Part shown: positions 1 to 64,000 of the stretch, piece by piece
How positions within the stretch are numbered: the first letter of the stretch is position 1
How the letters are laid out: every line of letters begins with the position of its first letter
NCBI GenBank assembly: GCA_040377305.1
Contig: JBEIPA010000009.1
Span: 64,001-128,000, forward strand
Source of the DNA: Flavobacteriales bacterium
GTDB taxonomy: Bacteria > Bacteroidota > Bacteroidia > Palsa-965
DNA length: 64,000 nt
Direction of reading: 5' to 3'
Notes under the pieces: model-generated
Databases searched by the model: none
What the model was told of the DNA's origin: nothing
The model's input: the letters and a program-made list of their open reading frames with translations, nothing else
Translations under genes and position numbers: made by a program

Positions 1-127
1 TCCCACACGATCAACCCCACCGGTCGCAAAAATCACTGTGTAAAGGGTTGCATATTCCATCACCGCAATCTATGGTAGCGTTTTCAGGAAGTCAGACTAA
101 GAAATTTAGGTAAGTGTTAAAATCGGA

Positions 128-1282
128 TTAGCGAACGACAATAATCTTCTGTACGATGTGCTCACCGTTTGGTCTGGTCAAAATGCAGACATACATTGCT
201 TCGGTTAGTGTGTAAGCAAACATGTCATTCTGATAGTCGTCGGCAGCGAAAATTAATCTACCGCGCACATCAAACAATTCCACCCGAGAATCGGATTCCA
301 ATCCAGTAATAAATAAAAACTGGTCGTTGTACAGCAAACTCGGAATGATAATGGAAGATGCGCTATGGCAGTCTTTGTTAACGGTTACTGTTACCGTATC
401 GTAGTTAACAGCACCACACTCAAACTGCGACAAAATATACGTCGTGGTTTCGCTAGGACTACACATCGGATTTGCAATTCCGTCATCACTTAATCCAGTC
501 GAAGGCGACCACAAATACATAACATTGGCTTGTGGAGTAGTTCCAATGCTTGCACTGTCCAAATAACAAATTGAAACATCGTTGCCAGCGTTCACTTCCT
601 CAAGTTCATAAATGGCAACGTCATCAATGTAAAAGTATGCCCACATCCACGAATTCGGTTGTGCAATGGTATCCGTTTGATCGTCTGCATAAAAATTTCC
701 AATCGTGATGAATTGTTCGTTGCCATTTGCTCTGTAGGTCCCGTGAATTCTCACCCAGTTCATTGTGTCTGTAAAGATTGTTGCAGTATCGTATTGAATC
801 TGTGGTGTTGCTGTAAGTGTATCAATGGCTAAGTTGTCTATAATCGCTTGAGCTGATAAATGAAGTCCAAGTCGGTTGATTGCCCAGTAGGAACTATCAG
901 CTCGTGAAGCATAAAACTCAACACAGTACAATTTCCCGAATTTGAGTGTATCGGTAAGTTGAACCGTTAAATATTCCCTTCTATTATCTAGACCATTGTA
1001 AGTGTAGTTGTATGCCGCTATTCCCGCGTAACCATCTCCCGTTCTTGGTTGTTGATAGCCCGTCCAGTTTTGCGGAACAGTATTCACAATAACAGAAGAG
1101 CATCTGTTGTATAAATCAGATGACCCCGGATTTGGTTGAAACCACGGCGAAGCAAATGCAAGTTGATCTTGCATGTACGGACACGTATCAATTAGTTCAA
1201 AGCTTGGATTAGGGACAAGATTGACCTGACCACTTAAGGTGGTTCGCATGATTACAATACTAAGAATCAGCAGGTATCTCAC
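128..1282 (-). CDS. T9SS type A sorting domain protein with N-terminal beta-sandwich/CBM-like domain
   Basis: Signal peptide; NLVPNPSFE..CP..GDGYAG..REY..YFYIDDV domain; C-terminal ELFDVRGR..KIIVVR CTD; GTG start 5 nt after TATCTTTG. Confidence 0.8.
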   Translation of the reverse strand: MRYLLILSIVIMRTTLSGQVNLVPNPSFELIDTCPYMQDQLAFASPWFQPNPGSSDLYNRCSSVIVNTVPQNWTGYQQPRTGDGYAGIAAYNYTYNGLDNRREYLTVQLTDTLKFGKLYCVEFYASRADSSYWAINRLGLHLSAQAIIDNLAIDTLTATPQIQYDTATIFTDTMNWVRIHGTYRANGNEQFITIGNFYADDQTDTIAQPNSWMWAYFYIDDVAIYELEEVNAGNDVSICYLDSASIGTTPQANVMYLWSPSTGLSDDGIANPMCSPSETTTYILSQFECGAVNYDTVTVTVNKDCHSASSIIIPSLLYNDQFLFITGLESDSRVELFDVRGRLIFAADDYQNDMFAYTLTEAMYVCILTRPNGEHIVQKIIVVR

Positions 1283-1296
1283 TCTCTCAAAGATAA

Positions 1297-1329
1297 GGAA
1301 ACCTGCCCCGACTGTAGGAGCAGGTTTCC
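1297..1329 (-). terminator. stem-loop after the 1484-aa gene
   Basis: GGAAACCTGC...GCAGGTTTCC inverted repeat. Confidence 0.6.
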
Positions 1330-1335
1330 AATCAA

Positions 1336-4300
1336 CTATTCTCTAACAATTACCATTCGATCAGACTTAAGCATTTCTCCTTGAGTGCGTACGCAATATA
1401 TATACGTTCCAGAAGGAAGATAAGATGCATCGAAGGTGTAGACACCTTGACCACCTACAAACTGCCACGAGCCAACTAATCGACCAGTTAAGTCTACGAC
1501 GTCAAACGTTCCGCTTTGACCTTCGTTAAGTTCCATGTTGATTGACACAGAGCCATTCGAAGGATTTGGGTAAACGTGTGAGACAACCGGAGCAATGTAA
1601 GTAGTAGACGGCTGTTGAAGACGAACCGCGCTGCTGTCATGCACTTCAAGATGCAACATGTTTCTCGCATCGAATACTGCAGTGCCGCCGACCAGCGTGC
1701 CTTGATTGACAATTGCCATGAGTGTGGCTTCCTGCGTTGAATCAAGATTCATGCTGTCGATCGCCCATGTCTGCAAGTAAATATTCAATACAGCTTTACG
1801 ATTTACTTCAAACTCGCCGCTCGCCGTGATCGATGCTAAAAGTGTTATTGCGTTAGCAACACTTCCTGCACTGATTGAATCTTCAACATCTGCAAACTTG
1901 CCAATGTTTGTGCTCGACTCTGTGTTGTAGAAGTTCAAATAATAATTATTTTCTTTTGAACCACCTGTTCTCCATGATGGATGTTGTCTCAACATTCGGT
2001 AGGCATACACTTTGTCATGATACACATACTGCGCATTCAAAGTATCATACGTGCGTGGTGTCTTGCAGATACCGGACAGAGTATAATTGCGAATTCCCAG
2101 ATCATCTTGCGCCGGTGGCGCTAACATTTGCGAACACTGATCGCCATTGCCTGTGTATGTTGCTGCGTTCCCTAACAAACTACCCGGAAATACCGAGCTG
2201 ACGTCTGGGCTGGACGAAGTATAGTACCACTTAATGCCTGCGGCACTAACAGGGAGTATTCGTCCCGTAATGTCTTCGCTTGCTGTAGTCGTCCAAGTAT
2301 TTCCAGTCGAATACGGTGTCAGTGCAGTAGTCCAAGTTATCTGATCGTTGATGGAAACGCCGGCACCATATCCATTCAGGTAATTGAAATTCACGCCATA
2401 AAAACATGTTGTCATTGCATTGCATGCTAGTATGGATGGATTGCAAGCTCCCTTTAAGAAAATTCCACTGCCCATTTTCGTCAGAATGTTTTTGCAAACC
2501 GTATCATTCTTACAATTGGTCATGTGAATTCCGAACACTTCATCGTGATAAGCAGAAGTAGGAGTTGTTGCCCATGTCACTGTATTCTCCCGCACCATAG
2601 AGTTTGTGAGTTCTTCGAGTTTTATGCCGATGCACGGGTTTAACTGTGACATTGGTTGACCAGTCATAAACGAAATTGAATCGTTGTCGGTGATCTTCGC
2701 TCCATCAACTCTACTCACCCAAATTCCGTTACGCATCTTGCGCACCTTGTTATTCTGAATTTTTAGAGTAACAGGTGTGATTGCAGATTGAACAACATAG
2801 ATTCCTGTGTGACCAAAATTTGATAGCGCAAAGTTTCCGGTATTGTTGATCAAATTGTTGGTGATCGTAATCGAGGAACTTGTTGACTGCACGCACTGAA
2901 TGTTTGTTCCTGTGCACTCCGTCAATGTGTCCTGATTAATCAGGATCGTCCTGTTCTGACAATTCATGGTCGTAATTCCAGCGGTCATACATGAATCAAA
3001 GCGATTGTATTCACAATTCAGATTGATGTAGTTATAGGCATACGTACCATAACTGCATTTTGTGAATTTGTTTTTCGCTTTGTATCCACCTTGTCTTCCA
3101 ACCGTGCACGTTTTCGGCGTGAACTTACCTGCTACTAAGTAAACGGCAATACCATTCGGCGGAACATTTTTGGTCAAGATAGTCGTTGTAAAATATTTGA
3201 AATCGTTGTTCCAAACTTTCACATTTGATCCGGTCGAATAAACGCCATACTGTGTGCGCTCAAATAGGTTTCGCTTTGTACTGCTCGAACTATCTCCCAC
3301 AATGAATGAGTTACAGTTTTCGATATATACACCTGCCAGACCTTTACCACTTACTGGAGCGCGACAATTCGCACCCGCAAACGTAATTCCGGTGGTTGCC
3401 CCTTGTTGACCCGGTGCGTCACATGCAAAAATTGTTTTTGCGATGATGCCGGGATGCGTTCCACTATAGGTTTTGACAAGTACGCCAATATTGTTTTTGT
3501 TGAACTTACAAGTACCCGTACCACCGTCAATCAAGAAGTCGCCGCCATTGGTTGATACAAGTGCATTCTTGGCATCTTCAATCACGGTTCCGTTAGTAAC
3601 CGTAACCTTACTGGCGCTGTTCGTACCATCTACATAGATTCCATCCCACAAGTCAGAACATGCATGAAGCTTGGAATTAGTGCTAGCTGTATCAGTAAAC
3701 TCCAATTTTATTCCGGGTCTAACGATAATTTTTGCATTCGGCCCGAGCTTTATATGACATCCTTTGAATCGTGTATTCTTGTCGACGATAAAAACTCCGT
3801 TGATAGAAAACTCTTTCAAACCTGTTTCATAATATTGGTTAGAAGTGTTGTACCAGAACAACGAAGGATATGTTGTTGCGTCAACACGTGTAGTGCTATC
3901 ATTTACCAAATTCGGAAACGACAACTCCTGACCATCCTTGAACGGACAGCATGAAGGCACAATCAAATACGCGCTGCCTTGACAGCCACTTCCATCGACG
4001 ACTGAAACTGAAACGTTTCCGTTAATTCCAGTCGTATCAAAAGGAGAACCCCAACATGCATTGAGCGTTGATGTTGAACCGCCTGATGAACTGACCGCAT
4101 TGGTTGACCATGAGTATGTAGAATAGCCAGTTGCCGTTGTAAAATTAAAACAGCCCGCGCAGGTGGTCGCGCCCGATGGCGCAACAATATTTACTGTAAG
4201 CGGTGTAACCGTCACAGTCATAGTATCCTTTCGACTACAACCCGTTGTTGTGTTGGTGATCGTGTAAACGTACTGTGTGGTTGTTGTCGGACTGACGACA

Positions 4301-5790
4301 GTTGTGGAACAACCTGAACATAACGTCGAGCCGTTAAGAATTGCCCAAGAAGAACTGTTGTATGTTCCCGTCCCTGAACCTAACAACGTTGCAGATCCTC
4401 CAAGACAAATATTCTGATTCGTTCCTGCATTTACCGTAAGCGGATTTGTTGCAGGAGAAAATACAAATGTGTTGGTGATTGTACAACCAGTAAACACCGT
4501 ACTAGTGATCGTATACGTTGTAGAAGAGCTGTATGCATTTGAAAATGTTGCCTGCGTACAGTTTGGTGGATTCACACAAGGCATCGTTCCTTGTGAAGGA
4601 GTCCAAGTGCTGGTATTAATGCCTCCACTAGTTGTTGTTATAGACAGCGTTACCGGCATGTTCAGGCATGCACCCGCAGGTGAAGCAGCGACTGTAATTA
4701 TCGGTTCGGCGACAATGGAGACATCATCAATATAGTAGTATGCAAAATCGTTGAATTGACTTGTTCCATCAGCAGGCGTGTGTGCTTGTACCGGCAAATT
4801 GGAGTAAGCACCTATAGTAATGTACTGTTCACCCCCCGTCGCTATGAAGGTGCCCGAAATTTGAACCCATCCGGCGTCTTGAGATATTATACTGGTTTGA
4901 AGAATCTGCGGGGTAACAGGAAGCGCATTCCAACAACTTTGTGATGGAACTGTACTGGAAATATAAGCACCTAAATTTCCAACAGCGTATCCCGAATTCT
5001 CAGCTAAACTCACCCAAAAAGAAACACGATACTGCCATCCTGCGGTTAAGGTCATTGCAGTTTTTCCCACCACATATTCACGATAGGTCGGACAGGCCGG
5101 TGTGTAGGTAGAAGCTTGATGAGCGATTATTCCTGCATATCCACTTCCTGTGTGCGCACCTTCGGTTCCTGCAGGATTTGTCGGCACATCTGTTACTGTA
5201 CCGTTTGCATGAAATTGATCTGCAGAACCAGCATAAACGCCACCTCCAACATTGCCCCAACAGTAGACGTTATTGATCTGGCTCCAATTGTTCGGATCAG
5301 CAGAACGATTTTCGAAGCTGTTGTTGCACACATACTCGCACCCGCTGTTATAACAAGTTGTACAAGTCAGAGAGAAAATGCTATTAATAAAAGCTAAACC
5401 ATAACTAACTGAACCCGTACCGGCTTTCGTGATCTTCAAGTAATAGGTATTTGAAATGGTAAGTCCGCTGTAATCAATTGCCTCGCCGTAATGCTCCTTG
5501 CGCGATGTATCGCGAAGAACTAATCCGGTACACGTTCCAGAATAAAGCCACATTTGTCTGTAGCCAGTGCTAGAGGTTAACAATTGAATCTCACCATCTG
5601 TTCGCGTAGCCGTGAACTTGTACCAAATTGCGGTGTCGGATGCTGATAGAGAATGGTTGCTATAAGTATCAGAAATATTTGTTGCGCTTCCGCATGTTGT
5701 CTGTGACCAAACTAACTGTGGCAATAGCCAGGAAAGTAGGCACAGTAACAAGACGCGCATTTTTAGAAAAGGGTTGTGCGTTTTAAACAT
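1336..5790 (-). CDS. large T9SS-secreted protein (CBM-like domain, Ig-like repeats, right-handed beta-helix, CTD)
   Basis: Signal peptide; NNSFE..GSGYAG..REY..YYYIDDV domain; repeated I.NN.I/GI beta-helix motifs; VYPNPS..DLTGR..GTYIY CTD. Confidence 0.85.
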   Translation of the reverse strand: MFKTHNPFLKMRVLLLCLLSWLLPQLVWSQTTCGSATNISDTYSNHSLSASDTAIWYKFTATRTDGEIQLLTSSTGYRQMWLYSGTCTGLVLRDTSRKEHYGEAIDYSGLTISNTYYLKITKAGTGSVSYGLAFINSIFSLTCTTCYNSGCEYVCNNSFENRSADPNNWSQINNVYCWGNVGGGVYAGSADQFHANGTVTDVPTNPAGTEGAHTGSGYAGIIAHQASTYTPACPTYREYVVGKTAMTLTAGWQYRVSFWVSLAENSGYAVGNLGAYISSTVPSQSCWNALPVTPQILQTSIISQDAGWVQISGTFIATGGEQYITIGAYSNLPVQAHTPADGTSQFNDFAYYYIDDVSIVAEPIITVAASPAGACLNMPVTLSITTTSGGINTSTWTPSQGTMPCVNPPNCTQATFSNAYSSSTTYTITSTVFTGCTITNTFVFSPATNPLTVNAGTNQNICLGGSATLLGSGTGTYNSSSWAILNGSTLCSGCSTTVVSPTTTTQYVYTITNTTTGCSRKDTMTVTVTPLTVNIVAPSGATTCAGCFNFTTATGYSTYSWSTNAVSSSGGSTSTLNACWGSPFDTTGINGNVSVSVVDGSGCQGSAYLIVPSCCPFKDGQELSFPNLVNDSTTRVDATTYPSLFWYNTSNQYYETGLKEFSINGVFIVDKNTRFKGCHIKLGPNAKIIVRPGIKLEFTDTASTNSKLHACSDLWDGIYVDGTNSASKVTVTNGTVIEDAKNALVSTNGGDFLIDGGTGTCKFNKNNIGVLVKTYSGTHPGIIAKTIFACDAPGQQGATTGITFAGANCRAPVSGKGLAGVYIENCNSFIVGDSSSSTKRNLFERTQYGVYSTGSNVKVWNNDFKYFTTTILTKNVPPNGIAVYLVAGKFTPKTCTVGRQGGYKAKNKFTKCSYGTYAYNYINLNCEYNRFDSCMTAGITTMNCQNRTILINQDTLTECTGTNIQCVQSTSSSITITNNLINNTGNFALSNFGHTGIYVVQSAITPVTLKIQNNKVRKMRNGIWVSRVDGAKITDNDSISFMTGQPMSQLNPCIGIKLEELTNSMVRENTVTWATTPTSAYHDEVFGIHMTNCKNDTVCKNILTKMGSGIFLKGACNPSILACNAMTTCFYGVNFNYLNGYGAGVSINDQITWTTALTPYSTGNTWTTTASEDITGRILPVSAAGIKWYYTSSSPDVSSVFPGSLLGNAATYTGNGDQCSQMLAPPAQDDLGIRNYTLSGICKTPRTYDTLNAQYVYHDKVYAYRMLRQHPSWRTGGSKENNYYLNFYNTESSTNIGKFADVEDSISAGSVANAITLLASITASGEFEVNRKAVLNIYLQTWAIDSMNLDSTQEATLMAIVNQGTLVGGTAVFDARNMLHLEVHDSSAVRLQQPSTTYIAPVVSHVYPNPSNGSVSINMELNEGQSGTFDVVDLTGRLVGSWQFVGGQGVYTFDASYLPSGTYIYCVRTQGEMLKSDRMVIVRE

Positions 5791-6285
5791 TGTTTGTGTT
5801 TTTAAAAGTGATAATTGCTTAAAGAATTCTGTCAGTTTTGTGACGGGGTGTTTCCCGTTCAGTGTTGATATAAAATGTTATTCATTACCCCTCAACGACT
5901 CATCCCTCAGCGATCGAGATGGCGCAATGGTATACGCACAGCGATTCAGCTCCTTGCATGATCACAAGCTGGAACTCTGTAATTGTCTTACACGATGTTT
6001 CGTACGATCTCTCGACACTATTCAGCGGCACGGTCTTAAAATGTGACACAAGCTGAGATTAGCGGGAATTCGCCGCACCCATACACTTATGTCGTCAAAG
6101 CCTTCCGCGAGGGGGAGTGCAGAATCTCTGACTAGAGATGATTTAGAATGTTCCGCAATGTAATGCGGAACCTATGGCGAATGCAAGGAAACTTTATCAA
6201 CGCGTTAACAAGTCCAACAACTGGTGTTCTTTTGCGTATTCGCGGCATATTAACGCACGTGTAATGGTCTTATTGCCCAATCGCG

Positions 6286-6699
6286 TTATTTCTGACTCAT
6301 TCGATATTCAAAGATTCCGCTACTTTCCTCAATGGAAAACCAGAGTTCTTTTCCCTTGAGTCGCATTATCTTCATAACGGTCGCATCGGAATTATCATTC
6401 GGAGTGAGAACCATATCTTCTTTATCACTTGCGAATCTCCACGTCCCGGTTTGTGCAGATGATGTACCATAGCTCGCTATATATTCACCGTCTTTGGTGA
6501 ACTCAATGCTATTGTTTGCAAACTGAGCCGTGATATTCGTCCCATTTGGTGCGACGACTTGATCGTACTGCCATTCATTGGCGACGCGCGCCTTCTTAGA
6601 GCGCAAGCTTAGAGTAGGACCGTCTTCGTACTTTTTGCAGGAGAAAGTAAATGCGGCCAGAAGAATCGCGATCGCTCCGAGGATGTGTTTAGTTTTCAT
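6286..6699 (-). CDS. lipocalin-like lipoprotein
   Basis: Likely start MKTKHIL; lipobox TFSC; CKKYEDGPTLSLRSKKARVANEW motif; GTWRF. Confidence 0.75.
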   Translation of the reverse strand: MKTKHILGAIAILLAAFTFSCKKYEDGPTLSLRSKKARVANEWQYDQVVAPNGTNITAQFANNSIEFTKDGEYIASYGTSSAQTGTWRFASDKEDMVLTPNDNSDATVMKIMRLKGKELWFSIEESSGIFEYRMSQK

Positions 6700-6718
6700 G
6701 ATTGTTGGGTTTGGTTGT

Positions 6719-7270
6719 TTAAAAAACAATTTGAGTGCAGCCGCCATTTGTTACGGTGACCGTTCCGCTCCATGTACCGGTACCAGGAGATTGTTCCTGT
6801 GCAGTGTACGAATATGTTCCTTCTTCTAAATGGAATGGATAGCCACTCATGCAGCCAGTTGGCTGACCATTGAACGGCGAGAGTGGCGCAGGAGCTTCTC
6901 CTTGAAGATTGAGGATAATGAAATGCGATGCGCCCGAATTCCAGAACACGGCATATCCATCACCGAGTACGTGGATTGTCGTTTGTGATTCATCCTCTTT
7001 CCGACCATTCTCTGAGAAGGCGGTCATTGTCACTGTGTAAGTTCCTGCATTGCTATATCCATGTTCTGGGCTTGCCATTGTTGAAGTAATCCCATCCCCA
7101 AAGTCCCATTCATAAGTAGTTGCTTCGGTCGAGCAATTAGTGAAAGAGTATTCATAATTGCCAAGTGCAGGGTTTTCGTCTTCGTAGTCAAAACAAGCAA
7201 CAGGTTGCTTCTGACACGAGGAAAGCGCGATCGCGCTCCCGATGATCGTCGTAACAAAGTGTGTTTTCAT
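6719..7270 (-). CDS. PKD-domain lipoprotein
   Basis: Lipobox LSSC; YEWDFGDG..PEHGY..AGTYTVTMTA. Confidence 0.85.
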   Translation of the reverse strand: MKTHFVTTIIGSAIALSSCQKQPVACFDYEDENPALGNYEYSFTNCSTEATTYEWDFGDGITSTMASPEHGYSNAGTYTVTMTAFSENGRKEDESQTTIHVLGDGYAVFWNSGASHFIILNLQGEAPAPLSPFNGQPTGCMSGYPFHLEEGTYSYTAQEQSPGTGTWSGTVTVTNGGCTQIVF

Positions 7271-7316
7271 GGGTTTTGGCTCAAATAGACGGATAAATAT
7301 ATCAATTTATTATATA

Positions 7317-7338
7317 AATGACAGATATATCTGTCATT
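7317..7338. promoter_or_regulatory. perfect 22-bp palindrome, probable XRE operator
   Basis: AATGACAGATATATCTGTCATT between the divergent PKD and XRE genes. Confidence 0.7.
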
Positions 7339-7368
7339 AGTGTTCGGCGTACGAGAGACTTTTATCCT

Positions 7369-7608
7369 GTGAAGACGGATAAAAAGCTACGTTCATTCTT
7401 GAGAAAACTCGGTCGCAGGATACGAGAGCTCAGAAAAGCACAGGAAATTTCGCAGGATCAACTTGCGTATGAGTCCGGGCTGCAGCGTGTAACAATTGGA
7501 GCAATTGAGCGAGGAGAGCAAAATCCCACGACTGAAACATTACTCAACATTTCTTCAGCACTGAATGTGGAAGTGCGCGACTTGTTTGACTTTGATGGGT
7601 TGAAATAA
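7369..7608 (+). CDS. XRE-family HTH regulator (controller-protein-like)
   Basis: LGRRIRELRK..ISQDQLA..SGL..IERGEQNPT..L..IS.AL; GTG start at 7369 preferred. Confidence 0.9.
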   Translation: MKTDKKLRSFLRKLGRRIRELRKAQEISQDQLAYESGLQRVTIGAIERGEQNPTTETLLNISSALNVEVRDLFDFDGLK

Positions 7609-7627
7609 AAGTGATCGTCCCGCAATA

Positions 7628-7810
7628 TCAGTTCTTGGAAAACTCCGACCACAATACCGTCTCCTCATATCCCTTCTCGCACATCTTGTAGTCCGAAGGA
7701 AATAACAAAGCATGGCACGAGCAAATGTAGCCTGTGTCCTCATGCGCGACCGTTAAGTCGAATAGCGTTCGTCCGCAATTAGTGCACTCTGGATATTGCT
7801 TTGTTTCCAT
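7628..7810 (-). CDS. small Cys-rich (zinc-ribbon-like) protein
   Basis: CTNC..CSC..C pattern; TATCTTTA -7-like box 8 nt upstream of the ATG. Confidence 0.5.
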   Translation of the reverse strand: METKQYPECTNCGRTLFDLTVAHEDTGYICSCHALLFPSDYKMCEKGYEETVLWSEFSKN

Positions 7811-8055
7811 TCTAACTGTAAAGATAATCTATTATGGTTTCACGTTTAGAACAAAATCAGAAGCGCCTTTCTTCCAATTAGAATAGAGGCGCTTCGTTTC
7901 TCCAGAGGGGATCTAGATTTTTTGACATCACTAAATTAGGTGCGGCGACAAATGCTAGCCATTTGTAACCGGATAGTTTTCCAAAAGATATTCATATCTA
8001 AAAAGCACATGTCAGATAATTGAATTACTATTATCAATAATCAAAATTCAAGCAC

Positions 8056-8847
8056 ATGGAAGCGGAAAATCACAAAGAATGGCTGGTACGATCAGCAAAT
8101 TACTTCCGTACGCTCCGAGAACAGTTCTTTACTGAAGATGCTCGGAAGCGGAGTCGAACACTCTTAATTCTATCAATCTTAGTTATCGCACTTACACAAG
8201 GACTGATGACAGTGAACACCAAGCAAATTGATGTATTCGGGCTGTTGTTCGCAACGGAGAAAGCCTGGATCATCATTTCATTCCTAGGCATCTCTGCACT
8301 ATATCTGATTGTCGTGCAAATCGTGGAAATCACTAACGATGTTCGTCAGTGGAGATTGAAGGTGCTCATTCTTAATCTTAGTCCAGAGAGTCCCGTGCGT
8401 GAGTTGGAGAAAGTAGCCAGGGAGAACGGGACGTTACTCGATGCCGTATTGGCAGGAATAGAAAGCGACCGCGAATTGCGCAAGGCCAAACATGCCGAGC
8501 TTCGGCTTGATGATCCTCTAAAGCGAACATCGCTTGAAGGAAGAACTCTAGATGAGATGGAAGAAATTATTGAGGAGGAAAACGAATCTGATCGGGAACG
8601 AAGGAAACGATATGAAGAGTACTATGATTTTTGCAAGACGCTCAGCACCGGAGCGGATGAGCGGGTCAAAGAGCTTAATGACAGAATGCAGATCACGACT
8701 GAGATGAGCACGCTTTTCGGAGTGCAGTTTTCGCGGGTGCGAATTCTTTTTTATTTCCGAGTCGGTGAGATGATTGCTGGTTGTCTACTTGGCATCTTCG
8801 CGGTTTTCTCATACCTATATTACGTAGTCCCAATGATACGTGGATAA
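8056..8847 (+). CDS. hypothetical membrane protein (2 TM, charged coiled coil, C-terminal TM)
   Basis: Hydrophobic segments flank an E/R-rich helical region. Confidence 0.7.
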   Translation: MEAENHKEWLVRSANYFRTLREQFFTEDARKRSRTLLILSILVIALTQGLMTVNTKQIDVFGLLFATEKAWIIISFLGISALYLIVVQIVEITNDVRQWRLKVLILNLSPESPVRELEKVARENGTLLDAVLAGIESDRELRKAKHAELRLDDPLKRTSLEGRTLDEMEEIIEEENESDRERRKRYEEYYDFCKTLSTGADERVKELNDRMQITTEMSTLFGVQFSRVRILFYFRVGEMIAGCLLGIFAVFSYLYYVVPMIRG

Positions 8848-8894
8848 CAGGGTAGAATTCACTAGTATTGTTAGAACGATCAATCACTAACCGC

Positions 8895-9554
8895 ATGAAA
8901 TATCTCCTCCCTTTAACCGCACTCGCATTTGTTTTGTTATCCGGTGCGCAAGTTGTCGAAGACGAAAAGGACAACAAGCGGTGCGATAGTCAAAAGTTCG
9001 ATGGCGAAAAGCGCAAGAAAGCGAAGACAAGTATTGGTTCGGGTAAAGTAGAAGGTCCATACGAGTTTGATGCGTTCGTAACGTTCATCAACGCGCTTCC
9101 TCAAGAAGTGGAGATGGAAGATAAGACTGGGAAATATAAATTGAATCAAACAAGTAAACGTTGTAAGCCTGAGCAGCGGAATGTGAAAGTTATATGTTGG
9201 ATGTATACTTACGCACGAGAGAGCGACGAAGACTTTCATGTGATCTTCGGCGGAGATCCCGCAACTGATGATGGAACATATTTATCTGCAGAAATATCAG
9301 GTTTGCCAGGGAGCGCTGCAACGTCGTACAAGAAACTAAAAAAGGCACGAGCAGATTTCCTGACAATCATCGGGAAGGACGATTGGTGTCAGGGCTATTC
9401 GAAAGAATTGTACGACGCTCCCATCAAAGTCGAAATCGTCGGGAGCCTTTTCTTCGAAACCGAGCACGGGTGCAACTCATCCGGTCCGGCAGACTACAAA
9501 GCAAGCTCGTGTTGGGAAGTCCATCCGATCTCGAGCATAAAGAAAGCCCAATAG
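8895..9554 (+). CDS. secreted hypothetical protein, putative OB-fold family
   Basis: Signal peptide MKYLLPL; ESDEDFHV..AEI..VEIVGSLFFE.EH..WEVHPI motifs. Confidence 0.65.
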   Translation: MKYLLPLTALAFVLLSGAQVVEDEKDNKRCDSQKFDGEKRKKAKTSIGSGKVEGPYEFDAFVTFINALPQEVEMEDKTGKYKLNQTSKRCKPEQRNVKVICWMYTYARESDEDFHVIFGGDPATDDGTYLSAEISGLPGSAATSYKKLKKARADFLTIIGKDDWCQGYSKELYDAPIKVEIVGSLFFETEHGCNSSGPADYKASSCWEVHPISSIKKAQ

Positions 9555-9600
9555 CAAAGAATAAATGGGGGCAGTGATGTCATCCAACCCAAGCAATTCT

Positions 9601-9728
9601 AAACCGACTCAAGCGAACAAGCGAAGCGTCTAATCATTCCGTCTGAAAGCCTAATGGACATTCAGCCGGAAAGGAAGGACGCATAAACGAGACCGCGCGA
9701 AGGCGCAGCGCGCAAGATTGCAAGTTGC
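9601..9728 (+). repeat. imperfect direct repeat, copy 1 (copy 2 at 10564-10711)
   Basis: Shared AAACCGACT..AATCATTCCG..TGAAAGCC..CCGGAAAG.AAGGACGC..ATAAACGAGAC.GCG.GAAGGCGCAG..CGCAAGATTGCAAGTTGC. Confidence 0.9.
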
Positions 9729-9744
9729 ATGATAGCACTAAATA

Positions 9745-9770
9745 AAAACTCCGGTACGATTGCCGGAGTT
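9745..9770 (-). terminator. intrinsic terminator downstream of the 72-aa ORF
   Basis: AACTCCGG-tacgattg-CCGGAGTT with T-run on the minus strand. Confidence 0.65.
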
Positions 9771-9822
9771 AAATAATAAATAAGATGGGCTTCTAATCAT
9801 ATTACCTGACACTGCTGTTAAC

Positions 9823-10041
9823 CTATTTCTTATCGCCACGACTACCGTGGAAGATACTTCCGAATATACTGTTATCATATTCGTACGCAGTTGTTGTTCC
9901 ATCGCTGTGATGTTTTGCGATTTCAACACAAGGATCTGGGAAAAATAGATCGTTGTTGGCTTTGTACACATAAGAGGTTTCCCCATCGTCCGAAACCTCG
10001 CGATAATGATTTTTGTCAATCCAATGCTTGTCGCTACTCAT
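9823..10041 (-). CDS. 72-aa hypothetical protein (MSSDKHWIDK...)
   Basis: GGAGG SD (within GGAGGTGA) 5 nt before ATG at 10041; terminator downstream. Confidence 0.65.
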   Translation of the reverse strand: MSSDKHWIDKNHYREVSDDGETSYVYKANNDLFFPDPCVEIAKHHSDGTTTAYEYDNSIFGSIFHGSRGDKK

Positions 10042-10125
10042 AATCACCTCCATATTTAAAGTTGACTCGATTTCCTCAGGACGAGCCCTGAACCCACTGC
10101 ATTTATCAGCCCTGCAGTTAAGCTT

Positions 10126-10288
10126 AAAAACAAAAAAAACCGGATGCCATCGATCAATGTGATCGTGGAATCCGGTTCTGTGCCAAGACGATGTTTAAAA
10201 AATCGTAATGAAAATTATGTCATATCACCATCGTCATTATTGGAACGTTTCCTCGAAGAACCGGTTCCATAAAATCCAATTTTTACTG
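10126..10288 (-). ncRNA. putative leader/attenuator RNA (RNA2) ending in a terminator upstream of the 72-aa ORF
   Basis: TTG-N20-TAAATTTC promoter-like (10324-10294); hairpin AGAACCGGAT..ATCCGGTTTTTTTT at 10126-10178. Confidence 0.45.
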
Positions 10289-10351
10289 CATATGAAATTT
10301 AGTACAACCGCCTTTATTATCCAAGTCTTTTTCAATAAAATCTCTACGGAT

Positions 10352-10467
10352 AAAAAAGCGGCATCTCCTTTCGGAAATGCCGTCTAAGTTTCTTTCTATA
10401 TGACATATAATGTCGGCGAAATCGGTTCTTCGAGGAAACATTTCGCGTAGAAGAAACTTAAGAGTCT
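10352..10467 (-). ncRNA. putative ~115-nt small antisense RNA (RNA1)
   Basis: TTGACA-N17-TATCCT (10502-10474); branched stem 10386-10459; GAAA-tetraloop terminator CGGCATTTCCGAAAGGAGATGCCGCTTTTTT. Confidence 0.5.
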
Positions 10468-10563
10468 TTGAGCAGGATATACCACTTAACGCAGCTTGTC
10501 AAGGGATAAACGGAAGTATCCTGTTGAGAAAATCATTGATCATCACAACCGCAATAACTAACA

Positions 10564-10770
10564 AAACCGACTTTTTGGTTAAAATAAAGGACTAAACCCA
10601 AGCGCGCCCAATCATTCCGGATGAAAGCCAAAAGGCATCAACCGGAAAGAAAGGACGCGGAAGCGAAATAAACGAGACTGCGTGAAGGCGCAGCGCAAGA
10701 TTGCAAGTTGCCGGTAAACTTTCGTAAACCGGCAACTTGCAATCTTGCTGGGGACACCCCAGACCCGCTA
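10564..10770. other. repeat copy 2 plus 21-bp inverted repeat; oriT-like region
   Basis: GCAAGATTGCAAGTTGCCGGT-N12-ACCGGCAACTTGCAATCTTGC followed by TGGGGACACCCCA; ATCTTGC resembles the MOBP nic core. Confidence 0.45.
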
Positions 10771-10835
10771 GCGAGTTAGATACGAAAAACGTCTTTGAAC
10801 TTTGGAGCCAGATCGAACCTAACGATTCAGTTGAA

Positions 10836-12572
10836 TTAAACGATTGACTTAATCGATGCCTGTCCAAACCAATTTCCCAATTTAGCCAGTGCACCTGCAG
10901 AAAGTTCTTGAGTAAAAAGAATTGCTAAGCGCTGTTTCGGCCGAGAACATGCAACATAAAACAAATTTCTGTTCTCTTCGAAATTTGCCTGTTGATCCGC
11001 GGCAATTGCGGTTCCTGCACGTTCCAACATTTTGTTGAAGTTATATTTGCTCCACCCCCGGCCTACAACTACGAGAACATTCTCGAATTCCGCTCCTTTT
11101 ACACCATGCTTTGTCGAGAATGGACTATAGTCATTAACGTATTTAGAAAGTGCAATAATTTCACTGTAGGATACGCTTCTGAATTTCTCGTTGTGTTCAA
11201 CCTTTTTCTTGAGTTCTTCTCCGGCATCATCAGTTGCCTTTGCAATTGCATGTTCGTTAATTTCGATCTTATCTGATAAGCGAGGACGCATACATTCTTT
11301 CAGGTGATCAAGCACTTCACCAATTGAAGCGTTGGAGCGAAGCACATCAAGTTTCTTCATATCCTCTGCCCATTTCAATTTATCATCATGTGAATTAACA
11401 TGAACAGTGCGCTGATCCATCACGCTAAACATTTGACCGAATCGCTTATTTGCATACGCCTGAGATACTGGCTCGAGCGTATCCAAAAAGAAAGCTATGT
11501 ACGGATCTTCCTTCTTGATAAACTGATCGGTGTTTGAAAAAAGATCCGCAATGCCTTTATATCCTTGCTCACTAGCCAACCCCTTGTGTGTTAGCATGAG
11601 GATTTTCGACTTGCTGGAAGTGAAGTCCCATCCTTCGCTTGCCAAGCGAGCTTTCAATTCTTCTAGATAACGATGTGATTCTGCTGCCGGTAAATCACCC
11701 GCCCAATGCGCACCAGTCAATCTTGATCCCGTCCAACCATTGGTGTGGTACACCGTAACTTCCCCCAAGTTTTCCTCGTCACTAACGTTCTGCGGAAGTT
11801 CGGGACGCATCCTATTAAGACTATCTACGATTTTCTTAGCCGATCGGAAATTGGCTTTTTTCCCAATCATCTTCAGGTTAGCATGTTCGATTTTGCCACA
11901 GCCGTTTCCGTATATTTTTTGCCAATGATCTCCAAAGAACCCCAAAAGAGGGCCTTCGTTCGTACCTAGAAAGTGCGTCTTAATTGCTTCTACGACATTT
12001 GCATCAGTATCCTGATATTCGTCAATAAAAATGACTGGAAATTTATCCGTGACGATGAAACGAAACTTTTTTTCTTTGAGAAATTCTACGAGAATCCGTA
12101 AAATGTCATTGTGACTTAACCAAATTTCCGACTCCGTTATTTTGGGGTAGCCGAGATCATAGGATATTTTGCGTGAACCAACTTCCACAACTTCAGCCTC
12201 TGTCAATCGCTCCTGCCAACTTCCAATAGAAGGAAGGATCTTTCGTAGTGCTGATTGATAATCTTTAATGATCGCCCAACTGAACGCATGAATTGTTGAA
12301 GAGAAAATAGCCGGATGACTATCAGTTCGGGAAGCAATTTCGTTACTCGCAACGTTGGTATAGGTTATACACGCGATCTGTTGTTTATTACGAAGCATCG
12401 CTTTCCCGTGCTCTTTAATGAGAAAACGTAGAGCGTGAACCAAGCTATATGTCTTACCGGCTCCAGCGCCCGCCTCTAGGACAAAACTCTGTCTGTGGTG
12501 AATGCACGCAAAAACACTTTCTAATGCTTCCTTTGCGGCAATCTCTGCTGGACTTATTTTTTTCTCTATCAT
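10836..12572 (-). CDS. gajB: Gabija GajB, UvrD-like helicase
   Basis: EAGAGAGKT, ITYTN, IDEYQD, FGDHWQKIY, KHGVKGAEF, YVACSR; 4-bp overlap with the OLD nuclease gene. Confidence 0.85.
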   Translation of the reverse strand: MIEKKISPAEIAAKEALESVFACIHHRQSFVLEAGAGAGKTYSLVHALRFLIKEHGKAMLRNKQQIACITYTNVASNEIASRTDSHPAIFSSTIHAFSWAIIKDYQSALRKILPSIGSWQERLTEAEVVEVGSRKISYDLGYPKITESEIWLSHNDILRILVEFLKEKKFRFIVTDKFPVIFIDEYQDTDANVVEAIKTHFLGTNEGPLLGFFGDHWQKIYGNGCGKIEHANLKMIGKKANFRSAKKIVDSLNRMRPELPQNVSDEENLGEVTVYHTNGWTGSRLTGAHWAGDLPAAESHRYLEELKARLASEGWDFTSSKSKILMLTHKGLASEQGYKGIADLFSNTDQFIKKEDPYIAFFLDTLEPVSQAYANKRFGQMFSVMDQRTVHVNSHDDKLKWAEDMKKLDVLRSNASIGEVLDHLKECMRPRLSDKIEINEHAIAKATDDAGEELKKKVEHNEKFRSVSYSEIIALSKYVNDYSPFSTKHGVKGAEFENVLVVVGRGWSKYNFNKMLERAGTAIAADQQANFEENRNLFYVACSRPKQRLAILFTQELSAGALAKLGNWFGQASIKSIV

Positions 12573-14632
12573 GACTTCGCCTTTTTAACTGTTGTCTTCT
12601 TTGGCGGCGGAGCAGAAGCTATAGGTGCAGCAGGAAGGGCTGCAGCTACAGGATTTTCTGCCAACCACAACAAACCATCAGCTATATATCGCGGGGTTGT
12701 CCAAGTTGTATTAGTAATTGCCCATTGGAAAGCAAACGTTGTTTTATCAATGTTCTGTGCCTTATCGTATGCATCCTTTTCCTTTTCCAAATCAGTAGTT
12801 CCGGTGAGTGGAATTAAAGATTGATTTGCCAAGATAAACGCATCTTCAAAACTGCGTCCACATGCGGTCGAACTATTCTCTGGAATCTGATATGCAAGAC
12901 GTCGATAGTGTGAGGTTTTATCGCCAGCACTTTTTCCTTTAAGAACAGTGGGAGAAATACTAGTGTCGGCAAACCATTTTTTGATCGTGGTGTTACTTGT
13001 GTGTGTACCAACGCTCACTTCACACTTTGCGCCTCCAGCACCATTTACAGAATCAATATCCGTGATGGTTAACGTTTTAAGCTGAAGAAAATCCAAAAGT
13101 CTAAAAAATATGTGCGCATACGCACCACCAACTTCTATGATAGAAACATATTGACTGGACAATTTGTGTCCGGAAGTGATTCCTACATCTGTCTTTGAAA
13201 TCATTGTTGGTAAGAGTAACCGCTCTGTAGCTCCTTCTATCAGAATCGCCTTGTCTGCAAAAAACAGATCACATTTGGTCAGGGTGATGTACTTATGTAA
13301 AAACTCCTTTTCGGCAGCCCACGCTGCGTCTGTAATTCCATTTCTTAAGTCCTTGATCTCCGTTTGTGCAACACCACCTGACCTGGAACTTAGAAAATAA
13401 CGAATAGACTCAAAACTTGATTCATTCGCAATGTGAGTGGAATGTGTCGTTATGACGAACTGTACTGGCCATTTCTTACCCGCGTTAAATTCCTTTTCAA
13501 ACTCACGAGCAATCTCATGAATTTTGCGAATAAAGACCTCTTGCATTTGCGGGTGCAGATGAGCTTCCGGCTCTTCAATGAACACTAGATGAATGCTTGG
13601 TGCAGTCGGCAAAGCCTTATAGGCCTTGAAGAACTCTAGTATCTGAAAGAGTATGTAGATGAGGTTCCGAGAACCCAACCCATTGTATGTTTCGGGTAAG
13701 CTGATTCCTTCTGCTGTTGCGTATCGGATTTTTGTATTGTCGCCTAGCAATCGTTCGACGTCCAACGAAGTTTCAGTTTGAATGTTGGGATCGCCAAGTC
13801 CCGGATAACCAAAAATTGAGAGAGCGGGAAGAAGTTTGTCAGCTTGCCGTGAGAAATCACTGTCTAACTTTTCTTGAATACCCTGCACTGCTGTTCTTAA
13901 CGCCTCAACTGTTGCCTTATCTGTTGCATCAGCTTCTTCTGAAGATGCCGCTCCAAGCAAACGCTGTAATATTTTCCCCAGTAGGTCTTTTTCCTTTTGT
14001 GTTGAATCGTCCAGCCCTCGCTGTGCATGAATAAAACCGGTCATCAATACCGACCGCAGATCGGATAACTCAAGACTTTTCTCATTCGTGAGGTCTGCCG
14101 GATCAATCGCTTTTACCGTTGTGACGTACCTTGATGAAATGCGATCCCTGATCTCTCGAAAAAATAGTTTCTTTTGCTTCACACTATCCTTTTCTTCCGC
14201 GCACTTCAGATCTTTGAACAACTCATCAATTCCGCCATCCTGCAAGCGATACGAAATTAAAGCGACCGCATCATGAGAACCCGAATCGAGATTAATGACA
14301 AAAGCTCCAAGCGGACCAAGTGATGCGCTGGTTGTGTCATAATTGAAGGTGATTCGAACTTCAATTATGGGAAGAACTTCCCGTATATCTGGTTCCGGCG
14401 CTTCAGCCACCCTCAATTGATACGCCTTCCAAAAGTCTTCGTGAGCAGATATTGAAAAATCCTCAAGAGTAAATCGAGCGGAAGTATCCGATAAGAATCG
14501 TTTCAATAATTCTGTGAAGCACGTCTTCCCCGAATTGTTTCTCCCAACAATGACTGTCGTCTCATCCTCCAAAGAGAGATGTACATCCCGGAGTATTCTG
14601 AAATTCTTAATTTCTACCTTTTGAATTTTCAT
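12569..14632 (-). CDS. gajA: Gabija GajA, OLD-family ABC-ATPase/TOPRIM nuclease
   Basis: GRNNSGKT, IEEPEAHLHPQ, TTHS, FFADKAILIEGATE, ITDID. Confidence 0.88.
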   Translation of the reverse strand: MKIQKVEIKNFRILRDVHLSLEDETTVIVGRNNSGKTCFTELLKRFLSDTSARFTLEDFSISAHEDFWKAYQLRVAEAPEPDIREVLPIIEVRITFNYDTTSASLGPLGAFVINLDSGSHDAVALISYRLQDGGIDELFKDLKCAEEKDSVKQKKLFFREIRDRISSRYVTTVKAIDPADLTNEKSLELSDLRSVLMTGFIHAQRGLDDSTQKEKDLLGKILQRLLGAASSEEADATDKATVEALRTAVQGIQEKLDSDFSRQADKLLPALSIFGYPGLGDPNIQTETSLDVERLLGDNTKIRYATAEGISLPETYNGLGSRNLIYILFQILEFFKAYKALPTAPSIHLVFIEEPEAHLHPQMQEVFIRKIHEIAREFEKEFNAGKKWPVQFVITTHSTHIANESSFESIRYFLSSRSGGVAQTEIKDLRNGITDAAWAAEKEFLHKYITLTKCDLFFADKAILIEGATERLLLPTMISKTDVGITSGHKLSSQYVSIIEVGGAYAHIFFRLLDFLQLKTLTITDIDSVNGAGGAKCEVSVGTHTSNTTIKKWFADTSISPTVLKGKSAGDKTSHYRRLAYQIPENSSTACGRSFEDAFILANQSLIPLTGTTDLEKEKDAYDKAQNIDKTTFAFQWAITNTTWTTPRYIADGLLWLAENPVAAALPAAPIASAPPPKKTTVKKAKS

Positions 14633-14719
14633 GATTCAAGATTACGGGGTTCATTATTACTGGTACCTGCAGATTTCCAAAGTGTAGACGAAATGCTGTA
14701 AAACACAAGAAGGCATTAT

Positions 14720-15307
14720 CTATCCACTCCCTAACAGATTAATCAATTCTTCCCTTTTCTTATCCAGTAATGTATCAATACGCTGCCCAATTGCAAATGA
14801 CCAGGTTTCTACAGAAGCATTGTTCTTATCTACAAACTCCATAGTCATTCGCAGGACACGGCTTACCTCTTCTGTTGCCCGTTGTGGGTTAAGTTCGGGG
14901 AGATCAACTGAAATTTCAATCTGATTGGAATATGGGACAATTACACCACGATCAGAAGAATAATATGAGAATCCTTCTTCAGGAACGTGACTAAACAGCT
15001 CCCGATCGCCGGTAAATGGAATGCTGATTTCGTGAATAAAATGGTTGGGGCTCACACCTCCAACAAGCATCTGGGTATGGGTCAAGGGGACTTCTTGAAA
15101 ATCATGATCGACAAACTGCGGCTTTCCGAGCACTACGCGAGTCAGGACTACGGCATTTCTGATACGTTGCTTTGTACGTTCGAAAGCTTTATCCTCTTGA
15201 ACGTCCTTTAACTTCAGACTGTTGATCAGAGAATTTATCTGCGATTCTCGCTCCTTTTTTAAATTTGAAAAGTGCGGAAGAGCATGTGGCGAAGTAAAAT
15301 TACTCAT
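14720..15307 (-). CDS. hypothetical 195-aa protein
   Basis: Clean ORF 12 nt after the upstream gene; IPFTGDRELF motif; helical C-terminus. Confidence 0.75.
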   Translation of the reverse strand: MSNFTSPHALPHFSNLKKERESQINSLINSLKLKDVQEDKAFERTKQRIRNAVVLTRVVLGKPQFVDHDFQEVPLTHTQMLVGGVSPNHFIHEISIPFTGDRELFSHVPEEGFSYYSSDRGVIVPYSNQIEISVDLPELNPQRATEEVSRVLRMTMEFVDKNNASVETWSFAIGQRIDTLLDKKREELINLLGSG

Positions 15308-15319
15308 GCGTCGATATTA

Positions 15320-15541
15320 TTAAAGTGGAGTTGACGGAGGTTCAACAATTACTTCTACAGGAAAGCCCTCCCACTTGCCGGCATCGAGATGACTCTGCAC
15401 CGCCGCGACATTCTTCTCTGCTGCAACACCGACCTCGATGTAATCACCTGATCCACGCGTTCGCGTTGATATACTAGTGACGAACTCGTTTGAAATAATG
15501 AGAGCCTCTAGTGCCTTCTTCGATTCCTTAATGTTTTTCAT
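15320..15541 (-). CDS. small protein resembling a standalone Nal1-type protease N-terminal domain
   Basis: Start MKNIKES 5 nt after the protease stop; V.SI...G..YIEVGV...GKWEGFPVEV pattern. Confidence 0.6.
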   Translation of the reverse strand: MKNIKESKKALEALIISNEFVTSISTRTRGSGDYIEVGVAAEKNVAAVQSHLDAGKWEGFPVEVIVEPPSTPL

Positions 15542-15546
15542 ATTGC

Positions 15547-16485
15547 TTACTGTAAAAGTTTCCACGTTTGAAGTTGGTCAGCGACTAGAACACCTGGGTT
15601 CGCGCTAGTTCCCGTCTCACCACCGGCAAAGAGTAGGCCGACGAAATCGCCATTATCTCCGAAGATAAATGATCCTGAATCACCTCCTTGCGAGAACTGA
15701 TTGCCACCATTTATATCTGTAATCAGCAGCTGATCCACGAATAAGGCAAGCTGTCCGTTATAATTCACTCGGAAGGAGCGGTCATCTGCCTGCACAATTC
15801 CTCGTGTTCCTCCAGTAGTTGCACCAAATTTTGTGACAATTTCCCCTTGACGTGGATGATGATAATTGACGTATCCACCTATAGCAACCTGCTCGTCTGA
15901 ATCAAGTTTTGCAACCGCGAGGTCGAGCACATTCGCATGTCCATGATATCGGATCGGCACAAAATTCTGCAGGTTGCCAATATGTCTACCATCATTCCCA
16001 ATCTTGAATACATCATCCCCGATTGCAGCATCATTGCAATTTGCGAGGACGTGATTATTACTAACAATGTGAGAAACCTTATTCCGGTTTCTGTCTATTG
16101 TGAAGCCGCCTAGAGTACCCCAGGTTGGTAGTGCCTGATGTGCGACTCGATCTCCTACCTGAAGAGCAGCGAACTGAGGAACGTCAATTACAGCGTTGCG
16201 CACAGAAATCTGCATTGGATTAAGACCAAACTTGCGCGCAATGTCATTTTTCACGCAACTACAAGAATGACCGTTGCATATTTGCGCATCGAAGACGAGC
16301 TGAAGCATAGAGCCACGGATCGTGCATACACTTAATAATAAGTCGCCATAGTTGGCGCCGCTGAAGTTGCGTGTTTTGCCGTAGAATGATTCAGATATGA
16401 ATCCAATGCTTTCGTTGGCCAAAGATGAATATGAAGGTTGAAGTGCGCTTCTGAAATAGTCGCGTGCGTTGTAGAGTTGTTTCAT
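15547..16485 (-). CDS. trypsin-like (S1, Nal1-like) serine protease, no signal peptide
   Basis: GTLGG, SNNHVL (His), DLAVA (Asp), K.GATTG.T.G, GGDSGS (Ser), GLLFAG. Confidence 0.88.
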   Translation of the reverse strand: MKQLYNARDYFRSALQPSYSSLANESIGFISESFYGKTRNFSGANYGDLLLSVCTIRGSMLQLVFDAQICNGHSCSCVKNDIARKFGLNPMQISVRNAVIDVPQFAALQVGDRVAHQALPTWGTLGGFTIDRNRNKVSHIVSNNHVLANCNDAAIGDDVFKIGNDGRHIGNLQNFVPIRYHGHANVLDLAVAKLDSDEQVAIGGYVNYHHPRQGEIVTKFGATTGGTRGIVQADDRSFRVNYNGQLALFVDQLLITDINGGNQFSQGGDSGSFIFGDNGDFVGLLFAGGETGTSANPGVLVADQLQTWKLLQ

Positions 16486-16536
16486 GCCAGGTACTGTATA
16501 GGTGTTTACAATTTCGTTTTAGTTGGGGGAATAGAA

Positions 16537-16569
16537 ACCTTGTCGGCAGAGAGTTTCTGCCGACAAGGT
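16537..16569 (-). terminator. 14-bp perfect stem between the 42-aa ORF and the protease
   Basis: ACCTTGTCGGCAGA-gagtt-TCTGCCGACAAGGT. Confidence 0.65.
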
Positions 16570-16581
16570 GAACCTGAAGAA

Positions 16582-16710
16582 TTACTTCTTCTTGCGGTCG
16601 GTTTCTTTTACCGTGGTGTTAGGATGGCTTTTCCCGTAGCTCGGTTTGACGTACTGACCCGTCTTTGCACTACGATACTTGCTCCCACCGGAAGTAGATT
16701 TTTTACTCAT
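16582..16710 (-). CDS. 42-aa basic protein, absent from the ORF track
   Basis: Manual translation MSKKSTSGGSKYRSAKTGQYVKPSYGKSHPNTTVKETDRKKK; R-S-A-K-T-G-x-Y-V...H-P-x-T-T-V-K-E motif. Confidence 0.75.
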   Translation of the reverse strand: MSKKSTSGGSKYRSAKTGQYVKPSYGKSHPNTTVKETDRKKK

Positions 16711-17036
16711 ACTTACTGAGGATTTATAGCTCGCCCACAAGGAATGTAGGTATGGGAGAAATTCCTACTGTGATTTGGAAATGTCGATTGACGAGCTATA
16801 TTTGCGACCTCTTACATCACAATTTTCAACCCGGGGCGCTTTATCAAATCACGTATAGGCGCAACGGGTTGTTAATCAAACTTTGTTCCAACAGAAATTT
16901 CCTGTCAATTCTTCAGTCCGCATATCGATCCAATGGCACCGATGGACTGACAAAAGCTCCAAAGGATCGAATTTGTCATGTTCGAACTGTCAGCCTGTCA
17001 GGTTTGAATAGATGTGATTGCTCGTGCCAATGACGG

Positions 17037-17846
17037 TTATCGCTCACGCCGATAGTGTTTTGTCTTGTGTCGTTTGGAGGTTGACGCTTCCCATGTTAAT
17101 GCATCGGGGAGCAATTTATTGAAGCGGTACTTTCGCTGATCATGAAGTACACCATAAATCTTCCCGCCACGTTCATACGTTTGCATTCCTTGCTTGCCTA
17201 ACAATGAATAAAACTCTTCTGGAGAAGATGATTGCTGTCGGCATGCTTGTATCACGTTCCTCACTTGCGTGCGCTTGCTTACTTTTCCTGCTCGCCCCAT
17301 TAATTGGACATCCGAATCCGCAAGTGTCTGCGACCTCCAACCGTGACGTACTACCGATCTAGACAGTTCCGGGAACTTCTCAATTTGATAGTGTTGAAAG
17401 TTCTTCTTCAGATCGGTCAGTTCCTGTCGCGACATCCGCATACTCTTTCCGGTACGGTATTCAATCGCAGAAGAACAGACATGGACATGAACATGGTAGC
17501 GGTCGAAGTGCGGCACTGCAACGTAACACCCTTTTGGATTCCGCATCTTGATATATTGTCTTATCAGCAACGCAAGTTTTTCCTGAGTGAGATGCTTCGT
17601 GTCGTCTCTATGAAAGGAAATAATCTCGTGATTTAGGTAAACAGAATTGGAGCGTTTACGAAGCCGGTGCTTCTCATTTTCCTTGAAGGATTTTACCCAA
17701 TCTTCAATGGCTGTGCCCCGAACATTATGCTTGATCACAAAACTTTTTCCGTGAGAGTCAAACAACCGTTCATCGTTATCAATCATGTAACGGAGTAGGT
17801 ATTCAAACTTAGGTCGTTTGTGAGTCAGGATTTTTACGAGCGGCAT
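17037..17846 (-). CDS. relaxase (MOBP/VirD2-like)
   Basis: N-terminal LLRYM tyrosine, HEIISF, PHFDRYHVHVH HUH motif. Confidence 0.85.
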   Translation of the reverse strand: MPLVKILTHKRPKFEYLLRYMIDNDERLFDSHGKSFVIKHNVRGTAIEDWVKSFKENEKHRLRKRSNSVYLNHEIISFHRDDTKHLTQEKLALLIRQYIKMRNPKGCYVAVPHFDRYHVHVHVCSSAIEYRTGKSMRMSRQELTDLKKNFQHYQIEKFPELSRSVVRHGWRSQTLADSDVQLMGRAGKVSKRTQVRNVIQACRQQSSSPEEFYSLLGKQGMQTYERGGKIYGVLHDQRKYRFNKLLPDALTWEASTSKRHKTKHYRRER

Positions 17847-18396
17847 TGTTTATTATCGTTAGTAATCGTTCTCTCAGTGCAGCGTCGGTTCGTGCGGCTT
17901 CACTCACCGCCACTTCGAGCATAGATGGAAAATCAAAAAGGTTGCGGATCTCCGTTTCCATGCGCGTAATGCGCTCTTCAATTACTGAGTACTTTTCTTC
18001 AATCGTGAAAAGAGACACCCTGCTTCTTATTTCAGTAATAACCCGAATGTCGTTCAGACATGATTCCAATAATGCGGCGAGTTTTCCAACGAGGACATTA
18101 TTTGGAATTAGGTATTTGCGTTCGATGTACGCGATCGTGGCCAATCGGAGGAATGCAGTAACGCTCATCTTGTGTCGTTTCGCTGCAGTCAAAACTTTGC
18201 CATAGTCACCATTGTGTTTTGATAGCTGAACCATAAACTCAGGTTTAACCTTGCGAAGCTGACTTTTGTATTCCCGCATATACACCTTGCGGTATTGGCG
18301 GCGCACTCCTTGTATTTCTTCTGGTGTTCCATTATTAAGAACGCCCGACGCTTCAAGGAACTGCCACAATGCATGGTGTTTCCCCTTCTTACTCAC
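17809..18396 (-). CDS. MobC-like relaxosome accessory protein
   Basis: Directly upstream of and overlapping the relaxase; AAKRHKMSVTAFLR RHH-like segment. Confidence 0.55.
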   Translation of the reverse strand: MSKKGKHHALWQFLEASGVLNNGTPEEIQGVRRQYRKVYMREYKSQLRKVKPEFMVQLSKHNGDYGKVLTAAKRHKMSVTAFLRLATIAYIERKYLIPNNVLVGKLAALLESCLNDIRVITEIRSRVSLFTIEEKYSVIEERITRMETEIRNLFDFPSMLEVAVSEAARTDAALRERLLTIINNAARKNPDSQTT

Positions 18397-19835
18397 GAAC
18401 CGTAGTTATTAGTGCCCAGAGGTAGCATAGAAATTGATTGTGCAGCATCACCGCGCATAATTGGGGGCTGTATAGCCATATACGCGCGATAGCGAAACGA
18501 TTTGTACGCAGGTCGCACATGGGCTAGGATCGGCGGATGTGAGCCGCAAATAAGCAATGCGCGATTAGGCTTGAGCATTCGAATTGAATCGTTGGTAAGC
18601 AGTGGAACAATCTCGCGCTTGCCATCTTCAGTCTTGTGTTCAGTCTTACCGAGAATGTCCGACAGTTCCTTCGTCGCTTCTAATCCGCCACCACCGAAAT
18701 ACACTTTTGAAGAACAGTTCGTGCGAATCGTTTCTGCATCTGCCTTGCCGTATGCATTCACAATTTGATTGAAGTCTTGAACTATCGCCATGAATCCGGC
18801 GCGGAATTTTCTGACGTTCGCGAATGCCGCAGGAAGTACCGGTACTTTCGCCATTGACCCGAATTCGTCGATGAGCATGAAAATATTCTGCTCATCATCT
18901 TCCGGAAAACGCGAAAGTAAATAACCTGTGAGTTGCTCAAAGAAAATCGCGTTGAGTACGCTGAAGTATGCCATGTCGCTTATTGATGACTGCAAGTAAA
19001 GAACGGTCGGTCGTTTTCTAAATTCAGAAAAATCAATCGTGTCAGTTGACGTAACACGTGCGACTGTATCATTCGCGAACAGCGTCAATGCAGACTTTGC
19101 CGAGGCGATAATTGAGGTAAGCAATTTATCATCGTATGTGATGAACGATTTATATTCGTTATACAATACTGGATCTGCGTAACGAACAAATAGAGCGTCA
19201 ATTGGATTGCTCGAACCTTCGTCAGACTTTTCGCCGAGCTGATTGAGCAATTGTCGAACATTATACAGATTCTGAAACTCCTTGCTTTGTGTCTTTAAGA
19301 TGGCAAAAAGTATTGCTAGCAATGTCGTTGCTTGGGTCTCCCAGAATGGGTCGGAGGTCTTGCCACCTGATAGTGAAGTACGCACGAGCATCGCTGCAAG
19401 TTTTTGTATCTCGTTCTGACTTTTGGCACGACTCAATGGATTAAATCCGCACGAGATGTCGGCGTTTCCGAAGTGAAGTATTTTTACAACATATCCTTCC
19501 TGTTCCAAATACCCGGCACTCGCCTTGAACAATTCGCCACTGGGATCTGCGACAAAAAAAGAACCACGCATTGCGAACAAACTTGAGAGTGCAGTTACCT
19601 GGCTCTTTCCGGAACCACTTTGTCCTGTTACTAGGCAGTTGGTGAAGGAGTCCTTGACAGTTATTTGCTTGCGCCCTGTTAATGAAAATCCTTTGTTCCA
19701 TCTCGAAAGTAGTACGCCTTCAGAAGCGAACTTTGCGTGATATCCTTTTTTGTCAGACGATCCAAAAAGCATCGACAGTAACTCGAAGAGTATTTTGAAT
19801 ATGGTTTCAACTATAGAGGTAAGGATTTCAAGCAT
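18393..19835 (-). CDS. type IV coupling protein (VirD4/TraG family)
   Basis: N-terminal hydrophobic helix; GQSGSGKS, DPSGEL, DPFW, LIDEFG, IVQDFNQ..YG. Confidence 0.9.
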   Translation of the reverse strand: MLEILTSIVETIFKILFELLSMLFGSSDKKGYHAKFASEGVLLSRWNKGFSLTGRKQITVKDSFTNCLVTGQSGSGKSQVTALSSLFAMRGSFFVADPSGELFKASAGYLEQEGYVVKILHFGNADISCGFNPLSRAKSQNEIQKLAAMLVRTSLSGGKTSDPFWETQATTLLAILFAILKTQSKEFQNLYNVRQLLNQLGEKSDEGSSNPIDALFVRYADPVLYNEYKSFITYDDKLLTSIIASAKSALTLFANDTVARVTSTDTIDFSEFRKRPTVLYLQSSISDMAYFSVLNAIFFEQLTGYLLSRFPEDDEQNIFMLIDEFGSMAKVPVLPAAFANVRKFRAGFMAIVQDFNQIVNAYGKADAETIRTNCSSKVYFGGGGLEATKELSDILGKTEHKTEDGKREIVPLLTNDSIRMLKPNRALLICGSHPPILAHVRPAYKSFRYRAYMAIQPPIMRGDAAQSISMLPLGTNNYGS

Positions 19836-19840
19836 GGTGA

Positions 19841-20026
19841 TTATTGTTTAGCGTGTACTTTCTCTTTAAGCCATTTCGCAAGTGCTGTGAAAATCGCTGC
19901 GAGCAATTCGCAGATTGTCCAAAACAGAAACAGTAGTAGTCTACCGACGAGCTTGATCAGGAATACAAACAGCTTTCCTAACATTCTGAGAAGCCACTTG
20001 CAGATCGACCGAAGAATTTCCTTCAT
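19841..20026 (-). CDS. small hydrophobic membrane protein
   Basis: 61-aa amphipathic/hydrophobic ORF tightly packed in the operon. Confidence 0.6.
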   Translation of the reverse strand: MKEILRSICKWLLRMLGKLFVFLIKLVGRLLLFLFWTICELLAAIFTALAKWLKEKVHAKQ

Positions 20027-20046
20027 GTGTCATAAGTTTGGAATGG

Positions 20047-20802
20047 TTAGGGATTTAGGTTAGCCGAAACGCTTACCGTTGCGCCTTTGCTTGAGAAAAA
20101 ACCTCTGTAAAAGCGCGACACAATGGCGAACGAGGCGTCATCAGCAATGTCGCGAGGCGAGAATAAAATTCGGATCTCAATTTGATCAAGCTGATTGAGC
20201 GGTTCCTGTTTCTCAAACATAGCTGCTACTTGTGCTGTGTCTGTTTGCATCAACGCCAATGTCTGCTTATTGTAAAATGAAAGGAGAGAAGTATTTTCTC
20301 TTAAATCTGTAAACAGCAATGCGATTTTTTTATTGGAGTTTGACGTTGCCAGATCATTCAAGGCATTTGCTATAGGAACATAGAGGGCGGACTGATTTTT
20401 TCCGATTGTGTCCATCGCCAACGAGTCCAAGAAGTTTGTTACGCTATTCTGGAATAATTCAATTTCTCGCTCCCTATCGAATTGATTGGTCAGAGCATTT
20501 TGAGCTGAAGCCGGCAATTCGAATATGGTTTCTTCATTGAGTCGGATATCGCTGATAAAGCTGAACTTGAAGATTGCGCCGCTGGCGGGATCGGTACTCA
20601 GGTTGTACAATGCCAAAATTTCCTCAGCTTCTGGTATAGGTTGATGAGGTTCAGTGATGTCCCATAGCACGACAATTTCAGTAGTACGTGGCTTTGAAGT
20701 CGTACAGGAGTCACACCATAGAAGAACTCCAAGCGACACTAGCGCAAGCCCAAGAGCTACCAACAAAAGTCCATTGGTTATTTGAAAGGTTTTGTTTTTC
20801 AT
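20047..20802 (-). CDS. membrane-anchored vWA-like protein
   Basis: N-terminal TM; IVVLWDITE and IALLFTDLREN strands. Confidence 0.55.
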   Translation of the reverse strand: MKNKTFQITNGLLLVALGLALVSLGVLLWCDSCTTSKPRTTEIVVLWDITEPHQPIPEAEEILALYNLSTDPASGAIFKFSFISDIRLNEETIFELPASAQNALTNQFDREREIELFQNSVTNFLDSLAMDTIGKNQSALYVPIANALNDLATSNSNKKIALLFTDLRENTSLLSFYNKQTLALMQTDTAQVAAMFEKQEPLNQLDQIEIRILFSPRDIADDASFAIVSRFYRGFFSSKGATVSVSANLNP

Positions 20803-21851
20803 GACAGGTTAGATTTAGAGATCGTTAATGATGTAGTCGATTCGAAGAAGCAGACTGGAGTACCCAGATCTCCACGTGTTGCGAGGTTTTCAGTTTTGAA
20901 TATTTCGATTGCCTCGCGGTAGTGCGCATCTATTCGCTCTTCCGTTGCTTTTGCAACAGCAAGAACGTGCAGGTACTTTTTCTCTTCATCGGTAAACTGT
21001 GCAGCGAGTTTTTCCTTCTCGCTTTTTAGCTGCTTCATTTCAGCTTCGCGCTCCTCTATTCGTTTGTGTAATTCGGAAGTAGCGCAATCGAAATTCTGTT
21101 GCTTTTGAGAAGGTATCAGTAAGCGTGAAAGGACAATTGCTCCGACGAGAAAGGCTATGTTCACAAGAAAGAACACCCATGCTGGTGTTTCAATGGAGGA
21201 ATTATCCAGGATATTCGAGCGAAGCACGGACATAGCGATTACAATGCCGAGGTTCGCTGCGACATACAAGGCAGTCTGCAAATAAGGTTTCTCTATTCCC
21301 TCCTCAATCTTTGCCAGATTTTTTCCAGTGGCGTAAGCCAGTGCTGCTTCAATAAGTGTTATCGTCGCGCCAATTAGGTACGCGCCAAACATGTTGCCTC
21401 CAAAAAATGCGAAGGACATAGAGTTATAGAACCACTCACCGAGATACATGATGCCAAGTAGAACAAGAAGAAATGGGTTTCGTTTTCTGATTGTTGGTTT
21501 TGGTTTGCCATCCAAGGTTCTTCTATCAACGTCATTCAAGTGTTCATTCTTCTCTGTTGCAGCATCCAGTTCAATTTCGCGCTTCACTTTTTCTTCTTTG
21601 AAGCGTGTAAATGTTGCCTCCTGCATAACAGGTTTAATTCTTCCGAGTTCCTTGGCGAGAAGCTCTTCAAACGATGACTTGTATCGGCCAACATACGGCA
21701 TGAGGGACTGCTCGTTCAAAGTCGGGCGATTCTTCTTTGCGAAAAATGCACCATCCTTCTTGGCTTCGCGTTTCACCGCGTTTGCGATGTCGAGAATATT
21801 CTTGTCTTGTTCCGGATCGAATGATCCATACGTGATTGTGTCTTTTGACAT
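20799..21851 (-). CDS. 4-TM membrane protein flanked by coiled coils
   Basis: Likely start MSKDTIT avoids overlap; central TM block. Confidence 0.7.
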   Translation of the reverse strand: MSKDTITYGSFDPEQDKNILDIANAVKREAKKDGAFFAKKNRPTLNEQSLMPYVGRYKSSFEELLAKELGRIKPVMQEATFTRFKEEKVKREIELDAATEKNEHLNDVDRRTLDGKPKPTIRKRNPFLLVLLGIMYLGEWFYNSMSFAFFGGNMFGAYLIGATITLIEAALAYATGKNLAKIEEGIEKPYLQTALYVAANLGIVIAMSVLRSNILDNSSIETPAWVFFLVNIAFLVGAIVLSRLLIPSQKQQNFDCATSELHKRIEEREAEMKQLKSEKEKLAAQFTDEEKKYLHVLAVAKATEERIDAHYREAIEIFKTENLATRGDLGTPVCFFESTTSLTISKSNLS

Positions 21852-21864
21852 GAGTGATGAGTTT

Positions 21865-22317
21865 TTAATGTGAGACTTCGTGTGATTGATCATTTCCTTC
21901 TTTGCGACGTCGGGATTTATGCAAACCATTGGCTTTCGTTTTGTCAGATACCTCTGAGGAGCGATTGGTTGCCGCGGCACTTTGTTCGATCACCGGTGCA
22001 GGAGCATTGTGGATGATCATTTCCTTAGTGAGTCGTTGCTCAAGTTCACGAATCTGCTTTTTGAGCTGATACAAGTTCGATGTACGTTCGAAGAGCTCGT
22101 TTTCCTTGAGATCAATTGCAGACAGAACCGGCTTTTTGTTCTCGTCGTAATCAAGCAGTTTGATAAACGCGATTGGTGTTTTTGGTTCGCCCGGAAGACC
22201 GCCCATCACCGCAATGATGTTTTCACCTTTGGTCCAGTGGCCCTTCTCGTGATACTCGATCTCCGTCGGTAACTTACGAGGTTGCTTCTGATTTTCATTT
22301 TGGTTTTCTGTAGTCAT
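21865..22317 (-). CDS. hypothetical protein, tandem paralog 3
   Basis: K..IAFI...YD..K......D...EL.....L..LK..IR motif. Confidence 0.7.
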   Translation of the reverse strand: MTTENQNENQKQPRKLPTEIEYHEKGHWTKGENIIAVMGGLPGEPKTPIAFIKLLDYDENKKPVLSAIDLKENELFERTSNLYQLKKQIRELEQRLTKEMIIHNAPAPVIEQSAAATNRSSEVSDKTKANGLHKSRRRKEGNDQSHEVSH

Positions 22318-22375
22318 TGGTTTGAGATTTATTTTGTGAATTGCTAATGATCAAGTTCAAGTTCTGTGCATACAT

Positions 22376-22717
22376 TCAGATTTCTTTTCCTTCTTCCTTG
22401 CCGTCATCTTTTTCATTGCGCGTCTTACCTAATTCCATTGCGCGCCGTTCGAGCATTTCAGCGATGGCAGACCATATTTGCTGTGAGGTTTCCTCGTCCG
22501 ATACTGGCGGTCCGATTATCCGACCAGAGGGATCAAGCAGGGTGTATGTGACTTTGCCGTCACGGGTGATCTTGCGGATAGTCTTACCGAGGAACACCAT
22601 TTTCCCTTTCGTCGGTGATTTGTAAGAAACTTCTGCGATCTCCACATCATCACCTGCGTCTTGGTACGGACTCGGTGTGCTTTTCTGTTCTTCGGGATTC
22701 TCACCATTCGTTTTCAT
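22376..22717 (-). CDS. hypothetical protein, tandem paralog 2 (divergent)
   Basis: GKMVFLG..I.....GKVTYTLLDPSGRII. Confidence 0.65.
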   Translation of the reverse strand: MKTNGENPEEQKSTPSPYQDAGDDVEIAEVSYKSPTKGKMVFLGKTIRKITRDGKVTYTLLDPSGRIIGPPVSDEETSQQIWSAIAEMLERRAMELGKTRNEKDDGKEEGKEI

Positions 22718-22728
22718 GATTTCGTCTT

Positions 22729-23136
22729 CTATCGGGTTCGTGACTTTGTTCGTGATGCGTTGGATCGCAATGATGTGAGCTGCCTCAGTCGATTCCGCTC
22801 TTCAGTAGCAAAATCCTGTTGCAACGCTTGCTCTTTGAGGTTTACTTGTTCATGAAACACATTCTCACTTCTGCGTATTTCATTTTTGAGATGCGTAAGG
22901 CTGTAGTTTGCTGGAACGATCTCCTTGCCATCAACATCGAAAGTCCTATATGACTTCTTGCCTGCGTTGGCATCATAGTCCTCGCGTATGTATGCAACGA
23001 CAGCCTTTCGTCCACCAGGGCGATCCATAAGGACCGTTGCGACCTCACCCGTTATTGAGTTTTTGTACTCTGCGAATGAAATTGCACTTTCAGAATGTAG
23101 AGGTTGACTCTTTGAATGGTTGTCCTTATGGTGCAT
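22729..23136 (-). CDS. hypothetical protein, tandem paralog 1
   Basis: GRKAVVAYI..YD...KKSY..FDVDGKEI.....L..LK..IR. Confidence 0.7.
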   Translation of the reverse strand: MHHKDNHSKSQPLHSESAISFAEYKNSITGEVATVLMDRPGGRKAVVAYIREDYDANAGKKSYRTFDVDGKEIVPANYSLTHLKNEIRRSENVFHEQVNLKEQALQQDFATEERNRLRQLTSLRSNASRTKSRTR

Positions 23137-23214
23137 TAGTCTTTCGTTTTTGTAGTGGTGAATACTTCATTGCTGTGCGATCATAACTCTGTTCAAAATG
23201 ATTGCAAGTCCTGA

Positions 23215-24627
23215 CTACCGTTCTATTGTGAGTTTCTTTTTTTGCTGTTTTTTGGATTGAATGATTTCTTCTTCTCCGTCTCCAAACACCGTGAAATCTT
23301 CGAGTGAGGAGGCTAAGGCAACTTGTTTTTCGTCGATGTAATTCCGGAGTACTTGTTCACCCGAATGACCTGATATTGGCCGGATATCTGCGCCCATACG
23401 AATTTTTAAAGCCGTCATCACCACTTTGCGTAACACCTTAAATGTTTTCAGTGGTTTGTCGGGATGAGCGACTTTCCAGAAATGAGAGAAGCCTCGGGAG
23501 AGAGCCGATTTGACAGTGGGAACTCGGTTGGATGTAATTTCTGGCGCTATTATGAATTCATTAGAATTGCGTTTCTCTTGTAGACCCTGTTCATAGAGAA
23601 ATCTGGAAATTTGATTGGTAACCGGTGAATGCAACTTTCGTTCTTTGCCTTCGGCTGTATGTAAAATGCGCGAGACCTTAAAATCAGTGAATTCAATGAG
23701 CAGCGGTTTACCATTTGGATCGCAGTGCACATCAGAAAAGCGCGCCATGATTAGTTCTTCAAGTCTGCGACCAGTTAGAGCAAAACGAAATGCTGTAATC
23801 AGGTAAGGGCGGAAGTGGTTACGAGTTCGTTCGTGTTTGCCAATTCCCTTTTGAAATCCGTTTTCATAGGTGATAACGGACAGAACTTTTTGGAACTCTT
23901 CTTTTGTAATTACTTCTGGTCTTGGTGTTATTGTTTTTCGGGGTACGCGTTCAAAGAATCGCTTCACATTCCCATACTCTTCGCTTTCAGCATAAGATGC
24001 GAACGTGGTGAGAGTACTAAACCAGCGATTGTAAACTGAGTCGCTGTATCCTTTCTCGATTAGATAATCATGAAACTTGCCTACTACGTTGTCGTTTATT
24101 TCGTTCAGCTTGAATTGTGTAGTATCAATTCTAGCTGCGTGAAGTGCAAGCACGAAATTTTTGAAACAACTTTTGACGTCACTGATGTGAGATTTCGAGC
24201 GAATCAATCTCAGGTGAGGTGCAACTCCTTCTCCTTTTAGTGTTGCTAGGTATTTGCCGAAAGTGTGAACGAGTAATTCGGGTTTAGCACCCGTATGTGG
24301 TACGGGTGCCTCAGCAATCGTAGTTTGTCTTTTGGGAAGTCTCTCTTCGATTTCTCCCGCATCAAGTTTTTGCCTTAGTGTTGCGACTTGCTTCACCGCT
24401 TCCGAGAAGTCAGTGCCTAGTGACCGTACAATTCGCTTCTTAGTCCCTGGGATGAATCCAACAAAACGGTACTGCAGTTTTTCAATGTGTGAACATTCAG
24501 AAAGGGGCTTTGATTGGCAAGTCTTCACCATCGTCTTACAATGACCACACCAGATTCGCATGCACGGTATGTGTGCATTTGCTTTTAGTTGTATGTATTT
24601 CTTTTTGCTCATGCGGCGATGCATCAT
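23215..24627 (-). CDS. tyrosine recombinase / integrase
   Basis: ALTGRRLEEL (R), DFKV (K), TFKVLRK, SGHS, RNY (Y); SAM-like middle region. Confidence 0.88.
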   Translation of the reverse strand: MMHRRMSKKKYIQLKANAHIPCMRIWCGHCKTMVKTCQSKPLSECSHIEKLQYRFVGFIPGTKKRIVRSLGTDFSEAVKQVATLRQKLDAGEIEERLPKRQTTIAEAPVPHTGAKPELLVHTFGKYLATLKGEGVAPHLRLIRSKSHISDVKSCFKNFVLALHAARIDTTQFKLNEINDNVVGKFHDYLIEKGYSDSVYNRWFSTLTTFASYAESEEYGNVKRFFERVPRKTITPRPEVITKEEFQKVLSVITYENGFQKGIGKHERTRNHFRPYLITAFRFALTGRRLEELIMARFSDVHCDPNGKPLLIEFTDFKVSRILHTAEGKERKLHSPVTNQISRFLYEQGLQEKRNSNEFIIAPEITSNRVPTVKSALSRGFSHFWKVAHPDKPLKTFKVLRKVVMTALKIRMGADIRPISGHSGEQVLRNYIDEKQVALASSLEDFTVFGDGEEEIIQSKKQQKKKLTIER

Positions 24628-24884
24628 AACTCCGTGTGACGAGAAAGCAAGTGTGAAATTTCAAGTAGAAAAGATTTTTCAGAATCTTCTTTCGGCTCGT
24701 AGGTTTTTCTTGTGTTTAAGTTGGTTGCTTTATGAAATTGTTGTTCAAAAACTATTTTATCGACTGCGTAGTTCTTTCCGATCCGTTTCAATGGAACATG
24801 CAAGCCAGCGAGCCACGCCTTGATGCTGCGGATATCTTTGTATCCGGAAATTTCCTTCAGTGATTCAAATAGTATGATTTGCAT
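24624..24884 (-). CDS. excisionase-like small HTH protein
   Basis: 86 aa, 4-bp overlap with the integrase; ESLKEI.G..D.RSIKAWL....RIGKNY winged-HTH pattern. Confidence 0.55.
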   Translation of the reverse strand: MQIILFESLKEISGYKDIRSIKAWLAGLHVPLKRIGKNYAVDKIVFEQQFHKATNLNTRKTYEPKEDSEKSFLLEISHLLSRHTEL

Positions 24885-24895
24885 GGGTCGCGCTT

Positions 24896-25057
24896 TTAGT
24901 ATGGAGACCAGAATGCATTGTCATAATCCTTTCCGGGATCTCCCTTACAGATCGATCGATCTTTCAATCCATCAGGGAGAGATTTATTTCTCATGATGGA
25001 TTTACTGCTTGCTTTGGAAAGGAGTTTCTTCTTCGACTTCTTGGTTTTCTTTTTCAT
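24896..25057 (-). CDS. 53-aa Lys-rich ORF heading the xis-int-mob operon (not in ORF track)
   Basis: MKKKTKKSKKKLLSKASSKSIMRNKSLPDGLKDRSICKGDPGKDYDNAFWSPY; TAGGTTTG -7 box at 25082-25075. Confidence 0.45.
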   Translation of the reverse strand: MKKKTKKSKKKLLSKASSKSIMRNKSLPDGLKDRSICKGDPGKDYDNAFWSPY

Positions 25058-25127
25058 GGTTCTGCTCTTTGGTACAAACCTATCCCAAAGGCAAACCGAG
25101 AAAATCGAGTAGCAGTTGACTCAATAC

Positions 25128-25652
25128 TTACTCAATTCTTTTGCGCATGACGCGAGCAATTAAATCAGAAAGGAATTTTGAAGGGTGGGATTTTCGACAA
25201 TCAGCGATGTAGGTTTGGATTGTTCGTTCCTGCAATGGGTTGCCATTCTCCATTTTGCATCGAGCAACAATTACCGGACTGAGATCTTGCTGCGGAATAA
25301 TTCCTTCAGCTTCAAGTAACAGTAGTGAGTGGATGAATATCTTGGGTGTTTTCAGACAGATTATCGGGGAGGTTGGTTCGTCATCTCCGATGAAGTGAAG
25401 AGCGAATTGGGTGTCCGACTCAGAGAAGATCATACTGCGTGATATCCCCCGATAATAAACACCGATTGAATAATCAGTGTTCCAACCAAATTTAATAGCA
25501 GGAAATAAATCTGTTGCAGCAGAAAAATGAATTGCACTAGCATTGATGATCGAAAAGAAACGGGCCCTGTCTACTTTTTTCAAATGCTCAAGCTTTCGAA
25601 ACCAATATTCTGTTTCGAGTTCATGAGAACCTGTATGTAGATCATGTTTCAT
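25128..25652 (-). CDS. hypothetical protein, paralog of 26104-26700 (possible regulator)
   Basis: Shared K.GWN..Y.I...Y....F...F.G..EP..PIIC...TI..YI..CR. Confidence 0.75.
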   Translation of the reverse strand: MKHDLHTGSHELETEYWFRKLEHLKKVDRARFFSIINASAIHFSAATDLFPAIKFGWNTDYSIGVYYRGISRSMIFSESDTQFALHFIGDDEPTSPIICLKTPKIFIHSLLLLEAEGIIPQQDLSPVIVARCKMENGNPLQERTIQTYIADCRKSHPSKFLSDLIARVMRKRIE

Positions 25653-25773
25653 TTGATTTTCTTACTGCGAGCAAAATCAAATGGAAATGATTGACTACAC
25701 CTGAATAAACTGATAGGTTGGAGTCAACTCTCGCATCTGTTCTGCGGGAGTCATAGGAATAGTTCCTATACCC

Positions 25774-25801
25774 CTCCGGTCTTCGCACGACCGGAGTTTT
25801 T
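25774..25801 (+). terminator. plus-strand intrinsic terminator with no plus-strand CDS upstream
   Basis: CTCCGGTC-ttcgcac-GACCGGAG-TTTTT. Confidence 0.6.
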
Positions 25802-26103
25802 CATTTTAGTCAGAGAGACCTGCAGTTTATTATTATTACTACAGAAGGATGGCTCCTTTATGCTCAATTATCGGTCGAACGACCAGGAAAGGGCAAGGCT
25901 CTGACACCTTGTTGTAAGAAAATCGTATTCAATTTAGTGCGAATAATTGGGATTCCCAATAGTCTAATTCAATAATGTCTTCCGTGTGCAGAAATTCAGC
26001 AGTTTTCGCTTTTCTGACACGAATTGTAAGTCAGAAATTCTCGCGTTTCTGCGTGGATATGCTTGCCCCAACGAGAATTTTCGAGTTGTGAAACCCAATG
26101 CCA

Positions 26104-26700
26104 TTATTCAAAACTCTTTCTATTTCGCTCCAATCTAGAGTAGATGTGCCTGGTGCGTTCATAGAACGGGCCTTCTGTTCTGCACTTTGAGATATACTCC
26201 TCAATAGTATGTTTTGCTATTGCGCCCTTCATGCTAAGACTTCTGTCTGCTATTGAACTTGCCAACGGATCGTTTGGCAAGATATTTTTCTGCTGCAGAT
26301 AAACTAGTACATCCACGAATTGTTTAATTTTTCCGTTCCGGCAAATTATTGGATCGATGGGCTCTCCGGCTCCAAGGAACGCAAGCTGAAAATCCTGCGA
26401 TGAAGTGGTGTCAATTATACACGTTATTAAATCTTCATATAGAAGAGTAATGTCGTAATGTTCATTCCATCCAATTTTAGTTTTCGTCTTAAGCGGTTGC
26501 TCTTTGTTACGTGTTGACTCTTCCAGAGGAACAATTCGATTTTTTATTACTTCTAAATCGTATTTGATTTTTGCTTGCTCTTCCAGTATTTTTCTTTGCT
26601 CACCTTGAATCCGCTCCGATAATAGCAATATACGTTCGAGCGACGCCTCGACTTTATCGAAGGTCGCTGATTGTTTTCCGTATGTTGTTTTACGCTTCAA
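26104..26700 (-). CDS. coiled-coil plus paralog-domain protein (possible regulator)
   Basis: N-terminal coiled coil; C-terminal domain homologous to 25128-25652. Confidence 0.75.
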   Translation of the reverse strand: MKRKTTYGKQSATFDKVEASLERILLLSERIQGEQRKILEEQAKIKYDLEVIKNRIVPLEESTRNKEQPLKTKTKIGWNEHYDITLLYEDLITCIIDTTSSQDFQLAFLGAGEPIDPIICRNGKIKQFVDVLVYLQQKNILPNDPLASSIADRSLSMKGAIAKHTIEEYISKCRTEGPFYERTRHIYSRLERNRKSFE

Positions 26701-26898
26701 AGCGAAATGTTCTTATGTGACATCTCGCCCGATGTATCGGCTTAGGGATTGACTTTTAAAGTGTGTTGGATTAAATTCAGAATATCTCCTCAATGCTTAC
26801 TTCATTGGGCGGATGGCAAAGTGTATACTTGTTATACCAGGTCTCCGTTCAATGTGTACTAGACATTGCATCGGGGACAGAGTATCTACTTGCCTTAT

Positions 26899-26936
26899 AG
26901 CCCTTAGCTTTTCATGGAATAGCTGGGGGCTTTTTT
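26899..26936 (+). terminator. plus-strand intrinsic terminator after an ~80-nt hairpin
   Basis: AGCCCTTAGCT..AGCTGGGGGCT-TTTTT; G-U pairs favour the plus strand. Confidence 0.6.
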
Positions 26937-27275
26937 AATAAAGTATTGTTATGGTAAAGACCAGTCAGGGGAACGGTTCAGTTTCTGTCAGCGCATAGAA
27001 ACGTCGTTCTTGATCAAAGTTCGGAATAGAAGGTATCATGCACCTGCGCTGAATTCACTCTTTAGTAACTGCTGCGCTTAGAATAATTTCCCTTGGCTGA
27101 AGAGAGAGCCACTGAGAAATAGCGCACAACAGTAGGCGAGGCTGCCCTTTACTATTGTCATGATAAAGCTAATTTACAATGGAACCGTCATTTAAACAAT
27201 TTCTTATGCCGAAAAATTAATTAACAGATTGTAACCGCGCATTTTTCAAAAATTCGTGACCTGAGTCTGAAAAAT

Positions 27276-27302
27276 AAAAAGAGTCGCAAAAATGCGACTC
27301 TT
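27276..27302 (-). terminator. terminator of the DUF5655 gene
   Basis: AAGAGTCGCA-aaaa-TGCGACTCTT with T-run on the minus strand. Confidence 0.75.
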
Positions 27303-27313
27303 AAAATGTACTG

Positions 27314-28417
27314 TTACTGCTTAACAAGCTGCCTGAACAGTCCCGACACTTCCCTTGCCTGATCAATGTTCGAAATTACAAGCCCGGTCGACGAACCATT
27401 CCAGAACTTCTGTACTGATGCAGGAAGGCTTTTCACTTCAGCCTTCTTGACCATCTTGCGTACGGATTTTTCTTCCGCTTTTACAACCAAGTACATCGAG
27501 TTCTTCCTGAAATGGAAAAAGCAAAGGTTCTTACCTGCAACTTTTTTCATGGAGATGTAATGTCCACCGGCCGCATTAAAGGTTAGCTTCTTGTCGAGCT
27601 TTAAAGCGTCTCGTTTCAGGTTCTCGTAAATCGACTTAACGATTGGTGACCCTTTAGCAAAATGGTGCTCTTCGGTGTGGGTTACTTTGGGTTTCGATTC
27701 CTTCGGAACAAGCTGCGGCTTTGCCTGAAGCTCACTCAGCGTGGGATGCAACGAAAGAATGTTTGTTTTCCCTGCAAGAAACTTACGCACGTACAACACA
27801 TCAAGAATACCACCCCAGGTTTCAGCATACGCTTTTTGGGCTATCGGCAGTTCTTTGAGTGGATCTTCAGTAACAAGTAGACAACGCGGCGCATTAAGTA
27901 ATGTTTCTGCGAGCAAATCTTCCAATCGCTTGCCCTTCATATGCTGATGTACCAGCTTGAGAAATGCCTTGTCCTTCTCGATACTTTCCTTCATGAAGAC
28001 AATGAGTTGACTCATTGTTATTACATCACGAACCACTGAGAACAGATGCGTCATGAACGGAAAGAAGTCCGAATAGAAATCCTTGCCGTTACCGAGAATC
28101 ACACAAAGAAAGTAGCAGCGCGGAGCCGTCGGCGTTGTGAAGTCAAACAAAACGTTTGTATTCTGGAACGGGACACTATCCGGAACCGACATTTTCCATC
28201 CGACTGTTTTTTCTCCAAAGAGCGCACGGCGATTACCGAAGACAAGCTTTGCAAATTCCTCCTCGGACTTGAACGGCTTTGCAACAGGTTGCGAAGATTC
28301 AGGCAATTCAGGGAGTAGTGACAGCTTACCTTCTTTCGCGATCATAAATACCCTGCCGAAGGGATCGGTGTTTAGCGAGGGCTGAGCAATGGTTTTAGAA
28401 GAACTTAGTTTTTTCAT
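27314..28417 (-). CDS. DUF5655-domain protein with degenerate nuclease-like N-terminal domain
   Basis: FKSEEEF..LV N-terminal motif; TEEHHF..IYENL..HYISMK..NLCFFHFRK C-terminal domain. Confidence 0.65.
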   Translation of the reverse strand: MKKLSSSKTIAQPSLNTDPFGRVFMIAKEGKLSLLPELPESSQPVAKPFKSEEEFAKLVFGNRRALFGEKTVGWKMSVPDSVPFQNTNVLFDFTTPTAPRCYFLCVILGNGKDFYSDFFPFMTHLFSVVRDVITMSQLIVFMKESIEKDKAFLKLVHQHMKGKRLEDLLAETLLNAPRCLLVTEDPLKELPIAQKAYAETWGGILDVLYVRKFLAGKTNILSLHPTLSELQAKPQLVPKESKPKVTHTEEHHFAKGSPIVKSIYENLKRDALKLDKKLTFNAAGGHYISMKKVAGKNLCFFHFRKNSMYLVVKAEEKSVRKMVKKAEVKSLPASVQKFWNGSSTGLVISNIDQAREVSGLFRQLVKQ

Positions 28418-28609
28418 GGCTTAGTTGAATTGGTCTAAGCACATGGATAACTCCAAAGCCACGTGAAGTCAAATCACGATACCAGAAGGAAGCACAATTC
28501 CGATGCAGTCAAATGTGACGTACCCTGTTCAAAACTCTCACTGCGTTACGGGAGTAGAAATGAGGTTCAATTGCTTATATCGGGTACTTTTGTAGCCCAT
28601 TTTGACAGC

Positions 28610-29455
28610 ATGATCACTGTAACCCTGAAAGGTCGTATCGACACATCCTATTACGGATACAAGAAGCTAACAAGCTTCTATCAGGAATGTGCTGATCATA
28701 CCAATGACACCATTCACATGAACTTATATGATCTGGAATGGATCGACGGAAATATGTCAGCTTTTTTCGATGCAGTACTCTACAAATTACACAAGGAAAA
28801 TGGGCTTCGATTTGCGACGGACTTTGAATTTGTTAAGAAGAAGTTTGACGTGTTGCTTCGCAATGGGTTCTTAGATATCGGAGAGAAGATTGAGGACGAT
28901 CGCAAGAGTACAATTCCTATGAAGAGTTTTGCTACCAGCGACAAGAAGGGATTTATCGACTATGTTGAGGGTGAGCTGATGGAGCATCGCGGAATGCCTG
29001 CATTGGAGGCAAAGGTCAAAGAGCAAATCATCCAAGACTTGATCGAGGTCTTCTGTAACTCTCATCATCACGCAAACACCACAGATCCTTTCTTCGTTGC
29101 GGGCCAGTACTATCCCCGACTGGGTGAATTGCGATTCACTATGGTCGATCTTGGCGATGGCTTTTTGCCGCGCATCAATAAAGCAACAAACGGCAAGATT
29201 AATACATCACTGGACGCTATAAACTGGGCGATTATCGGAAACAGCAGTAAGCGTATTTTAGAGAAAACGTCTGGAGGACTAGGCTTGCAGAATATCCTCA
29301 AGTACTGCCAGGAAACAGGGGGGAATTTGGACATTGTGACAGGTGACGGATACTGGTCATCTGGATATACCGGAACAATTTTCGAGGGTGGAAGGGATAT
29401 GGGGCCTCATGCATTTGTGGGTACAACCCTCAATTTGACGTTCAAATCGGCTTAA
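28610..29455 (+). CDS. STAS-like plus GHKL/HATPase protein (RsbW/SpoIIAB-like kinase)
   Basis: Start MITVTLKG; EVFCNSHHHA (N box), DLGDGF (G1), GGLGL (G2), GTTLNL; no DHp His box. Confidence 0.85.
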   Translation: MITVTLKGRIDTSYYGYKKLTSFYQECADHTNDTIHMNLYDLEWIDGNMSAFFDAVLYKLHKENGLRFATDFEFVKKKFDVLLRNGFLDIGEKIEDDRKSTIPMKSFATSDKKGFIDYVEGELMEHRGMPALEAKVKEQIIQDLIEVFCNSHHHANTTDPFFVAGQYYPRLGELRFTMVDLGDGFLPRINKATNGKINTSLDAINWAIIGNSSKRILEKTSGGLGLQNILKYCQETGGNLDIVTGDGYWSSGYTGTIFEGGRDMGPHAFVGTTLNLTFKSA

Positions 29456-29570
29456 AGCCCTCAGAATTAACGAACGCGTGTTGATTTTTTTGCTCATTCT
29501 CTTGACTTCACATACTTTTGCCGCCTATATTTGAAACAAAGCACGGTTTTTGAGCGTTATAGATTTAGAT

Positions 29571-29900
29571 ATGAGAGTGGTTAAAATAGCCGATATCGTA
29601 AAAGACGATCTCGCGATTTATCACGACGAGGGTTTGAGGGTTTATGAGTTTATGTCTCCTGCCTTGATTCGTGGGGAGAAAATCGAGATTTCTTTTGTGG
29701 GAACTGCGCGCTGTTCAACGCAATTTTTGAACGCGTCAATAGGCAAGCTGTATTTGGACTTTGATCCAAAGCAGGTGGATTCCCTAGTGTCTTACAACTA
29801 CGGCGAGGTCAATCTCCTCCGCGAAAAGATCGCGGAAGTGAAGGACAACGCAATCCATTCAAAGGATTACGATCAGTTCGTCGGGAATGCTTCTGCATAA
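29571..29900 (+). CDS. STAS-like domain protein (DUF4325-type)
   Basis: A...DEG..VY......GEKIEISF.G...STQFLNASIGKLY. Confidence 0.85.
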   Translation: MRVVKIADIVKDDLAIYHDEGLRVYEFMSPALIRGEKIEISFVGTARCSTQFLNASIGKLYLDFDPKQVDSLVSYNYGEVNLLREKIAEVKDNAIHSKDYDQFVGNASA

Positions 29901-29906
29901 CCAGTC

Positions 29907-30539
29907 GTGGCATATCACATTTCCCACCTGGATAATGTGACGCTGCAAAAACAGCAGTACTTTTTCGACGCCAATATGTGGATTAAACTCCTCAGGCCGC
30001 CATTTGATTTAACGCCGCGGGATAAAAAGTATTTGACTTTTTTTGAAAAGTTCAAGGGTAGCGCAGCCAATCCTAAGATTGCCGTGACTTCTCTTGTATT
30101 AAGCGAGGTTATCAATCGTATTATGCGTGAGGTTGCTATGCGAAAATACATTAAGGACAATGTCGTAGCGGAGAAGGACGTGGTGCCTGGCTACTACAAG
30201 CAGGTGTACCGCAAGACTGATCATTTCAAAGGTCAGTACGCACTGTTGTGTGATGATATCAAGGACTATCACAACAAGTACGAGTTCATTTCGGACTCAC
30301 TTGGTGACGGCATCAAAACGAAGGATATTCTCTCTAATCCTGCTCCGGGGCTCGACTTCAATGACGGCTACTATGTGTTGCTTGCAAAGCATTATGGATT
30401 TCCGATCGTCACAGATGATGGTGATTTCTTTGTTGAAGATGTACAAATCATGACGTACAACAACGCGCTCTATCAGAAGGGTAAGGATGCAATTGTGGTG
30501 AAACCAGCGACAGGTGAAGCACCTCCGGCGACCGCGTAG
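29907..30539 (+). CDS. PIN-domain ribonuclease
   Basis: FFDANMWI, VLSEVINR, LDFND, IVTDDGDF; acidic residues intact. Confidence 0.88.
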   Translation: MAYHISHLDNVTLQKQQYFFDANMWIKLLRPPFDLTPRDKKYLTFFEKFKGSAANPKIAVTSLVLSEVINRIMREVAMRKYIKDNVVAEKDVVPGYYKQVYRKTDHFKGQYALLCDDIKDYHNKYEFISDSLGDGIKTKDILSNPAPGLDFNDGYYVLLAKHYGFPIVTDDGDFFVEDVQIMTYNNALYQKGKDAIVVKPATGEAPPATA

Positions 30540-30542
30540 AAA

Positions 30543-30731
30543 TTACTCTTCGTGCGTCTGAAAAACGCGCTCTGCATCTTGAGGCAAAATCGCATCCATT
30601 ACCCATACAAACCCTAAGAGCTGAATAACATCTGTTTGTTCTCTTGTTCCTTTCGCATCAATATAATATGCGGTCGCAGATTTTATCAATGACATCCATT
30701 CGGCTATTTGTTTTGATGAATATGAAGTCAT
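30543..30731 (-). CDS. 62-aa hypothetical protein
   Basis: ATGA-coupled to the upstream ORF. Confidence 0.45.
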   Translation of the reverse strand: MTSYSSKQIAEWMSLIKSATAYYIDAKGTREQTDVIQLLGFVWVMDAILPQDAERVFQTHEE

Positions 30732-31516
30732 GTTTTTCTGGAGTTCCTATTAGCGTTTTTTACCAAAGGATGATTTCTCATGTATGTTTCTAGTAGTTGA
30801 TCTTGCATATAATTGAGCACCTTCTCCTTATTCTGAAAGTGAATTGATTTTAGGATTTGGTAGAAAAGGAGAGCAGACTGCTTCATCCAATTTCGACGCA
30901 TTTCATTTGTGAAATATATAAAAGATCGATGTCCGTGAAGTTTTGAATTGGGATATCGATAAACGTGCCCACGCATTCTAAAAAAACCGCGTCGAAATTG
31001 ATAGACAGTAAAACTCTGCACAGGATGACTCAAGGCATCTTCGGGCCAAACAAACTCATTGACGCTTGAAAAATCCTGCAGAGCATTCAAACGAATTGAT
31101 TTTTGTCCAGAAGGTCTAGGAAATACCTTGATAAATCCATCGAATGCAGCGTTGTTTGGATCGAGCGGAACTAAAAGTGAATTGTTGCGCTTAAGTTTCC
31201 CTACATTGATTTTGCTTCTAAGCATAAGTCTTGGTAACATTTGTTCGAAACCGGAGTTTTTCAATGCGACAAGCACGCGAGCGATGCTGTAGAAGGATAT
31301 TCTAAAGAATTGTTCGTGTCGTTTTGGATCACCTATTGGGAAGTTCTCATCAGTTCGATGAAAATCCAAAGTGCGATCATCGTTCCAGATGCGAATTGTA
31401 TAATGGACTTTCCCTCTCTCAAACTTGAAGACATACTTTTGCTTGGCAGTATCTTTATTGACCCAGAGAAAAAAAGCACTTAATAATTCTTGCAGGCGCT
31501 CGGTCTCAGATGCCAT
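30728..31516 (-). CDS. hypothetical basic protein
   Basis: 262-aa ORF with no recognisable motif. Confidence 0.7.
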   Translation of the reverse strand: MASETERLQELLSAFFLWVNKDTAKQKYVFKFERGKVHYTIRIWNDDRTLDFHRTDENFPIGDPKRHEQFFRISFYSIARVLVALKNSGFEQMLPRLMLRSKINVGKLKRNNSLLVPLDPNNAAFDGFIKVFPRPSGQKSIRLNALQDFSSVNEFVWPEDALSHPVQSFTVYQFRRGFFRMRGHVYRYPNSKLHGHRSFIYFTNEMRRNWMKQSALLFYQILKSIHFQNKEKVLNYMQDQLLETYMRNHPLVKNANRNSRKT

Positions 31517-31588
31517 GTGTCTGGATTGAGTAAAACTAAGATCGGATTGCGAATCGCGCCTACCCTCTTTGTATTTAGAGTGTATTTG

Positions 31589-32041
31589 TTAGTCGTGATA
31601 TAACAGACTATCTATACTTGAGCTTGGTGGGTATCCAACAAAGTTTTGACCCTGTCCATCACCCACTCGGTGGGTGTAAGTTCCCGGCGGCACCTGATTT
31701 TTGCCGTAGTACAGATATTGAGTATGGCTTGAATTATTAATCATGCTCGAAACAATTTTTCCCCGTCCGAAAGTTCTTAGAACCACTTCAACATTGCCGT
31801 TCACAATCGTTACCTGTACCGGCTTATCCTCGTAGGTTCCAGCATGTGACGCAACAGCTTGGCTCACGTGACCCCAAGCACCCGTTAAAGCTTGCGTTTC
31901 TTCGGCCTCTTCACACTTCTTTCCTGTTGGTTCCCAGCCACCGTCGTTGCAGACTAATTCAGACTTATTCGCGCATATCGTAGCGCCATGAGAATATGGT
32001 TGGCCATTATATATGCATGACTTTTTTTGTTCTTCGTTCAT
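31589..32041 (-). CDS. protein with DUF1496-like Cys-rich N-terminus
   Basis: CIYNGQPYSHGATIC......C..GGW.....C. Confidence 0.6.
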   Translation of the reverse strand: MNEEQKKSCIYNGQPYSHGATICANKSELVCNDGGWEPTGKKCEEAEETQALTGAWGHVSQAVASHAGTYEDKPVQVTIVNGNVEVVLRTFGRGKIVSSMINNSSHTQYLYYGKNQVPPGTYTHRVGDGQGQNFVGYPPSSSIDSLLYHD

Positions 32042-32244
32042 ATTTTTGGTTTTTATCTCCTAACAAATATGGTAATTCAATTGGGTTTTTTCAACAAAAG
32101 GTCAGAATTTGAGACTGTAGATATTTTCATTTTACTTCGAGAAGAGGATACCAAAATAAGGAGTGCTCCGACAAAGTGCTTGGGCGCGCACCGATGGAAG
32201 CACTTTTCGAAAAAGGTGGGCAACTGTTCAGTATTTTTGCTCTC

Positions 32245-32296
32245 AGCGTCGGACTCATAATCCGTTGGTCCCAGGTTCAAATCCTGGTGGGCGCAC
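32245..32296 (+). pseudogene. 3' fragment of tRNA(CAT) (Ile2/Met), probable attR
   Basis: CGGA-CTCATAA-TCCG anticodon arm, CCAGG-TTCAAAT-CCTGG T arm, TGGGCGCA acceptor 3' strand; 5' acceptor strand and D arm absent. Confidence 0.85.
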
Positions 32297-32298
32297 AG

Positions 32299-32339
32299 AA
32301 AAAGCCCCGACTCTCCAAAGAGGTCGGGGCTTGTCTTTT
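32299..32339. terminator. bidirectional intrinsic terminator
   Basis: AAAAAGCCCCGAC..GTCGGGGCTTGTCTTTT. Confidence 0.85.
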
Positions 32340-32355
32340 ATCAGAATAGAAATAT

Positions 32356-33450
32356 CTATTTCTCTACGGCGAACTCTCCGCAAATGGTAATTTCTACTCT
32401 GCGGTTCGCTGCACTTGCTGACTCCGTGTTTACTATCGGTTCCGATTCTCCAAACGCGCGAGCCTTCATGCGCTTCTCAGGAACTCCGGCTCCAACAAGA
32501 TAGCTACGTACTGCTGCAGCGCGGTCTTGCGACAGTTTGGTGTTCGACTGGTCTGTTCCAACTTTGTCGGTGTGACCGTCTATGTAAACGATAATAGAAG
32601 GATAGGTTAACAGGAAATTCGCAAGACCATTTAGTTCGTTGAAAGACTCCGGAAGAATTACGGCTTTGTCAGTTTCGAAGTTGAGATCTGAAAGTTGGTA
32701 GCAACCTCCGGAAAGAATCCACGCAATGTCGTTTTCTGCAACTACTCCAGGTGCAACACTAACATCATCAACAAAGTAATAGGCTTTGCGTGAGTTGTTC
32801 GTGTTTTCAGGAATTATCTTTTGCACGGACATATAATCGTCGAAACAACCGAGTGTCATATAGCGCTCTCCGCCTTTGGCAACATAAGTTGCTGTGAACA
32901 CACTCCATTCAGTGCTTGTAAGAACGTTTGATGCAATGATGTGCGGAGTAACCTCGAGATATGAATTTTTCTTCTCATCCATTTTCTCGTTGGTAAAGTA
33001 GACCCCAACACCAGAAACCGCAAATGCACTTTTTTCTGCGAGTGCAATATCAAACGTTACTGTATAAGCTTTACCTGCCACCATAGGTTCGCGCAGATCG
33101 AATTGAATGTATTCGCTGTATTTCTGATAAGCCGGTTTTGTTTTGAAGAGTCCCATTTCCTGTCCGTAGTAAGCAGTGAAACCAGCATAATTACTTCCGG
33201 TTTTCGCTCCTTGCGAACCCATGTCGTTGTCAGGAATACTGTATCCTTTGCGGCATGAATTGCTGCTGTACAAGTCGATAGTCGTGTTGTTCGAACTTGA
33301 AATGTTATCGGCGCGTTCATACTCTGCGCGTCCATGCACCTTTCCTTTAGTCGCTTCGAAAGAGCCATTCACGATAAAGTTGTTATCCTGTGCCGTCGCA
33401 CTGATCATTGCGAATGCGGCAAGTCCTGTTAATATTCTATGCGTTTTCAT
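32356..33450 (-). CDS. OmpA-family protein with N-terminal CBM-like domain
   Basis: LNFETDK, IDGHTD, N.KLS..RA..V, NRRVEI. Confidence 0.9.
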   Translation of the reverse strand: MKTHRILTGLAAFAMISATAQDNNFIVNGSFEATKGKVHGRAEYERADNISSSNNTTIDLYSSNSCRKGYSIPDNDMGSQGAKTGSNYAGFTAYYGQEMGLFKTKPAYQKYSEYIQFDLREPMVAGKAYTVTFDIALAEKSAFAVSGVGVYFTNEKMDEKKNSYLEVTPHIIASNVLTSTEWSVFTATYVAKGGERYMTLGCFDDYMSVQKIIPENTNNSRKAYYFVDDVSVAPGVVAENDIAWILSGGCYQLSDLNFETDKAVILPESFNELNGLANFLLTYPSIIVYIDGHTDKVGTDQSNTKLSQDRAAAVRSYLVGAGVPEKRMKARAFGESEPIVNTESASAANRRVEITICGEFAVEK

Positions 33451-33524
33451 GATTTTTGTTGTTGTTCCCCACCGTAGCAGGAATAGTTTGGTACTTGGTT
33501 AATTATTGATGATTGAATTGATTT

Positions 33525-34466
33525 TTACTTTACACTGTCCTTCGCCTTTTTCTTAAAGTATCTTCTCAGGAGAAAATTATGTTGCACTGCTTCCAGATCT
33601 TCGTTTAGTGTAACTGTGCCTGTTTCCAGATTAATGATCGCGTTCTTCAGACTTGCACCTGCCTGCTCGTCATACAACAAAACACCCATGGGCGTTTTTT
33701 GGTTCTGTTGCGCTTCTTTGAGGTTCGTAGCGAGCACCTGCGCGGTATCTGCGACCTCTTGTAGCTGTTGTATCGTTGCAGACAAGGAATTAAAGATGAC
33801 CGTATCCGTTACCAGGTCGTGAGCGAGTGTGCCGTCTTTATTAAGATTGTTGCTGAACTGTACGAGCGAGGAAAGCATGAGCTGCGCATTCTGAGTAGCT
33901 ATCTGCAATGAATTGGCGCTTGCTGTAATGCTGTTATAAAGCGAATCGTCGTACAGAAGCTTACCAATAGTTCCTTCTCCCGAATTAATCTTGTTGGTAA
34001 GAGCCAGAATATTAAGATTGTTCTCCTGCAGTGTGGCCATTATTTCTTCTGTCGATAGCGCCTGCTCATTGAATAGCTCGTCTCCATCAACAACTTCTGG
34101 CGCTGCTGCAGTTCCGCCGTAAACAACCAGAATTTTGTTACCGATTAATCCGTCGGTGCTGATTTTTACCTTTGCATCTCTTCGGACATATTCTACGGCA
34201 TCGACATTGATGTTGATGATTACTTTCACTTGCGACGTACCGTAGAACTCAACTTTCTTTACTGTACCGATTTTCACACCGGAGAAGAATACGTTGTCAC
34301 CGCTCTGCAAACCATTCACATCACCAAATATGGTATACACTGAAACTTTCCGTGTAAATGTTGAATGCTGATCGCCAATGACTATTATACCGGCAACGAG
34401 AACAAGTAGTCCAACGAGGATAAAAATTCCTACGCTTACGGCTCGTCTGTTTTTTGTCTGGCTCAT
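33525..34466 (-). CDS. mlaD: MlaD/MCE family protein
   Basis: VNGLQSGDNVFFSGVKIGTV; DGLIGNK. Confidence 0.85.
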   Translation of the reverse strand: MSQTKNRRAVSVGIFILVGLLVLVAGIIVIGDQHSTFTRKVSVYTIFGDVNGLQSGDNVFFSGVKIGTVKKVEFYGTSQVKVIININVDAVEYVRRDAKVKISTDGLIGNKILVVYGGTAAAPEVVDGDELFNEQALSTEEIMATLQENNLNILALTNKINSGEGTIGKLLYDDSLYNSITASANSLQIATQNAQLMLSSLVQFSNNLNKDGTLAHDLVTDTVIFNSLSATIQQLQEVADTAQVLATNLKEAQQNQKTPMGVLLYDEQAGASLKNAIINLETGTVTLNEDLEAVQHNFLLRRYFKKKAKDSVK

Positions 34467-34469
34467 AGT

Positions 34470-35237
34470 TTATTGAATAAAATTGTAGTTGACGAAATTT
34501 TTAATTTCCTCATTTTCGGAATGAAACACTTCTTCGAATTTTCCTGTCCAGACAAATTTTCCCTTCAGCATCATGGCTACGCGATCACCGGTTTCACGGG
34601 CACAGGTGAGATCGTGTGTGATGATAATCGAGGTAGTGTTGTACTTCTGTTGAACTTCATTGATGAGCGTGTTAATCTCTTCACTGGTAATGGGATCAAG
34701 CCCGGATGTTGGTTCATCATAGAGCATGATTTCCGGTTTGAGAATGAGCGTGCGTGCTATACCAATCCGTTTACGTTGCCCGCCCGATAAATCAGAAGGC
34801 ATGTTCTCTGCTTTGCTGCTTAGACCAACTGCATCGAGTACTTCGTTTACAGCGTTGTCAATTTCGGTTGATGTCAGATGCTTACGGTTCATGATCAGAG
34901 GGAACTCGAGGTTCTCACGAACATTCATGCTGTCGTATAATGCACTATTCTGAAAGGAGAAACCAATTCGCAAACGAAGCCTGTCAAGATCTTTTGGGTT
35001 AAGCTTGTCAACCTCTTCGCCGAGGACATGAATTACACCACGATCGGGTCGCAATAGTCCAACGAGAATTTTGATTAGTACAGATTTTCCTGATCCGGAA
35101 CGTCCAAGCACAACCATGTTTTCTCCTTTGAATACATCGAGGTTAATGTCGTGGAGTACATCGGTGCTGCCGAACGACTTCGACAATCCACGAATGGAAA
35201 TTATCGGCGCCGTATTAATATGTGCTGATGTTTCCAT
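34470..35237 (-). CDS. mlaF: MlaF-type ABC ATPase
   Basis: GRSGSGKS, LSGGQ, LYDEPTSGLDP, ITHD. Confidence 0.85.
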   Translation of the reverse strand: METSAHINTAPIISIRGLSKSFGSTDVLHDINLDVFKGENMVVLGRSGSGKSVLIKILVGLLRPDRGVIHVLGEEVDKLNPKDLDRLRLRIGFSFQNSALYDSMNVRENLEFPLIMNRKHLTSTEIDNAVNEVLDAVGLSSKAENMPSDLSGGQRKRIGIARTLILKPEIMLYDEPTSGLDPITSEEINTLINEVQQKYNTTSIIITHDLTCARETGDRVAMMLKGKFVWTGKFEEVFHSENEEIKNFVNYNFIQ

Positions 35238-36025
35238 TACCTGAACCAGTTTGAGATCTGAACTATTGTTACTTCTTCTATAAATACCAGAAACATTGAA
35301 ATCACTACAGCCTGGTTGGCTGCGCGACCCACACCCCGTGTTCCGGATGTTGCGTTAAAACCTTTGTAACATCCAACAAGTCCGATGGTAAAACCGAACA
35401 CAATGGACTTTGTAACCGAAGCGAATACGTCGAGAAATGTGATGGTTGAAAATCCATTTTTGAAAAAGCTAGCGAGGCTCGCTGCTTCATTGAGGTGTAC
35501 GCTCATGTATGAACCAAGAAGAGCAACAAACCCGCAGAACAAACCGAGTATAGGAACCGTAATTGCGCATGCAAGCACACGCGTTGTTACGAGATACTTG
35601 AAGGGATTGATTGCCGACACTTCCATAGCATCAATCTGTTCTGTGACTTTCATAGAACCTAACTCTGCGCCGATGCTCGATCCTACTTTTCCTGCACAAA
35701 TCAATGCAGTAACCAATGATGCGAGCGCGCGAACGATAGCAATGGAAATGAGCGATGGCAGCCACGACGTTGCACCAAATTCTGCAAGTGACGGGCGCGA
35801 TTGTTTTGTGAAGACTATTCCGGTTACGAATCCGGTGAGTGTAATCAGTGGAAGTGCTTTAAGTCCGATTTCATAGCACTGATTAGTCAGCTCCCGAAAA
35901 TAAATCGGCGGTCTGAATGCTTCACGGAAAAAACGTTTCACAAATAAAAACGCACTGTATATGCCGATGAAATACTCATCGAGATTTTTATTTATTACGT
36001 ATTTACGTGGTGTAGAATTAGACAA
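35237..36025 (-). CDS. mlaE: MlaE ABC permease
   Basis: GSSIGAELGSMKVTEQIDAMEV. Confidence 0.9.
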   Translation of the reverse strand: MSNSTPRKYVINKNLDEYFIGIYSAFLFVKRFFREAFRPPIYFRELTNQCYEIGLKALPLITLTGFVTGIVFTKQSRPSLAEFGATSWLPSLISIAIVRALASLVTALICAGKVGSSIGAELGSMKVTEQIDAMEVSAINPFKYLVTTRVLACAITVPILGLFCGFVALLGSYMSVHLNEAASLASFFKNGFSTITFLDVFASVTKSIVFGFTIGLVGCYKGFNATSGTRGVGRAANQAVVISMFLVFIEEVTIVQISNWFR

Positions 36026-36338
36026 AACGCCAGACTGTTTGGACTAGACTTGGCAAAAACCAGTCCCTGCCATTCTTGCGGGTTCATTGACAGATTTCGT
36101 TGACAGACCCGTAATATTCCCAGTTCCCACTTCGGGGCATGCGTACATTTCTGGGGAAATTATTGCCCAGTGGAAGACTGATGTTCACAAATGTTGCGCA
36201 CCACTTTTACTAACCTCCGCCAATTCCTCAGAAATTATCTTCGCTGAGTTCATCCTTTACACGTCCGACTTCTGAGTTTTGCAAAATCCCTCCAAATTCT
36301 GGATATTGCACGTGCAAACACGGTCGCTAACCAGATTT

Positions 36339-37031
36339 ATGAAGTGCATTGTAATTGATGATGATTCTCTCACGCGCGGGGCTCTTGAGCTATTAGCACA
36401 ACGCAGCGAACTGCTTGAGTATTCCGGATCTTTTGATTCCGCACCTCCTGCGCTGACCTTTCTTCAGGAAAATCCACAGGACGTTATTTTCCTGGATGTG
36501 GAGATGGGAGGGATGTCGGGTTTCGAGCTGATTGAAAAAATGGGTGAAGAATCACCGATAGTAATCATGGTTACTGCCCATTCAAAATATGCGGCAGGAG
36601 CATTCGATTCGAACGTTGCTGATTTTCTGGTGAAACCAATTACCCCTTCACGTTTTCAGCAGGCAATCGACAAAGCGGCAATGCATCTCGATATGAAAAG
36701 GAAGAACGAGCAGGGGACAGCGCTCGTGATCAAAACTTCAGAAGGCATGAAAAAAGTTGCCAAAGAAGATATTCTCTACATCAAGTCGCTCGCCGATTAT
36801 GTAACCATTTATACGGCGACTAACAAATACACTACGCATTCAACGCTCAAAGGAATTCTGGAACGCGTGGGCACCGAAGAATTTGTTCGTGCTCATCATT
36901 CGTTCATTGTACGCATCGATAAAATTGCGGAGGTGGATGTAACTGCGTTGAGAATCGGCTCGATGTCCATTCCAATTTCGAGATCGCGCAGAAAAGAAGT
37001 AGGGACGAGGTTTAAGGAGTACTTCGGTTAA
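36339..37031 (+). CDS. LytTR-family response regulator
   Basis: IDDD, FLDVEM, TAH, KP; ILYIKS.ADY, FVRAHHSFIV. Confidence 0.9.
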   Translation: MKCIVIDDDSLTRGALELLAQRSELLEYSGSFDSAPPALTFLQENPQDVIFLDVEMGGMSGFELIEKMGEESPIVIMVTAHSKYAAGAFDSNVADFLVKPITPSRFQQAIDKAAMHLDMKRKNEQGTALVIKTSEGMKKVAKEDILYIKSLADYVTIYTATNKYTTHSTLKGILERVGTEEFVRAHHSFIVRIDKIAEVDVTALRIGSMSIPISRSRRKEVGTRFKEYFG

Positions 37032-37110
37032 AATTCAATGCGCCATACCCAATGCGCAATTCGCAATAACGCCGATGAACTGCGCATTGCGTATTGAATT
37101 TTGCGCATTG
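37030..37110. repeat. palindromic short-tandem-repeat element
   Basis: AATGCGC units facing GCGCATT units between convergent genes. Confidence 0.65.
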
Positions 37111-37113
37111 TAC

Positions 37114-37644
37114 CTAGTCTGGTTTCTTCACCGGCATTCTTAAACTTTCCGGAACAACAACATCTCCGTTCTCTTCTTCATACGTGCAATACGTAATCCA
37201 CCAACGATTTTGGTCGTAGAAGATGTTGAATACGTTAACACCACGCAATTGGATTGTGTCTCCTTTCGGATTGATGTCGGCTAATTCGTACCCGGAATAA
37301 ACGCACATCATGTGTCCGAAAGCAATGGTTTGGCGACCGGTTTCCCACTCTTTAAAATAGTGCGTAGCTGTAAATCCTTTCATGATCTTCAGATATTCCT
37401 GCGGCGTGATTCTGAAGTTCACCAGTTTTGTTGAATCTTTTCGTGAAGGCACAATTCCATCGAGCTGTGCTCCCGGCCAGAATAAATTCATGAAGCGGGC
37501 GCTGTCAATCTGTTTCCCTTTTTTGACGTCGAGGCAACTATAGAATGCTTTAATCAGTCCATCGGGAGTGGAGAGATCGTCTTGGGCGTTTGCTGTTAAT
37601 CCAAATGCAATCAACAGCGAGAATGTCGCGACTATTTTTTTCAT
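37114..37644 (-). CDS. secreted NTF2-like hypothetical protein
   Basis: Signal peptide; F.E.E..R....FGH......Y...RGVN..WWI. Confidence 0.7.
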   Translation of the reverse strand: MKKIVATFSLLIAFGLTANAQDDLSTPDGLIKAFYSCLDVKKGKQIDSARFMNLFWPGAQLDGIVPSRKDSTKLVNFRITPQEYLKIMKGFTATHYFKEWETGRQTIAFGHMMCVYSGYELADINPKGDTIQLRGVNVFNIFYDQNRWWITYCTYEEENGDVVVPESLRMPVKKPD

Positions 37645-37676
37645 AGCGATCAATTTATACAACCAGATTCTGAGAA

Positions 37677-38237
37677 CTAAAGCATTCTCTCAATAGCACT
37701 TGCAAAATGTTCATGCTCCAATCTTTGAACTTTTGCAGCAAGTGTTTCAATGGTATCGCCTGCATCAACCGCACAGGTGAATTGGGCAATGTGATCACCC
37801 TCATCAAAATTCTCATTCACTAAATGAATTGTGATTCCGCTTTCTTTTTCTCCCGCAGCAAGCACCGCCGCGTGAACATGTTTCCCATACATTCCCTTTC
37901 CGCCAAATTTCGGAAGTAACGCAGGATGAATGTTTATGATTCGGTTTCGGTAAGCGAGAATAAGAATTTCCGGAATAAGCCAGAGAAATCCAGCGAGCAC
38001 AATCATATCGATCGCGCGGATTTTCAACTCATCGAGTACAGAGCGCGTTGAATAGAATTGTTCGCGATCAACAATCATTGTCTCAACGCCGTACTCCTGC
38101 GCCATTTTCACTGCTCCCGCATCAGCGCGATTCGAAATCAGCAACGTGACTTGCGCATCCATGTGCATTTCGAAATGACGGATGAGAATTTCGGCGTTGG
38201 TGCCAGTGCCGGAAGCGAAGATTGCGATCTTTTTCAC
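37677..38237 (-). CDS. purN: phosphoribosylglycinamide formyltransferase
   Basis: ASGTGTN, LAGFL, INIHPALLPKFGG, SGITIH. Confidence 0.95.
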   Translation of the reverse strand: MKKIAIFASGTGTNAEILIRHFEMHMDAQVTLLISNRADAGAVKMAQEYGVETMIVDREQFYSTRSVLDELKIRAIDMIVLAGFLWLIPEILILAYRNRIINIHPALLPKFGGKGMYGKHVHAAVLAAGEKESGITIHLVNENFDEGDHIAQFTCAVDAGDTIETLAAKVQRLEHEHFASAIERML

Positions 38238-38247
38238 GGCGCAAAGG

Positions 38248-38283
38248 TAATGTGCTAATGTGCTAATTGGTTAATGTGCTAAT
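38248..38283 (+). repeat. 8-nt tandem repeats (TAATGTGC), left flank of the four-helix-bundle gene
   Basis: About 4.5 units; inverted counterpart at 38756-38791. Confidence 0.85.
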
Positions 38284-38396
38284 AAAGCAGTAAAAATATT
38301 TTACCTACGGTAACCTGTCTACCCTGAAAAATATTTTTGGAGATCTGATTTTCCTACGATTACATTTGCCGCCCAATTTTCACAAAAACCAATTAT

Positions 38397-38744
38397 ATGC
38401 AAGCGAGACCAAATCCACTCAAAACGAAATCATTTCAATTTGCACTAGACATCATTGAATTCAATCAATCGTTGATTGCAACGCACCAGTACGTAATTTC
38501 AAAGCAATTAGTAAAATCAGGGACCTCAATCGGTGCTAACATTTATGAAGCACAAAGTCCTGAAAGCAAGAACGACTTCGTACATAAATTAAAGATTGCA
38601 GCCAAGGAAGCCTCAGAAACTGACTTCTGGCTTGAACTCTGCAAAGTATCACCTTACCTGCCCGATCCAACTGCGCTCCAAGGAAACCTGGTAGAGATTC
38701 AAAAACTGTTGTCGGCCAGCATTAGCACCAGTAAAGGAAGATAA
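38397..38744 (+). CDS. four helix bundle protein (TIGR02436 / 23S rRNA IVP-like)
   Basis: KSFQFAL, QLVKSGTSIGANIYEA, DFVHKLKIAAKEASET.FWL. Confidence 0.92.
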   Translation: MQARPNPLKTKSFQFALDIIEFNQSLIATHQYVISKQLVKSGTSIGANIYEAQSPESKNDFVHKLKIAAKEASETDFWLELCKVSPYLPDPTALQGNLVEIQKLLSASISTSKGR

Positions 38745-38755
38745 TCGTCGGTCTG

Positions 38756-38791
38756 ATTAGCACATTAGCCAATTAGCAAATTAACCAATTA
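38756..38791 (-). repeat. 8-nt tandem repeats, right flank (inverted)
   Basis: ATTAGCAC ATTAGCCA ATTAGCAA ATTAACCA ATTA. Confidence 0.85.
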
Positions 38792-39580
38792 CTCGGAACG
38801 CTCAATTTCAAGTTCCGTACGTGTAATTTTGCCCGCAGAAGAAATCTGCCCCGTAAATGTTTTGCGCATCACGGAATAAACCGGCTTATCGTTTACATCG
38901 TAATCTTCGGTTGAGTCGGCGTAGAGGCTGCGGAATGATCCATCCAGAAAAATATTACTGTATTCGCGACACGTCCACGAGATCGGCGCATCAGCTCCAC
39001 CTTCATCGCGCGCCATGCATTGCGTAGAAATTTGTTTTCCGCTCTTGTCATAAGTGGTGAGCATGAACAATGTTCCCATTGCATACGGACAAGCCTGTGC
39101 GGTTTCATAATCCAATCGCCAGGTTACCCAGCAACCGTTAGAATCTTTACGGATGGTGTCAAGCAGTTTTATTTCTGCCCAAACCATTTGTCCCATATCG
39201 TCGCTGGGAGAATCACCGGCTTTCTTTAACGAGTCGAGATATAGGTAACGTTGGAACTTGTAAGCTGCTTCGGGATCACACTCCGTATCGAGCGGCACAA
39301 ATCTTCTCCGCACTTCTTTTCCGGAAAGCACTTTGCCTTTCTTATTCGACAACGCAGCGTTGAATGAAAAGAAGATCTGCGATTTATCAGCAGGTGCAAT
39401 TGTGTCTCCGCCCATTTTCGTAGCAAGAGCTTCTGTTGGAACTGTGTCTTTCGGCAGAGAGTCAACGACCACTAAAGAATCGGTCGTGGTATCAACGTTA
39501 TTTGTTGTAGTCGTGTTCTCGTTGCCGCATGAAGCGAAAGCAACGAATGCAATGGGCAAAAGAATTCGGAAAATGTGCAT
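38789..39580 (-). CDS. hypothetical lipoprotein
   Basis: Lipobox FASC; ATG 3 nt after TATCTTTG. Confidence 0.75.
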   Translation of the reverse strand: MHIFRILLPIAFVAFASCGNENTTTTNNVDTTTDSLVVVDSLPKDTVPTEALATKMGGDTIAPADKSQIFFSFNAALSNKKGKVLSGKEVRRRFVPLDTECDPEAAYKFQRYLYLDSLKKAGDSPSDDMGQMVWAEIKLLDTIRKDSNGCWVTWRLDYETAQACPYAMGTLFMLTTYDKSGKQISTQCMARDEGGADAPISWTCREYSNIFLDGSFRSLYADSTEDYDVNDKPVYSVMRKTFTGQISSAGKITRTELEIERSE

Positions 39581-39736
39581 GATCAAAGATAGCGAAGTCG
39601 ATAAGTCAATTTGTGATCAACCAGCCAGACCGAACTTTATACTTGAAGACCTGTTGCTTGCCGACTTTCACAGCGGTTGTGTCGAATTGACAGAACTCTG
39701 ATTCACAATCCCCGTAAATTGATGAAACTTGTATTA

Positions 39737-40396
39737 ATGAAGTTTACCCCCATTCCATATTCCCCTGAGAAAATTACGGTTGAAGAGTCGCGGAAGCGTG
39801 CCGAAGAATTTTATGCAAAAATGGATCAGCGCAGAACCGTTCGCCATTTTTCAGATCGTGAAGTGCCCGACGACGTTATCGATACACTTATCATGACAGC
39901 GTCGACTGCGCCATCCGGAGCTCACAAGCAACCGTGGCAGTTTTGTGTGGTGCGCGACAAGGCGTTGAAAAAACGGATCCGTGAAGCAGCCGAGAAGGAA
40001 GAGCATGAAAGTTACAGCGTTCGTATGCCGCGGGAGTGGAAAGATGATCTTGCTGTTCTTGGCACCGATTGGCAAAAACCATTTCTGGAAATTGCGCCGG
40101 TTCTCATAGTCGTGTTCAAACGTTCGTATGAAATAGTAGATGAACGTAAGAAGAACAACTACTATGTAACCGAATCGGTTGGACTTGCGTCTGGATTTTT
40201 GCTGGCAGCCATTCATAACGCCGGACTGGTTGCATTAACACATACGCCAAGCCCGATGAATTTCCTGTCGCAGATTCTGGAGCGCCCATCCAACGAAAAG
40301 CCCTTTTTACTCATTCCCGTGGGATACGCTGCAGAGGACTGCACGGTGCCAAAACTCACGCGGAAGCCCGAAAATGAGGTGATAACATATTATTAG
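39737..40396 (+). CDS. iodotyrosine deiodinase-like nitroreductase
   Basis: RRTVRHFS, TAPSGAHKQPW, EAAEKEE, LGTDWQKPFLE, THTPSPM. Confidence 0.85.
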   Translation: MKFTPIPYSPEKITVEESRKRAEEFYAKMDQRRTVRHFSDREVPDDVIDTLIMTASTAPSGAHKQPWQFCVVRDKALKKRIREAAEKEEHESYSVRMPREWKDDLAVLGTDWQKPFLEIAPVLIVVFKRSYEIVDERKKNNYYVTESVGLASGFLLAAIHNAGLVALTHTPSPMNFLSQILERPSNEKPFLLIPVGYAAEDCTVPKLTRKPENEVITYY

Positions 40397-40415
40397 CCAG
40401 TAGATTAGCTTATTC

Positions 40416-40446
40416 TTTGGTTATTACTTCGTTACCTATATCTTTG
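40416..40446 (+). promoter_or_regulatory. Bacteroidota primary-sigma promoter of acpP-fabF-rnc
   Basis: TTTG-N19-TATCTTTG. Confidence 0.8.
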
Positions 40447-40478
40447 CAGGCACATTAAACTAAAAAAACTGCTTTAAG

Positions 40479-40715
40479 ATGTCAGACATTTCAGCAAAAG
40501 TGAAAGCAATCATCGTTGATAAACTCGGTGTAGATGAGAAAGAAGTTACCGAGGCGGCAAGTTTCACAAACGATCTCGGCGCAGATTCTCTTGATACAGT
40601 TGAATTGATCATGGAGTTCGAGAAAGAGTTCAACATTGCTATTCCAGATGACCAGGCTGAGAAAATCAACACGGTTGGAGAAGCAATTAAATACATTCAG
40701 GAGCACGCGAAATAA
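40479..40715 (+). CDS. acpP: acyl carrier protein
   Basis: [12 protein letters not shown]. Confidence 0.97.
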
Positions 40716-40748
40716 TTAGCGCTCTTTGATCCACAAAATTTTACGGGC

Positions 40749-41999
40749 ATGCAGTTGAAACGGGTCGTTGTAACAGGGTTAGGCGCTATCACGCCTCTCG
40801 GTAATACTGTACAGGATTACTGGAAGAATCTCGTTGCAGGAGTTAGCGGAGCCGCACTTATTACGCGCTTCGATGCTTCTAAATTTAAGACTCAATTCGC
40901 TTGCGAAGTAAAGGGCTTTAATCCTGAAGACTACTTCGACAAAAAGGAAGCCCGTAAGCTTGATCCTTACTCACATTACGGAATCGCGGCTGCCGATCAG
41001 GCAGTTCGCGACTCTGGTTTGAATGCCGACGGAATCGACAAGAATGAAGTTGGTGTTATCTGGGGATCCGGAATTGGTGGATTGAAAACATTTCAGGATG
41101 AGTGTTTCAACTTCGCTAAAGGAGATGGAACACCACGATTCAATCCGTTCTTCATTCCGAAAATGATTGCCGATATCTGCTCGGGACATATCTCGATGCG
41201 TTTCGGTTTTCACGGACCAAACTTCACCACAGTTTCAGCGTGTGCTTCTTCAACAAACGCGTTGATTGATGCATTCAACTATATCCGTTTGGGTAAAGCG
41301 AATGCAATCATCACCGGCGGATCAGAAGCATCTGTATTCGAAGCAGGTGTTGGCGGATTCAACGCGGCACAGGCAATGAGTCAGCGAAACGATTCACCTC
41401 AAACTGCATCACGCCCTTACGACAAAGAGCGGGATGGGTTTGTTTTGGGTGAAGGCGGTGGCGCACTCGTGTTCGAAGAGCTTGAGCATGCACTTGCACG
41501 TGGAGCAAAAATTTACGGAGAAGTAATTGGCGGCGGCATGAGTGCTGATGCGCATCACATTACTGCACCACATCCGGAAGGATTAGGCGCAGCGTTAGTA
41601 ATGAAGCGTGCCTTGAAAGACGCAGGCCTTGATACAAGTGAAGTTGATTACATAAACACGCACGGCACATCAACACCACTTGGCGACGTAGCTGAATTGA
41701 AAGCGATTTCTTCTGTATTCGGAGATCACGCATGGAAGCTCAACATCAGTGCAACAAAGTCGATGACCGGCCACTTGCTCGGAGCAGCAGGGGCGATTGA
41801 AGCAATTGCCACTTTGCTCGCTGTGCAAAACAACATTATTCCACCAACGATCAATCACTTTACCGATGATCCGGAAGTGGACTCGCGCTTCAACCTTACC
41901 TTCAACAAGGCTCAGGAACGTGAAGTACGCGCCGCAATCAGCAACACCTTTGGCTTCGGCGGACACAACGCTGCTGTAGTCATGCGCAAATACAAATAA
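40749..41999 (+). CDS. fabF: beta-ketoacyl-ACP synthase II
   Basis: SACAS, THGTST, GHLLGAAG, NTFGFGGHN. Confidence 0.96.
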   Translation: MQLKRVVVTGLGAITPLGNTVQDYWKNLVAGVSGAALITRFDASKFKTQFACEVKGFNPEDYFDKKEARKLDPYSHYGIAAADQAVRDSGLNADGIDKNEVGVIWGSGIGGLKTFQDECFNFAKGDGTPRFNPFFIPKMIADICSGHISMRFGFHGPNFTTVSACASSTNALIDAFNYIRLGKANAIITGGSEASVFEAGVGGFNAAQAMSQRNDSPQTASRPYDKERDGFVLGEGGGALVFEELEHALARGAKIYGEVIGGGMSADAHHITAPHPEGLGAALVMKRALKDAGLDTSEVDYINTHGTSTPLGDVAELKAISSVFGDHAWKLNISATKSMTGHLLGAAGAIEAIATLLAVQNNIIPPTINHFTDDPEVDSRFNLTFNKAQEREVRAAISNTFGFGGHNAAVVMRKYK

Positions 42000-42730
42000 T
42001 GGTTTTTCGCGCAGTTACAGCGCTCTTTCAATCCGCTGAGGATCGTGCATTTTCACGTTCACTCCGGAACATTCTGGGATTTTCTCCCGGGAATCTCGCG
42101 CTTTACCGAAAAGCATTCACGCATTCTTCTGCAGCTAATCAGGCAAAAGACCGCGGACAAGAGAAAGAAAGCTACGAGCGTTTGGAATTTCTCGGCGATG
42201 CAATTCTCTCTGCAGTAATCGCCGATTTTCTCTTCAAGAAATTTCCACTCAAGGACGAAGGCTTTCTTACAAAAATGCGTTCACGAATTGTAAGCAGACA
42301 AATGCTTGGCAAGCTTGCACACAAATTCGGCCTGGAGAAATTGATTGAAGCAGAAAATGGAGTAGCCGGAAGAAGCTCTTCGATTTATGGAGATGTATTT
42401 GAAGCCATTCTCGGAGCAGTTTATCTCGACAAAGGTTATCCGTTCACTTCCGCATTTATTCGTAATTCTATTATCAAGTATCATCTCGACATTGACGAGA
42501 TTGAAACGATTGATACGGATTACAAGAGCAAGCTCATTGAGTGGGCACAGAAGAACAAGAAGGATCTGAAGTTCCGCTTAGTGGAGGAGAAAGGCACCGG
42601 CACGCAGAAATTGTTTGTTGTTGAAATTGTTGTGGACGGAACTGGCATTGGCTCCAGCGAAAATTTCTCCAAGAAAAAAGCGGAGCAGGAAGCGGCGGCG
42701 ATTGCGATTGTTTCGCTTGGGCTTACTTAA
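41999..42730 (+). CDS. rnc: ribonuclease III
   Basis: ERLEFLGDAIL; C-terminal dsRBD. Confidence 0.96.
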   Translation: MVFRAVTALFQSAEDRAFSRSLRNILGFSPGNLALYRKAFTHSSAANQAKDRGQEKESYERLEFLGDAILSAVIADFLFKKFPLKDEGFLTKMRSRIVSRQMLGKLAHKFGLEKLIEAENGVAGRSSSIYGDVFEAILGAVYLDKGYPFTSAFIRNSIIKYHLDIDEIETIDTDYKSKLIEWAQKNKKDLKFRLVEEKGTGTQKLFVVEIVVDGTGIGSSENFSKKKAEQEAAAIAIVSLGLT

Positions 42731-42846
42731 GGTTCTCAGTTCTCCGTTCTCGGTTTTGTGACACGCGAGATTGTGGTTGACGGACGTTGTAGGATGGTCC
42801 GCGGAAAGGACGGAAAATACAGATCAAACGGATTAATATCTGAATA

Positions 42847-43206
42847 ATGAGAGTCGCGCTAATTTTCACAGTTGTTTTTATTTTGGTTGGATGCAACAGG
42901 AACATACCCCATGTTTATTTTGATTCACGGAATAGTCTACTTTATATCGATTCGATCAATAACCCAGACTTTTATATTTACAGCGCATCGATTTATAGCG
43001 CGAATGGAGTTGAGGCCGCAACAGATGTTGGCGATACTGCACTACATTTAAAGCAGTACTCGTTCAAGAAATATGTGGACTCGGTCAATGATCACGTTTT
43101 CTCAGTAAATGTTTACTTGAAAGGACACTCCGGTTCCATCATTATGTATTATGGAGATGTGGAGGATGATAGCAGTATGGTTGAAATTGCACAGTCAGAC
43201 TTGTAA
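42847..43206 (+). CDS. hypothetical lipoprotein
   Basis: Lipobox LVGC. Confidence 0.55.
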   Translation: MRVALIFTVVFILVGCNRNIPHVYFDSRNSLLYIDSINNPDFYIYSASIYSANGVEAATDVGDTALHLKQYSFKKYVDSVNDHVFSVNVYLKGHSGSIIMYYGDVEDDSSMVEIAQSDL

Positions 43207-43300
43207 GCGATCAAAGGATGCTAAATGGCGGAGGAATAAAAGCATCATTAACCTGGTTCTTCTTTGCGTTCCTTCGCGTCTTCGCGTCTTTGTAGTTGAG

Positions 43301-43948
43301 TTACTGCAGTTGGAGAATAGTATCGCGTGACCCAATTGCACTACCATCTTCTCTCCACGAATCCCATCTCACAAACAATCCCTCCTCCACAAACGCAAAA
43401 CTATCCAGCGCAATCGTGATGTCGCCCGGCCACTCGTAATCAGGAAGATTTATAGGTTGATGTGTTCCGCTGTTCACGTTGTACAAACAGAATTCACCTT
43501 CTTCTTCCAAACAACTTCGCGCAAAAATGTAACCGCGATTAGTATCTCGCAGTAGATCTTCTTCGAGCACAACAATGGAATCGCCGGGCTTCACCGGCAA
43601 AAGCATGAGCGACCAACAGGACGATCCGCAACTTTCGCGCATTGCGATGTAATTATCAAATTCGCAGATGTACCACGGCAATCCTCTTGGCGCCGGCCAC
43701 TTTCCGTATTCATGTGCTCCGATTTTTCCGTTTTGTTGGCTACCCCACGACATTATCAATGTGGTGTCGCTGTTCAGGAAAAAGTCGATGTACTTACCGG
43801 AGGGCAGAAAAGTGTCCATTTGGTTAGCCTCTTGAGCAGGTGAAGTATACACCCTGCAGGAGTTAAACGCTTGCGGGGTGGTCGAAGGGTCGTCCTTAAC
43901 CATACAACCACCGAAAAGTAATATTGCCGCAAAAACCGCGTTCTTCAT
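43301..43948 (-). CDS. hypothetical lipoprotein
   Basis: MKNAVFAAILLFGGC; CGSSCW motif. Confidence 0.65.
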   Translation of the reverse strand: MKNAVFAAILLFGGCMVKDDPSTTPQAFNSCRVYTSPAQEANQMDTFLPSGKYIDFFLNSDTTLIMSWGSQQNGKIGAHEYGKWPAPRGLPWYICEFDNYIAMRESCGSSCWSLMLLPVKPGDSIVVLEEDLLRDTNRGYIFARSCLEEEGEFCLYNVNSGTHQPINLPDYEWPGDITIALDSFAFVEEGLFVRWDSWREDGSAIGSRDTILQLQ

Positions 43949-44116
43949 TGCTATAAATTTGCACCAATGGAATTGTCCGGCTTCACACTTCGAATAAGTG
44001 CCCGTTTTTATCGAAAAAGCGCCGAATTTCGCAATGAAGTCCACCCGCTCCAATTGACCTTCATCGACACACTCCCGTCACTCGTCTCCCGTCACTTGTC
44101 TTCGGAGGCAACCATG

Positions 44117-44145
44117 GGAACCTTTTACCGTCATATTAGCGTAAA
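44117..44145 (+). promoter_or_regulatory. ECF-type promoter (probable autoregulation)
   Basis: GGAACC-N17-CGTAAA upstream of the ECF sigma gene. Confidence 0.55.
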
Positions 44146-44168
44146 AGAAAGCGGACACTTCTCCCGCC

Positions 44169-44750
44169 ATGACTGAAAACGAACTAATCGCCGGTTGCGT
44201 AAGGCAAGACAGAGCTGCACAGGAAGCGCTATACAAGCGTTTCTATGGCAAGATGCTCGGTGTATGCATGCGTTACGCGAAGGATCGTGATGAGGCTAAG
44301 GACATGCTGCAGGAAGGCTTAATCAAAGTGTTTACTACTATCCGCCATTTCGCTGGAAAAGGTTCCTTCGAAGGATGGGTGAGAAGAATTGTAGTGAACA
44401 CCTCGGTTGACCACTTGCGCAGAAACAAGCATCAGTACATGATTGTTTCAACAGTTTATGCGAGAGAAGGAGATATTCCGGATCAACCGGAAGAAATCGA
44501 AGAAGACAGTCTTCTAGGCCAACTTTCTGAAGCGCAAATTCTTGAAGTAGTGCAGGGATTAAGTCCTGCATACAGAACAGTTTTCAACTTGTATGTTATT
44601 GAAGACTTTTCACACAAGGAAATTGCGGATCAGTTAGGAATCAGTGAAGGAACATCGAAATCAAATCTCGCTAAAGCCCGCTTTCAACTGAAGAAACAAT
44701 TGTACAACAAAATCAAAACTGCAGATGAGCAACGGACAGCTACACGATGA
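44169..44750 (+). CDS. ECF RNA polymerase sigma factor
   Basis: DMLQEG, FEGWVRRI, SHKEIA..LGISEGTSKSNL. Confidence 0.93.
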   Translation: MTENELIAGCVRQDRAAQEALYKRFYGKMLGVCMRYAKDRDEAKDMLQEGLIKVFTTIRHFAGKGSFEGWVRRIVVNTSVDHLRRNKHQYMIVSTVYAREGDIPDQPEEIEEDSLLGQLSEAQILEVVQGLSPAYRTVFNLYVIEDFSHKEIADQLGISEGTSKSNLAKARFQLKKQLYNKIKTADEQRTATR

Positions 44751-45447
44751 TAAGCTTTTCCAGGGGCTAAGCGACCGGTTGAGCGACTATGAGGCACCAT
44801 ACGATGGTGCTGACTGGGACGCTATGAGCCGTTCACTTGACAAGCTTCCTAAAACGAACCAGTTCAGGTGGAAATTCTCCCTGAATACAATCGGCATTAT
44901 GCTTGGCATAGTTGGCTTGACTGTACTCGGAGTGGTAATTGCACAAGGAAATGGTAAACCGTCGACGCCTGCGGAAAACAGGACACCAAATTCGACGTCG
45001 ATTGCTCCGGAGAATAAAGTTCCGGCAGCAACAAATACAAATCCTACGGTTAACAATACTTCCGTGAATACGAATGTGGTGAATGCACCGGAAGCAACTT
45101 CTGTTGCAGTGCAAACAATCAACACGCGGAAAGATCTCACGCAGCCGCGCCAAATGGGCAAGGATAATAATCCGTTCCGCTTAGGTGATCAGATTGACCC
45201 GCTCAAAGGATTCGTATATCAAACACAAGAGGATCCCGCATTGATCAATAATCAACACGACTTTGCAAAGCCGGAAGTTTATTATGACATCGATGAGACG
45301 ACTGGTAAAACGAAGAAGATTTACATTCAGGACACCGTGAATGGTGTGAAAGAAGTGAATCAAACAGATTCGATTACACCAGCGCCACAAAGCATTCCCG
45401 AACCTACTGCCCCAACCGATGGGCAGAGGATCGGGTTTGATCAATAA
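44725..45447 (+). CDS. single-TM protein, putative anti-sigma factor
   Basis: Overlaps the sigma gene; L..YE.P....DW N-terminus, one TM, low-complexity periplasmic region. Confidence 0.6.
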   Translation: MSNGQLHDDKLFQGLSDRLSDYEAPYDGADWDAMSRSLDKLPKTNQFRWKFSLNTIGIMLGIVGLTVLGVVIAQGNGKPSTPAENRTPNSTSIAPENKVPAATNTNPTVNNTSVNTNVVNAPEATSVAVQTINTRKDLTQPRQMGKDNNPFRLGDQIDPLKGFVYQTQEDPALINNQHDFAKPEVYYDIDETTGKTKKIYIQDTVNGVKEVNQTDSITPAPQSIPEPTAPTDGQRIGFDQ

Positions 45448-45534
45448 CATAAATAACCCCTTCGACTTTACTGCGAACCGCTCACAGTACTGTCACTGCC
45501 CTGAATTCTCACGAGTTTAGGGTTTTTTTGTTTC

Positions 45535-45666
45535 CAGTAGGCAGTAAGCAGTAGTGCAGTTGGCAAAAAAAATAGACAATGATCGCCGTGCGATTTATCG
45601 CGCGGATCACTGAATCCGGAAAATCCTCCTTGACTGCCGACTGCACTACTGCCCAACTGCCTACTG
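45535..45666. repeat. inverted heptamer repeat arrays (CAGTAGG/CCTACTG) around a short spacer
   Basis: Arrays at 45535-45565 and 45633-45666. Confidence 0.75.
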
Positions 45667-45728
45667 TGAGGCAACCTTTTCCTTCGCCTTCGTCTTCTTA
45701 TTGGCAACACCTTCTAAAACGTATTAAG

Positions 45729-46691
45729 ATGAAACAACTGTACAAGTTCTCCCTCGCGCTTGCGTGCTCGTTTGTGGCAGTTACGCAACTCAAAGCACAG
45801 GATCCTGAGTTTACTCAGTTCTATGCGAATCAGATTTATTTGAATCCTGCTCTGGCAGGAAATACTTATTGTCCTCGTGTAAGCGCTGGATACCGCGTGC
45901 AGTGGCCGAATGTTTACGGCACGTACCAAACACTTGGAGTGTCTATCGATCGTTATGTAGACGCAGTTAAAGGCGGTGTAGGATTGATGGTCATGCAAGA
46001 CCGCGCTGCACAGGGATCGTTGAATACAACAGGCGTAGGATTGGTCTATGCACCGAAAATCCGTCTCGGAAAACACCTTGGTGTTTCATTCGCAGTTCAG
46101 GCCGGCTGGTGGCAGAAAGCGGTGAACTGGAGCAAACTTACATTCGGTGATCAGATTGATTCCAGAGATGGTTTCGTGAACACAACACAAGAGACACGTC
46201 CTGACCAAACCACGCGAGGCGATTTTGATCTCGGAGCAGGAATGGTATTGTCGGGCGATAATTGGTTCGTGGGTGGTGCGCTGCATCATATTCTCGAACA
46301 GAACGAATCGATACTTGGCGGGATCAGCAAACTTCCAATCAAGTACACCGCTCACGCAGGTGCGAATATTCCAATCGGTGATAAGAGCAACAACACGTTT
46401 GTTTCTCCAAACATTCTCTTTCGCAAACAAGGAGATTTCCAACAGATGAACATAGGATGTTATTTCAAAAAACAAACGATCGTTGGCGGACTTTGGTATC
46501 GCGGTCAGGATTCATTCATTATGTTGATCGGTGTAGAAACCGGACAGGTGCGCATTGGATATAGCTACGACGTTACAATTTCTAAACTCACGAACGCAAC
46601 TGCAGGTTCGCACGAGGTATCATTAGGTTATCAATTCTCTTGTAAAAAACCTAAACCGAAATTCCGCCCGGTATCATGTCCGAGCTGGTAA
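45729..46691 (+). CDS. T9SS membrane protein, PorP/SprF family
   Basis: QDPEFTQFY....LNPALAG, YRVQW, GYSYD..SKL...GSHE. Confidence 0.92.
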   Translation: MKQLYKFSLALACSFVAVTQLKAQDPEFTQFYANQIYLNPALAGNTYCPRVSAGYRVQWPNVYGTYQTLGVSIDRYVDAVKGGVGLMVMQDRAAQGSLNTTGVGLVYAPKIRLGKHLGVSFAVQAGWWQKAVNWSKLTFGDQIDSRDGFVNTTQETRPDQTTRGDFDLGAGMVLSGDNWFVGGALHHILEQNESILGGISKLPIKYTAHAGANIPIGDKSNNTFVSPNILFRKQGDFQQMNIGCYFKKQTIVGGLWYRGQDSFIMLIGVETGQVRIGYSYDVTISKLTNATAGSHEVSLGYQFSCKKPKPKFRPVSCPSW

Positions 46692-46755
46692 TGAACCTGT
46701 TTTTTGCCTTAGGTGTTTGCAACTGAAGGCTTATCCTGAAACAGGTCTGGTGTGC

Positions 46756-46790
46756 AATCCCGACGTCTTGAATGGCGTCGGGATTTTTTT
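46756..46790 (+). terminator. intrinsic terminator
   Basis: AATCCCGACGTC..GGCGTCGGGATT-TTTTT. Confidence 0.8.
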
Positions 46791-46942
46791 ATTCGACCCC
46801 TTCAGGGTCGCTATGGCTTGCGCATGTTTTTTGGCTATTAACATTTAACCCCTTCGGGGTTGCTGCACGATGACGCTGAAGGCGTCGAATGTTAATAGCC
46901 AAAAATATCCGTGCGCGAAAACGACCCTGAAGGGGTCGAATA
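46790..46942. repeat. REP/REPIN-like long inverted repeat
   Basis: TATTCGACCCCTTCAGGGTCG ... CGACCCTGAAGGGGTCGAATA; inner TTTTGGCTATTAACATT/AATGTTAATAGCCAAAA; four REP-like palindromes. Confidence 0.8.
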
Positions 46943-46964
46943 ATCCCGACGTATCTTTGCACCC

Positions 46965-48776
46965 GTGGAATTCTCCGACAGCATACGCGAAACAATCAGC
47001 AGCTTGCCCGATTCTCCTGGCGTGTATCAATACTACGATGCCGAGGGAATTATTTTGTACGTGGGCAAAGCCAAGAGTCTGAAGAAACGTGTGACGTCGT
47101 ATTTCGTTGGAGTCGATCGTCATCCCGCCAAGACAACTATTCTCGTTCGCAAAATTCATTCAATCAAGTTCATTCTTGTCGACACAGAATTAGATGCGTT
47201 GTTGCTCGAGAATAATCTGATCAAGAAATATCAGCCGCGTTACAATGTGTTGCTGAAAGACGACAAGACTTTTCCGTGGATTTGCATCACGAACGAACGC
47301 TTTCCCAGAATATTTCCAACGCGTAAAGTCATCAAAGACGGTTCGCAGTATTTCGGTCCATATGCGAATGTGAAAGTGATGTACACCATGCTCGATATGG
47401 TGAAGAAGATGTACCCGTTGCGTAATTGCCGGTTGAATCTTTCGAAGGAGAATGTAGAGGCGAAGAAGTTTAAAGTTTGTCTCGAGTTTCACATCGGAAA
47501 TTGTTTAGGTCCTTGCGAAGATTTGCAGACCGAAGAAAACTACGATGCGGGCATTTCGAAAATCCGTGACTTGATCAAAGGAAATATTTCTGCTGTAATC
47601 CGTCAATTGAAGGATGAGATCAAAGCTCATTCATTGGCGATGAAGTTTGAAGAGGCTCAGGAAGCAAAGGAGAATCTGGATGCACTCGAAACATACCAGG
47701 CACGATCAACAGTCGTAAGCCCTACGATTACGAAAGTGGATGTGTTCGCGTTTCGTTCCGACGAGAAAGCAGCTTATGTAAGTTTCTTTCGTGTGATCGA
47801 TGGCGCAATTATTCAGGGCCACACCATCGAGATGAAGAAGAAGATTGAAGAGTCGGACGAAGAAATGCTTCAGCTCGCGATTGTAGAATTGCGCGAACGG
47901 TTCCAGAGCAATTCGAAAGAGATTCTGATTCCTTTCGAAGCGAATCTTGAAATTCCTGACGTCACGATTTTTGTTCCTCAGCGTGGCGACAAACGCAAAC
48001 TCATTGAATTGTGTGAGCGCAACGTGGAGTATTATCTCACCGAGAAACAAAAGCAGGATGCGCTCACTGATCCCGAGCGTCACACGAAACGCATCATGGC
48101 AACGATGATGAAGGATCTGCGCTTAACAGAAGAGCCACGACTCATTGAGTGTTTCGACAACTCCAATTTCCAGGGCGACTTCGCTGTTTCTGCAATGACC
48201 GTTTTCCGCGATGGTAAACCGAGCAAGAAAGATTACCGTCACTACAATGTGAAAACAGTTGTAGGTCCGGATGATTTCGCAACAATGCGCGAAGTGATTC
48301 ATCGCCGATACTCCCGCGTGGTAGAAGAGAATCTCGAATTTCCTCAGCTGTTGGTTGTCGATGGAGGAAAGGGTCAACTCTCTGCCGCAATGGAAGCGTT
48401 GGAGTCATTAAACCTTCGCGGAAAATTTGCGGTTATCGGAATCGCGAAACGCCTCGAGGAAATTTATTATCCCGACGATTCCGTTCCGTTGTATCTCGAC
48501 AAGAAATCGGAAACACTTCGCGTGATTCAATACATCCGCGATGAAGCGCACCGTTTCGGAATTACACATCACCGCAAGAAACGCAGCAAGGGCACGATCA
48601 AAACCGAGCTCACCGAAATCGAAGGTATAAGCGATGTAACAGCGAAAAAGCTGTTGTCGAAATTCAAATCGGTGAAGCAACTGAAAGAGAAATCGCTGGA
48701 AGAGATTGCGGAAGTGGTGGGTCCGGCGAAAGCTGGATTGGTTTGGAATTATTTTCATCCAGCGAAAGGAAGCTAA
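46965..48776 (+). CDS. uvrC: excinuclease ABC subunit C
   Basis: GVYQY..YVGKAK GIY-YIG domain; ECFDNS; DGGKGQL; RDEAHRF; HhH. Confidence 0.96.
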   Translation: MEFSDSIRETISSLPDSPGVYQYYDAEGIILYVGKAKSLKKRVTSYFVGVDRHPAKTTILVRKIHSIKFILVDTELDALLLENNLIKKYQPRYNVLLKDDKTFPWICITNERFPRIFPTRKVIKDGSQYFGPYANVKVMYTMLDMVKKMYPLRNCRLNLSKENVEAKKFKVCLEFHIGNCLGPCEDLQTEENYDAGISKIRDLIKGNISAVIRQLKDEIKAHSLAMKFEEAQEAKENLDALETYQARSTVVSPTITKVDVFAFRSDEKAAYVSFFRVIDGAIIQGHTIEMKKKIEESDEEMLQLAIVELRERFQSNSKEILIPFEANLEIPDVTIFVPQRGDKRKLIELCERNVEYYLTEKQKQDALTDPERHTKRIMATMMKDLRLTEEPRLIECFDNSNFQGDFAVSAMTVFRDGKPSKKDYRHYNVKTVVGPDDFATMREVIHRRYSRVVEENLEFPQLLVVDGGKGQLSAAMEALESLNLRGKFAVIGIAKRLEEIYYPDDSVPLYLDKKSETLRVIQYIRDEAHRFGITHHRKKRSKGTIKTELTEIEGISDVTAKKLLSKFKSVKQLKEKSLEEIAEVVGPAKAGLVWNYFHPAKGS

Positions 48777-48779
48777 CGA

Positions 48780-49184
48780 TCACTGAACCTTGCGATACGT
48801 TATTTCACGATTACCTCCTGGAAATATCCACACAGAATCACTCATTAGATCCGCATTCCACTTGATCGGCTTCCGCTCATCATAGTATCGTAACCATACC
48901 TGATTTTTATTTTCATGATACTCCCACGTGCCACTCGTGTATGTCGTATCACTACTCTTCTTGTACCAGGAACGGAACCATGCAAATGTTCCATTCGCGT
49001 GAAACCAATAGGTACCTGAGTCCATTTCAAAAAGGCAATCCAGATCGGTTACCCCATCGATTTTGTAATCGACATTGACCCACTTTCCAACGAATTTGTC
49101 CGGATGGGTCGGCGTTTCTTTCATCCAGGAAAAGCAGAAGGACGCTGCCACAGCAATGCAAAAAGTAAGAGAGTACTGTTTCAT
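48780..49184 (-). CDS. secreted lipocalin-like hypothetical protein
   Basis: Signal peptide; FVGKW, GTWEY. Confidence 0.6.
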   Translation of the reverse strand: MKQYSLTFCIAVAASFCFSWMKETPTHPDKFVGKWVNVDYKIDGVTDLDCLFEMDSGTYWFHANGTFAWFRSWYKKSSDTTYTSGTWEYHENKNQVWLRYYDERKPIKWNADLMSDSVWIFPGGNREITYRKVQ

Positions 49185-49951
49185 TTCGTATTAATATAAT
49201 ACCGGATCATATCCCTCTCCAACTGCTCTACGCCCCCGGGATATTCTTCCTCCAACGTTTTCTCGGATCCGCGTCCCGTACCGATTTTGTACAAAACGAT
49301 GGAAAAAATATCATCGTGAAATGTGCGCAGATAGTACACAATGCCCCAACTAATTGTGTAGTGATTCGATTCTTTTCTCGCATGAAATTTCCGATGTGAA
49401 GCATTGATCGTTGAGCAAATGGAGAACGAACCACTATCAGCCGTAAACTTTCGCATTTCCTGTAAGCGAAAAATATGCGGACCGATCGTTACGTTCTCCA
49501 GCGAATCTATCGCAGCCGTTTTGAAGTACTCCGCAATTCCTTCATCGATCCAATCGGGCCGCCAGCGCGCATGATGATGAAAAATTGCGTGCGACATTTC
49601 ATGGTAGGTTGTGGCGAGATAACGCGGCCATTTGAAGACCATCACCAGCTTCGGCAGTGGGGCATACAATCCGGTTTCTGAAATGATTTTACCAACGAGC
49701 TTGCGTTGTGCGCTTCGGAATTTCTGTTCGTCGCCAAACATGCGAATGCGGATGGTTTGACTTCGTTGCGTCCCAAATACATCACTGAAATATTCCGTTT
49801 CATACTCAGCCATCACACGAAATCTGTTTTTGTCTTCAGCAGATAGTGTACAGCCGCGACAGTCGTAGTGTAGACGCTGCGCGGAAATGCCAACGGTAAT
49901 CAACAGGAAGGAAACGAGTATGGACTTTCTCAACTCCATAAAGTTAAACAT
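49181..49951 (-). CDS. zincin-like protein (DUF1570-like)
   Basis: HEMSH..WIDEGIAEYF. Confidence 0.75.
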   Translation of the reverse strand: MFNFMELRKSILVSFLLITVGISAQRLHYDCRGCTLSAEDKNRFRVMAEYETEYFSDVFGTQRSQTIRIRMFGDEQKFRSAQRKLVGKIISETGLYAPLPKLVMVFKWPRYLATTYHEMSHAIFHHHARWRPDWIDEGIAEYFKTAAIDSLENVTIGPHIFRLQEMRKFTADSGSFSICSTINASHRKFHARKESNHYTISWGIVYYLRTFHDDIFSIVLYKIGTGRGSEKTLEEEYPGGVEQLERDMIRYYINTK

Positions 49952-50053
49952 TCCCTCAGTGAAGATTGGTGATAAAATGTTAACTCATGTAGACCCGTCT
50001 CCCATCTCCTGTCTCCCATCAATTAGCTACATTTGCTGCACTAAAAATCAACC

Positions 50054-51568
50054 ATGAGTCAACAACTTTCCGAACAGGAAATTATCCGCCGCCAGAAGCT
50101 CGACCAGCTTCGCGCAATGGGCATTGAGCCTTATCCAGCCGAAGAATTTATCGTGAATGTCTCTGCAAAGGACATCAAGGAAAACTACGAGCGCGATAAG
50201 ACGAATTACAAGGCGGTTTCCATTGCCGGACGATTCATGGGCTCCCGCATCATGGGTAAAGCATCTTTTGCTGAGCTGCAGGACTCGAGCGGAAGAATTC
50301 AGTTGTATGTGAACCGCGATGAAATTTGTCCCGGTGAAAACAAAGATTTGTACAACAGTGTTTTCAAGAAACTGCTTGACATCGGCGATTTCATTGGCGT
50401 GGAAGGATACGTGTTCACGACTCAGGTCGGAGAAATTTCTATTCACGTTACCGGATTGAAATTGCTGAGCAAATCGTTGAAGCCGCTTCCGATTGTAAAA
50501 ACCGACGACGCTGGTGTTGCGCATGATCAGGTAACTGATCCTGAATTCCGTTACCGTCAGCGTTACGCGGATCTGGTAGTGAATCCGGCTGTGAAAGATA
50601 CATTCATCAAGCGCACGAAGATGATTAACTCTATGCGTGAGTCGCTGAATAATCTCGGATTGCTTGAAGTAGACACGCCCGTGTTGCAAACAATTCCGGG
50701 TGGAGCAGCAGCGCGTCCGTTTATGACACATCACAACGCGTTGGACGTTCCGTTCTATCTGCGGATTGCAAACGAATTATATCTCAAGCGTTTGATCGTT
50801 GGTGGATTTGACGGCGTGTACGAGTTTTCCCGCAACTTCCGAAATGAAGGAATGGATCGCACGCACAATCCGGAATTCACCGTCCTCGAATTCTACGTCG
50901 CGTACAAGGATTACGAGTGGATGATGAAGGCCACAGAAACGATGCTTGAAAAAATCGCTGTCACACTTCATGATACTACGGAAGTGACTGTTGGCGAACA
51001 GAAAATTAATTTTCAGGCACCGTTCAAGCGCATTACACTTTACGATGCGATCAAAGAGAACACGGGCGTTGACGTTACGAATATGAGCGAAGAAGAACTT
51101 CGTGCAACGTGTGCAAGTATGCACATTCCGCTGGAGAATAGCATGGGGCGCGGAAAAATCATAGATCAGATTTTCGGTGAGAAGTGTGAAGGAAAATATA
51201 TTCAGCCGACATTCATCACGGATTATCCGGTGGAGATGAGTCCGCTTACAAAGAAGCACCGCAGCAAGCCAGGATTGGTTGAACGCTTCGAGCTCATGGT
51301 AAACGGAAAAGAAATTGCGAATGCATACAGCGAGTTGAATGATCCGATCGATCAGCGCGAACGTTTTGAAGAGCAAGTGAAACTCATGGAACGTGGTGAT
51401 GACGAAGCGATGTTCATCGATCACGACTTCCTGCGCGCACTCGAATACGGAATGCCACCAACAGCAGGAATCGGAATTGGTATCGATCGTTTAGCAATGT
51501 TGATGACGAACAACGTTTCCATTCAGGATGTGTTGTTCTTCCCGCAGATGAGACCGGAAAAGGCATAG
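50054..51568 (+). CDS. lysS: lysyl-tRNA synthetase (class II)
   Basis: [31 protein letters not shown]. Confidence 0.97.
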
Positions 51569-51577
51569 CCTTTTCGC

Positions 51578-51646
51578 CAGTGCGCAGTTATCAGTACGCA
51601 GTGCGCAGTGGTCATGAATTTACTGCGTACTGCAAACTGCGTACTG
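51578..51646. repeat. inverted heptamer repeats (CAGTGCG/CGTACTG)
   Basis: Intergenic, directly after lysS. Confidence 0.75.
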
Positions 51647-51659
51647 TTCGCGGAGAGGC

Positions 51660-53606
51660 ATGAAACCTTCATCGACCAAATTTCTCTACTATCTCACGGG
51701 CATCACTTTCGCCGGCTTTCTACTGCGTATTAATCACACCTGGAGCGAGTCAATCACAGCCGATGAAGTAAGCGCGTTGTTGCGGTTGAAATACGATTCA
51801 CTCGGCGCCATGATAGAAGGTGGCGTACGCCCCGATGGTCATCCTGCATTTACGCAAGTGCTGCTGTGGTTCTGGATCAAAATGTTCGGCGACTCTGAAT
51901 TTGCTGTTCGTTTACCTTTTGTGTTCATGGGAACCGCATCCATCTGGTTTGCGGGAATGGCAGCGAAACGATGGTTCGGTGTTGGAACTGCATTGGCTGT
52001 GGCGGCTTCATTGGCATTCTTGCAATTCCCGTTGATGTATTCGCAACTCGCTAGACCGTATGCACCGGGATTATTTTTCACGATGTGGGCGGCGTGTGCA
52101 GCATCTCGTTTTTCGGGAGAAGAAAAAGTAAGTTGGTTGCATGTATTGTCCTTCGGTGTTGCAGCAGCAGGAGCGGCGTACTCACATTACTTCAGCATGC
52201 TTACTACATTGTTGCTGGGCGTGTCGATGATATTTATGTCACACGCAAACAATCGAATCAAGTTTGTTGTTGCGGGCGTTGTTGCAGTTGCGCTGTTTCT
52301 TCCTCATTGGGGAATCTCGATGTCACAACTTTCTATTGGAGGAATCGGCGGACCAGGAGGATGGCTCGGACCACCAACACCGGATTTCTTCCGGGAGCAT
52401 CTCCTAAAAATCTTTGATTCATCACAAGGGATGGTTTGTCTTGTGGCATTAATCTGGGTTTTCTGTTTGGTGTTTAACAAGCAAGCACTGGGCAAACGAA
52501 GAATATTCATGCTGCTCATTTGGGTATTGCCACTGGCGATTGGCTATTGGTATTCTGTTACGAAAAATCCGGTGTTGCAACATTCGGTGTTGTTGTTCAG
52601 CATGCCATTCCTGTTGATGTTTCTCTTCTCCTGGTTTCCGAATGATGAAGAGGTGAAGTATCCATATCGGTTCGCGAATGTGCTGATTGTTGTGTTCGCA
52701 TTTTACATCACCATCTATAAACCATTTCGACTTACCGATCATTTCGGAAGACTGCAGGAACTTGTTGAAACGTATTACGACTATGAGGACAAGGGCGTCA
52801 CCGTAATTTATAATGTCGACGATCCTTATTTCATCAACTACTACACTACTCCGTCGCAAACAAAACGCAAGAAGACTCCTCAATTTACCTTTCTCGTTCA
52901 CGATGATGCAAGGTCTGAGATGGCCCAGCTTCGCGATCGTGTAATGCATGCACAAGGCGACTATTTCATTTACGGATGGAGCACGCGTGAATCTTCACCG
53001 GCTGCCCTCGACATCATTGCGTTGGAATATCCATGTCTTGTTGAAAAACACGAATGGTTCAATTCAGCAGTTTACGTTTTTGCACGGAGCCGTGTAGTGC
53101 CGCAGGACAGTTGCGAGTATCACTCAACAGTGAAGACCTATTCCATTATGAATATCGTGCAAGGCGACACCATTCAACGTTTGTGGCGGCCAGCGTGCAA
53201 TATCGTCGGCGATACATTCACACTTGATAGTCTTTGCGCATTCGGACCCATGTTGCATGCGCGTGTAGGTGACGTCCTTTCGAATCCTGACAATGAAATT
53301 GTTTTACATGCTTCCGTGTTCACTCCGAAACTTAGAACAAGCTGCATTCTCGTAGTGGAATTCATACGCGACGGCAAGCAATTGTGGTGGACCGGAATGG
53401 ATACGAAGTCGCAGATAGACACAACACGGGCTGGATGGCAAGTCGCTTATTTCGGTCAGCGTCCACCAATTCCGTTGCTACGCTCCGACAGTATTCACGC
53501 TTATATGTACTCTCCGCAAATGCAGACGGTGAAGGTGCGGAACCTCACATTTATGACGAGAGAAGGGCATCGGGGCATTCATGGCGTTCGTCCTGATTAT
53601 GAATAA
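51660..53606 (+). CDS. GT39/ArnT-like membrane glycosyltransferase
   Basis: SITADE, DGHP, EFAVRLP, SQLARPY, YSHYF; multiple TMs. Confidence 0.82.
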   Translation: MKPSSTKFLYYLTGITFAGFLLRINHTWSESITADEVSALLRLKYDSLGAMIEGGVRPDGHPAFTQVLLWFWIKMFGDSEFAVRLPFVFMGTASIWFAGMAAKRWFGVGTALAVAASLAFLQFPLMYSQLARPYAPGLFFTMWAACAASRFSGEEKVSWLHVLSFGVAAAGAAYSHYFSMLTTLLLGVSMIFMSHANNRIKFVVAGVVAVALFLPHWGISMSQLSIGGIGGPGGWLGPPTPDFFREHLLKIFDSSQGMVCLVALIWVFCLVFNKQALGKRRIFMLLIWVLPLAIGYWYSVTKNPVLQHSVLLFSMPFLLMFLFSWFPNDEEVKYPYRFANVLIVVFAFYITIYKPFRLTDHFGRLQELVETYYDYEDKGVTVIYNVDDPYFINYYTTPSQTKRKKTPQFTFLVHDDARSEMAQLRDRVMHAQGDYFIYGWSTRESSPAALDIIALEYPCLVEKHEWFNSAVYVFARSRVVPQDSCEYHSTVKTYSIMNIVQGDTIQRLWRPACNIVGDTFTLDSLCAFGPMLHARVGDVLSNPDNEIVLHASVFTPKLRTSCILVVEFIRDGKQLWWTGMDTKSQIDTTRAGWQVAYFGQRPPIPLLRSDSIHAYMYSPQMQTVKVRNLTFMTREGHRGIHGVRPDYE

Positions 53607-53682
53607 ACCCGTACTTTCGTCTCGGTGAAATCCTGAGGCCCACGGTCGGGATTCATGAATTCCAAAATGAAAACAGGTGCGA

Positions 53683-54687
53683 ATGAATAAGAATCGCGTT
53701 GCAGTAATCGGAGGAGGAAGTTGGGCTACAGCAATTGTTAAAATGCTGTGCAACGGACTTGCAGATGGTGAGAAGATTTCCTGGTGGATTCGTAATCCGG
53801 AGCAAACGGAATACATTACAAAGTTTCGCCACAATCCGAAATATCTTAGTGCGGTTGAGTTCGATGTGAACAAACTTTCTCTGAGCAACAATATTCATGA
53901 TGTAATCGCGAACAACGATTTGCTAATCATGGCGGTACCTTCGGCGTTTCTTGCGGACTCATTGCAGGATGTAACCGCGGAGCACTTTACAAACAAAATT
54001 GTTTTCTCTGCAATCAAAGGAATTATTCCGGGACCGAATCTTATTGTTGGAGAATACTTCAATCAGCATTACGGTGTTCCCTATTCGAATATTGGTGTAA
54101 TTACAGGGCCGTGTCACGCCGAGGAAGTCGCATTGGAAAAGCTTTCTTATCTCACTGTTGCATCGCAATCCAAGGAGTATGCGCAGGAAGTTGCAGATCG
54201 CTTAAAGTGTCGTTTCATTCGCGTATCGGTATCTGATGATATTTATGGAACGGAATATTCGGCTGTATTGAAAAACGTGGTTGCAATCGCAGGTGGAATC
54301 TGTCACGGACTTGGTTACGGTGACAACTTTCAGGCGGTGTTGATTTCTAATGCTATTCAGGAAATTTCCCGTTTCGTAGATGCAGCTCATCCGATCGACA
54401 GGGATATTAAAGACTCTGCTTATCTCGGCGACTTGCTCGTAACAGCGTATTCTCAATTCAGTCGCAATAGAATGTTTGGCGCTATGATTGGCAAAGGCTA
54501 TTCAGTGAAAATGGCGCAACTCGAGATGAACATGATTGCAGAAGGATATTACGCTGTGAAATGTGTTCATGAGATTAATCAGAAGCTGAAAGTTGATATG
54601 CCGATCACGAATTGTGTGTATCATATTCTCTACGAAAGAATTGCACCTGCAATCGAGGTGAAAATTCTTACTGACAAACTTTCTTAA
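53683..54687 (+). CDS. gpsA: NAD(P)H-dependent glycerol-3-phosphate dehydrogenase
   Basis: GGGSWATA, GPCHAEE, LKN, GDLLVT.YS..SRN. Confidence 0.95.
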   Translation: MNKNRVAVIGGGSWATAIVKMLCNGLADGEKISWWIRNPEQTEYITKFRHNPKYLSAVEFDVNKLSLSNNIHDVIANNDLLIMAVPSAFLADSLQDVTAEHFTNKIVFSAIKGIIPGPNLIVGEYFNQHYGVPYSNIGVITGPCHAEEVALEKLSYLTVASQSKEYAQEVADRLKCRFIRVSVSDDIYGTEYSAVLKNVVAIAGGICHGLGYGDNFQAVLISNAIQEISRFVDAAHPIDRDIKDSAYLGDLLVTAYSQFSRNRMFGAMIGKGYSVKMAQLEMNMIAEGYYAVKCVHEINQKLKVDMPITNCVYHILYERIAPAIEVKILTDKLS

Positions 54688-54756
54688 GACACGTGCGGAT
54701 CTTCAGGGATACTTACACGAAATGGATGAGAATCTTCTTCGCTGAAATGGCCGCAT

Positions 54757-54787
54757 AAAAAACGGGAGCCGCTTCCGCAACTCCCGT
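54757..54787 (-). terminator. terminator of the PKD gene
   Basis: ACGGGAG..CTCCCGT with T-run on the minus strand. Confidence 0.65.
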
Positions 54788-54808
54788 CTGTAGTCTGATA
54801 TCTGTCGT

Positions 54809-57538
54809 CTACTCTTTCACAAAGCGGCGTGCCGTTGTGCCGCCCTTGTTTGTAACGCGCAAGGTGTATAATCCGGTTGCCAGATCATTGATGTCGATGC
54901 GAATGATGTTACCAGTCATTTCATTCTGACGGTAAACAAGATTTCCGGTTACATCGTAGATTTCAATGTCACTGGTAACATCCCACCAAAGCTCAACCGT
55001 GAGTTCTGTTGTTGCTGGGTTAGGATAAACAGAATTGATTCCTGCAACATTCACGTTGTAGCCTGTGATGAGAATGGTATCCTGTACACAAGTTGTGTCC
55101 ATCACGCCGCACATGTCTGTTGTAATCAAACAGATTGTGTATATGCCACCCGTTGCGTAGTGATGAGTCCCCGGGTTCTGCAGCGTAGAAGTAGTTGCAT
55201 CACCGAAATCCCAGAACCAGCTCATGATTCCGCCGGTTGAAGCATCAGTAACCATGATGGAATCTTCATCCGTAGTGTATGTGAATGCTGCAACACCGAG
55301 GTCACAAACAGTCACCGACATACAAGTAGTGTCTGCATTTCCGCAGTTGTTGTTCACGATGAGGCATACCATGTAAGTTCCGGCAGCCGCATACGTGTGA
55401 GCAGGCGATTGCGATGTTGATGTTGTTGCATCACCAAAATCCCACATCCAATTGTCAACAGCACCGGTAGACATGTCCATGAAGTTTGTATTCAGGCCAG
55501 AGCTCGTATTCATGAATGATGCAGTATTTAATCCGCAAACAGAAACCGATTGACAGATCGTGTCCATGTCTCCGCAGTTGTTGCTGATCATGAGACAAAC
55601 GTTGTATGTTCCACCGGTTGCATACGTGTGAGATGGATTCTGCAACGTAGAAGTAGTTGCATCACCGAAATCCCACATCCATGTGTTTACTGTGCCGGAA
55701 GTCATGTCCATGAAATTTACATTCAAAGCATTTGATGTTTCCATGAATGCCGCAGTTGGCGTTGTACATACCGTGATTGTTGTACACACCTGACTTGTTC
55801 CGCATGGAGAAGATTCGGTGAGACAAACAGTGTAAGTTCCTGCAGCAGCATACGTGTGCGAAGGAGCTGCGAGTGTAGAAGTAGTTGCATCGCCGAAATC
55901 CCACAGGTGACCAGTAACAAGACCAGTCGATGTGTTTGTGGTAGTAAGGTTCAACGAACTTGTAGACGCAGACATTACAGCTGTTGGACTTCCAGCATAG
56001 TTACCGATGTTCGCACGTATACAAGCGTCTTGCGTCTGATCATAACGGAACGCAGCCCACGAGCCGTCGAGGATTTCAAAATTCCGACGCGACTGTGGAT
56101 TTGTTGTTTCGCAACCAAGGAAAATCGATGTGCCGCCCTGAAGCCATACAACATAGAAGCCACCGCTCGTTACTGTGATTGGTGCAGAAGGTGTAACGGT
56201 ATTCCATGAAGCGGAAACAACCGATGCAGAAGGAACAGTTGTCGTGAACAGTTGAGTTCCCGGTCCACCCATTGGGCCATCATCAGCAAAAACCTGAGCA
56301 ATGTAACCGTTACCGGTATTGCTGCTAATGTAATATTGCAATGAAGTAATATCGTATGGAAAAACCGGAGGTACAAAATGTACAGCCATGCCATCATCAT
56401 TCGCTCCGCCATTCCAGTTGATCGTAGCACCTGGAGCATTTCCGCTCACGTAAGAAAGTAACATGGAAGGTGCACAAGGATTCACAACATCAAGTTCCGT
56501 CGTGAGAATATTGTTTGCCGGATTAATATCACTCGAACTCGTTGCAGAAGTCTGTACCGAATATTGTCCGACTGCAGAAGGCGTCCATGTTGTTGTGTAC
56601 GTATACACAGAGTCGTCACCAGCAGCAAGCGTTGGCAGAGAACCTGTGCCTGTGTACGCGTTGACGAACACGGCATCGGTAATCAACGTTTGTAAGCTGA
56701 TCGGCGATGACATTGGTGTATTGCCACCATTCTTGATATCGGTCGTAACAGTGAACGCATAATTGTTGAAGATAAATTGTGCGCCATTTGTACTGTTGGT
56801 GTTCCATACCGGAAGCGCGTCCTCAATAGCGAGAAGTACCGGATTCGGATATTCGAAACGAATTACGTAACCGTTAGGTGGCATAATATCGTTATGCACC
56901 TGCAATCCGATTTGACCTGTGCTGTTTTCAATTCCAACGATCAGGTCAACATTGCCTGTTGGGGCAAATGCAGTGAGCGTGTTGTATTGATACGTAATAG
57001 AGCTGTCGCTGCTGCACAGAATAACCTGAAAGGAATTCGATCCTGTCCAGCTAGGAGCAGACGCCATCCAATAGGGACAGTTGAGATATGAAATGATGAA
57101 GGTGTCAACGCTGTTGGTCCAGTAACGAACCTGAGCGGGATTACCTGCACCGGTGAAGATGAGATCGCTCATGAATGGACACAAAATATTATCGCCATTG
57201 CCCGTAGTAGGAATCGTAGGGAACGATGATGCGATGTTGCTCACATTGTCGAAACTCAACCAGCCGTTGGATCCAACTTTCAGTTGCGTGTAATCATTCC
57301 AGTAGTAGTGAAACGGAAATCCGAGACCAACAAATCCCGGTGCAGAGTTATCATCAGCGAGTCCGCTTACAGATTGTACTCCGGGGCGCGAAGTGATGTC
57401 GATCCAGTTATACGTTGGCCCACCTGGGTCAATCGAGGTGATCCATGTATACCCGTAGGCATCAGGACCGCCGGCAGCATTCGCAGTGAGGGACGCGAAT
57501 AAGCTCAAGCCAGCAAAGAGTGCGTAAATTTTGTTCAT
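54809..57538 (-). CDS. T9SS cargo protein with four PKD domains
   Basis: GGPDAYGY N-terminus; four WDFGD repeats; VYPNP CTD. Confidence 0.9.
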   Translation of the reverse strand: MNKIYALFAGLSLFASLTANAAGGPDAYGYTWITSIDPGGPTYNWIDITSRPGVQSVSGLADDNSAPGFVGLGFPFHYYWNDYTQLKVGSNGWLSFDNVSNIASSFPTIPTTGNGDNILCPFMSDLIFTGAGNPAQVRYWTNSVDTFIISYLNCPYWMASAPSWTGSNSFQVILCSSDSSITYQYNTLTAFAPTGNVDLIVGIENSTGQIGLQVHNDIMPPNGYVIRFEYPNPVLLAIEDALPVWNTNSTNGAQFIFNNYAFTVTTDIKNGGNTPMSSPISLQTLITDAVFVNAYTGTGSLPTLAAGDDSVYTYTTTWTPSAVGQYSVQTSATSSSDINPANNILTTELDVVNPCAPSMLLSYVSGNAPGATINWNGGANDDGMAVHFVPPVFPYDITSLQYYISSNTGNGYIAQVFADDGPMGGPGTQLFTTTVPSASVVSASWNTVTPSAPITVTSGGFYVVWLQGGTSIFLGCETTNPQSRRNFEILDGSWAAFRYDQTQDACIRANIGNYAGSPTAVMSASTSSLNLTTTNTSTGLVTGHLWDFGDATTSTLAAPSHTYAAAGTYTVCLTESSPCGTSQVCTTITVCTTPTAAFMETSNALNVNFMDMTSGTVNTWMWDFGDATTSTLQNPSHTYATGGTYNVCLMISNNCGDMDTICQSVSVCGLNTASFMNTSSGLNTNFMDMSTGAVDNWMWDFGDATTSTSQSPAHTYAAAGTYMVCLIVNNNCGNADTTCMSVTVCDLGVAAFTYTTDEDSIMVTDASTGGIMSWFWDFGDATTSTLQNPGTHHYATGGIYTICLITTDMCGVMDTTCVQDTILITGYNVNVAGINSVYPNPATTELTVELWWDVTSDIEIYDVTGNLVYRQNEMTGNIIRIDINDLATGLYTLRVTNKGGTTARRFVKE

Positions 57539-57607
57539 GGTCTAGGTTTGTGTTTACTAAACGGAAATTTACAACTTTCCCAATGAAAAAGCCTGAAAAA
57601 AGAACCG

Positions 57608-58069
57608 CTATTTACCGCGCTTGAGTTCTCTTTCGTAGAGGGCAGTCCACTCCTCAGGTGTCATTTTCCCTGCTAATTCGCCAATAAGCTCGAATGGAAT
57701 GTGCTCAGGCTTTTTGAAACGTATACAGCTTTTGCCCATATCGAGCTTGGTTGTCGAAACTTTGGCATAAGCAGTCGTAAACCATTTTAACAATTTCGGA
57801 TCAGCATAAATACCCATGTGATAAATTGCGATGAAATTTTTCTGAGAAGCGAGGCCCAGAAAAGGAAGCGGATCAGCAGGATTGCAATGATATCCGGCTG
57901 GATACAAGGAATGCGGAACACAATATCCGAGCATACCGTAACCCATCGTTTCTTTAAATCCTTTCGGAAGGTTCTTCCTGATGACTTTCCGAAGCGCGGT
58001 CATGGCTTTTTGTCTGTCTTCCGGAAGCGATGCGAAATATTCATCGGGTGTAGCAGCTTTTGATTGCAT
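57608..58069 (-). CDS. DUF1801 (YdhG-like) protein
   Basis: YPAGYHC, LASQKN, LDMGKSCIRFKK. Confidence 0.88.
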   Translation of the reverse strand: MQSKAATPDEYFASLPEDRQKAMTALRKVIRKNLPKGFKETMGYGMLGYCVPHSLYPAGYHCNPADPLPFLGLASQKNFIAIYHMGIYADPKLLKWFTTAYAKVSTTKLDMGKSCIRFKKPEHIPFELIGELAGKMTPEEWTALYERELKRGK

Positions 58070-58176
58070 ACGAAGGAGGAATTGTTTGCTCAGCTAAAGT
58101 AATTCATCGCAGGATAAGATGTTACCGGTTATGGTAATTTACGACCTGCATCTAGTGGGGGATGATAACCTAATGC

Positions 58177-58554
58177 TTAAGCACTTTCGCGCACTGAAGT
58201 TTCGTCAATGCGACTCGAAATAGCCAGCGATGCAATTTTGCGGCAATCTTCTGCACATGCGCGACAAGCCAGTGCGCAGGCACGGCATGCTGATTCATTG
58301 TGTTGGTCGCATTCCAATGCACAGATGTCGCAGATCTCCGCACACAATGCGCAGAAACGTACAGCCTGTAATTCTCCACGAATGAGAAATGCAGCGGTAA
58401 GCCCACACATATCAGCGCAATAAATACATAATTCCAACGGCTTAGCTAAACCTGTAACTCGCGGTGAAAGCGAACAGGAAACGGCGCACTGTTCACACAA
58501 TTCCGCGCACTTCCGGCATGCTGCGATACACGCCCTTGTTAATTCTTCATTCAT
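58177..58554 (-). CDS. four-helix-bundle copper storage protein (Csp3/DUF326-like)
   Basis: Repeated CxxxCxxC. Confidence 0.82.
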   Translation of the reverse strand: MNEELTRACIAACRKCAELCEQCAVSCSLSPRVTGLAKPLELCIYCADMCGLTAAFLIRGELQAVRFCALCAEICDICALECDQHNESACRACALACRACAEDCRKIASLAISSRIDETSVRESA

Positions 58555-58647
58555 TAGTATGGAGCGATTGAATTTCTGCACTTTTTCCAGCCTCCCCTAT
58601 TTGTTCGGCTTGTAGCAATATTCAAAAAGCATTCCGTACAAGTGAAA

Positions 58648-59589
58648 TTAGAATTTATCCGATGTTAAATTGTTTCGTGTTACCAGTCCGGCTAAAAGTG
58701 TGCGATAGGTTGGCACCAACAATCGATGTTTGTCAGCAAGCTGCACCACGTGTGCAGTCAATGATCGAAATTCTGTTCTGCTCCGTTTCTGGAAGTCGCT
58801 GTGCATACTGGAAGTCGTTTCGTAGGGAAGCTTACCCATTTTCCCCACTGTAGAGGCAACAATGTCCTCGGGGAGTACAATTTTTTCCGCACGGGCAACT
58901 TCACAAATTTCATTTAACAATTGGGTGAGCAACCGTCTATTTCCCTCGTGTTCCAGTATTTTCCCGATACAAACATCGAGGTAACTTGTTAGGCTGGCGA
59001 TGGTAGAAATGAAAATGAATTTCTCCCAAATCACATCGCGAATATTTTCTTCAAGAAAAATATCAGCGTGGCAAGCTTTCAGTATTTGATATAGCTCATT
59101 GCATTTTTCCCGGGATTGATCGCAACCGAAATGTAACCGATGAATATTTCCTGTTTCGGTAATTACACCGGGTGCAGTGAGACGGGAAACAATATAAACG
59201 CAACCGCTCCATACTTGATTCGCAGGAAACAGCGCGCGTATTTTTTCTTCTGCATCAATTCCATTCAGCAGCGGAAGAATTATTGTTTGCGCAGAAATGC
59301 AATCGCGAAATTGTTCGAGACCCGATGCAAGATCGTAGCTCTTCACGCTCACGATGAGGTAATCAATGTCACCGGCTTCATGGGCATTCGTTGCAACAAC
59401 CGTTGGATGTGTTACAAATTCTTCTTCGGGTGTAATGAGCTTGATTCCGTTTGCGCGAATTGCAGCAGCGGTTTTTTCACGGGCGAGAAAAATAATTTCT
59501 ACTTCAGAAGAACCAGCGAATCTGCGGGAAAGCTTCGAGCCGAAATAGCCACCAACACCACCGAGACCGAGGAATGCGATGCGAATCAT
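58648..59589 (-). CDS. panE: 2-dehydropantoate 2-reductase
   Basis: GLGGVGG, VKSY, LLNG, WEKF, SSMHSD. Confidence 0.85.
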   Translation of the reverse strand: MIRIAFLGLGGVGGYFGSKLSRRFAGSSEVEIIFLAREKTAAAIRANGIKLITPEEEFVTHPTVVATNAHEAGDIDYLIVSVKSYDLASGLEQFRDCISAQTIILPLLNGIDAEEKIRALFPANQVWSGCVYIVSRLTAPGVITETGNIHRLHFGCDQSREKCNELYQILKACHADIFLEENIRDVIWEKFIFISTIASLTSYLDVCIGKILEHEGNRRLLTQLLNEICEVARAEKIVLPEDIVASTVGKMGKLPYETTSSMHSDFQKRSRTEFRSLTAHVVQLADKHRLLVPTYRTLLAGLVTRNNLTSDKF

Positions 59590-59678
59590 TGTTAAATCTA
59601 CGTTTTTCCCAACGAGATTTTAGTCGAGGTGCCCACCATATTTGATTTTGAATTATTTTAGCCAAACAAGCAGACTCC

Positions 59679-61175
59679 ATGAAACACACTTTACTCTCTC
59701 TTGCATGCGCACTATTCTCAATGAACGTTGTAGCGCAAACCACGATTACTTTGCAACCCGGCGCCGCTTCAGGCAATGATGCTTCTCTTGGCTCTCACAC
59801 CAATTTCAACACAGAGAATACGAACTACGGAACAGATATTTATATCAAAGCGTATTGTATTCCGGGCGCACAGGGTGGACAGAATACCAACCGTGCAGTG
59901 GTCGAATTTGATCTTACATCAATTCCTGCCGGGGCAACTATAGTTTCTGCTCATCTTACGCTTTATGCAACAGGCTACATCAATTCCAATATACAAGGAC
60001 ACTGGGGTAGCAATACCGCAACGCTCAGTCGTATTACCAGTGCGTGGATTGAGAACAGTGTTACTTGGAATAGTGCACCAAGTACAATTACGCAAAATCA
60101 GGTAACGCTTACCCAAAGCACAAATGCAGCGCAGGATTACACATCCGATGTAACCGGAATGGTCCAGGATATGATCATCAATCCTTCATCGAGTTTCGGT
60201 TTTTTTCTATCCCTTGTGACTGAGAATCCATCTAACTCTTCGGGATTATTTTTTCATTCGAGTGATGGCGGAGACCCGAACAAATGGCCTAAACTTGAAA
60301 TAGTGTACACGACTTCGAACGATTGCATTCAACCTGATCCAATCGCAGGTAATGACGCTTCACTGGGTACGCACACAAACTACAACACAGAGAATACTAA
60401 TTACGGTGCCGATACTTATCTCAAGGCGTATTGTGTAGCAGGAGCACAAGGTGGACAGAATACGAACCGCGGCGTACTCAGTTTTGATCTAAGTGCAATT
60501 CCAACAACTGCAGTAGTGCAGAATGCGGACTTGTACTTGTACGCTACTGGATATATCAACGCGCAACTGCCTGGACATTTCGGCACTAACAATGCATCGA
60601 TCGTGGAGCGGGTTACGGGACCTTGGACTGAAAGCAGCGTAACCTGGAATACCGCACCATCTACTACTGCAGTTGGTGCAGCCACACTTCCCCAGAGTAC
60701 AACATCTACACAAGATTACATCGCTGACGTCACTATAATGACGCAGTATCAGGTTACAAATCCTTCACTGAACTATGGTTTTCTCCTAAGAAATGTCGTG
60801 GAGAATCCGGCGTCGCCATCCGGCTTGGTTTTCTTCTCCAGTGACCACAGCGATCCGTTAACACGTCCGAAACTTTGTGTTACATATAACGACAGCCTCA
60901 ATCCGAAAGACGTACATACGATTGTGATTGAAGCAATGGCGATTGAAGTTTATCCAAATCCGGCAACGCAGCAACTTACCGTGAACACGGATTTACTCAA
61001 CGATGCAACCGTAAACATTTATTCTGCAGAAGGCAAACTGGTGAAATCGGTTCAGTACAGCGGAATGCTAGCATCATATTACATTCCAGTTGCAGAGCTT
61101 GCAAACGGAACCTATGTTGTGGAGATTGTGGCGGAGAACAAACGCGGGACGGCCCAGTTTGTGAAAGCAGAATAG
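59679..61175 (+). CDS. T9SS cargo protein with two DNRLRE-type domains
   Basis: Two copies of DA..NYG..R....FDL..IP..W.E..VTWN..SSD..PKL; VYPNP CTD. Confidence 0.85.
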   Translation: MKHTLLSLACALFSMNVVAQTTITLQPGAASGNDASLGSHTNFNTENTNYGTDIYIKAYCIPGAQGGQNTNRAVVEFDLTSIPAGATIVSAHLTLYATGYINSNIQGHWGSNTATLSRITSAWIENSVTWNSAPSTITQNQVTLTQSTNAAQDYTSDVTGMVQDMIINPSSSFGFFLSLVTENPSNSSGLFFHSSDGGDPNKWPKLEIVYTTSNDCIQPDPIAGNDASLGTHTNYNTENTNYGADTYLKAYCVAGAQGGQNTNRGVLSFDLSAIPTTAVVQNADLYLYATGYINAQLPGHFGTNNASIVERVTGPWTESSVTWNTAPSTTAVGAATLPQSTTSTQDYIADVTIMTQYQVTNPSLNYGFLLRNVVENPASPSGLVFFSSDHSDPLTRPKLCVTYNDSLNPKDVHTIVIEAMAIEVYPNPATQQLTVNTDLLNDATVNIYSAEGKLVKSVQYSGMLASYYIPVAELANGTYVVEIVAENKRGTAQFVKAE

Positions 61176-61179
61176 TCGT

Positions 61180-62130
61180 ATGAAGAATGCATTGCTGATT
61201 TGGACGGGAGTATTGCTTTCGGGTATTTTAACAGCCCAAACAACACTCACATTACAGCCGGGCGCAAGTGCCGGATGCGACGCTACATTAGGGTTTCATA
61301 CTAACTACAACAAGGATCTGAATTACGGCGACCAGCCGCACATAAAGATGTTTTGCGTACCAGGCTATTCAGGTGGTAACAACACGTGTCGCGCGTTGAT
61401 CAGTTTTGATTTAGCAAAAATTCCAGCAGGCGCAACAATTACGTCTGCTAAGCTTACGCTGTATGCCGCAGGAAAAATTAACGATAAGTTGCCGGGCCAT
61501 TACGGCAATAACACCGTTACGATTAGTCGTGTTACTTCTCCCTGGACAGAATTCGGTGTGAAATGGAACACGGCACCTTCATTTACATCAAAGAATGCAG
61601 TAGCTCTGCAACGCAGCACTGACCCAAATCAGAACTACACGGTTGATGTATTGTTACTTGTCAAAGACATGATCGCAGCAAAGACACCGGGTTATGGATT
61701 TTATTTCGCGCTTAATAAAGAGGATCCTGCATCACCAGCGGCCATGTGTTTCAATTCCAGTGACCATCCGGATGCATCGCGCCACCCGAAGTTGGAAATT
61801 GTGTACACGATGCCCGGTTTGAAAAAGTCGGCAGCATCGTCTCAACCACCACGGAAAGTAGTCGCTGCGAGTCCGGGTCCTGCGAAACCTTCAGACATTC
61901 GATCTGATTCAGTAATGTCTCAGGACTCACTCGTTATCAAAACCGGTGAACTAACGAATGCACTGATCAAGGTGTATGCAGCTGACGGCAAGCTTGTGAA
62001 ATCCATCCAGTACAAAGGAGTTCTCTCTACGTATTATGTCCCTATCGGAGATTTACCCAAAGGCACATACACGATTGATATTCACTCCGACAAAGAGAAA
62101 GGGACGTTGAAGTTTGTGAAGAAGGAGTAA
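61180..62130 (+). CDS. DNRLRE-domain paralog with CTD-like C-terminus
   Basis: One DNRLRE-type domain; C-terminus homologous to that of the upstream gene. Confidence 0.82.
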   Translation: MKNALLIWTGVLLSGILTAQTTLTLQPGASAGCDATLGFHTNYNKDLNYGDQPHIKMFCVPGYSGGNNTCRALISFDLAKIPAGATITSAKLTLYAAGKINDKLPGHYGNNTVTISRVTSPWTEFGVKWNTAPSFTSKNAVALQRSTDPNQNYTVDVLLLVKDMIAAKTPGYGFYFALNKEDPASPAAMCFNSSDHPDASRHPKLEIVYTMPGLKKSAASSQPPRKVVAASPGPAKPSDIRSDSVMSQDSLVIKTGELTNALIKVYAADGKLVKSIQYKGVLSTYYVPIGDLPKGTYTIDIHSDKEKGTLKFVKKE

Positions 62131-62152
62131 GAAGAAGCAACAATCAATAATG

Positions 62153-62178
62153 AAAAAAGGCTCCACATGGGAGCCTTT
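62153..62178. terminator. bidirectional terminator
   Basis: AAAAAAGGCTCC-acatg-GGAGCCTTT. Confidence 0.75.
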
Positions 62179-62199
62179 CTCGTAATCTATAAACTTCGA

Positions 62200-63075
62200 T
62201 TATCCTTTCAACGCTTCCGCACCGCCCACAATTTCCAAAATCTCATTGGTGATTGCAGTCTGACGTGCTTTGTTGTAAGAAATTTTCAGCGCCTTCAGAA
62301 GGTCTTTCGCGTTGTCTGTTGCTTTGTGCATTGCTGTCATACGTGCACCGTGTTCTGATGCGAATGAATCGAGCAGGCCTTTGTACAACTGTGTCTTGAG
62401 CGAACGCGGAATGAGATCCTGTACGATTTCTTCTTTGCGTGGCTCGAAGATGTAATCGGCTTTGGCTGCTTTCGTTGCACCTTTTGTAGGTTCAACAGGA
62501 AGGAAAGCCTCTGCCTGTGTAATCTGTACTGCTGCGTTTTTGAACTGGTTGTAGTAAAGAACAACTTTGTCAAACTCGCCATCAGCAAACGACTTCATGA
62601 TGCGTTCTGCAACCGGTGCAGTTTTCACATAGCTCATGCCATCGAACAATTCATTGGTATTACCAAGTTCGGGGAACGCAGCCGTGTATTTTGTTCTGCG
62701 GAAGAAATCGTTGCCCTTCTTACCAATAGCGAGGTAAGAAATCTGTGCGTTCGAAAAATTCTCGCGGATATCGCTAACCACTTTCTTAATGACAGAAGAG
62801 TTGAATCCTCCGCAAAGACCGCGGTTAGAAGTGATCACTACTACGAGCACTTTCTTTACATCGCGTTTGCGGGAATAAACTCCTTCGCTGCTATCAAGAC
62901 TTGCGCTGAGGTTCTCGAGGATCTCACGCAACTTCTGTGCATACGGACGCATTTGTGTAACTGCATCCTGCGCACGACGAAGCTTCGCTGCAGAAACCAT
63001 TTTCATAGCAGAAGTAATCTGCTGTGTTGATGACACTGAGGTGATCCTGTTTCGTACTTCCTTTAAACTTGGCAT
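62200..63075 (-). CDS. atpG: ATP synthase F1 gamma subunit
   Basis: QITSAMKMVSAAK, RGLCG, ARQTAITNEI. Confidence 0.97.
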   Translation of the reverse strand: MPSLKEVRNRITSVSSTQQITSAMKMVSAAKLRRAQDAVTQMRPYAQKLREILENLSASLDSSEGVYSRKRDVKKVLVVVITSNRGLCGGFNSSVIKKVVSDIRENFSNAQISYLAIGKKGNDFFRRTKYTAAFPELGNTNELFDGMSYVKTAPVAERIMKSFADGEFDKVVLYYNQFKNAAVQITQAEAFLPVEPTKGATKAAKADYIFEPRKEEIVQDLIPRSLKTQLYKGLLDSFASEHGARMTAMHKATDNAKDLLKALKISYNKARQTAITNEILEIVGGAEALKG

Positions 63076-63136
63076 TGTAAGTTATGAGTTGGGAGGGAGG
63101 AGGGAGGAGTTGAAGCTCCCTCTTCCATCGTACTTA

Positions 63137-64000
63137 TTATGCTTTATATTTCGCAGAGATTTCTTTTGCTGCTGCTTCGATTTTGCCAGTGATAGCGTCG
63201 TCGATTTTGCCAGCCTTCAATTCATTCATTACATCAGCATGTTTGCTGCGCATGTATGTCAGGAAGTCTGTTTCGAACTCTTTCACTTTGTTTACCGGAA
63301 CGTCGCGCAACAATCCTTTTGTTCCGCAGTAGATAATTGCAACCTGGTCTTCTACACGGAAAGGTGAGAACTGACCTTGTTTCAGAATTTCTACGTTACG
63401 TGAACCTTTGTCGATTACCGCTTTCGTAGCAGCATCCAAATCAGATCCGAATTTCGAGAAGGCTTCAAGTTCGCGGTACTGTGCCTGGTCAAGTTTCAAT
63501 GTACCAGATACTTTCTTCATCGACTTGATCTGAGCGTTACCACCCACACGCGATACAGAAATACCTACGTTGATCGCAGGACGTACACCCGCGTTGAACA
63601 AGTTCGACTCAAGGAAGATCTGTCCGTCTGTAATCGAAATTACGTTCGTTGGAATGTAAGCCGATACGTCACCCGCTTGCGTTTCAATGATAGGAAGTGC
63701 AGTGAGTGAACCACCACCTTTTACCATGTGACGGATTGACTCCGGAAGATCGTTCATTTCTCTTGCTACTTTGTCTGATGCGTTCACTTTCGCAGCACGC
63801 TCGAGGAGACGTGAGTGAAGATAGAATACGTCACCAGGATATGCTTCACGTCCCGGAGGGCGACGAAGAAGAAGTGATACCTCGCGGTAAGCTACAGCTT
63901 GTTTTGAAAGATCATCAAATACGATCAACGCAGGACGGCCGGTATCGCGGAAGAACTCACCGATTGCAGCACCCGTCATTGGAGCGTAGAACTGCATTGG
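63137..64000 (-). CDS. atpA: ATP synthase F1 alpha subunit (5' end outside window)
   Basis: [24 protein letters not shown]; [13 protein letters not shown]. Confidence 0.97.

Follow-up and report, generated by a model that had tools for sequence, protein, structure and literature searches.

The locus and its genomic setting

The window, that is, the whole 64,000-nucleotide stretch of DNA that was analysed, corresponds to C46:64001-128000 of a Bacteroidota-type genome of 5.2 Mb in 60 contigs, and the locus described here sits in a mobile defence island. A Gabija pair lies at 10836-14632 (GajB, E 3e-255; GajA, E 2e-275), and the island also codes for a MobA/VirD2-like relaxase (17037-17846), a coupling protein (18393-19835) and an integrase-like protein (23215-24627). 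With two genes found upstream of it, one PDC-S54-like (E 2e-8) and one for a trypsin-like protease, the Gabija pair makes up a block at 10836-16485. The 3' part of a tRNA with the CAT anticodon region was seen at 32239-32295 (plus strand), possibly an integration scar; a full tRNA at C46:54923-54997 differs from it in sequence. Next to the Gabija genes, a pair of predicted small RNAs and a gene for a 72-aa protein probably form a cassette of about 1 kb flanked by two oriT-like repeats:

9626 to 9728, strand not applicable: oriT-like repeat, left copy, truncated, 79% alike to the right copy over 112 nt
10604 to 10748, strand not applicable: oriT-like repeat, right copy, complete, with a 21-bp perfect hairpin at 10695-10748

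We infer that the bounding repeat is oriT-like, because its motif co-occurs with a related relaxase (as a single blastn match in the relatives G015, G016 and G024, 4-10 kb downstream of the relaxase gene) and because it matches what we take to be the nick-site consensus, on which the label partly leans. The left copy ends after the first arm of the large hairpin; relaxase-mediated recombination might leave such a remnant.

An acidic protein of a small family

The gene of the cassette and its terminator are as follows:

9823 to 10051, minus strand: 72-aa gene (open reading frame 10041-9823, with a Shine-Dalgarno-like site at 10051-10045)
9740 to 9770, minus strand: intrinsic terminator T3, after the 72-aa gene (terminator scan; stem 9770-9747)

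A sequence-only reading of this DNA had placed a 72-aa open reading frame beyond the terminator of the second RNA; the frame is there, 85 nt beyond that terminator (T2, below), and it has homologues. A relative with 50% identity, from a Parasphingopyxis MAG (locus L019), seeded a profile, and the profile search recovered 26 proteins of 69-98 aa from more than one phylum. The named members are from Alphaproteobacteria, Thermoanaerobaculia (two adjacent locus tags) and Prosthecobacter, with Ca. Thiodiazotropha as a cluster member. Judging from these sequences the 72-aa gene is real, and its length is confirmed because the starts of most homologues align with the second Met. Loci L020 and L021 were discarded as spurious, being an RHS repeat and the reverse strand of another gene; weak contact with an RHS repeat was seen for 7 of the 26 family members. 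The domain also occurs at the N-terminus of five longer proteins (P0042-P0046). Three of these have a Cys-containing C-terminal domain, which in our view resembles CFI-box-CTERM, and one has a hydrophobic segment and an SH3 domain.

In the model (pLDDT 72.6) the 72-aa protein folds into a beta-meander of five strands and ends in a short C-terminal helix. In the family this helix (9826-9870, minus strand) is amphipathic, with paired aromatic and basic residues, presumably reminiscent of membrane-targeting tails such as that of MinD. The protein had no Pfam, PHROG, PADLOC or PDB assignment and no usable feature match in the Atlas, and a single-sequence protein search returned only the query itself. 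A fold search gave DUF3836 as the best match (Z 5.7, rmsd 3.1 over 65 residues) and Foldseek gave no match at E 0.001, so that no function could be drawn from structure. No member of the family turned up in 399 of 400 genomes of the phylum, the single weak match containing a stop, and tblastn of the protein against plasmids and phages gave no match. By sequence comparison, the protein belongs to a new small family.

Readable DNA contexts were at hand for L019 and for L028/L029, two loci that are identical in the compared stretch and were counted as one; the other 24 of the 26 members were without such a context. In L019 the homologue follows a replication-relaxation gene, and in L028/L029 it forms a prophage insert and lies divergently to a putative regulator gene. 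Neither the RNA pair nor a match to the RNA models was found upstream of the homologue in these two independent loci (2/2), where a type I antitoxin RNA would accompany its gene. Since both loci have other upstream regions, the gene is a mobile cargo with exchangeable control, and the RNA pair not an obligatory antitoxin. The protein itself lacks the mark of type I toxins, which are short, hydrophobic and membrane-inserting: it is acidic and hydrophilic (pI 5.3, GRAVY -1.03), with a beta-meander and only the short C-terminal helix. The suggestion of a type-I-like toxin-antitoxin pair therefore gained no support.

Two tandem units carry complementary segments

Upstream of the 72-aa gene, folding and the terminator scan delimited a first unit, RNA1:

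10352 to 10467, minus strand: predicted RNA1, of 116 nt, or of 96 nt with a start at about 10447 (Bacteroidota-type box at 10460-10453)
10416 to 10446, minus strand: hairpin B' of RNA1, carrying the 17-nt antisense segment 10439-10423 (-7.1 kcal/mol)
10398 to 10414, minus strand: small hairpin of RNA1 (10414-10402) and 10-mer A' (10407-10398), the complement of site A in RNA2
10352 to 10382, minus strand: intrinsic terminator T1 of RNA1 (terminator scan; stem 10382-10359, -16.6 kcal/mol, 6 T)

RNA1 folds as a three-way junction followed by the terminator, with a 13-bp closing helix (10460-10448 with 10398-10385). A spacer of 60 nt, holding weak promoter candidates, separates it from a second unit, RNA2:

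10126 to 10289, minus strand: predicted RNA2 leader, about 160 nt when terminated (folding)
10241 to 10269, minus strand: target hairpin B of RNA2, with the 17-nt target 10263-10247 and the loop 10257-10252 (YUNR; -8.1 kcal/mol)
10187 to 10235, minus strand: middle hairpin of RNA2, a stem of 10235-10229 with 10193-10187 whose large open loop holds site A (10225-10216)
10130 to 10179, minus strand: conditional intrinsic terminator T2 (-22.6 kcal/mol, then 8 T; not listed by the terminator scan)
10220 to 10270, minus strand: 16-codon open reading frame spanning the target hairpin; the target overlaps codons 3-8

By their T runs, T1 and T2 are predicted to function on the minus strand only.

The central claim of the sequence-only reading, that the two units share a perfect complementarity of 17 nt, was borne out: 10247-10263 is the exact reverse complement of 10423-10439, and the match extends to 23 nt at 91% (10244-10266 with 10420-10442). 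After dinucleotide shuffling of RNA1 and RNA2 the longest complement was at most 12 nt in all 3000 shuffles. The 10-mer pair that it had also reported, site A (10216-10225) with A' (10398-10407), was likewise found, with a duplex energy of -11.5 kcal/mol. This pair is weaker support than the 17-mer; at least 10 nt were reached in 12 of the 3000 shuffles, and the 10-mer is nearly palindromic and therefore also reads as a direct repeat. The 16-codon frame is present as described.

Perfect inverted repeats of at least 17 nt with 30-1000 nt between the arms number 159 in the genome; judged by eye, they are mostly repeat families. The 17-mer is different: genome-wide (5.2 Mb) we found the two copies described here and one unrelated site with two mismatches, and between 7000 and 33000 in the window it is the sole inverted repeat of at least 13 nt with a gap of 50-500 nt. 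An origin from a REP family was dropped, the 17-mer being a single-copy pair outside any repeat family. Elsewhere in the 5' part of RNA2, a stretch of 12 nt (10270-10281, minus strand) is identical to part of a genome-wide palindromic repeat family (10 matches including RNA2 itself, 7 of them of the same family by eye); this may be chance.

Each 17-mer caps its own hairpin, B in RNA2 and B' in RNA1. The basal stems of the two hairpins do not have the same sequence; complementarity is confined to the loop and the imperfect upper stem. Differing stems around a shared apex would be the pattern expected of antisense pairs that meet loop to loop. Because the apex is kept while the palindromic arms differ between the copies, a reading as antisense RNAs is favoured over one as DNA operators. 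The B' loop (10434-10429) is an open 6-nt loop, unpaired with a probability of about 0.9; its contact with the B loop (10257-10252) comprises 6 bp at -6.4 kcal/mol, and the full B/B' duplex about 20 bp at -33.8 kcal/mol. Both loops have a YUNR motif, a 4-letter motif and weak evidence alone, which is reported as a U-turn motif of antisense targets and as the scaffold on which several antisense systems make their first contact (PMC3834814). Since the order is the same on both RNAs, B before A and B' before A', both duplexes at once would need a pseudoknot-like geometry.

A predicted switch between antiterminator and terminator

The 5' strand of hairpin B can also pair with the 5' arm of T2. This antiterminator, proposed before in a shorter form, was supported by folding: 10268-10257 pairs with 10179-10167 over 12 bp, interrupted by one bulge, and the 5' arm of T2 (10179-10167) thus doubles as its 3' strand. 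None of 500 shuffles of the leader disturbed T2. A stretch of 8 nt complementary to the 5' arm occurs in the 130 nt upstream for only three of 216 terminator-like hairpins of the genome, and T2 is probably one of the three.

In foldings of the nascent leader from a start at 10289, the antiterminator had a probability of 0.99 from 10170 to 10143, and at 10140 the terminator took over in the ensemble (0.89). Once the 3' arm of the terminator appears, the two constrained folds lie within 0.6-3 kcal/mol of each other: antiterminator and terminator have -37.6 vs -38.2 kcal/mol at the decision point for a start at 10289, and -34.8 vs -37.8 kcal/mol for one at 10270. At equilibrium, without RNA1 and with the 3' arm out, T2 had a probability of 0.81-0.96 over 12 assumed start sites, and the full-length antiterminated fold dominated only for starts near 10289. 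Read-through without RNA1 must therefore be kinetic and may be small.

When the target was blocked, T2 had a probability of 0.98, and in the RNA1-RNA2 dimer that of the antiterminator was 0.001. The net energy of RNA1 binding to the nascent antiterminated leader was -5.4 kcal/mol for the 116-nt RNA1 and -13.4 kcal/mol for the 96-nt form. Binding of the long RNA1 to full RNA2 modestly beat shuffled sequences, 8 of 200 shuffles being as good. In a transcript that reads through T1, B and B' pair in cis (T2, 0.986; antiterminator, 0.001), and the whole stretch folds with a z of -7.8.

Promoters and host expression signals

Two candidate promoters were assigned:

10474 to 10502, minus strand: candidate promoter P1 of RNA1, sigma-70 type (10/12 matches, 17-nt spacer, predicted start at about 10467)
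10294 to 10323, minus strand: P2, a weak candidate for the promoter of RNA2, with a one-mismatch Bacteroidota -7 box (10301-10294) overlapping an 8/12 sigma-70 match (predicted start at about 10289)

From its position P1 would start RNA1 just ahead of the closing helix, and sites as good as P1 number 65 in the genome (0.006 per strand-kb). P2 is a weak candidate, and the weakest part of the attenuator model set out below. One-mismatch boxes of the Bacteroidota type precede both hairpins (10460-10453 and 10301-10294). No promoter match better than 8/12 was found between T2 and the start of the 72-aa gene. The expectation that each unit has its own minus-strand promoter and terminator thus held for the terminators T1 and T2 and for P1, and less well for RNA2, whose promoter is an 8/12 match or a one-mismatch box. 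We also noted that identical Bacteroidota-like boxes, at 10385-10392 (plus strand) and 10460-10453 (minus strand), face each other across RNA1. A predicted plus-strand transcript from 10385-10392 would run antisense to RNA1 and, having the 17-mer of the RNA2 target, might serve as a decoy.

Upstream of 2998 long open reading frames of the host, TAnnTTTG was enriched (660 sense vs 327 antisense), whereas TTGACA (154/136) and TATAAT (139/166) were not, and Shine-Dalgarno words were rare (25 of 2998). This promoter word and the scarcity of Shine-Dalgarno sites fit the habits of the phylum Bacteroidota (PMC7366714). P1 is of the sigma-70 type, rare here, and the 72-aa gene has a Shine-Dalgarno site, which suggests a donor outside Bacteroidota. 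As these are types that the host does not favour, the cassette may be foreign and poorly expressed in it.

Searches for related RNA pairs

We found no homologue of either RNA in 60 relatives, in 34 genomes of the order, searched by blastn and with two covariance models each built from a single sequence, or in 12 stretches downstream of related relaxases, these searches being blind to relatives with changed sequence and their outcome applying to the genomes searched. Besides the locus, the RNA1 model gave 16 matches, of which the nine inspected were ordinary terminators, and the RNA2 model one weak match. By blastn, plasmids and phages yielded only matches of 27-35 nt at E 0.5. The exact 17-mer occurred three times in viral contigs, always inside unrelated coding DNA; gapped patterns gave no match in viral contigs and four in metagenomes, all due to chance. 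Rfam gave nothing at the gathering score in the region and 14 chance-level matches at E up to 10. A hammerhead or tracrRNA-like RNA was set aside, as no catalytic core was seen by eye and no cas or reverse-transcriptase gene was found among the 32 window proteins scanned. Covariation of the 17-mers, which the sequence-only reading had hoped to follow in homologues, therefore did not turn up in the relatives, the genomes of the order, the relaxase stretches, the plasmids or the phages. Among the genomes searched, the tandem layout is a single locus.

A leader of another kind was seen in G030/G031 (L035 ~1501-1640, minus strand; L041 ~1450-1600, plus strand). There, a short Cys/Met-rich leader frame overlaps a hairpin and an intrinsic terminator upstream of a gene that resembles peroxiredoxin by eye; from its sequence it is likely a ribosome-mediated sulfur amino acid attenuator.

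Proposed mechanism and alternative explanations

We propose, tentatively and at close to an even chance of being right, that the locus is a trans-encoded, tandem variant of antisense-driven attenuation. The two RNAs would be transcribed separately, and the upstream RNA1 would act in trans on the nascent leader of RNA2. Without RNA1, hairpin B would open and its 5' strand would pair with the 5' arm of T2, forming the antiterminator some 30 nt before the 3' arm of T2 is made. Because it forms ahead of the 3' arm, a share of the polymerases would run through, a kinetic outcome. When RNA1 is present, its open loop would kiss the target loop through the 6 bp, and the duplex would zip to its full length, so that the antiterminator could not form and T2 would close. 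The 72-aa gene beyond T2 would then be read only when RNA1 is scarce. A transcript from P1 that leaks past T1 would carry both segments, pair in cis and also stop at T2, as a fail-safe. On entry into a cell free of RNA1, after transfer, or when RNA1 synthesis stops, the cassette might thus make the 72-aa protein in a burst, followed by silence. The attenuator proposed by the sequence-only reading is the one that fits best, and it gains in silico from the differing basal stems around a common apex, the 6-bp contact of YUNR loops, the balanced folds and the loss of the antiterminator on RNA1 binding; it is weakened by P2, by the lack of covariation among the sequences searched, by the terminator being favoured without RNA1 and by the different upstream regions of the two independent homologues of the gene.

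Four other explanations were weighed. The locus may be a relic of duplication, in which a hairpin was copied in inverted orientation during assembly of the cassette, the 5' part of RNA2 descends from T2 as a worn duplicate, and the complementarities are by-products in a silent or unregulated cargo. We consider this unlikely, though it would account for a single locus without conservation, in a genome rich in inverted repeats (the 159 above), for a leader that resembles terminator arms, as any duplicate would, and for a promoter and ribosome site of foreign type. A copied hairpin, however, should share its basal stem, whereas only the apical 17 nt match here and each stem is separately self-complementary. 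Nor would a relic be expected to keep together, within 750 nt, a second matched pair, three intact terminators, a well-placed 10/12 promoter and an intact gene.

Pairing could also act after transcription: RNA2 would always end at T2, as a small RNA or the message of a 16-codon peptide silenced or degraded by RNA1, much as trans-encoded type I antitoxins do, and the 72-aa gene would be a separate unit. The preference for T2 at equilibrium, the overlap of the target with codons 3-8 and the B/B' duplex, here taken as 20 bp and -33.8 kcal/mol, which could be a nuclease substrate, are all consistent with this. Nevertheless, we find it improbable, because it leaves the 12-bp antiterminator (0/500 shuffles) unexplained and would have the 72-aa gene transcribed from a region with no promoter match above 8/12, and because the 16-codon peptide is a predicted open reading frame product only.

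To a cis-only insulator we likewise give little credence. Transcripts from P1 or from further upstream that pass T1 would fold the 17-mers together and stop at T2, those from P2 would escape, and free RNA1 would be a by-product. The closed T2 of the read-through transcript (0.986, with the antiterminator at 0.001) and the z of -7.8 for the whole stretch speak for such a role; T1, however, is strong (-16.6 kcal/mol, 6 T), so that few transcripts would read through to be insulated, and the closed three-way fold of RNA1 with its exposed loop suits a free RNA.

Least probable of all, and by our estimate very improbable, is an element that works as DNA, its arms being recombinase sites of an invertible 159-bp segment or its near-palindromes operators or a dif-like site. 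In length and spacing the arms resemble those of invertible promoters; both motifs are near-palindromic, and 10199-10226 resembles a dif site. Against this, the two copies share their centre but not the palindromic arms, which a protein would read, an integrase-like gene is found no nearer than 13 kb away, and the modelled inversion keeps T2 closed (0.986) and would therefore switch nothing. Inversion would turn the weak P2, inside the arms, away, but T2 ends the P1 transcript in either of the modelled orientations. Invertible promoters are common in Bacteroidetes (PMC11602134). On closer inspection the dif-like 28-mer (10199-10226, plus strand), which overlaps site A, was one of 17 genome matches at that level, and the short palindrome of a presumed operator was not enriched (23 sites, vs 9-112 for permuted palindromes); both candidates were rejected.

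If antisense-driven attenuation is the right reading, the locus would point to entry-triggered expression of a new small-protein family. It is a doubtful step further to see in it a natural, portable two-gene RNA switch, in which a small RNA gene, standing free and in tandem before a riboswitch-like attenuator of its own, would control intrinsic termination in trans, without protein, for a previously undescribed family of small acidic proteins, the 1-kb unit between two relaxase nick sites giving a pulse in each newly entered cell that could, for example, protect the arriving element or restrain its Gabija system.

Comparison with known systems

In trans-encoded type I toxin-antitoxin pairs such as IstR-1/tisB, OhsC/shoB and OrzO/zorO, the antitoxin RNA forms about 17-21 perfect bp with the leader of a small-protein message. 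The partners there are divergent, control falls on translation and decay, and the peptides kept in check are short and hydrophobic; the layout here is tandem, and the 72-aa protein is acidic and soluble-looking.

In pIP501 (RNAIII/RNAII), pT181 (RNAI/II) and pCF10 (Anti-Q/Qs), a small RNA pairs with the nascent leader through U-turn loop-loop contacts and favours an intrinsic terminator over an antiterminator, and pIP501 needs two loop pairs (PMC3834814 and PMC3181467). The locus shares with pIP501 and pT181 complementary loops with a U-turn YUNR motif and, by folding, a mutually exclusive antiterminator and intrinsic terminator in the leader; with pIP501 it also shares a second complementary pair (A/A'). 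However, the RNAs of pIP501, pT181 and Anti-Q are countertranscripts from the opposite strand, complementary over their length, whereas RNA1 has a gene of its own, which lies 150 nt upstream on the same strand and is matched over 17-23 + 10 nt; both units end in minus-strand terminators and the inverted repeat is 153 nt apart. Moreover, the known targets are rep or a conjugation operon, and the target here is neither: downstream lies the gene of the 72-aa protein, without Pfam, PHROG, PADLOC or PDB match. Thus, in its working the locus would resemble pIP501, pT181 and Anti-Q attenuation, yet it falls outside the pIP501/pT181 class, because RNA1 is not cis-encoded and there is no rep target.

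Closer in layout are the CI RNA of phage P4, with seqA/seqC, and the c4 RNA of P1 (c4-icd-ant operon), for which PMC4825925 and PMC8546580 describe a regulator upstream on the same strand, acting in trans by premature termination ahead of a small gene on a mobile element. The locus resembles both in having a regulator RNA upstream of its target on the same strand, a small gene and a mobile element. P4 CI, however, is cut out of the primary transcript that also holds its target, and it has a target to either side, whereas RNA1 has its own strong terminator (T1), which argues against such processing from the target transcript, and the 17-mer has a single partner, downstream. The small gene here, unlike the P4 and P1 context, matches no PHROG family, and the Rfam C4 model gave no match at the gathering score nor among the 14 matches at E up to 10.

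Among Bacteroidota, RteR from CTnDOT, a conjugative transposon of Bacteroides, is a trans-encoded RNA of about 90 nt with its own promoter and proposed to cause premature termination (PMC3809561), and RNA1, too, is a trans-encoded RNA with its own candidate promoter on a mobile element of that phylum. RteR, whose sequence was compared through the Rfam scans only, acts on the tra operon inside the coding sequence, and its mechanism is no more than a suggestion; the target of RNA1 is the leader beside it, with an explicit terminator and antiterminator and 17 perfect bp. If the attenuation proposed here is true, Bacteroidota would gain a compact RNA switch, for which RteR is the precedent there.

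Natural small RNAs that set intrinsic termination are thus, in the papers considered here, either countertranscripts (pIP501, pT181 and Anti-Q) or, with P4 CI and P1 c4, same-strand RNAs processed from the target's own transcript (PMC3834814, PMC3181467, PMC4825925, PMC8546580; a further source for comparison is PMC6524683). The tandem layout is not reported in the open-access full-text literature searched, and a separately terminated, trans-encoded regulator of a terminator/antiterminator leader would, if true, extend the known mechanism of attenuation.

Follow-up and report, generated by a model that had tools for sequence, protein, structure and literature searches.

The three-gene locus at positions 28,610–30,539 of the window, the whole 64,000-nucleotide stretch of Flavobacteriales DNA that was analysed, is almost certainly, to judge from its gene order, profile matches and conserved residues, a Bacteroidota member of VapKSC, a system composed of a STAS-GHKL kinase (VapK), a STAS antitoxin (VapS) and a PIN nuclease (VapC) (Chambers, Rani, Min, Villa, Corbett, EMBO J 2026, PMC13373217; PDB 9Z7O). 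That paper had already described the system in 2026, together with its structure and its activity against phage (PMC13373217), and the mechanism reported there, in which a kinase switches a PIN nuclease in defence, very probably extends by analogy to the copy in the window. The original prediction for this DNA had proposed that a kinase/STAS switch gates the PIN nuclease in defence, which is essentially what that paper describes; the novelty that it implied is lost, since the triad corresponds to a characterised system.

The three genes and their published counterpart

All three open reading frames lie on the forward strand, as had been described: vapK at 28610–29455 (281 residues from an ATG; a STAS-like domain and a SpoIIAB-type GHKL kinase domain), vapS at 29571–29900 (109 residues from an ATG; a DUF4325 STAS antitoxin with a C-terminal helical tail) and vapC at 29907–30539 (210 residues from a GTG; a PIN-domain nuclease). 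The gap between vapK and vapS is 115 nt long, and 6 nt separate the vapS stop from the vapC start. For vapS, the TTG at 29550 reported by the ORF finder reaches beyond most homologue starts, and the ATG at 29571 was taken. The vapS product matches Pfam DUF4325 (29.6 bits, cut-off 23) and the vapC product matches Pfam PIN (26.3 bits, cut-off 23.6), while scans of the Pfam and NCBIfam libraries gave no match for the vapK product. The second gene therefore encodes a standalone DUF4325 STAS protein, as had been read from the letters, and its CSTQF motif occupies C48–F52.

What is known of the family comes from the member of Escherichia E4736 (PMC13373217). Its VapC is toxic and loses the toxicity in D28A; VapS rescues the toxicity, and VapS with S48E or with a deletion of 94–116 does not. 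In the crystal structure, 9Z7O, VapS and VapC form a 2:2 complex in which S48 is buried in the interface. The operon gives roughly 2-log protection against phage Bas42, and this protection is lost with D28A, S48A or VapK F54A. In the same paper the activation of VapK by ssDNA is modelled, VapS phosphorylation and the RNA target are inferred, VapK is described as insoluble, and activation by ssDNA is demonstrated for the related kinase CapK. A literature search for 'VapKSC' returned solely PMC13373217 and its preprint.

The link to this member is carried by profile searches with the second and third genes of 42 loci, which had been fetched via a kinase alignment. A profile of 39 STAS proteins has a single PDB match up to E 1, Escherichia VapS (9z7o_A, E 6.7e-16, positions 2–109 of 111), and a profile of 39 PIN proteins likewise has only Escherichia VapC (9z7o_C, E 3.7e-11, positions 4–188 of 193). 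Single-sequence searches of the PDB gave E 0.12 for VapS with phmmer and no relevant match up to E 1 for VapC. VapS T50, within the CSTQF motif, aligns to the phosphosite S48, and VapC D21 aligns to the catalytic D28. Of 52 triad loci, 51 have Ser or Thr in the T50 column and all 52 retain the acidic VapC residues D21, E67, D150, D153, D171 and D173, in keeping with the earlier description of the third gene, 6 nt downstream, as a PIN nuclease with intact acidic residues. The truncated STAS proteins of L001 and L021 (alignment A2), the PIN protein of L023 (A3, A4) and that of L003 (A4) were left out.

The window locus thus shares with the published system the gene order, a kinase with STAS and GHKL parts and no HTH, a Ser/Thr phosphosite, a short VapS C-terminal helix and an equivalent VapC catalytic Asp; both of its small proteins are homologous to 9Z7O chains, and Bacteroidota members are included in Dataset EV3 of PMC13373217. 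It differs in belonging to a subclade distant from the Escherichia member, in having Thr for Ser at the phosphosite (either is allowed in PMC13373217) and in a VapS tail that is shorter by about five residues.

Conservation of the triad, which the original prediction had put forward as a check, is borne out: of 42 related loci, 39 have the genes in K-S-C order on a single strand. The profiles behind this count were built from the same 42 loci, and a tblastn search that started from the window proteins, which avoids this circularity, agrees with it. The exceptions are L001, in which the contig ends after the STAS gene, L017, with the kinase alone, and L042, with a kinase fragment. The kinase is in two pieces in L037 and L041, and L021 has a truncated STAS. 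In the phylum sample, a kinase match occurs in 23 of 401 genomes, the own genome included; the 20 regions fetched represent 21 of 25 non-self places, the remaining four being among the weakest, and L044 duplicates L039. Of the resulting 19 independent loci, 12 hold the complete triad, among them every one of the 10 with a kinase E value of at most 1.3e-47, and the rest are four distant kinase and STAS pairs without a PIN of the triad clade, one kinase only and two loci at a contig edge. The genus sample holds the kinase in two of 27 genomes, again counting the own genome, and the second match is partial and distant. The distribution is patchy.

Several of these loci depart from the usual layout. 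Downstream of the distant kinases of L059, L060, L061 and L062 lies a short DUF4325 STAS gene and no PIN of the triad clade; in L060 the STAS gene is succeeded, at a distance of 3 nt, by a 206-residue ORF that has no Pfam match and might encode a further effector. In L021 (10935–11694) the STAS gene is cut to 62 codons and the acidic residues of the PIN are kept, which may reflect an assembly error, a frameshift or decay. The kinase of L017 (10001–14813), intact and of the triad clade yet without STAS or PIN, adjoins a DUF5131 gene and a large restriction-system methyltransferase.

Modelling of the STAS and PIN proteins together, which had been suggested earlier, gave for VapC (residues 1–196) and VapS a score of 0.91 against 0.00 for the best control, and since a similar complex, 9Z7O, is solved, this may express likeness to it rather than binding; the mark for this score is reached by 116 of 157 solved pairs and by 2 of 215 mismatched pairs. 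At least 98% of the contacts are common to the runs, and the partner pLDDT is at least 94. In the model, VapS S49 and T50 are predicted to touch VapC D117, with T50 buried and the VapS tail (93–108) within the interface; the D117 column holds D or E in 36 of 38 aligned PIN proteins.

Accepting the published mechanism, VapS is predicted to bind VapC and block its nuclease. VapK, which is likely switched on by ssDNA arising during phage infection or from damaged DNA, would add a phosphate to Thr50 of VapS, and the phosphorylated T50 would repel VapC D117 and free VapC. The suggested charge repulsion resembles the arrangement at CapS S54, a residue facing acidic residues in the CapS dimer interface (PMC13373217). 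Freed VapC would cleave RNA of the host and halt the infected cell, and vapSC may in addition be transcribed separately from an internal promoter. The absence of an antitoxin, part of the original argument, does not hold: VapB is indeed absent, yet the STAS protein would itself be the antitoxin, with a C-terminal helix that is required in the published member (PMC13373217). Type II VapBC pairs are comparable in that a PIN nuclease is held by a small antitoxin encoded upstream (PMC13373217), and differ in that the predicted antitoxin of the window is a STAS protein, which phosphorylation would release, and not VapB.

The kinase and its signal

The GHKL boxes of VapK, E146/N150/H154, D180-G182-G184 and G225, do not vary across the alignment, which took in 58 of 93 homologues, and N150 is present in 50 of 52 triad loci, the other two being gaps. 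The AlphaFold model (pLDDT 95.5, pTM 0.92) is closest over residues 98–281 to SpoIIAB (1l0o; Z 10.2, rmsd 2.9, 135 aligned), with the next row at Z 7.8; Foldseek with the full model returned GHKL domains only, and the VapK profile found no relevant solved structure in the PDB.

In the AlphaFold model, the N-terminal region of about 95 residues alternates strands and helices as a STAS domain does, and the long helical hairpin of a His-phosphoacceptor domain is absent from it. Modelled alone from the single sequence, this domain is poor (pLDDT 51), and HHalign gave no significant match between the VapK and STAS profiles (probability 2.6%); in the Deinococcus gobiensis homologue, which is 29% identical, the region that aligns scores above the Pfam STAS cut-off. 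The first gene had been described as a STAS-GHKL kinase without a His-phosphoacceptor, and of this the N, G1 and G2 boxes and the lack of the His domain stand, while the STAS part is indicated by secondary structure and by the Pfam match of the homologue. VapK is 32% identical over 277 columns to the kinase of Chryseosolibacter indicus PWU20 and 29% identical over 281 columns to that of D. gobiensis I-0; each of these two lies within a K-S-C triad, and Dataset EV3 lists both strains, the match being by strain name. The Escherichia VapK of Appendix Table S2 (PMC13373217) is colinear by eye with the window kinase across all ATP-binding boxes.

Such a fold would also suit a classical switch of the RsbW/RsbV type, acting on a sigma factor encoded elsewhere, in which the PIN gene is a passenger. 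The closeness of the kinase domain to SpoIIAB is what this reading has in its favour, and it is hardly credible beside the presence of a PIN gene after the STAS gene in 39 of 42 loci, a STAS profile that matches VapS and, up to E 1, no SpoIIAA or RsbV chain, and the lack of any sigma-factor Pfam family among the 23 island ORFs scanned, which agrees with the earlier remark that no sigma factor is linked. With SpoIIAB/SpoIIAA and RsbW/RsbV, the window system has in common a GHKL Ser/Thr kinase fold acting on a STAS phosphosite; it differs from them in the lack of a sigma factor, in the STAS-like sensor domain of the kinase itself and in a STAS protein that would hold a toxin.

Within VapKSC, the sensing of ssDNA by VapK is the least secure step of the mechanism, because the columns of R170 and W44 vary among triad kinases. 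W44 is the likely counterpart of F54 in Escherichia VapK, read by eye and allowing for an offset of five residues in numbering. Likewise by eye, K180 and K181, the residues drawn beside ssDNA in the VapK model (PMC13373217), correspond to R170 and L171, and the R170 column holds K or R in just 24 of 52 triad kinases. The W44 column holds W or F in 38 of the 52, H in four, another residue in six and a gap in four.

The aromatic residue is thus replaced in 10 of the 48 ungapped triad kinases, and the K180/K181 positions, poorly conserved in comparison with the published member, point the same way: in the clade of the window, VapK might be switched on by a signal other than ssDNA, for instance a protein of the phage or a metabolite that binds to the STAS domain, with the release step unchanged. 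That ssDNA activation of VapK is modelled only in PMC13373217 leaves some room for this. It is nevertheless highly improbable, given that 55 of 58 close homologues have W or F at position 44, that the adjacent N48 is invariant among them, and that PMC13373217 reports the loss of defence in F54A and the activation of CapK by ssDNA. An ssDNA-responsive VapK is the preferred reading.

CapK and CapS (PMC13373217; PDB 9Z71–9Z73) resemble the window genes in that a STAS-GHKL kinase precedes its STAS substrate and in having a promoter between the two genes. They differ from the window system in the N-terminal HTH of CapK and in the C-terminal winged helix of CapS, which represses a downstream immune operon, whereas the output in the window would be a nuclease. 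Membership of the CapK/CapS group was considered and rejected, as the window kinase model starts with a STAS-like domain and the 109-residue STAS protein is fully covered by the match to VapS. In D. gobiensis (L043, 5447–5908), the gene immediately before vapK encodes an HTH regulator, an arrangement reminiscent of an HTH-fused CapK divided in two. A possible further relative is the PIN cluster PIN.4, coupled to DUF4325 genes (Matelska et al. 2017, PMC5499597); a kinase and a mechanism are absent from its description in the available text, and the window PIN resembles it in its coupling to a DUF4325 gene.

A scan with PADLOC-DB 2.0 (2023), a library older than the VapKSC publication, gave only weak and partial matches for the kinase (DrmA 7e-4, PDC-M65A 4e-3) and none for the STAS or PIN protein; PADLOC 2.0 does not call the triad, which answers the question, raised with the original prediction, of whether it was already named there.

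The predicted internal promoter and the host element

The Bacteroidota −7 promoter element is TAnnTTTG (PMC6847099). One such box is predicted on the forward strand at 28585–28592, 17 nt before the vapK start, and two more, also on the forward strand, at 29513–29520 and 29526–29533 in the gap between vapK and vapS, where they form a predicted internal vapSC promoter. In 40 close loci, the last 30 nt of vapK together with the gap contain a box in 32 cases, against 5.4 expected from shuffles, although these counts include several close pairs and are not independent. As controls, other co-oriented gaps of 20–135 nt have a box in 18 of 110 cases in the same loci and in 147 of 994 cases in the own genome, the latter with crude ORF calls. 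Among the 12 independent, more distant triads, most of which have short gaps, a box occurs in four (0.5 expected), so that an internal promoter as a family-wide feature was rejected. As a sequence pattern of the close clade, the internal vapSC promoter is supported; the earlier suggestion that the extra boxes at 29513–29533 allow STAS and PIN to be transcribed without the kinase stands to this extent and does not extend to the family. The 115-nt gap with its boxes is a further difference from the published description, and an internal vapKSC promoter is not discussed in the available text of PMC13373217. One RNA run contained a fraction of 0.08 of the words, and its single 227-nt contig on 29692–29918, at a depth of 2.4, shows neither transcription nor a start site.

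The operon is carried by an integrative element of about 41 kb and ends about 1.7 kb short of its right border; the element interrupts a tRNA(CAT) gene and confirms the 'island' of the original description. The right copy of its 19-bp core repeat is at 32250–32268 on the forward strand and precedes the 3′ half of the interrupted tRNA(CAT) gene; the left copy, at G000:C46:54796, falls beyond the window. The 5′ and 3′ halves of the tRNA gene flank the element. A search for direct repeats in window positions 5500–33000 missed the ends because the left core is outside the window. In three genomes of the same genus, the same left-flank gene is followed by an intact tRNA gene.

The element is an integrative mobilisable element, with genes on the reverse strand at 17037–24627 for a MobA/VirD2 relaxase, a VirD4-like coupling protein and a tyrosine integrase (23215–24627), the last with a small upstream ORF. 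It splits the host tRNA(CAT) without restoring the 3′ half (G000:C46:54768–54997; window 32250–32298), and the split pieces match the halves of the intact same-genus gene at 90–93%. About 110 nt inside its left end, the element bears a complete, divergent tRNA(CAT) of its own, 84% identical to the intact same-genus gene and one of the three CAT tRNAs found by ARAGORN in the genome; relaxed ARAGORN output was noise and was disregarded. The split gene, labelled Met by ARAGORN, is probably tRNA-Ile2. One narrow literature search found nothing on a replacement-tRNA element in Bacteroidota.

The same element carries Gabija at 10836–14632 on the reverse strand (GajA E 2e-275, GajB E 3e-255), about 14 kb from the triad and the nearest firmly identified defence system. 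Just downstream of it, at 9683–9728 and 10668–10711, is a near-perfect direct repeat of about 45 nt, with copies 985 nt apart. At 14720–16485 on the reverse strand, a 195-residue ORF that resembles the N-terminal part of the PADLOC candidate PDC-S54 (E 2e-8) adjoins a trypsin-like peptidase gene. Divergent from vapK, at 27314–28417 on the reverse strand, lies a gene for 367 residues without a Pfam match, of which residues 228–324 weakly match the PADLOC candidate PDC-S18 (E 4e-8).

This setting raises the question of whether the module mainly serves the mobile element, by maintenance or addiction or by arrest on ssDNA from excision or transfer, with phage protection as a side effect. The position near the element end, the integrase, relaxase and coupling protein aboard, the promoter box before vapS in the close loci, the lack of a strong defence neighbour within 10 kb of the triad and the general stress signal to which VapKSC may respond according to the Discussion of PMC13373217 would all fit such a role. 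Of the 289 published loci, many of them in Bacteroidota, 64% are likewise without a defence neighbour within 10 kb (PMC13373217). Against an element-serving role speak the 103 of 289 published loci that are near other defence genes, the protection against phage by the published member, which depends on the kinase and the phosphosite (PMC13373217), and the kinase gene kept before vapSC in the triads, though the loci were selected through the kinase. On balance this role is very unlikely, and defence by a kinase-switched nuclease is retained as the probable main function.

A combined view is rather unlikely. According to it, the Bacteroidota subclade of the window has given vapSC a promoter of its own and stocks the pair constitutively, and a kinase whose level is set independently fires on ssDNA from relaxase-driven transfer or excision as well as from phage; VapKSC would then double as an element-maintenance switch on an element that disrupts the tRNA(CAT) gene of its host and brings along a divergent substitute.

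Significance for the VapKSC family

As a discovery the locus carries little weight, and its practical value is modest. Loci of this kind will keep appearing new to annotation pipelines because the kinase is unnamed in Pfam and NCBIfam and the system is uncalled by PADLOC 2.0. Beyond the available account in PMC13373217, the window copy adds a conserved acidic VapC residue that is predicted to face the phosphosite and the pattern of an internal promoter. Further VapK orthologues like that of the window are candidates for experiments on kinase activation, for which the Escherichia VapK proved insoluble, and on the RNA target, which PMC13373217 gives as an inference.
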